The translations under genes were made by a program, and so were the position numbers. Shown here piece by piece: positions 1-43,440 of a stretch of 43,440 nucleotides of DNA. The notes under the pieces are model-generated. The model was given only the letters and a program-made list of their open reading frames with translations. It made no database searches and was not told the DNA's origin. Positions within the stretch are counted from its first letter, which is position 1; every line of letters begins with the position of its first letter. The stretch is from an uncultured bacterium (GTDB taxonomy: Bacteria; Cyanobacteriota; Cyanobacteriia; Cyanobacteriales; Oscillatoriaceae). The DNA is taken from positions 1-43,440 of the forward strand of contig CAYOOD010000065.1 in assembly GCA_964405435.1 (NCBI GenBank), given 5' to 3'.

Positions 1-49
1 GGACGGCATGATATTTTATCAGCTTTATCTGTAGCCGGATTTTAGAGAA

Positions 50-856
50 TTGGTAGTATTTTTACTTTTGCGCGATTTGATTCACGAACGCACGGGAGTC
101 AATTACGAAGATGGCAAGCGGGACATTTTGGCAGACAAACTGCTGCCCCGCGTCAGCGATCGCGGCTTGGACTCGTTTTTGGATTACTACTATCTCCTGA
201 AATACGACGCATCCGCCCCAGAAGAATGGAAACACGTCATGGATGCGATCTCCGTACCGGAAACTTATTTCTGGCGAGAGTTCGACCAAATTCAGGCCCT
301 CGTTAACGTGCTAGTGCCCCAGTATTTCGAGCTTCATTCTTCGGAACCCCTGCGCATTTGGAGCGCCGCTTGTTCCACAGGAGAAGAACCGCTCTCCGTG
401 GCGATGGCTCTGAACGAGCAAGGTTGGTTCTGGAAAGCGCCCATTGAAATTTATGCCAGCGATGCCAGCAAAAGCGCCATCGCCAAGGCGCGCGGAGGGC
501 TTTACCGAGAGCGCTCGTTCCGCACTTTGCCCCCAGCTATCAAGGAAAAATATTTTCGCGAAGAAAACGGAGCTTGGCGGGTGGCACCGGAGATTCACGC
601 CCGCATCAAGTGGACGACAGCAAATTTACTCGAAGAGTCGGAAGTAAAGCCGCTAGCCAAAGCTTCCGTCATATTTTGCCGAAACGTCTTCATTTACTTT
701 TCTGAAAAAACAATCCGCAAAACAGTGCGCTTATTTTGGGATGCCATGCCCGCTCCCGGTTATTTATTCGTGGGCGCGTCTGAATCCCTACTAAAGTTAA
801 CGAATGAATTTGAATTAGGAGAGATAAACGAGGCGTTTGTTTATGTCAAAAAATAA
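50..856 (+). CDS. cheR: Chemotaxis protein methyltransferase CheR. The start is uncertain: the ORF opens with TTG at 50, and an in-frame stop at 32-34 limits any N-terminal extension.
   Basis: Translation aligns along its length to E. coli CheR. It has the N-terminal helical domain ('LLRDLIHERTGV...KRDILADKL'), the SAM-binding motif 'IWSAACSTGEEPLSVAMAL' and a C-terminal 'IFCRNVFIYF' region. Confidence 0.85.
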   Translation: MVVFLLLRDLIHERTGVNYEDGKRDILADKLLPRVSDRGLDSFLDYYYLLKYDASAPEEWKHVMDAISVPETYFWREFDQIQALVNVLVPQYFELHSSEPLRIWSAACSTGEEPLSVAMALNEQGWFWKAPIEIYASDASKSAIAKARGGLYRERSFRTLPPAIKEKYFREENGAWRVAPEIHARIKWTTANLLEESEVKPLAKASVIFCRNVFIYFSEKTIRKTVRLFWDAMPAPGYLFVGASESLLKLTNEFELGEINEAFVYVKK

Positions 857-1215
857 CGGCCAAGCTAGCCGTATATTTGACCGATTGGCAAGGGCACAAA
901 CGATGGGAAGGAACGGGTCGTCGCAACCGACGGCTTTAATTTTTGCCTTCTCTGGTTGGAAGAACGCGGGCGCGGCACGCCCTTACAGCTATTCGGCAAA
1001 AAACCTGCTAAATTTTACAATCTGACAATCTCCGCGCTTTCAATCCCGAAACCGTACCCCTTTTTGAGCGCCAAAAAATGGCGGATAAAATTCGTGCTAA
1101 AATCAGTATAAAATCCGCAAGCAAATAACTTTCATCAGGCAGGAATGAAACGAAGCCCTAACAGCTAAAGGATAAAAATAAATGCTAAGTTCAAGCGCAA
1201 TAGGAGAAATACCTC

Positions 1216-2259
1216 ATGGATAGAGTCTTGAGAGTTTTAGTCGTGGACGATTCCGCTTATGTGCGCAAAGTCGTCAAGCAGATGCTCTCTCGCAGCCCGT
1301 TTATCGAAGTCGTCGGAATCGCGCGCGATGGATTGGAAGCGCTGGAAATGGTCGAGCAACTCCAGCCCGATGTGGTGACGCTAGACCTGATCATGCCCAA
1401 CAAAGACGGGGTGGACTTCGTGCGCGAGCAAATGGCCCGCCGTCCGGTGCCGATTATCGTCGTCAGCATTGCCAGTGAAGGCGGCGAACAGACGCTTGCC
1501 GCTCTCGATGCAGGGGCGGTGGATTTCGTGCAAAAGCCGACAGCGCTGGCGACGGAAAAGATCTTCGAGATCGGTGACGAACTGATCGCGAAAGTGAAAG
1601 CGGCTGCTAACGTGCCGCTGAACCGCTTGCCCTCGGTGCCAGTCAAGCAAAACGCCGCAGCGCCCCCGATCCCCGTACCGCGATCGGGAGGGATCGATCT
1701 CGTAGTCATAGGCATTTCTACTGGCGGGCCGCAAGCCTTGAGTTTCTTAATTCCGCAATTGCCTGCAAACCTTCCCGTGCCGGTGGCGATCGTGTTGCAC
1801 ATGCCGGTGGGTTATACAGAACTCTACGCGCGACGCCTCGATCAGCTATCCGCTCTGAAGGTGATCGAAGCGCGGGAAGGAGATGTGGCGATGCCAGGGG
1901 TGGTGCTGCTCGCGCCGGCTGGTCGGCACTTGACGTTTGTCCGCCAAGCAGACGGGAAGGTGGTCGCGCATCTGGACGCTCGACCTTTCGATACCCTCCA
2001 CCGCCCTGCGGTTGACGTCTTGTTTCAATCGGCGGCAGAGGTGTTTGACGATCGCGTCCTCGGTGTGGTGATGACCGGCATGGGTTCTGACGGCAAGCAA
2101 GGCGCGGCATGGATCAAATCTCGCGGCGGCTCGATTTTCACCGAAGCAGAGGAAACCTGCGTGGTTTACGGTATGCCCCGTTCCGTCGTTGAAGCCGGCT
2201 TGAGTGACAAGAGCGTACCCCTCCACGAAATGGCGCAAGCTATTTTAGAGAAACTGTAA
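1216..2259 (+). CDS. cheB: Chemotaxis response regulator protein-glutamate methylesterase CheB (REC + CheB_methylest)
   Basis: The N-terminal receiver has 'VLVVDDS...DVVTLDLIMPNKDG'. The C-terminal methylesterase carries the catalytic Ser in 'GISTGGPQAL', 'LHMP' and 'VMTGMGSDG'. A GGAG Shine-Dalgarno lies about 10 nt upstream of the ATG at 1216. Confidence 0.9.
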   Translation: MDRVLRVLVVDDSAYVRKVVKQMLSRSPFIEVVGIARDGLEALEMVEQLQPDVVTLDLIMPNKDGVDFVREQMARRPVPIIVVSIASEGGEQTLAALDAGAVDFVQKPTALATEKIFEIGDELIAKVKAAANVPLNRLPSVPVKQNAAAPPIPVPRSGGIDLVVIGISTGGPQALSFLIPQLPANLPVPVAIVLHMPVGYTELYARRLDQLSALKVIEAREGDVAMPGVVLLAPAGRHLTFVRQADGKVVAHLDARPFDTLHRPAVDVLFQSAAEVFDDRVLGVVMTGMGSDGKQGAAWIKSRGGSIFTEAEETCVVYGMPRSVVEAGLSDKSVPLHEMAQAILEKL

Positions 2260-2570
2260 GCGAACTTCTGGATCGAGGCTTTTCTGGAGAAGCAGGAAAG
2301 AGAGGGAGGCGAGAACCAAACTATAGAGAAAAACCTGGCAGGCTACTTCTGCTAGTTGTCTCGAAAACTTGCTCGATCGATTTCCCCTGAGAAAGGAGAA
2401 CTCCCCTAGTTTTTCCTTTTCTTTTTTTCTTGTCTCTTTCAGCGGGTAGTCGCCAATTTTTGTAAAAAAGAAAAAATTTTTTCTTGAATTTATTTCTCCC
2501 GCTCTCCTTCTTCCTCTCTCCCCCGTTGCCCGATCGCTTGCTGTCCCGGAAGCTCCTACTATTGCCTTCA

Positions 2571-2577
2571 AAGGAGG
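2571..2577 (+). promoter_or_regulatory. Shine-Dalgarno AAGGAGG for the CheC-like gene
   Basis: Perfect SD 6 nt upstream of ATG 2584. Confidence 0.6.
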
Positions 2578-2583
2578 TTGATA

Positions 2584-3237
2584 ATGCTACTGACCAACCG
2601 ACAGAAAGACGCTCTGATAAAATTTATGAATATTGCCCTCGATCGCAGCGCTGTTTCTCTTTCAGAACTCGTCGGCGTGCGCGTGCGGCTGGAATTGCCG
2701 GAGGTTTACCTGCACCCAGCCAGCGGGTTGGCAACCCACCTCTCCGGTTTTGCAGACAGCGATATAGCAACCGTAAGTCAGATTTTCAAAGGCTCCATGT
2801 CCGGCAATGCGCTCTGGCTGTTGAACTACAACAGCGCTGTAAAATTAATGAATTTGCTGAGCGATTGTCCCGACTTAGACGGGAAACCTCCAGACGTTTC
2901 GGCTTACGAAATGCTCACAGAAGTCGGAAATATCTTGTTGAATGCGTGTTTGGGAATGTTGGGCAACCTCCTCGACATGAAAGTCTTTTTTTCCATGCCG
3001 CTTTTGAATCTCCAGAAGCTCAACGTGCTGCTCAATTCTCTCGTCGCTGGCAAAAATGAATTGCGCTATTCCCTAACGGTGAAAACCACTTTGCACCTCT
3101 ACGAACATTCCGTGAGTGGTTATATTTCTGTGGTCTTGGGCGTTCCGTCCCTGTATCAGTTGATTAAAGCCATAGAAACTTGGGCAGACCTTTCGGTTCC
3201 GAATCAACCTGCCCAGAGCATTTCTTTCAATTCCTAA
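2584..3237 (+). CDS. CheC/CheX-like chemotaxis phosphatase family protein. Start taken as the ATG at 2584; the ORF track begins with TTG at 2578.
   Basis: AAGGAGG Shine-Dalgarno at 2571-2577 lies 6 nt before the ATG. It has two CheC-like helices: 'DALIKFMNIALDRSAVSLSELVG' and 'EMLTEVGNILLNACLGMLGNLL' (the E-x2-N signature). Family-level call only. Confidence 0.5.
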   Translation: MLLTNRQKDALIKFMNIALDRSAVSLSELVGVRVRLELPEVYLHPASGLATHLSGFADSDIATVSQIFKGSMSGNALWLLNYNSAVKLMNLLSDCPDLDGKPPDVSAYEMLTEVGNILLNACLGMLGNLLDMKVFFSMPLLNLQKLNVLLNSLVAGKNELRYSLTVKTTLHLYEHSVSGYISVVLGVPSLYQLIKAIETWADLSVPNQPAQSISFNS

Positions 3238-3425
3238 ATTTTCCCGATCGCAAAAGCTGTCGAGCGGCGCTTTTCCCGTACAGATAAGCGCGGGGCTGTG
3301 GCGCGCTCTCCAACACCAGCCAAAAAACTCTGCGATCGCCAAAAGCGCTCCGGCGGGGAAAGCACGTCCGATCGGCCCTATCGGCAGGGGAAAATGACTC
3401 GAGCAAGTCCCGGAGCGATCGCACT

Positions 3426-3695
3426 CTACAGATGGGGAGATCGGACGAGGGACTGCCGAGACACCAACTTCTCAAACTGAGCCTGAGTCTGCTGCAAGAG
3501 CTGCGCTCGACTATCCACCGCTTCGGTGAGCGTCGGAACCAAGTTGCGGGCTTGTAAAGTCATGTGGAGCTGAAGATGGGCCACATACTCGCAAATATCT
3601 TCCCGATCCGAATAGCTGGAGTTTTGAGACAGTTGCGCTTTCAAAGTGTTCTCCTTATCTCTGTGCCTTTTTTCAACACCCATAGAAGTTACCAT
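3426..3695 (-). CDS. Small hypothetical ORF, 45-89 aa depending on start. It may not be expressed.
   Basis: The only sizeable ORF in the 1.3-kb gap between the CheC-like gene and the histidine kinase. I recognise no family, and no convincing RBS. Confidence 0.15.
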   Translation of the reverse strand: MVTSMGVEKRHRDKENTLKAQLSQNSSYSDREDICEYVAHLQLHMTLQARNLVPTLTEAVDSRAQLLQQTQAQFEKLVSRQSLVRSPHL

Positions 3696-4565
3696 ATCTC
3701 CCGCCGCTGCTTATCGAACTGTAATAAAGCTTAACGTAACTCGCCAGGAAAGATTAAAAAAAGTAAAGGGAGTGGAGAAGAGAGAAGGGGGGAGTGCGGG
3801 CGGCAAGCGGTGAAAAGCGCCGAGTCTCGAGTCAAGGGGAGGGGGGGGAAAGCAGGAGGCGATCGGGCGCGTCCAAAGCCAGAGGCCAGATTAGCTGCAC
3901 ATACAGGGCGGACAAGTCCGAAGCGTCAAGCACCCTAAAAACGCCAATTTTCTTGCTATATTATACGCAGCAGCAGTATCGAACATGACTGAATCCCTAT
4001 GAGGGACTGAGATAAATTGTACCAACAGGCAGTATTTTTTGAGACGGGTTCACTCTCAAAAATCCGCCCCGCGCTTTTTGGCAGGATAAGAGACGAGAAC
4101 TGTACTAGCAGGAGCGCTGAAATTTTCCAGCCCGATTGTTTTCTCCCGAAGACCGAGCCGGATAGCGCTGCCAGTCAAACAGCCGCCCTCCTCAACCTGC
4201 TTTCAGCGTCGCGCCAGTTCTGCCTTGCCAGCGCAAGTGGGCGTAGCCCTGCGAGATTGGAAAAATTGTCTTAAATCCTTTTAAAGAATTATATAATCAA
4301 AAAGGGGGTTGTCAGGCCCCCGCAATAAATGCGCATTCATAAGTTTTGCGGAACCAGCCCCGAGGCGACAGCCCGATAGTGGATTAAATCGGTATTGGCG
4401 AATCAGTAATTAATTACCATTGCAGCGTCGCTTCCTTACGGCAAAAAGAATGCTTTCGCCGAAAAGTCGATGCAAGAGAGCTAAAGAATCTGTTAAAACT
4501 TTGAACAAGTGCAGGCTGCTTCCCGCACGGATGCCACCACTCATGCTCGTTATTGGACTTAACCC

Positions 4566-7238
4566 ATGTACGTCCCAGACAATCCAGAGCTGTTCGAGCT
4601 GTTTTTGAAACATACCCCTACTGCTGTGGCAATGGTCGATCGCCAGATGTGCTACCTGCTAACTTCTCAGCGGTGGCTGACTGATTGGGGTTTGAGCGGC
4701 TGCGAACTCATCGGTCGTTCTCATTACGAAGTGTTTCCCACCCTGAAAAACACTCGAGAAGAAGACGAAAGGGGAAAAAAGGAATTAATTTATCCAGAAG
4801 CAAAAGCTGAGGCACTCGGCGCGGCAGAGCGCTGGCGGCAAATCCAAGCCTCGTGTTTAGCGGGAGCAGTGGAGAGATGGCAAGAAGAGTGTTCGATCGG
4901 CGATCGAGAAGGGCTGCGAGTCAAGTGGGAGGCGCATCCTTGGAGGGCACAGAGCGGTGAAATCGGAGGGTTGATTCTGTTTGCAGAACAAGCAGGCAAC
5001 AGCGAATCGGACGATCGCGCTTTCCAAAGGAGCGCGGCGGCGGCAAAAGAACGAGCCCGTGCCGACGAAAACTCCCTGCGCCGGCAGAGCGAAGTTTTGG
5101 TGCAATTGTCGAAGAGCCCAACCCTAAAAGGCAGCAATCTCAAAGCTGCCCTCAGAGAAATTGCCTCGTCAGCGGCGGCGACGCTAGAAGTGAGTCGGGT
5201 GAGCGTGTGGCTGTATAGCAACTCCGACAAGCGAATTAAATGTATCGAAGTGTACGATCGCGAAAAAGGAAGTCACGGCAGCGGCGGAGATTTGCTCAGC
5301 GCCGCCGATATTGCGAATTGCTTGCAGGCATTAGAAACCGATCGGGCGATCGCCGCCACCAATGCCCGTCTCGACGCGAGCACGCGATCGTTTGCCGAAT
5401 TGTATCTCAGGGGCGGCGAAACCGCCGCGATGCTCAACGTTCCCATCCGCATCGGCGGGCAACTGGTAGGATTCATCTGTCACGAACAAGCCGGCAGGGA
5501 AAGGCGGTGGCTGTTAGGAGAAATCAATTTTGCCGCCTCTATCGGAGACTTTACCGCCCTCGCCTTGGAAAGCTGCGATCGCGCCAAAGCCAAAACCGCG
5601 CTCTTGCAAGCCAAAGACCAACTGCAAGCCGTTTTAGACGCCGTGCCCGGGTGCGTTTCCTGGTTCAGTTCCGACTTGAAATATCTGGGCGTCAACGGAT
5701 ATTTAGCCCAAACCTTCAACATGAAACCGGCAGAATTTGTCGGTAAAACCATAGGATTTTTGCACGGTTCTCCCGAATTTAACAACCTGGTGCCAGATTT
5801 TTTTGCTTCCCCAGAAAAAGAAGCCAGCCGAGAAATTGAAGTAGTTGTCAAAGAAGGGAAGCGATATTTTCTAGTCGTTTCTCAGAAATACCTAAACGGG
5901 AAGGCGGCGGTATTTGTGGGCTTCGACATCACCGATCGCAAGCAAGCCGAAAAAGCCCTGGCTGAGGCAAACGAAGCGCTGGAAATGAGAGTCGAACAGC
6001 GGACGAGAGACTTGAAAGACGCGATCGCGCAATTGCAAGAAGAAATCGAACACCGGCAGCAAATAGAAGAAGTGCGGAACGTCCTCGAATTCTCCATCAA
6101 CCAAGCAGCAGATGCCGTTTTCTGGCTGACGCCAGAGGCGCGATTTTTCTACGTCAACGATGCCGCCTGCCTTTCGCTAAACTACAGCCGAGAAGAACTC
6201 CTCTCGCTGACCTTGCACGATATCAACCCGGACATCCCCGCCGAAGTCTGGCCGGATTACTGGGACGAAATCAGAGAATTTGGCTCCGTCAGACTGGAAT
6301 CGAACCACTGCAGCAAAGAAGGGCAGATATTTCCGGTAGAAATTACTATCAATTATTTTCACGTCAACGGCAATGAATACAATTGCATTTTTGCCAGAGA
6401 TATCAGCGATCGCAAGCAAGTCGAATCAGAATTGTACCAAGCCAAACTCGCCGCCGAAGCCGCCAACCGAGCCAGAAGCTCTTTTCTGGCGAATATGAGC
6501 CACGAACTGCGCACCCCCTTAACCGCCATCATCGGCTACAGCGAACTGCTGCAAGAAGACCTGCAAGATCTGGGCATGAGCGATACAGATTTCATCCCCG
6601 ACTTGCAAGCCATCCACACGGCGGGCCAAAAGCTGCTGGCCCTGCTCAGCAACATCCTCGATTTCTCGAAAATCGAATCGGGGCAAATGGGGCTCGACCT
6701 CACCTCGTTCAGCGTCGCTCACCTGCTAGAAGAAGTCGAGAACATCATGCGCCCGCAGGTGGAGCAAGACGACAATACCCTAACCGTCACCTGTAACGAG
6801 GACGTGGGCAGCATGTACGCCGACTGGCACAAGGTGCAGCAGATTCTGTTTAATTTGCTCAGCAATGCCACCAAATTTACCGAAAACGGCACGATCTCCC
6901 TGGATGTCTATCGCCAAGACACCCCTGATTTCCGAGCCCTCCGATCGGGGGCCAGTCTCGCTCGCAGGGAGGCAAAAAACGCAGGCAGCGTCGATTCGTG
7001 GATTGCATTTCGAGTCAGCGACACCGGCATCGGCATCAGCCCAGAGCAGATCAAAACAATTTTCCAGGCATTTACCCAAGCAGACGAATCCACCACGCGC
7101 CGTTACGGCGGCACGGGCATGGGATTGGCTCTGAGTCGCAGCTTGTGCCAGATGATGGGCGGCGAGATCCTCGTCGAGAGCGAGCTCTCAGAGGGCTCGA
7201 CTTTTACGGTTTACCTGCCTGCGTGCGTTAACCAATAA
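4566..7238 (+). CDS. Multi-sensor histidine kinase with PAS, GAF, two PAS/PAC, HisKA and HATPase_c domains. It has no receiver.
   Basis: N-terminal PAS ('[24 protein letters not shown]'). GAF ('[11 protein letters not shown]...[17 protein letters not shown]'). H-box '[21 protein letters not shown]'. N box '[12 protein letters not shown]' and G boxes 'DTGIGIS' and '[13 protein letters not shown]'. Confidence 0.9.
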
Positions 7239-7614
7239 GCAGCAGGGAGGGGGGAGCTTTCAAAAGCGGGTGAGAGTGGGAGAAAAGAAAAATTTCCCCC
7301 CTTTTTTTCTCCCCCCGTCTCTCGCTGCTCGGGCGCGATCGCCTTCACAAAATATGTCGCGGCAAGTTAGAGTTTCATCTATGACAAATGCGGGCTTTTC
7401 TGTTGGCGGCGCTTTCCGGACTGGCTTTTCGCGCTCCTTCCGCTTGGAATCGGGCACTCCGGCGCTGCCTCCCGCGCGAAAAGTCCGCGAAAAAACACTC
7501 GCCGACGGTGCTGGCAGGCTGCACGCATCCCCGATAGAGCGCGATCGCGCGATCGCCTCCGACACCTTCCATTAAAAACTCCCTGCTCCCACAATCCCTC
7601 GAGTGGTTGTTGTT

Positions 7615-8874
7615 ATGGCCAACATTTTAGTGGTTGACGACGATTTGACCGTTCAATTAGTGCTGCAAGATTTGCTGGAGAGCGAAGGACACGAGGTAAC
7701 GGTCGCTCCAGACGGCTCAGAAGCCCTAGAATTGGCCCTGCGCCTGCATCCCGACGTGATGATTTGCGACTGGATGATGCCGGTCATCGACGGGATAGAA
7801 CTGTGCCGGCGCGTCAAAGCCTCTCCAGAACTGGCTGCTACTTTTTTCATCTTGCTCACCGCCCGCGAGCAGCTCTCCGATCGCGTCAAAGGGCTCGACG
7901 CCGGCGCTGACGAGTTCCTCTCCAAACCGATAGAAACTGAGGAATTGCTGGCGCGGGTGCGGGCGGGCTTGCGATCGCGTTCTCTCACCCTGCAGTTGAG
8001 CAAAACCTTGCAAGAATTGCAGCAAACGCAGGCGCAACTGGTGCAGAGCGAAAAAATGTCCTCCCTCGGGCAGCTCGTTGCCGGGATTGCCCACGAAATT
8101 AACAACCCCGTCACCTTCATCTACGGCAATCTCGCCCATGTAGAAAGCTATTCCGCAGAACTCATCGAGCTGCTGCAGCTTTACGAGGAACTCGTCCCCA
8201 ACCCGCCGGCAGCGATTCGCGACAAACTCGCCGCCCTTGACAAAGATTTTTTGATTCAAGACTTGCAAAAAGTCATCGATTCCATGCAAACCGGGGCCGA
8301 TCGCATCCGCCAAATTGTTTTATCCCTGCAAGATTTTTCCAGAAGCGATCGCGCTGGGTGGCAGATGGTGGACATTCACCAATGTCTCGACAATACTTTA
8401 GGGCTTTTGCAGCACCGCTTGCACTTTCCCGCCAGCGAAGCGGCTTCAAAGGCGCTAGAGAGTTCTGGCATTGAGGCGATCAAAAAATACGGCAACCTGC
8501 CCGAGGTAGAATGCTATGCGGGGGAATTGAATCAAGCATTTTTAAACATTCTTAACAATGCTATTGACGTTCTCAGCCAAAAAGACAAGCCGCGATCGCC
8601 TCGCATTACCATCACAACCGAAATAGCAGATGCCACTTCAGTCAGAATTCGGATTGCCGACAATGGAGCAGGCATGAGCGAATCCGTCAAATCTCGCATT
8701 TTTGACCCCTTCTTTACCACAAAACCCGTGGGCTCTGGCACGGGCTTGGGGCTGGCAATCTGCTACCAAATTATCGTCGCCCAGCATGGCGGAACCCTGC
8801 AATGCTTTTCCGAACCCGGACAAGGGTCAGAATTTTGCATTCAGCTTCCCACGCGCCCGAACCGGCATCCCTAG
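7615..8874 (+). CDS. Response-regulator receiver fused to a histidine kinase (REC-HisKA-HATPase_c). Start taken as ATG 7615; the ORF track starts at GTG 7603.
   Basis: Receiver 'ILVVDDDLTV...DVMICDWMMPVIDG...LSKP'. Coiled coil, then H-box 'LVAGIAHEINNPVTFIYGNL'. N box 'LNILNNAIDV', G boxes 'DNGAGMS' and 'GSGTGLGLAICYQII'. Confidence 0.85.
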   Translation: MANILVVDDDLTVQLVLQDLLESEGHEVTVAPDGSEALELALRLHPDVMICDWMMPVIDGIELCRRVKASPELAATFFILLTAREQLSDRVKGLDAGADEFLSKPIETEELLARVRAGLRSRSLTLQLSKTLQELQQTQAQLVQSEKMSSLGQLVAGIAHEINNPVTFIYGNLAHVESYSAELIELLQLYEELVPNPPAAIRDKLAALDKDFLIQDLQKVIDSMQTGADRIRQIVLSLQDFSRSDRAGWQMVDIHQCLDNTLGLLQHRLHFPASEAASKALESSGIEAIKKYGNLPEVECYAGELNQAFLNILNNAIDVLSQKDKPRSPRITITTEIADATSVRIRIADNGAGMSESVKSRIFDPFFTTKPVGSGTGLGLAICYQIIVAQHGGTLQCFSEPGQGSEFCIQLPTRPNRHP

Positions 8875-9359
8875 TGTTTGGTTAAGATTGTTGTGGAGGC
8901 TGGGTGGGAGGGTTGCCGGGAAAAGGGGGAGAGGGGGGGAGGGGGAGAGGGAAAAATGAAGTGGCTTGGCTTAATTAGCTGACAGAACAGTAGGCGCAGC
9001 AGGAAGCCGTCCAAAAGGAGAATGAAAAAGCTTTTATACAGCTATCAATCCTAATTTTTTTGCTCACTTTGGCTTTTTTTCGTTCGCGTCGGATGCTTGG
9101 CCAACTGCCTGACTGCTTATTTTCATACCTGCAAAACCGCTGGAGTTCTCGTGGGCCAAAATTCGGGGAGTTGACGATGACGTAACTGTTCTATTCAATT
9201 GTAGTGTGAGCGTCCAGCGCGCCCTCCTGAAAAAACGTCTTTTTACATGCCCAGGGATGCTCGCCTTGGATGATGCCGAAACTGGATGGATGAGAACTTT
9301 GCTGGCGGATCAAAGCCTCGCCAGAACTTGCGACAACTTTTTGTATGCAGGGGGTCATA

Positions 9360-12300
9360 ATGGAATCTGAAAATCCCTCGCTGCTCTCCCAGTATAAAGA
9401 CTGTATTGAGCGCCACTGTATCGCCGTGGCTGCCGATACCGCGCTACTGGACGCTATAAAACTGATGGGGCAAACCAACGATCGCGACTTCGGCGTGCAG
9501 GCGCAGCCGGAAGTGAAACCAGAGACAGCCATGCGAACGAGCTGTGTTTTGGTGGTGGAAGGCGATCGCCTGGTGGGCTTGATGACAGAACAGGACATCG
9601 TGAGGATCGCCGCGCGAGAGGGCAGCTTGCGGGAGGTGACGGTTGCTGAGGTGATGGAGCGGCAGTTGATAACCTGCACGGAAGAAGAAGCGCGAGAACC
9701 CCTGCGAGTCATCCAACTATTGCGCCAGCACGGCATCCGCCACTTGCCCGTCACGAACGAGCGAGGTCAACCGCTAGGCATAGTGACGCCAGAGAGCATT
9801 CGCGCCACCTTGCAATCAGCAGACGTACTCAAGAGCCGAACCGTCCGAGAAGTCATGGCAGAAAGGGCGATCCACGCCCCAGCCAGCGCGACGCTGCTAG
9901 AGGTGGCCAAACTCATGGCCGAGCATCGGGCGAGCTGCGCGGTTATCGGTGCGGAGATCGCCCCGGCAAAAATTCGCCCTCTGGGAATCGTGACGGAGCG
10001 GGATCTCGTGCAAGCCCAAGCCCTAGAAGTGAATTTGAGAGAAGCGATCGCCGAACGGGTGATGAGCGCTCCCCTATTTCTAACCAGTCCCGACGATTCC
10101 CTGTGGGAGGCTCACCAACAAATGCAGCGGCTGAATATCCGGCGCTTAGTCGTTGTTGACCGCGAAGGCTATTTGGCGGGACTGGTGACACATGCGAGTA
10201 TTTTGCAAGCGATCGATTTAAACGAACTGCACGGAGTGATTGTCGCCTTGAAACAGCAGGTGCAGCAACTAAAAACCGAGAACGTCGATTTGCTAAAGCG
10301 CCTGAATAGCCAGCTCGCGCGAGAAGTGAGCGATCGCGCCGCGAGGCTGCAAGAATCCGCGCAGAAAAATCAACTCTTAGCCGATATGGCACTGCGGATT
10401 CGCGCCTCTTCGAGTTTAGACGCGATTCTCAATACCACCGTCGCCGAAGTTCGCCAACTGCTGCAAGCCGATCGCGTCATCATTTACCGCTTCGATCCCG
10501 ATTGTAGCGGCAAAGTGATTGTAGAATCTGTTGAACGAGTGGAATGGTCTATTATCAACAGTGTTGTCAAAGATGAGTGCTTCGAGGCCGGATGGTTCGC
10601 TCCGTATAAAAACCGCCGTTCCAAAGCGATCGCCGATATCGAAAATGCCGGATTGAGCCCCTGCCACGTTGATTTTTTAAAGCTGTTTGACGTGAAAGCT
10701 AATCTCATCGTCCCCATCGGGTTTGACGAGACGTTGTGGGGACTTCCGATCGCGCATCAGTGTGCGCGATCGCGGCAGTGGCAGCCGGAAGAAATAGAAT
10801 TTCTGGAAAACTTATCCGTCCAGGTAGAAATCGCGATTCAGCAAGCGACACTGATCGAGCAAATTCAAACCGCCAATGCACAACTCGCCAGCGAAGTCGC
10901 CCAGAGAACCGAGCAATTGCAGCGGGAACTCGAACGCACGCAGCGAGCCGAAAAAGCAAGCCGGGAACGGGAAGCAGTGCTGCGGAGCTTCTACGACTCT
11001 GCACCGATGATGATGGGCGTTGTGGAACTGTTAGACGATGACATCCTGCATTTATCGGACAACGCGACAACGGCGCAATTTTTCGGAACGACTCCGAAAG
11101 CAATGCAGGAACGATGCGCCAGCGAAATGGGGGCGGAACGAGAATATATTCTCTGGTGGATTAGCTATTATCGGGAGAGCCAGAGATTAGGTCAGCCCGT
11201 TCGCTTTGAATACCAGCACGAGCGAAAGGGAACGGTCAAGTATCTGTCGGCAACCGTTTCCTACATCGGGCAAGGGGAGAGCGATCGCCCCCGTTTTTCC
11301 TATATTGTCGAGGATATAAGCGATCGCAAGCTCGCAGAAATAGCCCTGCAAAAAAGCGAGGAAAAATACCGGCAAATTGTCGAAACCACCTCAGAAGGCA
11401 TCTGGGTGCTGGATGTGGAAAACAAAACCAGCTTTGTGAATGCCAAGATGGCAGAAATGCTCGGCTACACCGTTGAGGAAATGCAGGGAATGCCTTTGTT
11501 TGCCTTTATGGAAGCCGAAGAACAAAGGCTGGCGCAAGCTTATTTAGAACGCCGCTATCGGGGGATTAGCGAACATCACGATTTCAAATTCCGCCGCAAA
11601 GACGGCTCCGATCTGTGGGCGATGCTATCGACGACAGCGATTCTCGATGCGGCAGGCAACTATGCTGGTGGTTTCGCAATGCTTGCGGATATCAGCGATC
11701 GCGTGCGGGCAGAAGCCGCCCTGCGAGAAAGCGAAGAACGCTGGCAACTGGCGCTGCGCGGCACTCAGGACGGGATCTGGGACTGGAATGTCAAAGCCCA
11801 GCAAGTTTTCTTTTCCGAGCGCTGGAAGGCAATGCGCGGGTTTGAACCCCACGAAATCGGCAACTCTCTACAGGAGTGGTACAGTCGCATTCATCCTGAA
11901 GATGTGCAAAAAGTCAGACAAGCGCTCGACGATCACTTTGCCCGCAAAACGCCTTTGTTCACCGCTGAATACCGCGTGCAGCGCAAAGATGGCAGCTATA
12001 TGTGGATTCTCGACCGGGGACAGGCGCTTTGGGACGAAACCGGCAATGTCGTGCGGATGGCGGGATCGGAAAGCGACATCAGCGATCGCAAACAGGCTGA
12101 AGAATCCCTGCGCCAGAGCGAAGCCTCCCTGCGCGCCTTTTTCCGCGCCATTCCCGACGCCATCTTTCAAGTCTGCAGGGATAGAACCTGTGGCGACGCG
12201 GGCGATTTGCTCTTGCACGAGCTAGCTTCATGCGGCTCTGTGAAAATCCTCAAATCCAACCAAGAGACGAACGCAGGGCGAATTCCAGAAATCCTGCCCC

Positions 12301-15300
12301 TGGCTCTGGCACAGTTGCCGGTGCAGTACCTCGATCGGGCGATCGAAACTGGCGAGCTGCAAGTTTGCGAATACGAAATCGCTCTCGACGGCGAAACGCG
12401 CTGCCAAGAAGCCCGCATTGTTGCCAGCGAATGCGATCGCGCTTTTGTAGTCTTGCGCGACATTACCGAGCGGAAAAAAACTGAAGAAAGATTGCGAAAA
12501 TTTGAAGGCATTGTCTCGAACATTCCCGATGCCATTTTTTTGATCGACCGCGACTATACCTATCAAGTTGCCAACCAGACTTATTTAGACTGGCACGAAA
12601 CCTCCGCCGCTGAGATTGTCGGACGTTCGGTTGCCGACATGATAGGGCAGGAAGTCTTCGAGACCGTTGCCAAACCTCACCTCGATCGCTGTCTGGCGGG
12701 AGAAATTGTCCGCTACGAGCAGTGGTTTGAGTATCGCCACTCCCTGCCTCGATTTCTGAGCGTCACTTATGCGCCTTACGCCGAGCCAGACGGCACCATA
12801 TCGGGCATCGCCGTCAGCCTGCACGACTTGACAGAACTCAAACAAGCCGAAGAGGCGTTATGGCAGAGCGAACAAAGATTTCAGATTGCGATCGAACACA
12901 TGCCAGATGTCTGCGTGATTTACGATCGCGACCGGCGATTGCAGTATGTCAATCAGCAGGGATTGGAGCGGACGGGATGGCCCTTAGAACAGTTCATCGG
13001 CCAGCGAGATGAAGATTTATTTCCTCCCGAAGTGACTTCTAGCTATCTGCCGATTTTGCTGCAGACTGTTGCGACGAAAACCTATCAAGTAGGAGAGTGT
13101 ACGATTCGGCTTCCCGATGCAGAGCCCTACACCATCATTGCCAAGTACGTCCCCCTGCTCGACGAAGCGGGCGAGATTCAACAAATCCTGGGCATCACCT
13201 TTGATATCACCGATCGCCAGCGCTCCGAAGAAGCCTTGAAAGCGAGTGAAGCTCGCTTCCAAGCCTTCATGCAAAATATTCCCGCTGCCACTTGGATTGC
13301 CGATGATGCAGGCATATTAGTCTATGCAAATGCCTCATTTATGAAAGGGGTGCTGTTGTCTCGTCAGGATGCGATCGGCAGAAATCTGTTTGAAATTTTT
13401 TCGCCGGAAATGGCTCAGCAATATGTAGAGAATAACCGCCTTGTTGCTCAAGCGCAAACGGTGCTAGAAACCATTGAAACGGCAACCCGATCCGATGGTT
13501 CGCTGGGCGAATACCTGGTTTACAAATTTCCGATTCCCTCCACGTCTGAAAACTTCCTCATCGGGGGTGCGGCGATCGACATCACCGAGCGCAGGGCGCT
13601 AGAGCGAGAGCTAGCCGCGAAACAACAATTGCTGGATGCCTTTATCACGAGCGCTCCAGTGGGCATGACGGTACTCGATCGCCAGTGCCGCTACGTTCTC
13701 GTCAATGAAGCTTTAGCAGAAATTAATGGGCTATCAGTAGCCGAACATATCGGGAAAACCCCCTGGGAAATCGTACCCGATCTGGCACCGAAACAAGCGG
13801 GCATCTTTGAACATGTCCTGACAACGGGCGAACCTGTCCTCTATGTAGAGATTGCTGGAGAGACGCAGAAACTGCCAGGGGTATTGCGGACGTGGTTAGT
13901 TTCTTATTTCCCGATTCAGTCGCCGGAAACCCAACCCATCGGGCTCGGCATTGTTGTTGTCGAAATCACCGAGCGCAAGCAAGCAGAAGCCGCGCTGCGC
14001 GAGAGCGAGGAAAAGTTTCGCCAGTTGGCCGAAAACATTCACCAAGCCTTTTTTATGACTGATAAGAAGGGAAAAGTTCTTTATATTTCTCCAGCCTACG
14101 AGCGAATATGGGAGAGAAGTTGCGAAAGCCTGTATAAAAATCCTTTATCTTGGATGGAGTGCATCTATGCAGATGATTATAAACGAATCCAATGGGTTTT
14201 CAGCAGGCAATTGCGATCCAGTATATCCGTCGATGAAACTTATCGAATTGTCCGATCGGATGGACAGATTCGCTGGATTGTGTCTCGCTCGGCTCCTATT
14301 TTCGATGAAAGGGGAGAGGTTTACCGCTTTGCCGGCATTGCCGAAGATATCACAGAGCAAAAATGGGCGGAAGATGCCCTCCAGCGGCAATTGCAGAAAG
14401 CGTTGCTCCTGCAAAAAATCACGGATGAAATCCGCCAAAACCTCAACACGCAGCACATTTTTGAAACGGCTGCTATTCAAATCGGAGAGGCATTTGGGGT
14501 GAATCGCTGTCTGATTCACGCCTACATTGCCCAACCAGAACCGAGGCTGCCTTTGGTGGCGGAATACTTGCTGGGAGGCTATCCGTCGTTGAAGGACACA
14601 GAAATTCCCGTTGCAGACAATATTCACGCCCAAACCGTGTTAAGAGAAGAACGGGCGATCGCGACGCCGGATGTCTACAGCGAACCGCTATTTGAGCCAG
14701 TATTTCACCTGTGCCGTTACCTGCAAATCCAGTCAATGCTGACGGTGCGGACTTCTTATCAGGGCGAACCGAATGGTTTAATCGGGCTGCACCAGTGCGA
14801 TCGCGCCCGCGCCTGGATGCCCGATGAAATTGAATTGCTCGAAGCCGTCGCCGCTCAGATGGGAATTGCCCTGGCGCAAGCGGCTCTCTTAGAACGAGAA
14901 ACCCACAGGAGCGAAGAACTGGCGCTGAAAAACATCGCCCTAGAGCAAGCGTCGCGAGAAGCCGAAACCGCCAACCGCGCCAAGAGCGAATTTCTCGCCA
15001 ATATGAGCCACGAATTGCGCACGCCATTAAACGCTATCCTGGGATTTGCCCAAGTGATGGGCGGCGATTCGTCTCTCAAAAAGGAACACCAACAACAATT
15101 AGCGATTATCAATCGCGCCGGCGAGCACCTGCTGGAATTAATCGACGACATTTTAGAAATGTCCAAAATCGAAGCCGGTAGAGTCACTTTAAATGACACG
15201 AACTTTGACCTGCTGCACCTGCTCGATACCCTCAAAGAAATGCTGTACTTAAAAGCGCGGGCAAAAGGATTAAATCTCGCCTTCGAGCTAGCTGCTTCTC

Positions 15301-16409
15301 TTCCCTCCTTCGTGCGAACGGATGAAGGGAAACTGCGCCAAGTTTTGCTCAACATCTTGGGCAATGCCATTAAATTTACGAAATCGGGCACCGTCACCCT
15401 GCGCGCGAAAGCGAACGCGATCGAAGCAGGCAGCGGGCACCGCGAAACAGCCAGCCAAGCCCGTTTATTATTTGAAATCTCCGATACCGGCCCCGGCATT
15501 GCCCCAGCGGAAATGAACAAGTTATTTGAATCCTTCGGACAAACCGAAACAGGCCGAAAATCGGGACAAGGAACGGGGTTGGGATTGCCCATCAGCCGCA
15601 AATTCGTGCAACTGATGGGAGGAAATATCAGCGTCAAAAGCACAGTCGGACAGGGCAGCATTTTTAGCTTTAACGTTCCCGTCACGCTCATCGACGCGAC
15701 GGATGTTCTGCTGCCGACGCGGCAGCGCAAGATCGTGTGTTTAGCCCCCAATCAGCCGAGCTATCGGATTCTGGTCGTTGACGACATCTCCGACAGCCGC
15801 TTGCTGCTTTCGCAAATTCTCGCCGCCATTGGCTTCGAGGTGCGGGAAGCGGAGAATGGGCAGCAAGCCGTTGATTTGTTGCACAGTTGGCAGCCGCACT
15901 TGATTTTAATGGACATGCGGATGCCGGTGATGGACGGCTACGAGGCAACCAAACAGATTAAATCCGGCTCGAACGGAGAGGCTACAACGATTCTTGCCCT
16001 GACGGCTAACGCCTTTGAAGAAGACCGCATAACTGTTCTGGCTGCCGGGTGCGATGATTTCATTCGCAAGCCTTTTCAAAAAGAGGAGCTTTTAGAAAAA
16101 ATCGGAAAGCATCTCGGGCTCGCCTACATCTATGAAGAGGAGAGCAGCTTCAGCCAAAGCGATCGGCCAAAAACTGAAGGGATTTCTTCTCCGGCTGCGG
16201 CGATCGCGCACTTGGCTCAAATGCCGCCGGAATGGGTAGCAGAACTCTTCAAACTGGCGTCTCAATGCAGCGACGACTTGATTTTAGAATTAGTCGAAGA
16301 ACTTCCCCCCGATCGCGCTCCGCTAGCAGAAGTGGTTGCAGATCTTGCCCATAACTTCCAGTTTGAAAAAATTCTGGAATTGCTCGAACCGATGGAGAGA
16401 GCCAACTGA
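9360..16409 (+). CDS. Giant hybrid sensor histidine kinase: four CBS domains, GAF, at least seven PAS/PAC modules, a second GAF, HisKA, HATPase_c, REC and an unassigned C-terminal domain of about 90 aa. Its length is 2354 aa if started at ATG 9345.
   Basis: Start chosen at ATG 9360, which has a GGGGG Shine-Dalgarno 8 nt upstream. CBS pairs: 'LVVEGDRLVGLMTEQDIVR', 'PLGIVTPESIRA', 'PLGIVTERDLVQA', 'GLVTHASILQAI'. Repeated PAC endings read '...DITERK/DISDRK'. H-box '[21 protein letters not shown]'. 'NILGNAIKFT...DTGPGIAP...GTGLGLPISRKFV'. Receiver 'ILVVDDISDSR...LILMDMRMPVMDG...IRKPF'. Confidence 0.9.
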   Translation: MESENPSLLSQYKDCIERHCIAVAADTALLDAIKLMGQTNDRDFGVQAQPEVKPETAMRTSCVLVVEGDRLVGLMTEQDIVRIAAREGSLREVTVAEVMERQLITCTEEEAREPLRVIQLLRQHGIRHLPVTNERGQPLGIVTPESIRATLQSADVLKSRTVREVMAERAIHAPASATLLEVAKLMAEHRASCAVIGAEIAPAKIRPLGIVTERDLVQAQALEVNLREAIAERVMSAPLFLTSPDDSLWEAHQQMQRLNIRRLVVVDREGYLAGLVTHASILQAIDLNELHGVIVALKQQVQQLKTENVDLLKRLNSQLAREVSDRAARLQESAQKNQLLADMALRIRASSSLDAILNTTVAEVRQLLQADRVIIYRFDPDCSGKVIVESVERVEWSIINSVVKDECFEAGWFAPYKNRRSKAIADIENAGLSPCHVDFLKLFDVKANLIVPIGFDETLWGLPIAHQCARSRQWQPEEIEFLENLSVQVEIAIQQATLIEQIQTANAQLASEVAQRTEQLQRELERTQRAEKASREREAVLRSFYDSAPMMMGVVELLDDDILHLSDNATTAQFFGTTPKAMQERCASEMGAEREYILWWISYYRESQRLGQPVRFEYQHERKGTVKYLSATVSYIGQGESDRPRFSYIVEDISDRKLAEIALQKSEEKYRQIVETTSEGIWVLDVENKTSFVNAKMAEMLGYTVEEMQGMPLFAFMEAEEQRLAQAYLERRYRGISEHHDFKFRRKDGSDLWAMLSTTAILDAAGNYAGGFAMLADISDRVRAEAALRESEERWQLALRGTQDGIWDWNVKAQQVFFSERWKAMRGFEPHEIGNSLQEWYSRIHPEDVQKVRQALDDHFARKTPLFTAEYRVQRKDGSYMWILDRGQALWDETGNVVRMAGSESDISDRKQAEESLRQSEASLRAFFRAIPDAIFQVCRDRTCGDAGDLLLHELASCGSVKILKSNQETNAGRIPEILPLALAQLPVQYLDRAIETGELQVCEYEIALDGETRCQEARIVASECDRAFVVLRDITERKKTEERLRKFEGIVSNIPDAIFLIDRDYTYQVANQTYLDWHETSAAEIVGRSVADMIGQEVFETVAKPHLDRCLAGEIVRYEQWFEYRHSLPRFLSVTYAPYAEPDGTISGIAVSLHDLTELKQAEEALWQSEQRFQIAIEHMPDVCVIYDRDRRLQYVNQQGLERTGWPLEQFIGQRDEDLFPPEVTSSYLPILLQTVATKTYQVGECTIRLPDAEPYTIIAKYVPLLDEAGEIQQILGITFDITDRQRSEEALKASEARFQAFMQNIPAATWIADDAGILVYANASFMKGVLLSRQDAIGRNLFEIFSPEMAQQYVENNRLVAQAQTVLETIETATRSDGSLGEYLVYKFPIPSTSENFLIGGAAIDITERRALERELAAKQQLLDAFITSAPVGMTVLDRQCRYVLVNEALAEINGLSVAEHIGKTPWEIVPDLAPKQAGIFEHVLTTGEPVLYVEIAGETQKLPGVLRTWLVSYFPIQSPETQPIGLGIVVVEITERKQAEAALRESEEKFRQLAENIHQAFFMTDKKGKVLYISPAYERIWERSCESLYKNPLSWMECIYADDYKRIQWVFSRQLRSSISVDETYRIVRSDGQIRWIVSRSAPIFDERGEVYRFAGIAEDITEQKWAEDALQRQLQKALLLQKITDEIRQNLNTQHIFETAAIQIGEAFGVNRCLIHAYIAQPEPRLPLVAEYLLGGYPSLKDTEIPVADNIHAQTVLREERAIATPDVYSEPLFEPVFHLCRYLQIQSMLTVRTSYQGEPNGLIGLHQCDRARAWMPDEIELLEAVAAQMGIALAQAALLERETHRSEELALKNIALEQASREAETANRAKSEFLANMSHELRTPLNAILGFAQVMGGDSSLKKEHQQQLAIINRAGEHLLELIDDILEMSKIEAGRVTLNDTNFDLLHLLDTLKEMLYLKARAKGLNLAFELAASLPSFVRTDEGKLRQVLLNILGNAIKFTKSGTVTLRAKANAIEAGSGHRETASQARLLFEISDTGPGIAPAEMNKLFESFGQTETGRKSGQGTGLGLPISRKFVQLMGGNISVKSTVGQGSIFSFNVPVTLIDATDVLLPTRQRKIVCLAPNQPSYRILVVDDISDSRLLLSQILAAIGFEVREAENGQQAVDLLHSWQPHLILMDMRMPVMDGYEATKQIKSGSNGEATTILALTANAFEEDRITVLAAGCDDFIRKPFQKEELLEKIGKHLGLAYIYEEESSFSQSDRPKTEGISSPAAAIAHLAQMPPEWVAELFKLASQCSDDLILELVEELPPDRAPLAEVVADLAHNFQFEKILELLEPMERAN

Positions 16410-16582
16410 TCGGCTGCGGCGAGGGGGAGAGCGGGAGAGCTTTCTGCCCCGTCAAATCACAAGCCTAATCGCTTATCGCGGGGGAGCATCCCATTTTTGG
16501 AGTGCGTTCGCGAAGCGGGTGCGTAAGCGTTGCGGCTCTTTTATGAGCTAGCACCAACGTCTCGTTCGCTCTTGAATAGATA

Positions 16583-16599
16583 GGGAGCGAGACGCTCCC
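16583..16599. other. Perfect short hairpin GGGAGCG-aga-CGCTCCC in the long intergenic region downstream of the giant kinase
   Basis: 7-bp GC-rich stem with a 3-nt loop, read directly. No adjacent U tract, so its assignment as a terminator is uncertain. Confidence 0.3.
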
Positions 16600-17110
16600 A
16601 CTTCTGAAAAAAGGTGTTTTGACAAAAACGGGATGCTCCCCTTATCACGTCCGGTGGGATGGGCTGTACGATCTAGAGGAGGGCACGCCGACGGCGGGGA
16701 AACTCCGAAACCGTCCGCCTTGCTGAGGAACTTGGCAGCGTCGCGATCGAGACTCCCTATTTTTTTTACTCCCTTTTCGGTCTAAAATTGCCGTTGGCTG
16801 CTATTTCTCTTTTTGCCGCCTCCCCCCCTTCCCCTTCTTGATCGGTTTCTTGCGGCGGGGAGGGAGCCAGTGGAGGCAACCTCTCACTTTTGTAGGGGAA
16901 AACGCATATAGCCCTTCTGCACAGGGCTGCGCTAACGAGAGAAGAAGCTCTCGGTTTTCACCGAAAATCGATGATGCGAATGCTCTTTCGCGACGCCCGG
17001 TATCTACATGTACGCTTGACGATTCCGTCAGAGGAAGAGAGGACGATCTCTCTGAAAAGTTGCTTTTTACAGCCGATCGATGGAAAAATTATACCTGCCA
17101 GTCATAAAAA

Positions 17111-18180
17111 ATGAGTAAACCTTCAGCGAAGTCCTATAAAGGTGACATTCTACTGGTTGACGATACCCCTGACAATCTGCGGGTTTTAGCTTCTCTCCTA
17201 GAGAATCAGGGGTATCGCATTCGCAAAACCTTGAATGGGACGATGGCTTTAACTGCCTGTGAAAACTTGTTGCCCGACCTGATTTTACTGGATATTTTAA
17301 TGCCGGATATGGACGGATATGAGGTGTGCAAGCGGCTGAAAGATTCCGAAAGAACGCGGGACGTGCCCGTGATTTTTATTAGCGCTCTCGATAAGACCCT
17401 TGATAAGGTAAAGGCGTTTAAAGTTGGGGGTGCAGATTACATCAGCAAGCCGTTTCAAACTGAAGAAGTCATCGCTCGCGTCACGCACCAACTGACGATC
17501 CAGCAGCAGCACCGCCAACTGATCGAACAAAACGCACAACTGCAAAAGTTGAATGAAACCATCACGCGCTACAATGCCGAAATCGCCAAATCCAATGCCG
17601 AATTAGAACAATTTGCCTACATGGCATCCCACGATTTGCAATCGCCGCTCCAGCTTACGATCGGTTATGCAGATATACTGCTCTGGAAATACGAAACGAA
17701 TCTCAATGAGGAGATGAAACGCTATATTGGCGAGATTGTGAAGGCGGGTACGCGGATGCAGCTGCTCATTAAGGATTTGCTGGCTTATTCTAGGCTGGGA
17801 GCGCGCCCTCCCCAGTTGCAAGCGGCTGACTGCCAACTCGCTTTAGCAGAGGCGCTGGCTAATTTGAGCGAGGAAATCTCTGCCAGCGGGGCGGTTATCA
17901 CCCATTCGGATTTGCCAACCGTCACGGGCGATCGCACGCAATTGATGCAGCTTTTTCAAAATCTCATTGGCAATGCCATTAAATTTCGCCGCCCGGACAT
18001 TTCCCCCTCATTTTTGAGGTTTTCCAGCGCCTGCACCCGCATACGGCATACCCGGGCACTGGGCTCGGTATGTCTATCTGCAAAAAAATTGTCGAACGCC
18101 ACGGCGGGCAGATTTGGGTTGAATCTGAAGTCGGAGCGGGAACGACGTTTTATTTTACACTTCCTCGCATGGAAGAATAA
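17111..18180 (+). pseudogene. REC-HisKA-HATPase_c histidine kinase with an internal deletion and frameshift in the ATP-binding domain. It is a probable pseudogene, or else an assembly error.
   Basis: The receiver ('ILLVDDTPDN...LILLDILMPDMDGYEV...ISKPF') and the phytochrome-type H-box 'MASHDLQSPLQ' are intact. The N box '[13 protein letters not shown]' is followed about 4 codons later, in the -1 frame, by '[56 protein letters not shown]', which ends at the TAA at 18178-18180. About 35-40 codons are missing, including the DxGxG box. The ORF-track frame reads through to 18364 as nonsense. Confidence 0.6.
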
Positions 18181-18446
18181 ATCGGCTGGGAAGTGTTTTA
18201 AAATCGATGCAAGCTTTCTCTATCGGTTGAATGGCTGGCCGCATCGCTGGCACCGGATTCGTCGGGAGGCGATCGCGCGGTCTGGGAAAAAATACCTTCT
18301 AAAAATGCCTGTGATTTATATCACCATTTTTCGGTGTTTGACGTCAGCCAAACGACCGATCTAAATCATTCGCGCCTTCCCCAAAATAGATAGGATAAAA
18401 GAAACCAGCCAACCAGAAAAGAGGCTCGGTAGGGAGAGTAAATTTA

Positions 18447-27176: not shown

Positions 27177-30100
27177 TCAATCATCGCGGCTTTGCCAGTT
27201 ATAGCAGGACTGTTTGGCTCGCTGGTAGTTGGCATCGAGGGCGGGTTCTAAGAGCAAAATAGCGGCGATGCGGCGAGCGATATTCGTCACTGTGCTGACT
27301 TCTTCGGGCCAGAGCGATCGCCCCAATATTTTTTCCTCCCGATAGCTCAGCCATTTTTTAATCACTTGATAGCCGCCGATGGTATAATCCCAAACCTTGA
27401 TCGGGATATTTTTCCAGCAGGCGCGATCGTTCAGGTAAATGTCGCAAGTGGTTGCGCCGAGCTGCTGCATAATTTCCACAGCGGCGCATTCTTCAGGGGT
27501 GTAGGAGCGCTTGAAAATTTTTCCCTTCCCCGGCATGGTGACGCCTCCCTTTCCCGCATACCCCCAACCGACTGTAATTTTTAAATCAGTATCGGCTGGA
27601 GAAAAAAGCGCGATCGCCTGCAATTCCGGGCGAATTTCCCCCGATGTCGCGCCAGAAACCCCACATTCTATATCCAGCAGCGCCGCCACTTGACGCCCCA
27701 ATTCTGATGAAGCAATTAACAATTCTTTGGAATCGGGCAGGGGAATATGGGGCCAATTTTGGCGAATGCCGTCCGCATTTTCTTGTCGGTAAATTGGCGA
27801 ATAACCCACAGCCAAAACGTGCCGCCAAATTAAGCCGGCTGTTTCCGCATCCGCGTCAGGGTTGCAGATATCCAGGCGATGGAAATACGCGCGAACGGCT
27901 GGGGAAAGATTGGCAGTTGGTGTCGCATTTTCTATTTGACAAATGCGGAAAGGAAAATGATAGGAATGCCCCCGCATTAAATCAAAATCACCCAAAGATG
28001 TGATAAAATAAAACGGGACACCTTCACGGCTAGCTGCACTGTTTGGGCGGCTGACTAAAAAAGCATTGTCGGGGAACTGGTGAATGAAAAGGGAGGGGCG
28101 GGGTTCGTTCCACAGGGGGCGCAGTGAAGTATAATAACACCATTTTAATTCATAGGGACGCAACGCATAGCGCATCAGTTGTCGCTCGTCATAGCGTTCT
28201 AAATTTAAAGCTTTTTTTCTGGCTTTCTCGGCATCGAAGCGGGCAGCATCTCGCGTCAAACCCGCGCCAGAGGCTTTGAGTTCCTCCCAGCTAACGGAGG
28301 AGTCAAAGTATTTTTGCATTCGCTCGGCAAGGGCAAATCTGTCACTGTCAATCAAACTATAGCCGCGATTTTCTTTATAGCCCGTAATGGGAGAAATCGC
28401 GCATAGATCTGTTAACTTTGGCCATTTTGAATAGGGGGTATTTGCTTCGCAGGGGCGGAAAGAGTAGCGGTTATTTTTGGTTGGGTTGACAATCTGATAC
28501 TGAGCGTTAAAATCTGCAACGTGCAGGCTGGCGAGCAAGTCAGATCGTTTTTTTGTCCCCCAAAAATGGCGAAATCGGACGATAGATTGCTCGGAGGTAT
28601 CCGCCAGGCACGCCATCAAAGCGATCGCAGTTCCGACGCGAATGCCTTGCGGGTGATATTCTGTAGAAAAAACGCTGGGATCGGCTTTCCCTTCAGGCGT
28701 AATTTTTCCGGTTTCGCGGCTGTCTCCATTCAAACAATCAAACCAGAGTTTGTCAAATTTTTCGAGCAATCGCTGCCGCATGACGGCGAAAGAGGGTTCG
28801 CTCAGATAGGAGAAATTTGAGAGGTAGCACGCCACTGCCCTGCTGTTATTTTCTGCAATCCACTGTTCGGCTAAACGGAAAAAGCGAATGTAGAGATCGT
28901 CGAGATTAAATTTCCGGATTCCCCACTCGGCATTCAGCCCTTGTTTGTAGGAGTCGGCGAATTCTCGTTCGCCTTTCAAGCCGATATCGGCAAAAGCGTT
29001 GTACGGGGGATTGCCTAGAATTACGAGAAGTGACTGAGAAGGAATGGGCGGTTTCCAGTTTGTGAGTGCATTGGCGAGATAAAAACCCGATCGCTCTTTT
29101 TCGCCAGACAAAGGCACGCCAAGGTTTTGCAATAGCAGCCCCAATTGCAAGTGAGCCACGACAAGCGGGGCTGTCAAGATGTCGCAGCCAAAGAGCCGCG
29201 CGATCGCTGCTTGTTTGACATCGCCTCCGGCGGCAGCAATGCAGTTTAAAACTTCGACTAAATACGCCCCGGTTCCGCAACAAGGGTCTATAATAAAAAC
29301 ATTGGGATTTGCCAAACCGTTTTCGATTTTAAAGTCTTCCCGCAAAACGGTATCGACGCGGGCAACCATATACTTGACAATTTCACGGGGAGTGTACCAA
29401 ACGCCCAATTCTTTGCGCAGTTGCGGATCGAATGCTTGCAGGAAAGGTTCGTAGAAATACTGAACGGCTTGCGTTTCGTCAAACTTAGAAAAAAACGCGG
29501 CGCGATGGCAGCGGTTGAGGGCTGCTGCTGCTCGCTCCAGCACTTCGGTTAAGTCTAACACTGCGCCGCCTGGAGGCTCTGCCTCTAGATAAGAAAAAAT
29601 TGCCGAAATTTCCGGCATCTGAAGATAGTGGGGAGTTGCCTTCCACTGAAATTTATCGGAGCGGGTGGGGTTTTCTCGGTGCCACAGTACCCAAGCGGAA
29701 AAGATGCCGTAAAAAAGCGTTTGAACGAAAGTAGAACAGAAGAAATCCTCGCCTGATTCTCCTTTAAATTTAACGGCTAGCGTTTCTTCAAACGCCAGGT
29801 GAACCGCAGCCAGCGCGGGAATATTAATCCGAGCCATTCGAGATTTAGCATCGCGGGCGAAAGACGCCAGAAACCAGGCTAAATCTGCCGGAGTCGCGAT
29901 CGCTGCAGCGTGGCGCATGACGCGCTGGAGGTAGTCGAGAAAGCGATCGCCTTCTGAAAGCGCGATCGCAGATGCACTGACACTCCAGAAATCCGCTTCG
30001 TTCTCGGCGAGGCGATAGCGTTCCACCAGCACCGGTTGCCGGTTCGCATCCCATTCGATTAGAATAAAATCGCGGTAATTGACAACCAAAACGAGGCGAT

Positions 30101-30437
30101 ATTGCTGCAAATCCCCGGCAAGGCGATCGCTGCGGGCAATCTCCCAAATCTCCTCGCCAGTCTCCCGAATCTCAATAACGCCGCGATCGCAATTTTGCCA
30201 GTCGAGGCTGGCTTTGTCCGAAACCTTGCGAAACTGGCTGGCACTGAAGAATCCCCCATCGGGAATTTCCGCGTTTTTGGCGTTTCTGCTGACCGTGCAG
30301 CAAACCCTCGGCTTGAGCGTTTTGCCAACCTCGTTAAAAAGAGTTTCTAAAGCGCTGCGGCAGTCAATTTCGGTGGCGAATCCGCCAGAGGAACGGATGT
30401 CGCGCAGGTGACGGAGGTAGATTTCGAGCCAATTCAT
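27177..30437 (-). CDS. MmeI-like single-chain restriction-modification enzyme (type IIL/IIG). It combines an N-terminal PD-ExK-like domain, a gamma-class N6-adenine methyltransferase and a C-terminal target-recognition region, and it is an orphan.
   Basis: N-terminus parallels MmeI: 'D-WQNCDRGVI-E-I-R' (D-x9-E-x-R) and 'YRLVLVVNYRDFILIEW'. Motif X 'FYEPFLQAFDPQLRKELGVWYTPREIVKYMV'. Motif I 'VFIIDPCCGTGAYLVE'. Motif IV 'LVILGNPPYN'. No BREX or R/S partner genes adjacent. Confidence 0.75.
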   Translation of the reverse strand: MNWLEIYLRHLRDIRSSGGFATEIDCRSALETLFNEVGKTLKPRVCCTVSRNAKNAEIPDGGFFSASQFRKVSDKASLDWQNCDRGVIEIRETGEEIWEIARSDRLAGDLQQYRLVLVVNYRDFILIEWDANRQPVLVERYRLAENEADFWSVSASAIALSEGDRFLDYLQRVMRHAAAIATPADLAWFLASFARDAKSRMARINIPALAAVHLAFEETLAVKFKGESGEDFFCSTFVQTLFYGIFSAWVLWHRENPTRSDKFQWKATPHYLQMPEISAIFSYLEAEPPGGAVLDLTEVLERAAAALNRCHRAAFFSKFDETQAVQYFYEPFLQAFDPQLRKELGVWYTPREIVKYMVARVDTVLREDFKIENGLANPNVFIIDPCCGTGAYLVEVLNCIAAAGGDVKQAAIARLFGCDILTAPLVVAHLQLGLLLQNLGVPLSGEKERSGFYLANALTNWKPPIPSQSLLVILGNPPYNAFADIGLKGEREFADSYKQGLNAEWGIRKFNLDDLYIRFFRLAEQWIAENNSRAVACYLSNFSYLSEPSFAVMRQRLLEKFDKLWFDCLNGDSRETGKITPEGKADPSVFSTEYHPQGIRVGTAIALMACLADTSEQSIVRFRHFWGTKKRSDLLASLHVADFNAQYQIVNPTKNNRYSFRPCEANTPYSKWPKLTDLCAISPITGYKENRGYSLIDSDRFALAERMQKYFDSSVSWEELKASGAGLTRDAARFDAEKARKKALNLERYDERQLMRYALRPYELKWCYYTSLRPLWNEPRPSLFIHQFPDNAFLVSRPNSAASREGVPFYFITSLGDFDLMRGHSYHFPFRICQIENATPTANLSPAVRAYFHRLDICNPDADAETAGLIWRHVLAVGYSPIYRQENADGIRQNWPHIPLPDSKELLIASSELGRQVAALLDIECGVSGATSGEIRPELQAIALFSPADTDLKITVGWGYAGKGGVTMPGKGKIFKRSYTPEECAAVEIMQQLGATTCDIYLNDRACWKNIPIKVWDYTIGGYQVIKKWLSYREEKILGRSLWPEEVSTVTNIARRIAAILLLEPALDANYQRAKQSCYNWQSRDD

Positions 30438-30446
30438 TGTAGCACG

Positions 30447-31496
30447 TCAGCCCTTTAATTCAATATCCCTGCCCCGCAGGCTATCTGCGGTATTTTTGAT
30501 AAAACTGGCGAGCGGTACGGCAATCAACAGCCCCAGCACTCCTCCTAATTTAAATCCTAGCAGCAACGCCACCAAAATCCACACCGGATTTAATCCCGTG
30601 AACCCCCCCAAAACGCGAGGAGCGACAATATTAGAATTTACCCAATCAATGGTAAAAGCAACAATTAAAACTTTGACGCCCAACCAAAAATCTTGCAGTG
30701 CCAGCAGCAGACTGACTAAAACGATACCCACCCCCGTCACCAGCGGGAAAAACGCCATAAAACCGAGGGCGAACCCAAACAGGAGGGCTAGAGGCACGTT
30801 TAGGATGGAAAATGCCAGCGTGATTGCCAGCCCGCTCGCCGCCGCCAAAGTCGCCTGACCGATAAAATAATTGTGAAAATTCTGATAGAGCGATCGCCGC
30901 ACTTGCACCCCCAATCGAGAAGGGAACCACTGAAAAAGTCCGTCCCAGAGGCGCTCGCCGTGGAGGACGAGGTAGAAAGCCAGCACAGCCGTCAGAAAGA
31001 CATTGAGGATGCTGCCGATCGTGTCGATCGCGAAGCTGAGTACCGTTCCGGTGAGGGTTTGTATTTGCTCTGTCAATCGCGCTGTCACTTGTCCAGCCAA
31101 GCCGCTCAAATCAATCGGCAAGTTGCGCGTCAGAGCCCATTGATTGAGAATCAGCAATTGTCGGCTGCCCGACTCAATCCAACTGGGGAGGCGGTTGGCA
31201 AACTCATTTAACTGCTTCAAAAAAATTGGAACAAAAATCAGCCCTAAAGTCGTCAGCATGACGCTGCCAATTAGAAAAACCAACCACAAAGCATTCTCCC
31301 GCTTTACGCCTCGTCTCTGGAGAAATCTAACTGGATAATCCAAAACAAAGGATAATAAAATAGCAGCCAAAAAAATGCTAATTTGCGGTTGAAAAAAGTG
31401 CCAGAGCTGAATCAAGATCCAGCCATTGAGAACCGATAGGGGAAATCCCACCCCCACGACTAACCATTTTGGCAGTTTGTTAACGGATGACTTCAT
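30447..31496 (-). CDS. AI-2E family transporter (PerM/YhhT-like membrane protein)
   Basis: About 350 aa with about 8 predicted TM helices. N-terminus 'WLVVGVGFPLSVLNGWILIQL'. C-terminal helices 'VWILVALLLGFKLGGVLGLLIAVPLASFIK' are typical of the family. Confidence 0.7.
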   Translation of the reverse strand: MKSSVNKLPKWLVVGVGFPLSVLNGWILIQLWHFFQPQISIFLAAILLSFVLDYPVRFLQRRGVKRENALWLVFLIGSVMLTTLGLIFVPIFLKQLNEFANRLPSWIESGSRQLLILNQWALTRNLPIDLSGLAGQVTARLTEQIQTLTGTVLSFAIDTIGSILNVFLTAVLAFYLVLHGERLWDGLFQWFPSRLGVQVRRSLYQNFHNYFIGQATLAAASGLAITLAFSILNVPLALLFGFALGFMAFFPLVTGVGIVLVSLLLALQDFWLGVKVLIVAFTIDWVNSNIVAPRVLGGFTGLNPVWILVALLLGFKLGGVLGLLIAVPLASFIKNTADSLRGRDIELKG

Positions 31497-32006
31497 AAGC
31501 CTTTTTTTTATGGATTCGCTTGGGGCGTGGGGAGTGGAAGAGTGCTGAGTGCGTGGGAGCAGTGAGAGAGCGGGGTTGTAGGAGCGCGTCCCCCCAAGCC
31601 CCAGAGTGGGAGAGGAAAAGTCAGAACCGCTACTCTTTTGTCAGTATCTTGACAAAATGGGGACGATCTAGGGCAAAAAAATTATAGCAATGATAAACTA
31701 AGATACGGATTGAGCGCAACTTTGGGGCGATCTCCGCGCGCGCGAGAAAGCGCTCGCAGCTCGCGATCGCGCTTCACGCCCGCGCGATAGCGCTTGAGGC
31801 AGTGCAGCAGCCCCAATAATCTAAAAGCGTCAACTTGTAGCAAGTTCCCGCGCTCGCTGAACCCGAAAGAGTACGCAGATAATTGCAGCCATTCACCAAC
31901 ATCAGGAGTTATCCAGCCTTTCCGGGCGGCTTCCGGGAAGAGAAAGCAGGCTGCCACCAAAATTAAAATAGAGATAAAAAAAGACAGGGTTAGACAGGAG
32001 AGCGGG

Positions 32007-34295
32007 CTATTGACAGAGGCGATCGCGCCCCCCAGCTTTAGCTCGGTACAGAGCCTCATCCGCTGCGGCAATCAGGCTGGAGGCACTGCTGTTGGGAGCC
32101 GGCACCTGCGTGGCAACGCCGATGCTGAGGCTGACGAATTCGCTCGCGGCAGATCCGGCATGGGGAATTTTCAGCGCCTTGACGCTAGCCCGAATGGCTT
32201 CTGCCACGCACAAAGCCCCCTGCAAATCCGTCTCGGGCAGGATCGCGGCAAATTCTTCGCCGCCGTAACGGGCAACCAAATCAGCCGGGCGCTTCACGGC
32301 TTGGGAGATTGCTGCCGCTACTTGTTGGAGGCACTCGTCCCCCTTCTGGTGCCCGTAAGTGTCGTTATAAACTTTGAAAAAGTCAACGTCGCACAGCAGC
32401 AGCGAGATCGGCGCTTGTTCGCGTGCCTGACGACGCCACTCGTGCTGCAGGTACTCGTCAAAGCGGCGGCGGTTGGCAACCTGAGTCAGGTAATCGCACG
32501 CAGCAAGGCGCTGCAGCTCTCGATTCGCCGCCGCGAGTTGCTGGTAAAGTTCGGCTTGCTGAATGGCGATCGCTAACTGATTTGCCAGTTCCTTTAACAA
32601 CTCAATCTCCAACGACTGCCATTTCCGAGGCGCGCGGCTGTGATGGGCAACCAACAGCCCCCACAGTTGAGAGTGGGGAGCGTGCAGTAGGGGCGGTGTC
32701 CCCAACAGAGCCCCGCCCCCGCCATCGCCCCTGCGCGGGGAGTGGGGAGTGGAAGAAAAATTTTCTTGTGACTCATCGCTCCACACGCCTAAGTCCACAT
32801 TCTTTTTCAAAATCGGGACAACGAGCAAACCCCTCACCTGCAATTGCTCCAAGAAATCCAGGTGATGCGCGGCTAAATTCGCCGTATAAATATCTTCGAC
32901 CGCGAAAATGCGACCGTGTTGGTAGTGAGGAATGCAGCTTTTGGCAAAATCGGGATCTGTCAGGCTAGCGCCCAGCAGGGAGAAGGAGCGCTCGCCGATG
33001 GATTCGACGGCAACCGTGCCGCTCCAATTCTCTTGAAAGCGATAAATCAGTACCCGATCGGCGTGCAGGAATTGCCGTACTTGGGCAACGGTGGTGTTGA
33101 GAATGGTATTTAAATCTAGCGACTCGCGAATGCGATCGCACACGCTAGCCATCAACCGTTCCCGCTCTGCTGCCGCCAGCACAGCCGCTTCAGCCTGTTT
33201 GCGTTCCGTGATGTCAGTCACCACCACCATACCCGCGAAAATTTCGCCGCGATCGTTTTTCACCGGCAGAGCGTGAATGCAGTAATATTGGTCGGCATAA
33301 GACAATTCAGAAATCGTCGTTTCTCCTGCCAGAGCCGCCTGATAGATCGGATCGATTGTCTTGCATATCTGTTTGGGAAATACTTCCCGATTCGTTTTCC
33401 CTTCCAGCCGTTCGCGACTCAACCCCACAGAAGCTAGACCTTTTCCCTCTGCGATTAAATAGCGGCAGTTTCTGTCAAATAACACGACCGCCCCGTCAGG
33501 GAAATTTTGAGCGAGGGTGCGGTAGAGTTCTTCGCTGCGGTGCAGCGCCTCCAAAGCCTGCTGCTGCTCGGTGATGTCTCGCGTCGCTCCGAAAACTGCC
33601 ACCACCCTCTGTTGCGTTTCGTCCCAGACCGGGCGCACGGAATCGGAAACCCAGCGGATTTCGCCTTGTTTGGTGACAATCCGATATTTTGACGTTACCG
33701 GTTGGTTGTTGAGTACCTGTTGGAAAGACTGCTCGAGCTTGGAGATATCTTCGGAGTAAATCATCGCACGCCAGCCACCGCGACTGTTTAATTCAGACAT
33801 CGTGTAGCCGGTAATGCGATCGAAGGCTTCTGTTACCCAGTCTACTAGAACTTGGCCGTCAGGCGCGAGGCTGGCCATAAATACATAGTCCGAGGACAAC
33901 TCGCACGTCATCCGATAGCGCGTCTCGATTTGTCGCTGCTCGGTGACGTCTCGCGCGACTCCGCACGCGCTCCCTTGCGGCGATCGGCAGACGCGCCAAA
34001 CCAAAGTCCTATAGGTGCCGTCTTTGTGGCGGGCGCGCTGCTCGAAGGCGATCGCCGTTTCCCCATTGCAGCGCCCCATTGTCCGAGAGGCTGCCACATC
34101 CTCTGGATGCACGAACTCGTTCCAGGGGCGCGCCCTCAATTCTGCCGAACTCCAGCCGAGCACCTGCTCCCAGGCGGGATTGAGAGGCTGCAAGTACCCG
34201 TCTGCTCCCCAAGTGCAAAACAGGTCGCCAGAAATTTTTAACAAACTTTTCATCTCGGTCAGATCGAAAATGGCATCGGAAAACCCTGATTTCAT
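32007..34295 (-). CDS. Sensor diguanylate cyclase: PAS x3-4, GAF, GGDEF. Start taken at Met 'MKSGFSD' (34295); the ORF track extends to 34415.
   Basis: C-terminal GGDEF 'RRRFDEYL...LLLCDVDFFKVYNDTYGHQKGDECL...ARYGGEEFAAILPET'. GAF with 'LVVPI...LWGLLVAHH'. Several PAS/PAC modules ('DITEQQ', 'DITERKQAE'). Confidence 0.85.
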   Translation of the reverse strand: MKSGFSDAIFDLTEMKSLLKISGDLFCTWGADGYLQPLNPAWEQVLGWSSAELRARPWNEFVHPEDVAASRTMGRCNGETAIAFEQRARHKDGTYRTLVWRVCRSPQGSACGVARDVTEQRQIETRYRMTCELSSDYVFMASLAPDGQVLVDWVTEAFDRITGYTMSELNSRGGWRAMIYSEDISKLEQSFQQVLNNQPVTSKYRIVTKQGEIRWVSDSVRPVWDETQQRVVAVFGATRDITEQQQALEALHRSEELYRTLAQNFPDGAVVLFDRNCRYLIAEGKGLASVGLSRERLEGKTNREVFPKQICKTIDPIYQAALAGETTISELSYADQYYCIHALPVKNDRGEIFAGMVVVTDITERKQAEAAVLAAAERERLMASVCDRIRESLDLNTILNTTVAQVRQFLHADRVLIYRFQENWSGTVAVESIGERSFSLLGASLTDPDFAKSCIPHYQHGRIFAVEDIYTANLAAHHLDFLEQLQVRGLLVVPILKKNVDLGVWSDESQENFSSTPHSPRRGDGGGGALLGTPPLLHAPHSQLWGLLVAHHSRAPRKWQSLEIELLKELANQLAIAIQQAELYQQLAAANRELQRLAACDYLTQVANRRRFDEYLQHEWRRQAREQAPISLLLCDVDFFKVYNDTYGHQKGDECLQQVAAAISQAVKRPADLVARYGGEEFAAILPETDLQGALCVAEAIRASVKALKIPHAGSAASEFVSLSIGVATQVPAPNSSASSLIAAADEALYRAKAGGRDRLCQ

Positions 34296-34535
34296 GGATG
34301 CGTGCACTCCAAACGCGATGTCGATAAATATCGGACATTTCGCGGTTTTAGCCAGCGATCGCGCCAGCGCCGAGGGGCGATCGTTTCTCGTTTCCTTACT
34401 GACGGAAAACCGCACTTGGCTGCGATCGACGTCACATCAGAGCCATTCTCGTCATCGGCTTGGAGGGGCGATCGCGCCTCCAAGCGTCTAAGATCGGAAA
34501 CAGAGCCTTATCGCGCCGTTGCGTCGCCGTTGCCC

Positions 34536-35297
34536 ATGCCAGCCACCACACACACCCGCGCCTCTCACTTAGAGATTACCTGGCCCCTCCTGCCCGATGA
34601 TTTTGTCCTGCCAGACGACCCCGTGGAAGATACCGAACACAATCCATTAGCCACTGCCCTGAGTGAAGCGCTCACCTCAGCGCCCGAACTCCTGCAAGAC
34701 GCCCTCATCACCACCAACTTTGCCCTGTGTGCAGGCGTCAACAACCGCACCACCTGCAAAGCGCCAGACTGGATGTATGTACGTCCCGTTCCAGCTTGGC
34801 CCCATTCCCATCCCCGCCGCAGCTACACCCCCCACACTGAAGGGCCAGTCCCTTTGGTCGTGATGGAATTTCTCTCCGCTGGCGACAATGACGAATATTC
34901 CATGCAGTCGCAACAGCGCATCGGCAAGTGGTTTTTTTACGAGCGGATAATTCAGGTGCCGATTTACGCCCTGTTCCGAGCCGAAACCGCCGAGCTAGAA
35001 GTCCACGCCCTGGAATCAGGACTTTACCGAAACCAGACGCCCAATCCAGACGGGCGTTACTGGATACCCGAATTAGACCTATTTCTGGGAGTTTGGCAGG
35101 GAACGCGCTTCAGCCGCACTGGCGCTTGGTTGCGCTGGTGGAATGCGGCTGGCGAACTTTTGTTGTGGCCAGAAGAACGGGAGGCGCTACAACGCCAGCG
35201 TGCCGAGCAAGAACGCCAGCGTGCGGATGCTGCCGAGCAGCGAGCGGCACAACTGGCGGAGCGGCTGCGACAGTTGGGAGTCGATCCCGATAGTTGA
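34536..35297 (+). CDS. Uma2 family endonuclease (DUF820, putative restriction endonuclease-like fold) with a C-terminal coiled-coil tail
   Basis: 'LEITWPLLPDDFVLPDDPVEDTEHNPLATALSEAL', 'PDWMYV', 'LVVMEFLSAGDNDEYSMQSQQRIGKWFFYERIIQVPIYALF' and 'ELEVHALESGLY'. Start at ATG 34536; the ORF-track start at 34302 would overlap the divergent GGDEF gene and is rejected. Confidence 0.8.
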   Translation: MPATTHTRASHLEITWPLLPDDFVLPDDPVEDTEHNPLATALSEALTSAPELLQDALITTNFALCAGVNNRTTCKAPDWMYVRPVPAWPHSHPRRSYTPHTEGPVPLVVMEFLSAGDNDEYSMQSQQRIGKWFFYERIIQVPIYALFRAETAELEVHALESGLYRNQTPNPDGRYWIPELDLFLGVWQGTRFSRTGAWLRWWNAAGELLLWPEEREALQRQRAEQERQRADAAEQRAAQLAERLRQLGVDPDS

Positions 35298-35318
35298 AGG
35301 CGCAGCCGAGAGAAAGCC

Positions 35319-35417
35319 CTATAGCGGTTTTCATCCTCGTGAGGGACTTCAGAAACCCGGCTTCTTCAAGAAGCCGGGTTTCTGGCATCTAATTCATCCA
35401 CCTGAAAACCGCTATAT
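35319..35417. repeat. Nested palindromic element. An outer 15-bp inverted repeat (CTATAGCGGTTTTCA ... TGAAAACCGCTATAT, 14/15 match) encloses an inner 16-bp perfect hairpin AGAAACCCGGCTTCTT-c-AAGAAGCCGGGTTTCT (35351-35383). It is MITE-like or a compound terminator.
   Basis: Read directly from the sequence. The inner hairpin is the same family as those at 37808-37840 and 27121-27151. Located 3' of the Uma2 gene and 5' of ccdA. Confidence 0.55.
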
Positions 35418-35595
35418 ATTCCTAAGCAAATAAACTTTTTTATTATTTTTTTATGGCTAATATCCGAGTCGTAACTATCAACAATTAACGCAATTTAGTT
35501 GAGCTTTCGAGGATGACAGGGCGATCGCCTTCCCTATTTCCCGGCGAGACCGATCGGGTTACAATCCAATAGAGCGGGAATTCTCACAAGCCAGC

Positions 35596-36333
35596 ATGAT
35601 TGAAAATCTGCAAACTCAACTCTATCACCTCCAGCAACTTGCCAACAGCCTCGTCACCACCCAGCTAACTCACCTCACCGGGCTGAGTGTCGGCGTCTTA
35701 TTTATCGCCGGCTTGCTCACCAGCTTGACGCCGTGCATGTTGTCCATGCTGCCCATCACCATCGGCTATATCGGCGGGTACGAAGCCAAAAGCCGCCTGC
35801 AAGCAGCCGCCCAGTCCACTTGGTTTTCCCTGGGCTTGGCAACGACGCTCGCCGGGTTGGGAATCCTCGCCGCGATCGCCGGCTCTGTTTACGGGCAAGT
35901 CGGCGTCGGCTTGCCCATAGTCGTCAGCATTGTTGCCATCATCATGGGGCTGAACCTCCTCGAAGCCCTCCCCCTGCAGTTGCCCTCCTTCGGCGGCATG
36001 GAGTGGATCTCCCAAGAATGGCCCGATGGTCTGCGCTCCTACCTGTTGGGACTCACCTTTGGGCTAGTCGCTTCCCCCTGCAGCACCCCCGTGCTGGCAA
36101 CCCTGCTGGCTTGGATTTCGACCACAAAAGACCCGATTTTAGGCAGCGCCCTGCTCCTCTCCTACACCGCCGGCTATGTCGCGCCCCTGATTCTCGCCGG
36201 CACCTTTACCGCTAGCATAAAAAAATTGCTGGAGTTGCGCCGATGGTCGAGCTGGATTACGCCCGTCAGCGGCGCGCTCTTAGTCGGATTTGGCGTATTT
36301 TCCCTGCTATTTCGGCTGATTCCAGCAGTCTAG
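35596..36333 (+). CDS. ccdA: Cytochrome c-type biogenesis protein CcdA (thiol-disulfide transporter)
   Basis: Polytopic membrane protein with the two conserved Cys in 'LTSLTPCMLSMLP' and 'LVASPCSTPVLATLL'. Conserved synteny with ccs1 directly downstream. Confidence 0.9.
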   Translation: MIENLQTQLYHLQQLANSLVTTQLTHLTGLSVGVLFIAGLLTSLTPCMLSMLPITIGYIGGYEAKSRLQAAAQSTWFSLGLATTLAGLGILAAIAGSVYGQVGVGLPIVVSIVAIIMGLNLLEALPLQLPSFGGMEWISQEWPDGLRSYLLGLTFGLVASPCSTPVLATLLAWISTTKDPILGSALLLSYTAGYVAPLILAGTFTASIKKLLELRRWSSWITPVSGALLVGFGVFSLLFRLIPAV

Positions 36334-36376
36334 TCGCTTGCCATCCGTATTGCCCCTTCCCCATTCCCCTTGAGAA

Positions 36377-37771
36377 ATGACCGCACAAGATTCGTTTTCA
36401 TCCCATCTATCTAGTTTGTGGTTGGTTCCGCAGCGGTTTTTCCGCAAGGAAATCTTGCCGCTGCTAGCCGATTTGCGGCTGGCAATTTTGCTGCTGCTGG
36501 CGATCGCCCTATTCAGCATCTCCGGCACCGTCCTCGAGCAGGGGCAATCCCCCGCTTTCTACCAAGCGAACTACCCAGAACATCCCGCCCTATTTGGCTT
36601 TCTCACTTGGAAGGTTATCCTGGCTCTGGGATTAGACCACGTTTACCGGACTTGGTGGTTTTTGTCAATCCTGATTTTATTCGGCTCCAGTTTAACTGCC
36701 TGCACCTTCACGCGGCAGTTTCCCGCTTTAAAAGCCGCTCGGCGGTGGAAATTCTACGACAAACCCCGCCAGTTTGAAAAATTAGCTTTGAGCGCTCAAC
36801 TGGAAACGAACGATATAGATTCTTTAGAGCAATTATTGCAAAATAGGCGCTATAAAATCTTTCGAGAAGGCGACACTCTTTATGCTCGCAAGGGTTTAAT
36901 CGGACGCATTGGCCCGATTGTAGTTCACGCCAGCATGTTAATTATTCTCGCGGGTGCAATCTGGGGAGCTATGACGGGTTTTATGGCTCAGGAAATGGTT
37001 CCCAGCGGCAATACATTTGAGGTAAAAAATATTGTCGATGCGGGACCTTGGGCGACACCGCAGGTAACAAAAGATTGGGCGGTGCGGGTGAATCGCTTTT
37101 GGATTGACTACACGCCAGACGGGAACATCGACCAGTTTTACTCGGATTTGTCTGTCGTCGATAAAGAGGGCAAGGAAGTCGATCGCAAGACGATTTACGT
37201 CAACGAGCCGCTGCGCTATCGGGGGATAACGTTTTACCAGACGGATTGGTCGATCGCCGCGATTCGCGTGCAAATTAACAAAAGTCCCGTCCTCCAGCTC
37301 CCGATGGCTGAACTCGATACAGGCGGAAAAGGGCGGCTGTGGGGAACCTGGATTCCCACCAAACCCGATTTAAGTGCAGGCGTTTCTCTGCTGGCAAAAG
37401 ATTTGCAAGGAACTTTATTAATTTACGATACCTCTGGAAACCTGACGAGTACCGCACGCGCCGGCATGTCAGCCAAAGTGAATGGGGTAACGCTGAAAGT
37501 TGTCGAAGTCGTCGGCAGTACGGGATTGCAAATCAAATCCGACCCGGGGATTCCGATGGTTTACCTCGGCTTTGGGTTGTTGATGCTGGGCGTGATGATG
37601 AGTTATGTTTCCCACTCGCAAATCTGGGCGCTGCAACAAGACGGGCAGCTTTATGTGGGCGGCAGAACCAATCGGGCACAAGTGGCTTTCGAGCGGGAAG
37701 CGATCGCAATTTTAGACCGGCTGCAGGAAAAATTGAGTGCTGGAAAGGAAGCGATCGCCTCGCCCTCTTAG
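36377..37771 (+). CDS. ccsB: Cytochrome c biogenesis protein Ccs1/CcsB (ResB family)
   Basis: N-terminal '[33 protein letters not shown]'. Large lumenal domain. C-terminal TM '[24 protein letters not shown]'. Follows ccdA. Confidence 0.9.
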
Positions 37772-37807
37772 CACCCATTGAATCTATTTTACTGAGTTTG
37801 ACGATTC

Positions 37808-37840
37808 AAAAACCCGGCTTCTTCGAGAAGCCGGGTTTTT
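37808..37840. terminator. Palindromic hairpin AAAAACCCGGCTTCT-tcg-AGAAGCCGGGTTTTT. Candidate bidirectional Rho-independent terminator between ccs1 (+) and queF (-).
   Basis: 15-bp perfect stem flanked by A5 and T5 runs, so that either transcript direction ends in U5. It lies between convergent stops at 37771 and 37866. Near-identical, with one central mismatch, to the inner hairpin at 35351-35383. Confidence 0.65.
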
Positions 37841-37865
37841 CTAACTTAGGCGATTTTGCGTATGT

Positions 37866-38297
37866 TTACGAGACAGATTTCTGGTGGCGCACCTCGATCG
37901 CCGTGTGAACATTGCCGCGCGGGGCGAAATCTCCCTTAATCGTGACTTCAAGGGGATCGCAAGCAGCTACAAAGTCATCTAAAATTTGGTTGACGGATTC
38001 TTCGTGAGAAATATAGCGATCGCGGTAACTGTTGACATACAGTTTCAGCGCCTTTAATTCCACCACCAGTTTGTCGGGAACGTAGGTAATGTAAATGGTG
38101 GCAAAATCGGGATATCCAGAAAACGGACACTTGCAAGTAAACTCCGGCAAACTGATAGAAATATCGTAGCGCCGTCCGACGCGCGGATTGGGAAAAGTAA
38201 TCAGCTCTCCCTCCGCGATCGCGCGTTCGCCGTACTTCATCGGGCTGACTTCAGGGGACATTTCTTGCTGGATAGGGGTATGGCTCATAGTTAGCAA
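37866..38297 (-). CDS. queF: NADPH-dependent 7-cyano-7-deazaguanine (preQ0) reductase QueF, type I
   Basis: 'LPEFTCKCPFSGYPDFATIYITYVPDKLVVELKALKLYVNSYRD' matches the QueF E(F/Y)TS-CP / catalytic Cys region. Its size is typical of unimodular QueF. Confidence 0.85.
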   Translation of the reverse strand: MLTMSHTPIQQEMSPEVSPMKYGERAIAEGELITFPNPRVGRRYDISISLPEFTCKCPFSGYPDFATIYITYVPDKLVVELKALKLYVNSYRDRYISHEESVNQILDDFVAACDPLEVTIKGDFAPRGNVHTAIEVRHQKSVS

Positions 38298-38484
38298 TGG
38301 GATGCGATCGGTTTTCTCGACGGAGGTGCCGCCGATCTTCAGTATATTTGTAGTTGTTGGGAAAATTCCTTGACTTTCAACAGCTCAGCTTGTTCTAATA
38401 ACAGCAATTCCGACGGCGAGAATGCTCCGATCGCGTGACGCAGCACGGGTATGACATTCTTGTAAAGGGGCGATCGCCCCGCGA

Positions 38485-39117
38485 GTGAAAGTGGGGAAGC
38501 TCTCAGAGCCCGCAACTTTCACTAAAATTGAGACGTTCCATACCAACACAGAGCCCTCTATGCGAAATGCAACTGCCTCTGGCAACTCCATGCCAACCGA
38601 AAACCACAGCTACTCTCCGGCTGTGCCCCTTTCCCTGTATCGCGAAGTCTCAGCGGATTTAGAAGCCACCAAAGCCCAGCTCGCGGAAACCAACGCCCAC
38701 AACCAGCACCTGCTTCGCGAAAATCAGCAGTTGCGCCAGGAAATGGAAAAAATCGTTCAGTCAGCCTATCGGATGCAGCAGGTGCTCAACTCGCTACAGC
38801 CTTTCAACCCCACCCTCGCGCCCCAGGCAACAACGGCTAACCGAGGCTTTGGCGTCGAGCTGCCTCGCACTTCTTCCCGTGCCAGCGCCGAGCTGGATGC
38901 AAACGATCCCTTCTCCTTGCCAGACACCGATCCCGCCCAAACCGTCTTCTCAGCCCCACTCTTTACCGAAGAGCAAGAAACGCGCCCCCGTCGCGGGCAA
39001 AAACCGCGCGCCGCAGATATGGGAGGCATCTGGCTGAGTGTGGCCATTTTTCTGATTGTCGTCTGTGCCTTTGGTGCAGGCTATTTTGTTGTGCGCCCTA
39101 TTTTGCTCAAGCGCTAG
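38485..39117 (+). CDS. Hypothetical coiled-coil protein with a C-terminal transmembrane anchor. Start uncertain; internal Met codons at 'MRNATASG' and 'MPTENH'.
   Basis: Heptad-like segment 'LEATKAQLAETNAHNQHLLRENQQLRQEMEKIVQSAYRMQQVL'. C-terminal TM 'IWLSVAIFLIVVCAFGAGYFVV'. No recognised family. Confidence 0.4.
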   Translation: MKVGKLSEPATFTKIETFHTNTEPSMRNATASGNSMPTENHSYSPAVPLSLYREVSADLEATKAQLAETNAHNQHLLRENQQLRQEMEKIVQSAYRMQQVLNSLQPFNPTLAPQATTANRGFGVELPRTSSRASAELDANDPFSLPDTDPAQTVFSAPLFTEEQETRPRRGQKPRAADMGGIWLSVAIFLIVVCAFGAGYFVVRPILLKR

Positions 39118-39417
39118 TTTGCCCCGCTTGCTTTTGGGGCGTTTTGTCTGGGGGCGCGAAGAGATGGTTTCGTTTCCCGGGCAGCCATCGCGCGGGCGAA
39201 AAGCCTGCGGCATCGCGAAAGCTAACCGCCGCCTTTTCGTCCCTACGCCTCTTAACGCCCGGTGAGAAAGTGTTGATATTTCAAATAGCCCCTGCCAACC
39301 TTCTACGGGGATTTGAAAAGCTGCAAGCTCTATCGCTTTACAGCCGACCTTTGCATCGATTATAATTGATAGTTAAAGTATATTTTCCAATTTTTGAAAA
39401 GTATAGGGATTCCTGGC

Positions 39418-42400
39418 GTGTCTTCTAAACTGGCAAAGCTGCTGGCAATATTTTTCCTCACGCTGACAATGTGCGGAGTGCTCGGCAGCACAGTTCAAGA
39501 AGGTCGCGCTGCCAACTGTCCGACAACAGCAACCAATAGCAATACAGTCGAGACTCTCGCTAAAATCCCCAACAGCAAACGCGCCGAAATTTACTTAAAC
39601 GGAACTTGGCAATTTATCCCGGCGGTGGGCACGTCACAGCAAGAGCCTCCTAACAACGGCTGGGGTTCTATTTGGGTGCCCGGTGACTGGCAGCGGGAAA
39701 ATCACGGCTCCGTACCGGGACTGATAAAGCGCTCAACTGGCAGCGAGTGGGACAATTTCGACGGCAAAACCCTGTCAAAGGCTTGGTATCAACGCAGCAT
39801 CGACATTCCCGCCAATTGGGCAGGACGCGCCATTCTCCTCGACATCAGCCGAGTCAGTACCGACGCCATCGTGTACGTCAACGGCATCAACTGCGGTCAG
39901 GTAAACTGGCCTTACGGCGCTGTCGATATTACCAAAGCGGTTAAACCCGGTACTACTGCCACCATCAGCTTGTTAGTCGTTGCCGCCTCCGACGAGAAAG
40001 AAACAAGCGTCATCATGGGGCCGAATGAAATTTACACCACTGAAGCCAAACTGAAATCGCGGGGACTCATCGGCGACGCGCGCCTGCTAGCTCGACCTGC
40101 CGGCGCGCGCGTCAGCGACGTATTCGTGCAAACTTCGACGCGGCAAAAACAAATCAAATTAGATATAGAACTCAGCGACGTCGCCCGAGCCGGTCAAGTC
40201 AATATCGTCGCCCAAATGTTCGACGAGAAAGGCAAAGTAGAGCGGCAATTCACGGCGTCTGCCCGCGTCGAAGCGCAACCGACGCAGGTCGTGCAAGTGG
40301 CCTGGGATTGGCCGAATCCCAGACTGTGGGACGTGCGATCGCCGAACTTGTACGGGCTGCGGCTCTCGGTGCAGGGGAGCGGGCTTGACGACGAATACGA
40401 CCAGCGATTCGGCTTCCGCGAGTTTTGGATTGACGGGCGCAAATTCTACTTGAACGGCAGCGAGATTCGCCTGCGACCGTTTCTCCACGATGATGAATGG
40501 CGGGGGTGGGGAGTCAGCGTGCACGAAGTCGCCGATCGCCTCCTCGACAGCTACTGCTGGGCAGGCTTCAATATCGCCGAGCTGTGGCCCTGGAATCACG
40601 ACGAGCGGGGCCGGTGGCATTTCCGAGAGTTATTGGCCGATCGCGCCGATCTCAAAGGTTTCCCGCTCATGGCACCCGCGCTGAATATGGCTCGCCTTGC
40701 CAAAACGGGCGAGTGGAAGGATGAGGCGACTCGCAAGCGCTGGGAAGAACGGATGGTGGCAGAATTGCGCCGCTATCGCAACCACCCCTCGATTCTCCTG
40801 TGGGCAAATAGCCCCAATTTATTCGGTCACGGCGACGATCAAAATCCGCTCAGAATTGGCAAGAAAACGGTGGAAGGAACCCTCGGTGCGGACAATGACC
40901 GACGCTGGCAGCAGCTATTTCCCCTCGGCGAAGCGGCTGTCTCCACCATCAAAAAATACGACCCGACGCGCCCGGTGATGGTTCACCAAGGAGCGGCGGT
41001 TGGCGATGTTTATGCCCTGAATTCTTACTTAAATATGATTCCCCTACAAGAACGGGAAGAATGGCTATCGCACTGGACGCAGTACGGCGACATGCCCTAT
41101 ATGGTGGTAGAGTTCGGCACGCCCCTGAGCCCTACGATGATGCGGGGTCGCAATGGGTTTAGAAAGGCGATCGTCAGCGAACCGTTGGTGACGGAATATA
41201 ACGCCATTTACCTGGGAAAAGAAGCTTACCAGTTAGAAACTCCCGAATACCGCCAGAAAATCCGCGAGTTTTTTATCCAAGAACAAGAATACAACAACTG
41301 GCACAATCAGAAAGAAATAGATTTTTCACCAGCCTTCCAAAAATTGCAGCAATTGTTTATTACAAATACCTGGCGCAGTTGGCGGACATTTGGCATAACC
41401 GGCGGGATGATTCCCTGGGCAAATGCCTACGGGTGGCAAGCTTCCGAGGCTGGCAAAGAAATGGTGAATCTTGGCCCGTTTCAGCCCGGTCGGCGCGGCC
41501 CTTATGTGAAGCAAGTGCGGAAATCTCTGTGGTACAATTTCCAGCTTGAGGGAAATATTATTCAGCCAGCGGGAATCGCCCTGATGGAAAATAATGGCCC
41601 GACGCTGGCGTGGATTGCTGGTTCTAAGGCAGCTTTTACGGCAAAAGACCGCAATTTTTCCGCAGGAGAAAAATTGCAGAAGCAAGTCGTATTGATTAAC
41701 GATACGAGGCAACAACAGCCGTTTTCTTTTGACTGGGAGGTGTTCGTCAGCGGGCAAAAGGTCGGCAGAGGTCAAAAAGGGGGAAGTATCGAAACGGCGC
41801 AAACGCTGTTTTTCCCGGTAGAGGTGAATTTACCGGCAAAGCTTGCCTCGGAAAAGGTAGAAGGCGAGATTCTTTTAAATGCCCGCATCGGCACTCAACA
41901 GCATCGAGATCGCTTCTCTTTCCGCATTTTTAACTCGCCGCCGTCCAAAACCCGACAAATTGCTATCTTTGACCCCGCTGGCAAAACAACCGCCATGCTG
42001 CGACAATTGGGTTATGCCGTCGTGCCGTGGGATGGTTCCCAGACGCAAAATCTGGTGGCGATCGCGCGGGAAGCCCTCTCCAGCGGACAGAAATTACCCG
42101 GAAATTTAGAAACTTTCATCCGCAACGGCGGCAGGGCGATCGCTTTTTCTCAGAATCCCGAATGGATGCGCAGCACCCTCGGGTTTCGCGTCGCCCCCCA
42201 CCTGAGCCGTCGCGTCTTCCCAGTTGACGAAACGCACCCCACCCTCAAGGGATTAGACGAGCTAGATTTGCGCGACTGGCGGGGAGAAAGTACCCTCGTC
42301 GCAGCTTATCCAAATACTCTCAATGGCGGCGCAAAACTCAGCTCTCACGGCTCTCCGTGGTACGGGTGGCACTGGGGAAATCGCGGCGCTCTCAGCAGTG

Positions 42401-43284
42401 CCTCGGTGGAAAAACCGCACCTGAGCGGCTGGCGAGCGATTTTAGAATCAGAGTTCGATTTGGCGTATTCGCCGCTGATGGAACTCGATTATGGAAAAGG
42501 GCGGCTGATTTTAAATACCTTAGATTTGGAAGATTATTATGCGGCAGATCCGGCGGCAGCAAAAGTCGCTCGGCAGGCGATCGACTACGCCCTGACGGCT
42601 CCTCTGTCTCCAAAAACAGACAAAGTGATTTTGATTGGCAGCGATGCCAATGCAGCGCGACTCGATGCAATGGGGTTGATTTACCAGCGATCGGATTCTC
42701 TAGAAAGTGATGCTGGGCTGGCGATCGTCGGGGCGGGGGCGAATGTCAGAGACGAAGCGTTGAGAAACTATATCAGTGCGGGCGGAAAGGTATTTTTCAT
42801 GCCGCAATACGCAGCGACAGGGGCGTTGGGAACGCGATCGCGGTTTGCGAATAATTTCGGCGGTTCTCTCGCTGTTCCGAAATGGGCGGAAACTCGCGGG
42901 CTCAGTGCTTCTGACTTGCGATCGCGCTCCTACTACGATGCGTGGGTATTTGAAGCCGGCGGTGAAGTCGCGGCTGACGGGTTGCTCAGTCGCGTCGTTT
43001 TGGGCAAAGGCGTGGCGATTTTCTCTCAGATTGACCCCGATATTTTGAATGCGGATGAGAAGACTTACCTGCGCTTTACGCGCTGGCGGCACACCCGGGC
43101 GATCGCGCAGATTCTCGCCAATATGGGAGCCAGTTTTAAAGCCGACTCGCAGTTCTTTCGCGCGATCGCCCGATCGAACGAGGGCGCACCTTCCCCCCCC
43201 GCCGCCTCCGAGAGTTTCTATCACCCTGACTACCGCACCGATTTCGATCTCGGCGACGATCCCTATCGGTATTACCGCTGGTAG
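39418..43284 (+). CDS. Large secreted glycoside hydrolase family 2-like protein: signal peptide, GH2 sugar-binding domain, Ig-like domain, TIM barrel and C-terminal beta-sandwich domains. Start at GTG 39418 preferred; TTG 39394 is an alternative.
   Basis: Signal peptide '(M)SSKLAKLLAIFFLTLTMCGVLGSTVQEGRAA'. GH2 N-terminal domain 'YLNGTWQF...WGSIWVPGDWQ...KAWYQRSIDIPANWAGRAILLDISRVSTDAIVYVNGINCG...VDITKAVKPG'. TIM-barrel entry 'FGFREFWIDGRKFYLNGSEIRLRPF'. 'YRNHPSILLWAN'. Putative nucleophile segment 'PYMVVEFGTP'. Confidence 0.7.
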   Translation: MSSKLAKLLAIFFLTLTMCGVLGSTVQEGRAANCPTTATNSNTVETLAKIPNSKRAEIYLNGTWQFIPAVGTSQQEPPNNGWGSIWVPGDWQRENHGSVPGLIKRSTGSEWDNFDGKTLSKAWYQRSIDIPANWAGRAILLDISRVSTDAIVYVNGINCGQVNWPYGAVDITKAVKPGTTATISLLVVAASDEKETSVIMGPNEIYTTEAKLKSRGLIGDARLLARPAGARVSDVFVQTSTRQKQIKLDIELSDVARAGQVNIVAQMFDEKGKVERQFTASARVEAQPTQVVQVAWDWPNPRLWDVRSPNLYGLRLSVQGSGLDDEYDQRFGFREFWIDGRKFYLNGSEIRLRPFLHDDEWRGWGVSVHEVADRLLDSYCWAGFNIAELWPWNHDERGRWHFRELLADRADLKGFPLMAPALNMARLAKTGEWKDEATRKRWEERMVAELRRYRNHPSILLWANSPNLFGHGDDQNPLRIGKKTVEGTLGADNDRRWQQLFPLGEAAVSTIKKYDPTRPVMVHQGAAVGDVYALNSYLNMIPLQEREEWLSHWTQYGDMPYMVVEFGTPLSPTMMRGRNGFRKAIVSEPLVTEYNAIYLGKEAYQLETPEYRQKIREFFIQEQEYNNWHNQKEIDFSPAFQKLQQLFITNTWRSWRTFGITGGMIPWANAYGWQASEAGKEMVNLGPFQPGRRGPYVKQVRKSLWYNFQLEGNIIQPAGIALMENNGPTLAWIAGSKAAFTAKDRNFSAGEKLQKQVVLINDTRQQQPFSFDWEVFVSGQKVGRGQKGGSIETAQTLFFPVEVNLPAKLASEKVEGEILLNARIGTQQHRDRFSFRIFNSPPSKTRQIAIFDPAGKTTAMLRQLGYAVVPWDGSQTQNLVAIAREALSSGQKLPGNLETFIRNGGRAIAFSQNPEWMRSTLGFRVAPHLSRRVFPVDETHPTLKGLDELDLRDWRGESTLVAAYPNTLNGGAKLSSHGSPWYGWHWGNRGALSSASVEKPHLSGWRAILESEFDLAYSPLMELDYGKGRLILNTLDLEDYYAADPAAAKVARQAIDYALTAPLSPKTDKVILIGSDANAARLDAMGLIYQRSDSLESDAGLAIVGAGANVRDEALRNYISAGGKVFFMPQYAATGALGTRSRFANNFGGSLAVPKWAETRGLSASDLRSRSYYDAWVFEAGGEVAADGLLSRVVLGKGVAIFSQIDPDILNADEKTYLRFTRWRHTRAIAQILANMGASFKADSQFFRAIARSNEGAPSPPAASESFYHPDYRTDFDLGDDPYRYYRW

Positions 43285-43440
43285 GGCTTTTCTCATTCTC
43301 CGAGGAGCGATCGCGATCCCTCCTCCAGTTATTTGTTAACCTTATACAATCCCGCCTCAATCTTCGCAAATGTTCGCAAATGCTGAGTGATACTAAGTTG
43401 GCTAAGATAGTATTATACTATTAGAGAAAAACATCAGGAG

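Follow-up and report, generated by a model that had tools for sequence, protein, structure and literature searches.

A row of four two-component signalling genes in an Oscillatoriaceae genome, read as a probable lineage-specific composite

Genes of the array and its flanks

The window, i.e., the whole 43,440-nucleotide stretch that was analysed, contains four co-directional two-component signalling genes in a row, all on the + strand according to the open reading frame (ORF) list and Pfam (Table 1). The preliminary description had these genes, their domain make-up and their flanks right, as ORFs, Pfam and motifs bear out the four same-strand genes and Pfam places CheR and CheB upstream and a major-vault-protein (MVP) homologue downstream. 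Its pattern of HK, REC-HK, hybrid HK and REC-HK applies to the first three genes, but the fourth lacks an intact CA domain. Nor are the gaps short, as had been stated: they measure 364-376, 470 and 701 nt, against 29-57 nt at the same junctions in the close relatives. Consensus promoter and terminator scans of the array gave hits at chance level only. The phospho-acceptor His/Asp and the N, G1, F and G2 boxes were found in HK1, gene 2 and HK3, and a transmembrane segment is not evident, with no 19-residue Kyte-Doolittle window clearly hydrophobic (maximum means of 1.37-1.65). Among the window ORFs searched there was no output response regulator and no Hpt domain (Pfam PF01627), the search including HK3 and its tail; outside the kinase array, the sole receiver protein is CheB. 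Four two-component genes in succession are unremarkable for a genome so rich in such genes.

Table 1. Features of the kinase array and its surroundings, in window positions
Feature	Position	Strand	Description
CheR methyltransferase	50..856	+	Pfam CheR_N + CheR, E = 8e-48; contig begins here
CheB	1216..2259	+	Receiver + methylesterase (Pfam Response_reg + CheB_methylest)
CheC-like protein	2578..3237	+	219 aa; divergent CheC/CheX-family protein, putative receiver~P phosphatase
Small conserved ORF	3426..3695	-	~67-89 aa; in divergent orientation to HK1
HK1	4566..7238	+	890 aa; soluble PAS-GAF-PAS-HisKA-HATPase_c, no receiver (Pfam)
Gene 2	7615..8874	+	419 aa; alternative GTG start 7603 (423 aa); intact REC-DHp-CA Rec-controlled histidine kinase
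Receiver fragment	9160..9342	+	Decayed, gene-2-like; abuts HK3 start codon
HK3	9345..16409	+	2354 aa; giant soluble hybrid kinase (Pfam, motifs)
Gene 4	17111..18180	+	REC-HK pseudogene or ATP-lid-less remnant; frame shift at 17997/17998
MVP homologue	18447..21077	+	Pfam Vault repeats + MVP_shoulder; not in signalling cluster

HK1 retains its catalytic motifs, including GTGMGL, and has a hybrid-type core (37% identical to that of HK3), its best NCBIfam matches being TorS, LuxQ and BarA. The only receiver partners for it are the neighbouring genes. Its orthologues are 80-86% identical in the close relatives and 51-54% in Laspinema. Purifying selection acts on HK1 (dN/dS ~0.1), on gene 2 and on what is left intact of gene 4, with dN/dS values of 0.06-0.13.

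For gene 2, Pfam gives Response_reg (E = 5e-29), HATPase_c (E = 1e-24) and HisKA, with no further domains; a long insert in the DHp domain limits the match to positions 1-25 of HisKA. The receiver motifs ILVVDD, VMICDWMMPVIDG (D52), FILLTA and FLSKP provide the acidic pair, Asp, Thr and Lys, and the kinase motifs AHEINNP (H160), NILNNAID, DNGAGM and GTGLGL are present as well. The receiver, the DHp His and the full CA domain, with no sensor domain besides, give the protein the sequence make-up of a Rec-controlled histidine kinase. This class, for which LvrB is the structural paradigm, is very common in filamentous cyanobacteria, and among solved structures gene 2 also matches LvrB best (8vc9, E = 1e-27). 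Identity to the gene 2 orthologues is 82-84% in the close relatives and 55-65% across the Oscillatoriales.

HK3 has the domain order CBS-GAF-about nine PAS-GAF-HisKA-HATPase_c-REC, followed by a tail of ~100 aa, with HisKA at residues 1879-1945, HATPase_c at 1993-2114 and REC at 2142-2253 (Pfam). The H, N, G1, F, G2 and D motifs are all present, and the combination of HisKA, HATPase_c and a C-terminal REC makes it a hybrid kinase. Its composition is native-like. Among 5.8 billion proteins no orthologue above 38% identity was found, the best non-self homologue reaching 35-38%. Some homologues elsewhere carry an Hpt domain, and the nearest ones have a REC-GAF-GGDEF gene or no signalling gene behind them, not a gene-4-like REC-HK. 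The decayed receiver fragment in front of HK3 is 76% identical to gene 2 at the nucleotide level (9267-9342 against 7771-7846). In the HK3 frame it translates as WMMPKLDG*ELCWRIKASPELATTF, with an internal stop, and VDDDVTV stands ahead of it in a different frame.

Gene 4 is broken. Pfam finds REC and HisKA in it and no HATPase_c, and a three-frame translation puts the N box in frame 1 and the F/G2 part (IFEVFQRLH...) in another frame, with the stop at 18180. Compared with the intact orthologues in the close relatives L084 and L086, it lacks 97 nt, such that ~36 residues including DNGIGI (the G1 box) are gone and the frame is shifted, leaving no complete in-frame CA domain; the L084 orthologue is an intact 388-aa REC-HisKA-HATPase_c protein. 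A one-off assembly error is not the cause of the deletion, as a Logan contig that was assembled separately and occurs in 3 samples is 100% identical over the region. The 417-aa REC-HK described previously is the frame-shifted ORF 17111-18364, an artefact of the deletion, and the gene end given with it is the real stop of the original frame but not the end of that ORF. The annotation should be corrected to a pseudogene.

Upstream of the array, CheB is colinear with L084 and L086 and has a dN/dS of 0.03-0.04, and in L084-L086 an MCP-signalling-domain protein and a PAS-HEAT-repeat protein precede CheR. The CheC-like protein itself has no Pfam match and scores 46.7 bits against NCBIfam CheC, under the cut-off of 250. 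It has 2301 representative homologues; among 46 that were aligned, Pfam CheC is found in 32 and an N-terminal REC in 6, and the family profile matches Thermotoga maritima CheC (1xkr, E = 1.9e-28). The small ORF belongs to no Pfam or NCBIfam family, lies in the best-conserved block of the stretch (3426-3772, 84% nucleotide identity to L084/L086) and is 71-73% identical in amino acids to 67-aa ORFs located upstream of the Laspinema HK1 orthologues.

Gene order in related genomes

The only close relatives of the window are three genomes in two sub-lineages (L084-L086, about 80% nucleotide identity), with L084 and L086 being sisters (88%) relative to the window (about 78-82%). Their locus reads CheR-CheB-CheC-like, HK1, REC-HK, REC-HK, so that HK1 and gene 2 are adjacent at the short spacing given above in all three, with one REC-HK gene directly after the other. 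HK3 and MVP are not at the locus in any of the three. By colinearity with L084 and L086, HK3 falls inside a window-only segment (8855-17106) and MVP inside another (18182-21763). Parsimony does not distinguish a single loss of HK3 in the ancestor of L084 and L086 from a single gain in the window.

In the next relatives, Laspinema and Kamptonema, the orthologues of HK1 and gene 2 are dispersed. HK1 orthologues are solitary in Laspinema and in two other genomes; that of gene 2 stands alone in Kamptonema and in Laspinema adjoins an unrelated 1703-aa hybrid kinase. The HK1-gene 2 adjacency is therefore restricted to one shallow clade, and it could be incidental. The preliminary description had proposed a synteny comparison in which dispersed orthologues would count against it, and dispersal is what this comparison found.

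The same dispersal would fit four independent signalling genes with partners elsewhere, brought together by coincidence, whose order carries no pathway information. The intergenic lengths would suffice for separate promoters, the window has neither an output response regulator nor an Hpt domain, and Williams and Whitworth name coincidental juxtaposition as an alternative for such loci (PMC3018481). We nevertheless regard this as unlikely, given that HK1, gene 2 and gene 4 are tightly packed in three genomes from two sub-lineages, that HK1 has no receiver partner besides its neighbours and that REC-HK genes are strongly enriched beside large kinases, an indication that such pairs are usually functional.

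Duplicated modules or a composite array

The alternation had been taken as duplicated two-tier relay modules, HK1 followed by gene 2 and HK3 followed by gene 4. This has no support, as the components are not paralogous, the second pair is missing in the relatives, the gaps are long and gene 4 is inactivated. The two REC-HKs were rejected as duplicates because they are only 27% identical and differ in DHp type (AHEINNP against SHDLQSP) and subfamily (HKB for gene 2 and HKC for gene 4 in our HMM typing); the two big kinases were rejected because their alignment is confined to the 268-aa cores. Parallel modules in an ancestral array, from which SKW80-like relatives lost HK3, are consequently an improbable reading, although several observations would suit it. 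A large kinase is followed by a REC-HK in 26 of 109 cases (80 cyanobacterial loci), the HK/REC-HK/HK/REC-HK order recurs in Microcoleus BROC3 (L031), and in L006 and L023 the stop of a giant hybrid kinase is overlapped by a gene-4-like REC-HK (50% identical). The polarity of gain and loss also fits either way, and the composition of HK3 is native. Against it, apart from the low identities and the inactivated gene 4 beyond a 701-nt gap, stand the absence of HK3 from the loci of all three relatives, the failure to find any orthologue of it above the identity level given above, and the different genes that follow its nearest homologues. The receiver remnant, moreover, is ~24% diverged from gene 2, less than the neutral divergence that separates the window from its relatives (dS about 1). 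This suggests a rearrangement after the split from them, by a crude estimate over 76 nt.

On balance, we lean toward a lineage-specific composite and not two duplicated relay modules. What it shares with the closest relatives is a compact, probable operon of HK1, gene 2 and gene 4, located directly behind the end of a chemotaxis-like operon (MCP, HEAT-repeat protein, CheR, CheB and CheC-like) and the small divergent ORF. Here, an 8.25-kb segment with the orphan HK3 and, at its 5' end, the decayed half-receiver lies between the REC-HK genes, all intergenic spacers appear to have expanded from about 30-60 nt to 0.36-0.70 kb, and gene 4 lacks its ATP-binding lid because of the 97-nt frame-shifting deletion.

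Under such a composite, HK1 would detect a cytoplasmic signal with its PAS and GAF domains, autophosphorylate and, having no receiver of its own, pass the phosphate to the N-terminal receiver of gene 2. The kinase of gene 2 would be switched by this phosphorylation, as in LvrB, and the phosphate would go on to a response regulator encoded elsewhere. In the relatives gene 4 may act as a second tier or branch, and here it is presumably dead or a REC-DHp remnant, while HK3 would be a self-contained hybrid kinase requiring an Hpt protein encoded elsewhere. The earlier idea of a REC-HK taking its phosphate from the neighbouring kinase thus survives in part: the mechanism is known from experiments in other bacteria and plausible for HK1 and gene 2, but not for the pairing of HK3 with gene 4. 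By analogy, phosphorylation of the gene 2 receiver by HK1 is the most likely prediction, although a CheA of the che-like operon next to it would be just as possible a donor for gene 2, as CheA3 is for CheS3.

Counterparts in known systems

One close parallel is LvrA/LvrB of pathogenic Leptospira, a hybrid kinase and a Rec-controlled kinase encoded in one operon, in which LvrA phosphorylates LvrB at D56 and activates its autokinase (PMC5863495, PMC13269768). There, as here, a gene for a large PAS kinase precedes, on one strand, that for a soluble REC-DHp-CA protein without any other sensor domain. The proteins are not orthologues, as the scores are far under the NCBIfam cut-offs: gene 2 reaches 131 bits against hybrid_RR_LvrB (cut-off, 500), and the intact gene 4 orthologue reaches 206 bits (cut-off, 1200) against its best match, the REC-HK module of LvrA. 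LvrA is also a hybrid kinase whereas HK1 lacks a receiver, and the close relatives here have two consecutive REC-HKs.

A sensor kinase clustered with a REC-HK is likewise seen in BphP1/ExsG/ExsF of Rhizobium NT-26 and Agrobacterium, where BphP1 phosphorylates the N-terminal receiver of ExsG, itself the kinase for a further regulator (PMC3899027). ExsG, however, is HWE-type, hexameric and inhibited by receiver phosphorylation, whereas genes 2 and 4 are HisKA-type, and the window has no single-domain regulators equivalent to AgR or ExsF.

In the Che3 cascade of Rhodospirillum centenum (CheA3 to CheS3 to CheY3), a chemotaxis-like cluster with CheR and CheB adjoins a kinase with N-terminal receivers, and this REC-HK is phosphorylated by CheA3 (PMC4436063). 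A CheA encoded beyond the contig start, upstream, might similarly phosphorylate the REC-HK receivers here, with the CheC-like protein resetting them and HK1 as a second input. CheR, CheB and a CheC-family protein lie directly upstream in the window and in the relatives, and L084 has an MCP-signalling-domain gene farther upstream. We consider this very doubtful, as neither CheA nor CheW was found in the window or the fetched flanks (nor was a CheY seen here), the small ORF in the opposite orientation separates the che genes from HK1, and che genes are missing from the neighbourhood of HK1 and gene 2 orthologues elsewhere. CheS3 also differs in its architecture (REC-REC-PAS-HWE). It is just as doubtful, again by analogy, that the MCP-HEAT-CheR-CheB-CheC-like and HK1-REC-HK-REC-HK blocks form, in this Oscillatoriaceae clade, one chemotaxis-like "alternative cellular function" pathway with a Rec-controlled kinase cascade as output. 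Such a pathway would be methylation-adapted, with kinase receivers reset by the CheC-like phosphatase, and would be a cyanobacterial counterpart of Che3/CheS3 or of RsbM, which methylates the kinase RsbK (PMC4574943). On this view, the genome analysed would be in the process of losing the pathway, with wider spacers, one kinase deleted and a foreign kinase inserted.

The preliminary description had in mind the alternating transmitter/receiver class of the census by Williams and Whitworth (2010), in which RedCDEF of Myxococcus xanthus and "alternating T/R" loci are proposed phosphorelays with a second transmitter replacing Hpt (PMC3018481). Here, the alternation is not conserved. The locus is one more sensor kinase beside a Rec-controlled kinase, a class already known, and has little significance beyond annotation. 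Its chief use is corrective: in kinase-rich cyanobacterial genomes, gene order should not be read as pathway wiring unless comparison supports it. That about a quarter of the large hybrid kinases are directly followed by a REC-HK suggests that kinase-to-kinase cascades are routine yet under-studied there. The giant kinase HK3 and the vault-protein gene both lie in genome-specific segments.

Architecture of the kinase cluster

The cluster at 4566-18180 consists, as the preliminary description had it, of four forward-strand open reading frames of 890, 423, 2354, and 417 aa, with CheR and CheB genes on its 5' side and a homolog of the major vault protein (MVP) on its 3' side. The observation is partly confirmed overall, and its interpretation as paired relay modules, in which the large kinase HK1 would feed the REC-HK of gene 2 and the giant hybrid kinase HK3 that of gene 4, is only partly supported. 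HK1, gene 2, and HK3 have the catalytic His, the Asp/Thr/Lys residues of the receiver, and the N, G1, F, and G2 boxes. No membrane segment is evident, as no 19-residue stretch is clearly hydrophobic (best Kyte-Doolittle mean, 1.37 to 1.65). An exact look-up of the 423-aa, GTG-started gene 2 product returned no record, because the databases place the start at 7615.

Coordinates of genes and segments in and around the kinase cluster (window positions unless a contig is named)
Feature	Coordinates	Strand	Content
Small ORF	3426-3695	-	67-89 aa, divergent from HK1
Small ORF counterpart (contig of a closest relative)	L084 6824-7045
Small ORF counterpart (locus of another genome)	L089 9379-9582
Small ORF counterpart (locus of another genome)	L090 9378-9581
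HK1	4566-7238	+	PAS, GAF, PAS, HisKA, HATPase_c; without receiver
Gene 2	7603/7615-8874	+	REC, HisKA, HATPase_c
Receiver remnant	9160-9342		Decayed gene-2-like receiver fragment
HK3	9345-16409	+	CBS, 2 GAF, ~9 PAS units, HisKA, HATPase_c, C-terminal REC
Gene 4	17111-18364	+	REC and HisKA only
MVP homolog	18447-21077	+	Four Vault repeat families and shoulder domain
163-aa ORF	21138-21629	-	Within MVP-bearing window-only segment
Type ISP restriction-modification protein	27177-30437	-	1086 aa; N6_Mtase, Type_ISP_C
Window-only segment	3772-4465		From blastn map
Window-only segment	7238-7613		From blastn map
Window-only segment	8855-17106		Contains HK3
Window-only segment	18182-21763		Contains MVP and 163-aa ORF
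Window-only segment	26407-30454		Contains Type ISP restriction-modification remnant

The two proposed modules are not duplicates of each other. Genes 2 and 4 share 27% identity and have different types of DHp domain (AGIAHEINNP with a long insert versus ASHDLQSPL), and the alignment of HK1 with HK3 is limited to the 268-aa catalytic cores, at 37% identity. The gaps, which had been called short, measure 364-376, 470, and 701 nt.

Gene 4 was taken for a 417-aa REC-HK, but it is broken, and 417 aa is the length of a frame-shifted ORF. Aligned with intact homologs, it lacks ~36 residues, among them the G1 box DNGIGI, a loss that corresponds to a 97-nt deletion at the DNA level. In a three-frame translation, the N box lies in the starting frame and the F/G2 part (IFEVFQRLH...) in another, which stops at 18180; this position, given previously as the end of the cluster, is where the original frame terminates. 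Over every stretch that they share with the window, Logan assemblies match it at 100% identity, and since one such contig, found in three samples, spans the deletion and encodes the same 417-aa product, an assembly error is unlikely. The Logan assemblies SRR12969846 and SRR8581213 break off alike at window position ~8043, where the DHp of gene 2 begins, and the next Logan contig begins at ~16613, near an inverted repeat in the third gap. None of the Logan contigs recovered spans HK3, which is covered end to end by the NCBI contig alone; the window is that complete contig, of 43,440 bases.

The locus in close and distant relatives

The closest relatives of the window are a pair of MAGs named "Oscillatoriaceae bacterium SKW80" and a Logan contig, in which the orthologs of gene 2 are 82-84% identical and those of HK1 80-86%. 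Their contigs include DVEG01000034.1 and one from SRR27730047. All three contigs have the same gene order: an MCP-domain protein, a PAS-HEAT-repeat protein, CheR, CheB, a 215-217-aa protein, an opposite-strand small ORF, HK1, gene 2, an intact 388/389-aa gene 4, a 188-189-aa protein, and opposite-strand Rieske and MutS genes, with spacers of 29-57 nt between the three kinase genes. A blastn map shows these contigs to be colinear with the window except for five window-only segments. As the otherwise colinear relatives lack the HK3 segment, the alternating pattern is confined to the window genome, and the relatives have their two REC-HK genes side by side. The conserved unit is HK1, gene 2, and gene 4, adjoining the last genes of a che-like operon. 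Purifying selection acts on HK1, on gene 2, and on what is intact of gene 4, with dN/dS values of 0.06-0.13.

At larger distances the genes are not linked. In Laspinema and two other genomes, the HK1 orthologs (51-54% identity) lack signaling neighbors, the gene 2 ortholog of Kamptonema stands alone, and that of Laspinema sp. D1 follows an unrelated 1703-aa hybrid kinase bearing an Hpt domain. The pairing therefore does not extend across related genomes, the orthologs being unlinked in Laspinema and Kamptonema; such dispersal had been named in advance as evidence against it. Dispersed orthologs also favor pure coincidence, that is, four independent genes whose order has no pathway meaning, an explanation that we consider unlikely.

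The sole neighbor of HK1 kept across genera is the small divergent ORF, with the core EYVAHLQLHMTLQARNLVPTLT, which is 71-73% identical between the window and Laspinema, although HK1 is only ~54% identical. It matches no Pfam or NCBIfam family and may act together with HK1 or regulate it.

HK3 and the expanded spacers

HK3 has no sequenced ortholog, as its best nonself match among 5.8 billion proteins is only 35-38% identical (1832 bits, versus 5259 for self). Among the matches listed in a scan of the genome collection, we found paralog-level loci only (best segment, 29-59%). Downstream of the nearest homologs lies either a REC-GAF-GGDEF gene or no signaling gene, and no gene-4-like neighbor was found beside them. 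A recent foreign origin of HK3 or MVP is not supported, since both are native-like in composition and codon usage.

The receiver remnant directly abuts the HK3 start codon and marks a rearrangement junction. It is in the HK3 frame but interrupted by a stop, and a VDDDVTV that precedes it is in a different frame. The identity of 9267-9342 to 7771-7846 is 76%, and this difference of ~24% from gene 2, estimated from 76 nt, is below the dS of ~1 to the relatives and hints that the rearrangement is later than the split from them. Because L084 and L086, two of the relatives' contigs, are sisters relative to the window, a gain of HK3 in the window genome and a loss in the L084/L086 ancestor are equally parsimonious. 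The tail of HK3 (~100 aa, residues ~2255-2354, 16105-16409) is acidic and helical and contains MPPEWVAELFKLASQCSDDLILELVEELPPDRAPLAEVVADLAHNFQFEKILELL; it has no Pfam family match, with MgtE_N alone appearing below threshold (E = 0.039), and no Hpt-like HxxKG motif. No Hpt was found in the window.

Each spacer in the cluster (3772-4465, 7238-7613, 8874-9160, and 16409-17111) exceeds its counterpart in the relatives by 0.3-0.7 kb, and the extra DNA has neither an ORF nor an Rfam family and is not repeated elsewhere in the window. When six spacers were compared with all loci and the window (tblastx, blastn), the receiver remnant was the sole match, with no transposase or repeated element. As Rfam matched no family anywhere in the window, the long spacers are without known RNA. 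Several contain long polypurine/polypyrimidine runs (7245-7320, 8915-8955, and 16815-16840), and the one at 16409-17111, the third gap, has a 19-nt inverted repeat (16481-16499/16623-16641). Promoter and terminator scans are uninformative on operon structure, as their counts equal the shuffled expectation.

Candidate pathway and neighboring genes

We took a census with our own HMMs (receiver and three kinase-core types, built from the window and homologs) over 80 cyanobacterial loci among the matches listed in the HK3 scan, which are phylogenetically nonindependent. Of the 109 large kinase genes, 26 have a REC-HK as the next gene, in the same direction and no more than 700 nt away, and 34 have another receiver protein there; Microcoleus BROC3 (L031) even has the HK/REC-HK/HK/REC-HK alternation. 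The share of REC-HKs among the genes of these organisms is, at a guess, well below 1%, and the frequency found is so far above it that a large kinase followed by a REC-HK is a recurrent design, of which the present instance is not conserved. The idea that gene-4-like REC-HKs are always placed beside hybrids was rejected as evidence, since the loci were chosen for hybrid kinase content. How common this pair type is, and the equal parsimony of gain and loss, speak for paired HK1-gene 2 and HK3-gene 4 modules, which we hold to be distinctly improbable.

The best solved-structure match of gene 2 is Leptospira LvrB (8vc9, E = 1e-27), the prototype of Rec-controlled kinases. The genes lvrA and lvrB are next to each other in one operon, and LvrA phosphorylates D56 of LvrB, freeing its catalytic domains for autophosphorylation (PMC5863495, PMC13269768). 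In Rhizobium, ExsG, the kinase acting on ExsF, is phosphorylated by BphP1 at D62 and thereby inhibited (PMC3899027), and in R. centenum, CheA3 phosphorylates an inhibitory receiver of CheS3, in a che cluster that also has CheR and CheB (PMC4436063). The window proteins may work like these three pairs, but they fall outside the named families, as none attains any NCBIfam equivalog cutoff.

Most likely, HK1, with its hybrid-type core and no receiver, would phosphorylate the gene 2 receiver, and gene 2 would then act as a kinase on a regulator. Gene 4 would be a further phosphotransfer tier or branch in the relatives, dead in the window genome, and HK3 a self-contained hybrid kinase, whose position is either a lineage-specific rearrangement accident or a remainder of an arrangement that has vanished elsewhere. 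The cluster represents an uncharacterized sensor kinase and Rec-controlled kinase within a decaying, genome-specific arrangement. The kind is already known. Alternating transmitter/receiver loci have been catalogued before, with coincidental juxtaposition as a caveat (PMC3018481).

CheR and CheB are the last part of a chemotaxis-like operon that is truncated where the contig ends, since in the relatives they are preceded (L084 1-3983) by genes for an MCP signaling domain protein (E = 1.6e-36) and a 928-aa PAS and HEAT/PBS-lyase-repeat protein. That upstream MCP and the 219-aa putative CheC-family protein after CheB would suit REC-HKs acting as outputs of the che-like operon, as in Che3, but no CheA is visible and an ORF in the opposite orientation lies between the che genes and HK1, so we judge this very unlikely. 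No fusion evidence ties the che genes to HK1, as none of its best 120 homologs (0/120) has CheB/CheR domains (Rosetta-stone test). The CheC family was assigned by profile; a single-sequence AlphaFold model of the 219-aa protein was discarded (mean pLDDT, 34.5).

On the 3' side, the 3.6-kb MVP segment is missing from the three closest relatives, where the 189-aa protein directly follows gene 4. Farther downstream, the Type ISP protein matches no nuclease or helicase family. A 1590-aa version in which Mrr_cat_2, DEAD, and helicase domains are present occurs in L086, though not at the same position.

Follow-up and report, generated by a model that had tools for sequence, protein, structure and literature searches.

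The window analysed in this work, a 43,440-nt stretch of Oscillatoriaceae DNA, carries an array of four kinase genes followed by a gene for a homolog of the major vault protein (MVP; Table 1). Such an array, with MVP directly downstream of it, had been put forward in the original prediction, and both were recovered: the first two kinases lie at 4566–7238 and 7603–8874, the other two at the positions given below, and the product of the gene that follows, with Vault repeats and an MVP_shoulder domain in Pfam, is a true MVP homolog. MVP homologs of Oscillatoriales cyanobacteria have already been described (bioRxiv 10.1101/872010; PMC3762200). The third kinase is a large hybrid protein that continues for approximately 100 residues beyond its REC domain; the extension matches nothing in Pfam and is conserved in more distant relatives. 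A 700-nt stretch (16410–17110) between the hybrid kinase and the fourth kinase gene contains no convincing gene, and an Rfam scan of the whole window revealed no RNA families.

Table 1. Coordinates of the features at the kinase–MVP locus (positions refer to the window).
Feature	Position	Strand	Evidence and remarks
Hybrid kinase, 2354 aa, CBS-GAF-PAS(n)-GAF-HisKA-HATPase_c-REC	9345–16409	+	Pfam
Called ORF, 417 aa: REC, HisKA/DHp and N box, then out-of-frame read-through of 122 residues	17111–18364	+	
REC domain, aa 13–124	17147–17482	+	Pfam Response_reg, E 1.3e-28
HisKA/DHp domain, aa 165–231, H box ASHDLQSPL	17603–17803	+	Pfam HisKA, E 5.7e-12
N box (NLIGNAIKF), last piece of the CA domain still in frame 0	17957–17995	+	Three-frame translation, homolog alignment
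Deletion junction, …CGCCCGGA/CATTTCC…	17997–17998	+	DNA alignments, blastn
CA-domain remnant in the −1 (+2) frame: IFEVFQRLH (F box), GTGLG (G2 box), native stop at 18178–18180	17998–18180	+	
MVP homolog, Vault, Vault_2/3/4 and MVP_shoulder domains	18447–21077	+	Pfam; absent at this position in the sister species

The fourth kinase gene, a two-component signalling gene of this filamentous cyanobacterium, retains the N-terminal elements of a REC-histidine kinase (REC-HK). Its REC domain has the CheY-like fold of response-regulator receivers, with the acidic pocket (D17/D18), the phospho-acceptor aspartate (D61, 17291–17293) and the conserved serine (S91) and lysine (K113) all present and invariant in the homolog alignment. 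The phospho-acceptor histidine of the H box, His174 (17630–17632), is also invariant among the homologs, and the N box is found in the same frame. Beyond the N box, frame 0 of the called ORF gave no HATPase_c match in Pfam, nor did the 122 residues of its tail match any Pfam family. Instead, translation of 18013–18180 in the −1 (+2) frame matched positions 59–109 of the 111 in the HATPase_c profile (E 1.8e-14). The F and G2 boxes exist in this frame only and not in that of the DHp domain, and the G1/D box (DxGxG), which reads DNGIGI in the orthologs, falls together with its flanking strands inside a gap.

These results bear out most of what had been proposed for the gene, namely an ATP-binding domain that is both deleted and frameshifted: it is present as two Pfam-significant halves in different frames with the middle missing. 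The frame changes directly after the N box, as had been stated. IFEVFQ, placed some 4 codons further on, begins at 18010, 14 nt past the N box, and the −1-frame segment does terminate at 18180. The nucleotide-binding loop with the D box, taken to be absent, is indeed lost in comparison with the orthologs.

The frame-0 tail stays open for 122 codons (17996–18364), a length reached by ~0.2% of mononucleotide shuffles, and the same off-frame in the sister species carries one or two stops. Since selection on the old frame is still imprinted on the sequence, we regard this long open tail as probably due to chance. Translation of the broken gene now stops 83 nt short of the MVP start codon, as compared with 266 nt formerly, and no convincing terminator or promoter was seen between the old stop and MVP.

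Homologs were searched for among about 5.8 billion proteins, and the 119 closest were used for the analysis of conservation and architecture. The top match was the window protein itself (P0001), followed by an intact 389-aa REC-HisKA-HATPase_c protein (P0002). The cluster of the latter holds proteins of the MAGs Oscillatoriaceae bacterium SKYG93 and SKW80 (MCS6793186.1, HIK29672.1), and the GTDB representative of its lineage is Oscillatoriaceae cyanobacterium M7585_C2015_266 (L006). The contigs of the P0002 lineage are collinear with the window at 76–82% nt identity and share with it the gene order CheR, CheB, 215-aa gene, GAF-PAS kinase, REC-HK, broken gene, 188/196-aa gene, Rieske, MutS and AI-2E transporter, which identifies the P0002 genes as true orthologs of the broken gene. 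The window gene shows 82–83% aa identity to them over the REC domain, DHp domain and N box, and 85% over the remnant. In SKYG93, SKW80 and M7585_C2015_266 the gene is continuous, encodes 388–389 aa and contains the G1 box DNGIGI, whereas the window gene lacks 97 nt and is frameshifted. The HATPase_c domain (PF02518) is kept in 119/119 of the closest homologs, and none of them has a CA-less architecture. No intact protein closer than 83% was present in the protein database searched, and the protein search, the GTDB representatives and the JGI metagenome contigs yielded no same-species genome with an intact allele for a before/after comparison; the species is absent from the GTDB species representatives, and the junction and its 5′ flank had no exact matches among the JGI metagenome contigs.

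Alignment to orthologous REC-HKs, proposed earlier as a means of sizing the deletion, gave a clean gap of 97 nt (32 codons plus 1) versus both sister species (L001 and L006; DNA alignment, blastn) and a gap of 94 nt versus three more distant homologs (L007, L087 and L089; DNA alignment). Divided by 3, either length leaves a remainder of 1, hence the −1 frame. The peptide lost, as it reads in the sister, is EVTPQVKISAELKSENQEWLIAVSDNGIGIESK; it includes the G1 box, and the columns inside the gap that are conserved in the 119 homologs spell P…DNGIGI, that is, the G1/D box. The earlier estimate of ~110 nt or 35–40 residues was slightly high, because HFPL in front of IFEVFQ is kept as well. In the sister sequences, the closest relatives at hand, the two ends of the deletion (GGA/GGT…AAG/CAT) have no bases in common, and neither microhomology nor direct repeats were seen there. 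A GAG to CCC triple substitution beside the junction was considered as a repair scar and rejected, being not significant at ~20% divergence and located in a variable codon.

The window differs from its sisters also by two blocks, located in the two spacers that flank the gene. An 8.2-kb block (8875–17110) with the hybrid kinase replaces a 35-nt spacer, and the sister species have no 2354-aa hybrid kinase at this position. Related hybrid kinases, with C-termini that align to the last 490–1300 residues, end a few to a few hundred nt before a REC-HK homolog in several other cyanobacteria (L007, L008 and L089/L090; tblastn). As these distant relatives have a similar kinase directly upstream of their REC-HK homolog, the sisters may have lost theirs, and the 2354-aa kinase and the REC-HK could plausibly function as a pair. 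The second, 3.6-kb block (18181–21763) consists of MVP and a 163-aa ORF (21138–21629, minus strand), where in the sisters 38 nt separate the REC-HK from the 188-aa gene. A search for direct or inverted repeats at the borders of this block was negative, and the block may have been gained in the window or lost from the sister species. We considered whether the MVP insertion had split a conserved pair of REC-HK and 196-aa genes and discarded the idea, as the 196-aa neighbour of a further homolog (P0003) is unrelated to the 196-aa protein of the window (E 0.6).

A further 4.1-kb block that is absent from the sisters (26330–30453) contains a 1086-aa ORF (27177–30437, minus strand) with N6_Mtase and Type_ISP_C domains only. 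In the sisters a complete Type ISP enzyme of 1590 aa, with Mrr_cat nuclease, helicase and methylase, is encoded at another position, and the 1086-aa ORF may be an N-terminally truncated or a different restriction-modification enzyme. With 8.2-, 3.6- and 4.1-kb blocks in intergenic spacers, the locus is a hotspot of gene-sized indels relative to the sisters. Elsewhere in the window, the small ORF at 3426–3695 (minus strand) is the best-conserved DNA of the locus (83.7% identity); its C-terminal ~60 residues (…EYVAHLQLHMTLQARNLVPTLTEA.DSRAQLLQQTQAQFEKLVSRQSLV) are almost identical to a 68-aa ORF of the sister (L001, 5517–5723). A Uma2-family ORF (34302–35297, match over aa 107–261) has an N-terminal extension that begins at a GTG codon and overlaps the 5′ end of a divergent PAS-GAF-GGDEF gene (32007–34415), and its true start probably lies further downstream.

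Nei-Gojobori counts against the sister ortholog were used to evaluate selection on the two parts of the broken gene. For the in-frame N-terminal part we obtained pN 0.097, pS 0.619 and omega 0.079, and for the 60-codon out-of-frame remnant, read in its old frame, pN 0.083, pS 0.494 and omega 0.109; the neighbouring genes gave omega values of 0.03–0.10. None of the 21 remnant columns that are at least 90% conserved in the 119 homologs is altered, and in the N-terminal part the substitutions affect 3 of 99 such columns, all conservatively. Read in the old frame, the remnant has no stop and no indel and ends at the ancestral stop region. Thus, of the features by which pseudogenes are recognized, the gene has a frame disrupted relative to intact orthologs and has lost an essential motif, and it displays neither relaxed selection (omega 0.11 for the remnant vs. 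0.08) nor secondary lesions, a combination that fits only a very young event. The remnant appears to have undergone essentially no neutral decay since the deletion, and by a rough estimate the deletion would be younger than ~10% of the divergence from the sister species. That there is one lesion, no further decay and a remnant as conserved as the in-frame part argues for a very recent deletion.

In GHKL/Bergerat-fold kinases the N box provides the Mg-coordinating asparagine, the aspartate of the G1 box contacts adenine, and the G2 box forms the ATP lid. The deletion takes out the central strands of the ATP-binding domain along with the G1 (DxGxG) box, and by shifting the frame by −1 it leaves the F and G2 boxes untranslated. 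From what is known of this fold, a product without the G1 aspartate and glycine loop is predicted not to bind ATP and hence not to autophosphorylate His174, which agrees with the loss of autokinase activity expected for this gene from the start. As the REC domain is N-terminal, a second kinase presumably controlled the output of the ancestral protein by phosphorylation. Before the deletion, the REC domain probably took phosphoryl groups from an upstream kinase, for which the adjacent 2354-aa hybrid kinase would be the obvious candidate, and gated the kinase core, whose output would now be lost.

Taken together, we consider it probable that the gene has suffered a real, very recent 97-bp loss-of-function deletion in a REC-HisKA-HATPase_c hybrid kinase gene and is a young pseudogene. 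An assembly or sequencing artefact, with an intact ~389-aa gene in the true genome, would leave an undecayed remnant just as well, and the source is a draft contig. Comparison of the NCBI assembly with the Logan assembly, both of which may stem from the same or related libraries, showed the lesion to be reproducible at the assembly level: Logan contig SRR12969846_25670 (L086; 10,536 bp), found through a look-up of the neighbouring MVP protein and reported from 3 samples, matches window 16613–27148 at 100% identity without gaps, the junction and the 417-aa ORF included. It is unbranched and the product of an independent assembler. The Logan contig begins inside the 700-nt gap beside a GC-rich hairpin (16583–16599), which hints at a genome-wide repeat or graph branch at that end. 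Self-BLAST of the window revealed no repeats touching 16300–18500, and the only other REC-HK in the window (7603–8874) is 28% identical to the broken gene; together these make repeat collapse or paralog-driven mis-assembly implausible, there being no flanking direct repeats or similar paralogs able to collapse 97 nt. In addition, a clean loss of 97 nt is atypical of short-read or homopolymer errors. All other genes common to the window and the sisters are full length, among them CheR, CheB, both other shared kinases, the 188/196-aa gene, Rieske, MutS and the AI-2E transporter; with these ten other sister-shared genes intact, the contig is not generally error-ridden. An artefact is therefore very unlikely. 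Of the two possibilities raised earlier, a decaying gene or a wrong assembly, a real lesion is favoured by the base-for-base match of the Logan junction, the lack of a repeat or paralog and the intactness of the other shared genes. The word decaying overstates the case, as there is a single lesion with no further decay and a remnant conserved like the in-frame part.

If the deletion is real, its product is best read as that of a pseudogene or, at most, as a kinase-dead REC-DHp stub. We find it unlikely that such a stub is expressed and retained, be it to dephosphorylate a cognate response regulator, to serve as a phosphate sink or to pass on phosphoryl groups for the adjacent hybrid kinase. 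A role of this kind, suggested earlier for the REC and HisKA portion, is mechanistically conceivable: both domains are intact, with D17, D18, D61, S91, K113 and H174 in place and the three deviations from conserved columns all conservative, and the DHp domain of HK853 acts as a phosphatase in isolation (PMC5727384). DrBphP, which has a similar broad type of core, is a kinase-inactive protein working as a net phosphatase (PMC8292422), and in other cyanobacteria REC-HK homologs are directly preceded by hybrid kinases that resemble the 2354-aa protein at the C-terminus. However, the suggestion finds no support at this locus. The absence of CA-less proteins among the 119 closest homologs speaks against it, as do the out-of-frame lesion, which leaves 122 junk residues on the product, and the H-box motif, which is H-D-L-Q-S instead of the phosphatase motif E/DxxT/N. 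Moreover, so little time has passed since the deletion that the conserved state of the N-terminal part carries no information on selection for the truncated form. It is highly improbable that the frameshifted allele amounts to a new kinase-less REC-DHp protein that withdraws phosphoryl groups from the 2354-aa hybrid kinase or diverts them and, with an ORF ending 83 nt before the MVP start, couples this pathway to MVP expression. Scarcely credible, finally, is a programmed −1 frameshift on one of the C5 or T5 runs that lie 6–20 nt past the junction, by which translation would re-enter the old frame and yield a full-length protein with an internal deletion of 32 residues. The canonical X XXY YYZ heptamer is absent from frame 0, the TTTTT run is present in the intact sister genes too, as ordinary Ile-Phe codons, and the restored product would still lack the G1 box as well as roughly one third of the CA fold; with the slippery heptamer missing and the G1 box not restored, we rejected programmed frameshifting.

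We see in the young pseudogene an ordinary loss-of-function allele; the protein architecture concerned is a common one, and no novel type of protein is involved. For annotation we recommend a pseudogene label that names the frameshift and the internal deletion, so that the gene counts neither as a functional kinase nor as a 417-aa "response regulator". The value of the analysis lies in this correct annotation and in the arguments against an assembly error, and it matters little beyond annotation; still, it provides a clean, datable case of the loss of one member of a cyanobacterial kinase array. A stub proven to be active would amount to a natural experiment in which a kinase has become a phosphatase or phosphate sink, but we see no sign of this.

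ChpT (mentioned in PMC5727384) and Spo0B are histidine phosphotransferases derived from kinases; they are kinase-like proteins that are blind to ATP and serve solely in the transfer of phosphoryl groups. Both keep a folded, degenerate CA-like domain that is conserved across lineages, whereas the window allele is a one-off, frameshifted and with a truncated CA domain that is out of frame, and it has no such relatives, all of the 119 homologs having a normal HATPase_c domain. Among solved structures, the best matches to the DHp plus CA core of the intact family were PDB 8f71 (E 1.5e-45) and DrBphP (8avv, E 1.4e-40). The window gene resembles the HisKA cores of the bacteriophytochrome type (COG4251-like) in its SHDLQxPL-type H box. 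Those kinases possess a complete CA domain and a photosensory module, whereas the window gene has an N-terminal REC domain instead and its CA domain is destroyed.

Domain A of EnvZ is an isolated DHp domain with phosphatase activity. Like this domain and the HK853 DHp domain, the putative stub would have a DHp four-helix bundle but no catalytic domain; both of the former are engineered, with clean termini and a canonical E/DxxT/N motif, whereas the window product would have D-x-x-S and a 122-residue nonsense tail. The window gene corresponds to ordinary bacterial pseudogenes that arise by small deletions or frameshifts, in which comparison with intact orthologs likewise shows a single disrupting indel and the loss of an essential motif. 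Nothing material sets the window allele apart from these, and it represents a very young example, free of secondary lesions.

Follow-up and report, generated by a model that had tools for sequence, protein, structure and literature searches.

A DrdV-like restriction-modification protein with a degenerate nuclease centre in an uncultured Oscillatoriaceae cyanobacterium

A single gene in the genome of an uncultured member of the Oscillatoriaceae encodes a nuclease-fold domain and an N6-adenine methyltransferase in the same polypeptide, with an Arg at the position where the nuclease would be expected to carry its catalytic Lys. This raises the question of whether the protein still cuts DNA, only methylates it, or does neither. 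The open reading frame is real, since a base-for-base identical copy of all 1086 codons occurs in an independent Logan assembly (L002). Its features, and those of its neighbours in the window (the whole 43,440-nucleotide stretch of DNA that was analysed), are collected in Table 1.

Table 1. Coordinates of the restriction-modification (RM) gene, its domains and motifs, and the adjacent features in the window
Feature	Residues	Position	Strand	Remarks
Conserved cyanobacterial hypothetical protein, 175-aa ORF		26559..27086	+	PF27221; true length about 153 aa
Hairpin GAAACCCGG...CCGGGTTTC		27121..27151	-	-17.2 kcal/mol; lies where the RM gene and the 175-aa ORF converge; likely terminator
Whole RM ORF	1-1086	27177..30437	-	Nuclease, helical connector, N6A methyltransferase, Type_ISP_C recognition domain; DrdV-like Type IIL architecture
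Type_ISP_C (PF18135) target-recognition domain	685-1039	27321..28385	-	Pfam 1.9e-30
Gamma-class N6-adenine methyltransferase domain	321-600	28638..29477	-	Pfam N6_Mtase 1.1e-11; aligns with DrdV 253-571
Motif IV (catalytic), N476-P-P-Y479	476-479	29001..29012	-	Intact
Deletion junction	469/470	29028..29033	-	Clade-specific loss of about 19-28 aa
Motif I (SAM binding), D384-P-C-C-G-T-G390	384-390	29268..29288	-	Intact
Motif X, G345-V-W-Y-T-P350	345-350	29388..29405	-	Intact; W347 equivalent to base-stacking F304 of DrdV
All-helical connector	151-320	29478..29987	-	No ATPase/helicase motor; DSSP of structure model, Pfam
PD-(D/E)xK nuclease-fold domain	1-150	29988..30437	-	N-terminal; active site degenerate
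R105..D109 codons	105-109	30111..30125	-	Near-invariant Q105-x3-Y109 element of the family, now R and D
E89-I90-R91 codons	89-91	30165..30173	-	E-x-K element with Arg for the invariant Lys
D60 codon (PDGG)	60	30258..30260	-	True conserved catalytic Asp, kept; homolog column counts
AI-2E-family transporter gene		30447..31496	-	Upstream; syntenic anchor in all three clade members

Family placement

Although the initial annotation had called the protein MmeI-like, it is a member of the large DrdV-like Type IIL family with a Type_ISP_C recognition domain and not of the MmeI family. Full-length Foldseek comparisons gave E-values of 3e-31 for DrdV, about 1e-26 for Type ISP enzymes, 5e-10 for BrxX/PglX and 3.9e-9 for MmeI, the last comparable to the values for CamA and BrxX. 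The MmeI family is defined by whole-length similarity to MmeI at E < 1e-20 (Morgan et al. 2009); MmeI was not among the PDB sequence matches in phmmer (E <= 1) or family-profile (E <= 0.01) searches, none of the Pfam domains MmeI_N, MmeI_hel, MmeI_TRD and MmeI_C matched the protein at E <= 1, and MmeI_N was matched by just one of 62 family N-termini (E 0.06). MmeI, which protects its DNA by m6A on one strand and has no partner methyltransferase (PMC2731913), does share the domain order and general concept, but its nuclease motif is D70-x9-E80-x-K82, against D60-x28-E89-x-R91 here. Both are single chains with no second methyltransferase nearby, a feature that is not discriminating because it is common to all Type IIL enzymes.

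By contrast, DrdV (a Deinococcus Type IIL RM enzyme; PDB 7LO5/7LVV) has the same four-part single-chain architecture, with the full-length fold and domain order in common and, despite an identity of only about 17-19%, equivalent residues in both active centres (E23/E25, D60/D64, NPPY, W347/F304, and F590/F562, DrdV second). The methyltransferase catalytic and base-flip set of DrdV (the equivalents of F304, Y451, and F562, NPPY, and motif I) is present as W347, N476-PP-Y479, F590, and DPCCGTG, whereas the nuclease set (D64, E79, and K81) is incomplete, with Arg91 opposite K81. The two proteins also differ in the spacing from Asp to Glu (28 residues here, 14 in DrdV), in the helix preceding NPPY, kept in DrdV and missing here, and in the recognition domain, which is of the Type_ISP_C kind, unlike that of DrdV.

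The relatives at 50-61% full-length identity are cyanobacterial and environmental proteins of ~1150 aa (for example from Microcystis, Aerosakkonema, and Spirulina) that have the catalytic Lys, share the domain set, and are likewise encoded by solitary genes, and that NCBI annotates as 'type ISP restriction/modification enzyme' or 'N-6 DNA methylase'. The methyltransferase and C-terminal recognition domain show clear homology to those of the Type ISP enzymes LlaGI and LlaBIII (Pfam 1.9e-30; Foldseek about 1e-26; profile 5e-32). However, these enzymes carry an SF2 helicase-like ATPase motor where our protein has only a 170-aa helical connector, their solved chains measure 1406-1578 aa, and no helicase or ATPase Pfam domain was found in the 1086-aa protein. 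The BREX methyltransferase PglX/BrxX has no nuclease domain and is encoded in a brx/pgl cluster, whereas here a nuclease-fold domain is present and the window contains no BREX genes.

The nuclease centre

The column of Arg91 is occupied by Lys in all 118 full-length homologs, in all 44 N-terminal fragment homologs, and in 142 of 149 diverse representatives (50%-identity clusters), which bears out the annotated Arg at the catalytic Lys position; about 5% of the representatives of the DrdV-like family do not have this Lys. Arg91 is encoded by CGG, CGG, and CGA in the three members of its lineage and the Lys of their relatives by AAA or AAG, so that the replacement required two nucleotide steps and is not a sequencing slip. 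The exact D-x9-E spacing that had been taken as a parallel to MmeI is, on the other hand, a coincidence. It depends on D79 (LDWQ), in a column that varies across the 118 homologs (T 40, P 22, N 11, and D 9 among other residues), whereas the D60 column (PDGG) holds Asp in 117 of 118 homologs and 148 of 150 representatives. The column of E89 is Glu in 118/118 full-length homologs. The motif thus reads PD60-x28-E89-I-R91. D60 aligns with D64 of DrdV in a below-threshold HMMER stretch, and the D60/D64 and E23/E25 correspondences rest on that stretch, motif logic, and model topology, since the family profile, run against PDB sequences, aligned the methyltransferase and recognition domains to DrdV but not the nuclease domain.

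The degeneration extends beyond Arg91. The helix that follows the E-x-K strand bears a Q105-x3-Y109 element (Q in 142/149 and Y in 140/149 representatives) that we presume to be akin to the QxxxY motif of the RecB family. Both residues are replaced in the Arg91 lineage, whose specific nuclease substitutions comprise, besides K91R, S25D, Y27R, P83C, Q105R, and Y109D. The DrdV active site is formed by D64/E79/K81 together with E25 and K94, and the enzyme is catalytically dead when K81 is mutated (bioRxiv 10.1101/2021.01.06.425610); the MmeI mutants D70A, E80A, and K82A are likewise all dead (PMC4833311).

Inheritance and selection in the Arg91 clade

Arg91 is common to a clade of three members, in all of which the gene lies beside the AI-2E transporter gene. 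D60 and E89 are kept in the two full-length members, but the third (L011, a single 2-kb Logan contig) reads VIAIR and has thus undergone E89A, the loss of a Glu invariant in 118/118 homologs, as expected if catalysis is no longer selected. Among the three RM-bearing genomes, dS is 0.26-0.27 at the flanking gene and 0.25-0.32 at the RM gene, a similarity indicating that the Arg variant is old and vertically inherited; the GC content of the gene (0.508) is close to that of the host (0.529). A scan of reference genomes yielded five Lys-bearing relatives and no further member of the Arg clade, and a search for N-terminal-only homologs returned only short fragments, none of them from this clade.

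Substitutions in the clade are unevenly distributed along the protein. Of 338 invariant columns, 42 deviate, compared with a median of 2 and a maximum of 21 in other family members, and the deviating proportion falls from 24% in the nuclease domain (10 of 42 near-invariant columns) through 18% in the connector and 13% in the methyltransferase (19/144) to 3% in the C-terminal domain (3 of 84 invariant positions in the Type_ISP_C region). The difference between nuclease and C-terminal domains is significant (Fisher test, p = 4e-4), and in the other family members deviation is even, at about 0.5-1% per domain. Estimated by an approximate method from one pair of full-length sequences, dN/dS is 0.28 for the whole gene (CI 0.23-0.35), 0.21 for the methyltransferase, and 0.44 for the nuclease domain (upper CI 0.82). 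The nuclease value exceeds that of the rest of the gene (bootstrap P = 0.04), and some purifying selection persists in this domain.

Methylation, cleavage and the alternative readings

Between the two possibilities raised by the initial annotation, a cleavage-impaired methylation-only derivative and an active variant, the former fits best with the clade-specific nuclease losses, the E89A replacement in L011, and methyltransferase motifs kept under purifying selection. We therefore consider it probable, with moderate confidence, that the gene encodes a nuclease-inactivated, methylation-only derivative of a DrdV-like enzyme, and infer that cleavage was lost and methylation retained. The gene would descend from a DrdV-like single-chain Type IIL restriction-modification enzyme that K91R, Q105R, Y109D, S25D, and Y27R jointly deprived of a working PD-ExK centre. 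This would have happened in the ancestor shared by the members of the clade, a small group of filamentous cyanobacteria related to Oscillatoriaceae MAGs, and purifying selection has kept the polypeptide intact since then. Given the preserved recognition domain and the preserved SAM-binding and catalytic methyltransferase motifs, the present enzyme most likely still binds an asymmetric site, flips the target adenine, and deposits m6A on one strand, but no longer cuts. It would in effect be a solitary ('orphan') methyltransferase, in which the nuclease-fold domain probably retains only a structural or assembly role. Solitary DNA methyltransferases derived from RM systems are widespread (PMC4752239), and this protein resembles them in being chromosomally fixed, vertically inherited, host-like in composition, and probably active in methylation with no cognate restriction. 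Unlike in those cases, however, the nuclease is not a separate lost gene but a domain still attached and under some constraint.

The methyltransferase side is itself uncertain. As initially annotated, motifs X (GVWYTP), I (DPCCGTG), and IV (NPPY) are intact, and both full-length copies keep them along with F590 and R600. The helix FPELxxERDAAxEVKRxKP before NPPY, present in every other family member and in DrdV (ENLERAKRQNARP), is nevertheless deleted in this clade alone, one of five deletions that make its members 65-80 aa shorter than their Lys-bearing relatives, and with 19 of 144 invariant columns changed, methyltransferase activity can only be predicted with caution. These same losses, and the low confidence of the structure model at residues 444-461 and 480-488, would suit a fully inactive relic or a repurposed DNA-binding protein, with cleavage and methylation both lost and the ORF either serving a non-catalytic role or not yet decayed. 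Such double decay is known in the family, where the other full-length members with a broken nuclease motif have lost methyltransferase motifs as well (P0239, with TPPP and GVGATP; P0216, with NPPH). We regard this reading as unlikely, though deserving of attention: in contrast to those decayed relatives, both full-length copies have all catalytic, SAM-binding, and base-flip residues intact, and the low dN/dS of the methyltransferase and of the whole gene was maintained over a dS of about 0.3 with two full-length ORFs uninterrupted. The shortened beta3-beta4 link is, moreover, presumably comparable to that of minimal gamma-class methyltransferases such as M.TaqI.

That the protein remains an active or attenuated restriction enzyme, with Arg91 and perhaps the new Arg105 replacing Lys in transition-state stabilisation to give a weaker nuclease within a working Type IIL system, seems to us improbable. 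The K-to-R change alone is no proof of inactivity, since active PD-(D/E)xK restriction enzymes have E, Q, or N in place of Lys (BamHI, BglII/NotI, and MspI; PMC4081073), the only replacements for which our literature search found documentation, as it gave nothing specific on measured K-to-R effects in PD-ExK enzymes. The retention of D60 and E89 in two of three clade members, a nuclease dN/dS below 1, the persistence of Arg through a synonymous CGG/CGA change, and a family fragment (P0215) with an independent K-to-R replacement and otherwise intact motifs also speak for activity. Against it stand the near-absolute invariance of this Lys in the family and the dead Lys mutants of DrdV (K81) and MmeI (K82), the simultaneous loss of Q105, Y109, S25, and Y27, the dispensability of a metal ligand within the clade implied by E89A, and the position of the nuclease domain as the least constrained part of the protein. 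Equally doubtful is a more elaborate version of events in which the dead nuclease fold has been kept by purifying selection after repurposing, for example as a non-cutting DNA clamp or for oligomerisation, with the phosphate backbone bound by Arg91 and Arg105; without the pre-NPPY helix, methylation would no longer be coupled to the building of the cleavage complex, and the outcome would be a dedicated one-strand epigenetic methyltransferase with a regulatory role in the host.

The genomic context is that of a solitary gene. The stop codon of the upstream AI-2E gene and the RM start are 10 bp apart, which makes a shared transcript probable. This is likelier than transcription from the promoter-like site at 30463..30436, which was not accepted as the RM gene's own promoter because its -10 hexamer overlaps the ATG. 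In related genomes, the segment comprising the RM gene and the 175-aa ORF is missing between AI-2E and MutS. The 175-aa ORF was rejected as an RM partner, as the hypothetical protein it encodes is widespread in cyanobacteria and the P0002 copy lacks it as a neighbour. In agreement with the initial annotation, which reported no flanking defence genes, we detected no BREX gene, helicase, second methyltransferase, separate restriction endonuclease gene, or other defence gene anywhere in the 43-kb window, and PADLOC found nothing on the neighbouring genes. Lys-bearing homologs in three unrelated genomes are also flanked only by housekeeping genes. Contrary to what had been suggested, a partnerless nuclease is thus not noteworthy in itself, since a second methyltransferase or partner gene does not normally accompany single-chain Type IIL enzymes (PMC2731913; bioRxiv 10.1101/2021.01.06.425610), and the solitary state is normal for the class. 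It is very improbable that the protein supplies the methylase of a multi-gene defence system that has gone unrecognised, similar to BREX or Type ISP, with partners elsewhere, as the name 'type ISP' given to its homologs and the presence of BrxX/PglX among distant fold matches might suggest, given its lack of a helicase/ATPase domain, the lack of defence genes over 43 kb, its place between housekeeping genes with downstream neighbours that differ among clade members, and the solitary state of family members in other genomes.

If the methylation-only reading is true, a DrdV-type enzyme has undergone a natural separation of function in this clade, keeping methylation but not cleavage, and the clade could help to show how Type IIL enzymes couple both activities and what the pre-NPPY helix does. 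It would also be a clean example of the passage from a single-chain RM enzyme to a chromosomal orphan methylase. In other respects the finding is RM decay of a kind to be expected, a rather ordinary course of evolution that involves no new mechanism. For annotation, the label 'type ISP' that public databases give to this large DrdV-like family is wrong.

Family assignment and domain architecture

The RM gene is an intact ORF, identical in sequence in an independent Logan assembly. The initial annotation called its product MmeI-like, an assignment that has to be revised: Pfam detects no MmeI domain at E <= 1, and MmeI is not among the PDB sequence matches of either the protein or its family profile. 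The nearest solved structure by sequence is instead DrdV (PDB 7LO5; 3.9e-21, and 1e-34 using the family profile), followed by LlaGI and LlaBIII, and the top PADLOC model is Type IIG REase-MTase (3.9e-68). In Foldseek searches, an AlphaFold model (69 input homologs, mean pLDDT 79.6) matched DrdV across its whole length (E 3e-31), ahead of Type ISP enzymes (about 1e-26) and of the weaker BrxX, CamA, BpuSI, and MmeI (5e-10 to 4e-9). Since DrdV leads both rankings, the protein is a DrdV-like Type IIL enzyme in a single chain, its recognition domain being of the Type_ISP_C kind. Its family is very large (at least 8000 clusters, many cyanobacterial), and NCBI and UniRef label these ~1150-aa proteins 'type ISP restriction/modification enzyme', a name that appears to derive from the Type_ISP_C domain model, although the defining feature of Type ISP, a helicase-like motor, is missing from them.

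Coordinates of features in the window, in an RM-free relative's stretch (L008), and in the RM protein (aa). The last column gives deviating/near-invariant family columns for the lineage of the RM protein and its second full-length copy, P0002.
Feature	Position	Strand	Description	Deviating columns
RM gene	27177..30437	-	1086 aa
Segment between AI-2E gene and mutS	26559..30437		~4 kb; RM gene and 175-aa PF27221 ORF
Counterpart of segment	L008 1521..1702		180-bp AT-rich spacer
Vault ORF	18447..21077	+	876 aa; Vault 4e-70, MVP_shoulder 2e-54, Vault_2/3/4
Giant hybrid sensor kinase	9345..16409	+	2354 aa; CBS, GAF, multiple PAS, HisKA, HATPase, receiver domains
N6_Mtase	aa 328-494		Pfam
Type ISP C-terminal specificity domain	aa 685-1039		Pfam 1.9e-30
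Nuclease	aa 1-150			10/42
Connector	aa 151-320			10/55
MTase	aa 321-600			19/144
Region 601-684	aa 601-684			0/13
C-terminal	aa 685-1086			3/84

The nuclease centre

An alignment of the 120 top homologs yields the family nuclease signature P59-D60-G-G ... R85-G-x-x-E89-x-K91, with D60 conserved in 117/118 homologs and E89 in 118/118. Position 91 is Lys in 118/118 homologs, in 44/44 N-terminal fragments, and in 142/149 representatives of 50%-identity clusters; in the alignment, Arg occurs only in our protein and its 84%-identical relative P0002, which bears out the earlier proposal that Arg replaces the catalytic Lys. The D-x9-E spacing proposed along with it does not hold: D79 ('LDWQ') falls within a loop whose residues vary (T, P, N, D ...), which makes this likeness to MmeI a coincidence. 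The models predict D60 at the start of beta2 and E89 and R91 at the end of beta3, the canonical arrangement of a PD-ExK site as known from MmeI (PMC2731913). In DrdV, E25 and K94 join D64, E79, and K81 in the active site, and the enzyme loses catalysis when K81 is mutated (bioRxiv 10.1101/2021.01.06.425610); MmeI Ala mutants at D70, E80, and K82 are dead (PMC4833311). The Arg91 codons of the three clade members (including L011, a partial third copy) are CGG, CGG, and CGA, two steps away from AAA/AAG.

K91R is one element of a broader erosion of the nuclease centre. This lineage deviates from the family consensus at 42/338 near-invariant columns, other members at no more than 21 (median 2), and more so in the nuclease region than in 601-684 and 685-1086 pooled (Fisher p = 4e-4), whereas members outside it spread their deviations evenly (0.5-1% per domain). 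Both full-length copies share S25D, Y27R, P83C, K91R, Q105R, V106L/I, Y109D, and L138V. The first two adjoin E23, the equivalent of DrdV E25; Q105-x3-Y109 is a near-invariant family element on the helix following the E-x-K strand, which we take to resemble the QxxxY element of RecB-type nucleases. L011 (324 aa, about 81-84% identical) keeps R91, R105, and D109 and has lost the invariant Glu ('VIAIR').

Methyltransferase, selection, and alternative readings

Methyltransferase motifs X (GVWYTP), I (DPCCGTG), and IV (NPPY), initially reported as intact in our protein, are so in both full-length copies, together with F590 and R600 (W347 of motif X, F590, and R600 correspond to DrdV F304, F562, and K567). 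Other full-length members with broken nuclease motifs, a natural control, have lost MTase motifs too: P0239 (D60L, K91R, Q105R, Y109H) has TPPP for NPPY and GVGATP as motif X, and P0216 (K91I) has NPPH at the NPPY position. This comparison supports reading the clade's MTase as putatively intact. Pairwise Nei-Gojobori dN/dS for the single pair of full-length genes is 0.28 over the whole gene (CI 0.23-0.35), 0.21 for the MTase, 0.28 for the C-terminal half, and 0.44 for the nuclease domain (CI 0.25-0.82), next to 0.13 for the flanking AI-2E gene. By these values the protein is maintained; the nuclease domain, exceeding the remainder (bootstrap P = 0.04), is its least constrained region, yet non-neutral.

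Judging from sequence, the nuclease of a DrdV-like Type IIL ancestor was probably inactivated and the enzyme then kept as a solitary methyltransferase producing one-strand m6A. A real caveat is the deletion, in the Arg clade only, of the helix FPELxxERDAAxEVKRxKP directly before NPPY, which is present in DrdV and in members just 40% identical; the clade carries four smaller deletions besides. This loss would fit a fully inactive or repurposed relic, which we consider unlikely beside the dN/dS values. A nuclease attenuated yet active, consistent with the retained D and E and with the E, Q, or N that replaces Lys in some active enzymes (PMC4081073), seems to us distinctly improbable beside the invariance of Lys91.

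Neighbourhood, inheritance, and nuclease loss in the family

The RM gene neighbours encode MutS, a Rieske oxygenase, an AI-2E transporter, a PAS-GAF-GGDEF protein, two-component and chemotaxis proteins, cytochrome c biogenesis proteins, and a glycosyl hydrolase; BREX, a helicase, a second MTase, and PADLOC matches are absent among them, in agreement with the initial annotation. That the protein serves an unseen multi-gene system, as the 'type ISP' annotation of homologs and the distant fold match to BrxX/PglX might suggest, is very improbable. A partnerless active nuclease had been thought noteworthy, but homologs that carry the Lys are solitary as well in three other genomes, and MmeI-type (PMC2731913) and DrdV-type enzymes (bioRxiv 10.1101/2021.01.06.425610) are likewise partnerless, so this state is normal. 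The 175-aa PF27221 ORF sharing the indel, a widespread cyanobacterial hypothetical protein, is not conserved beside P0002 and was set aside as a partner.

The window also holds an unusual wealth of two-component/chemotaxis signalling genes (CheR, CheB, several hybrid kinases). Its vault ORF, with Major Vault Protein domains, adjoins a response-regulator/HisKA gene, and its matching place in L008 is taken by a different gene; MVP homologs of bacteria and cyanobacteria are already known (bioRxiv 10.1101/872010; PMC3762200).

Each of the three clade copies follows an AI-2E transporter gene with identical 10-bp spacing, and dS among these genomes is alike for the flanking gene (0.26-0.27) and the RM gene (0.25-0.32), which argues that the Arg variant is older than the common ancestor of the clade and was passed down vertically. 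The nearest RM-free genomes, the far more distant Oscillatoriaceae MAGs SKW80 and SKYG93 (dS about 1.0-1.25), have the gene order AI-2E, MutS, Rieske, with a short spacer in place of the ~4-kb segment; the RM gene may have been gained in the clade ancestor or lost in this outgroup. Its GC (0.508) is near the window's 0.529, and an unsystematic look at the segment junctions saw neither repeats nor mobile-element genes.

Many homolog fragments among P0128-P0174 are 180-350-aa ORFs comprising the family's nuclease domain alone. Some of them sit on long contigs, of 293 kb for P0137 and 937 kb for P0153, and one bears DDE transposase domains. They may represent genes that were split, truncated, or disrupted by an IS, or else nuclease-domain proteins that stand alone. 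Independent nuclease-motif losses occur in P0006 (Oscillatoria princeps; D60A), P0192, P0215, P0239, and P0216. Some 5% of the 50%-identity-cluster representatives are without Lys at position 91, having lost it independently, so this outcome recurs in the family and is not very unusual.
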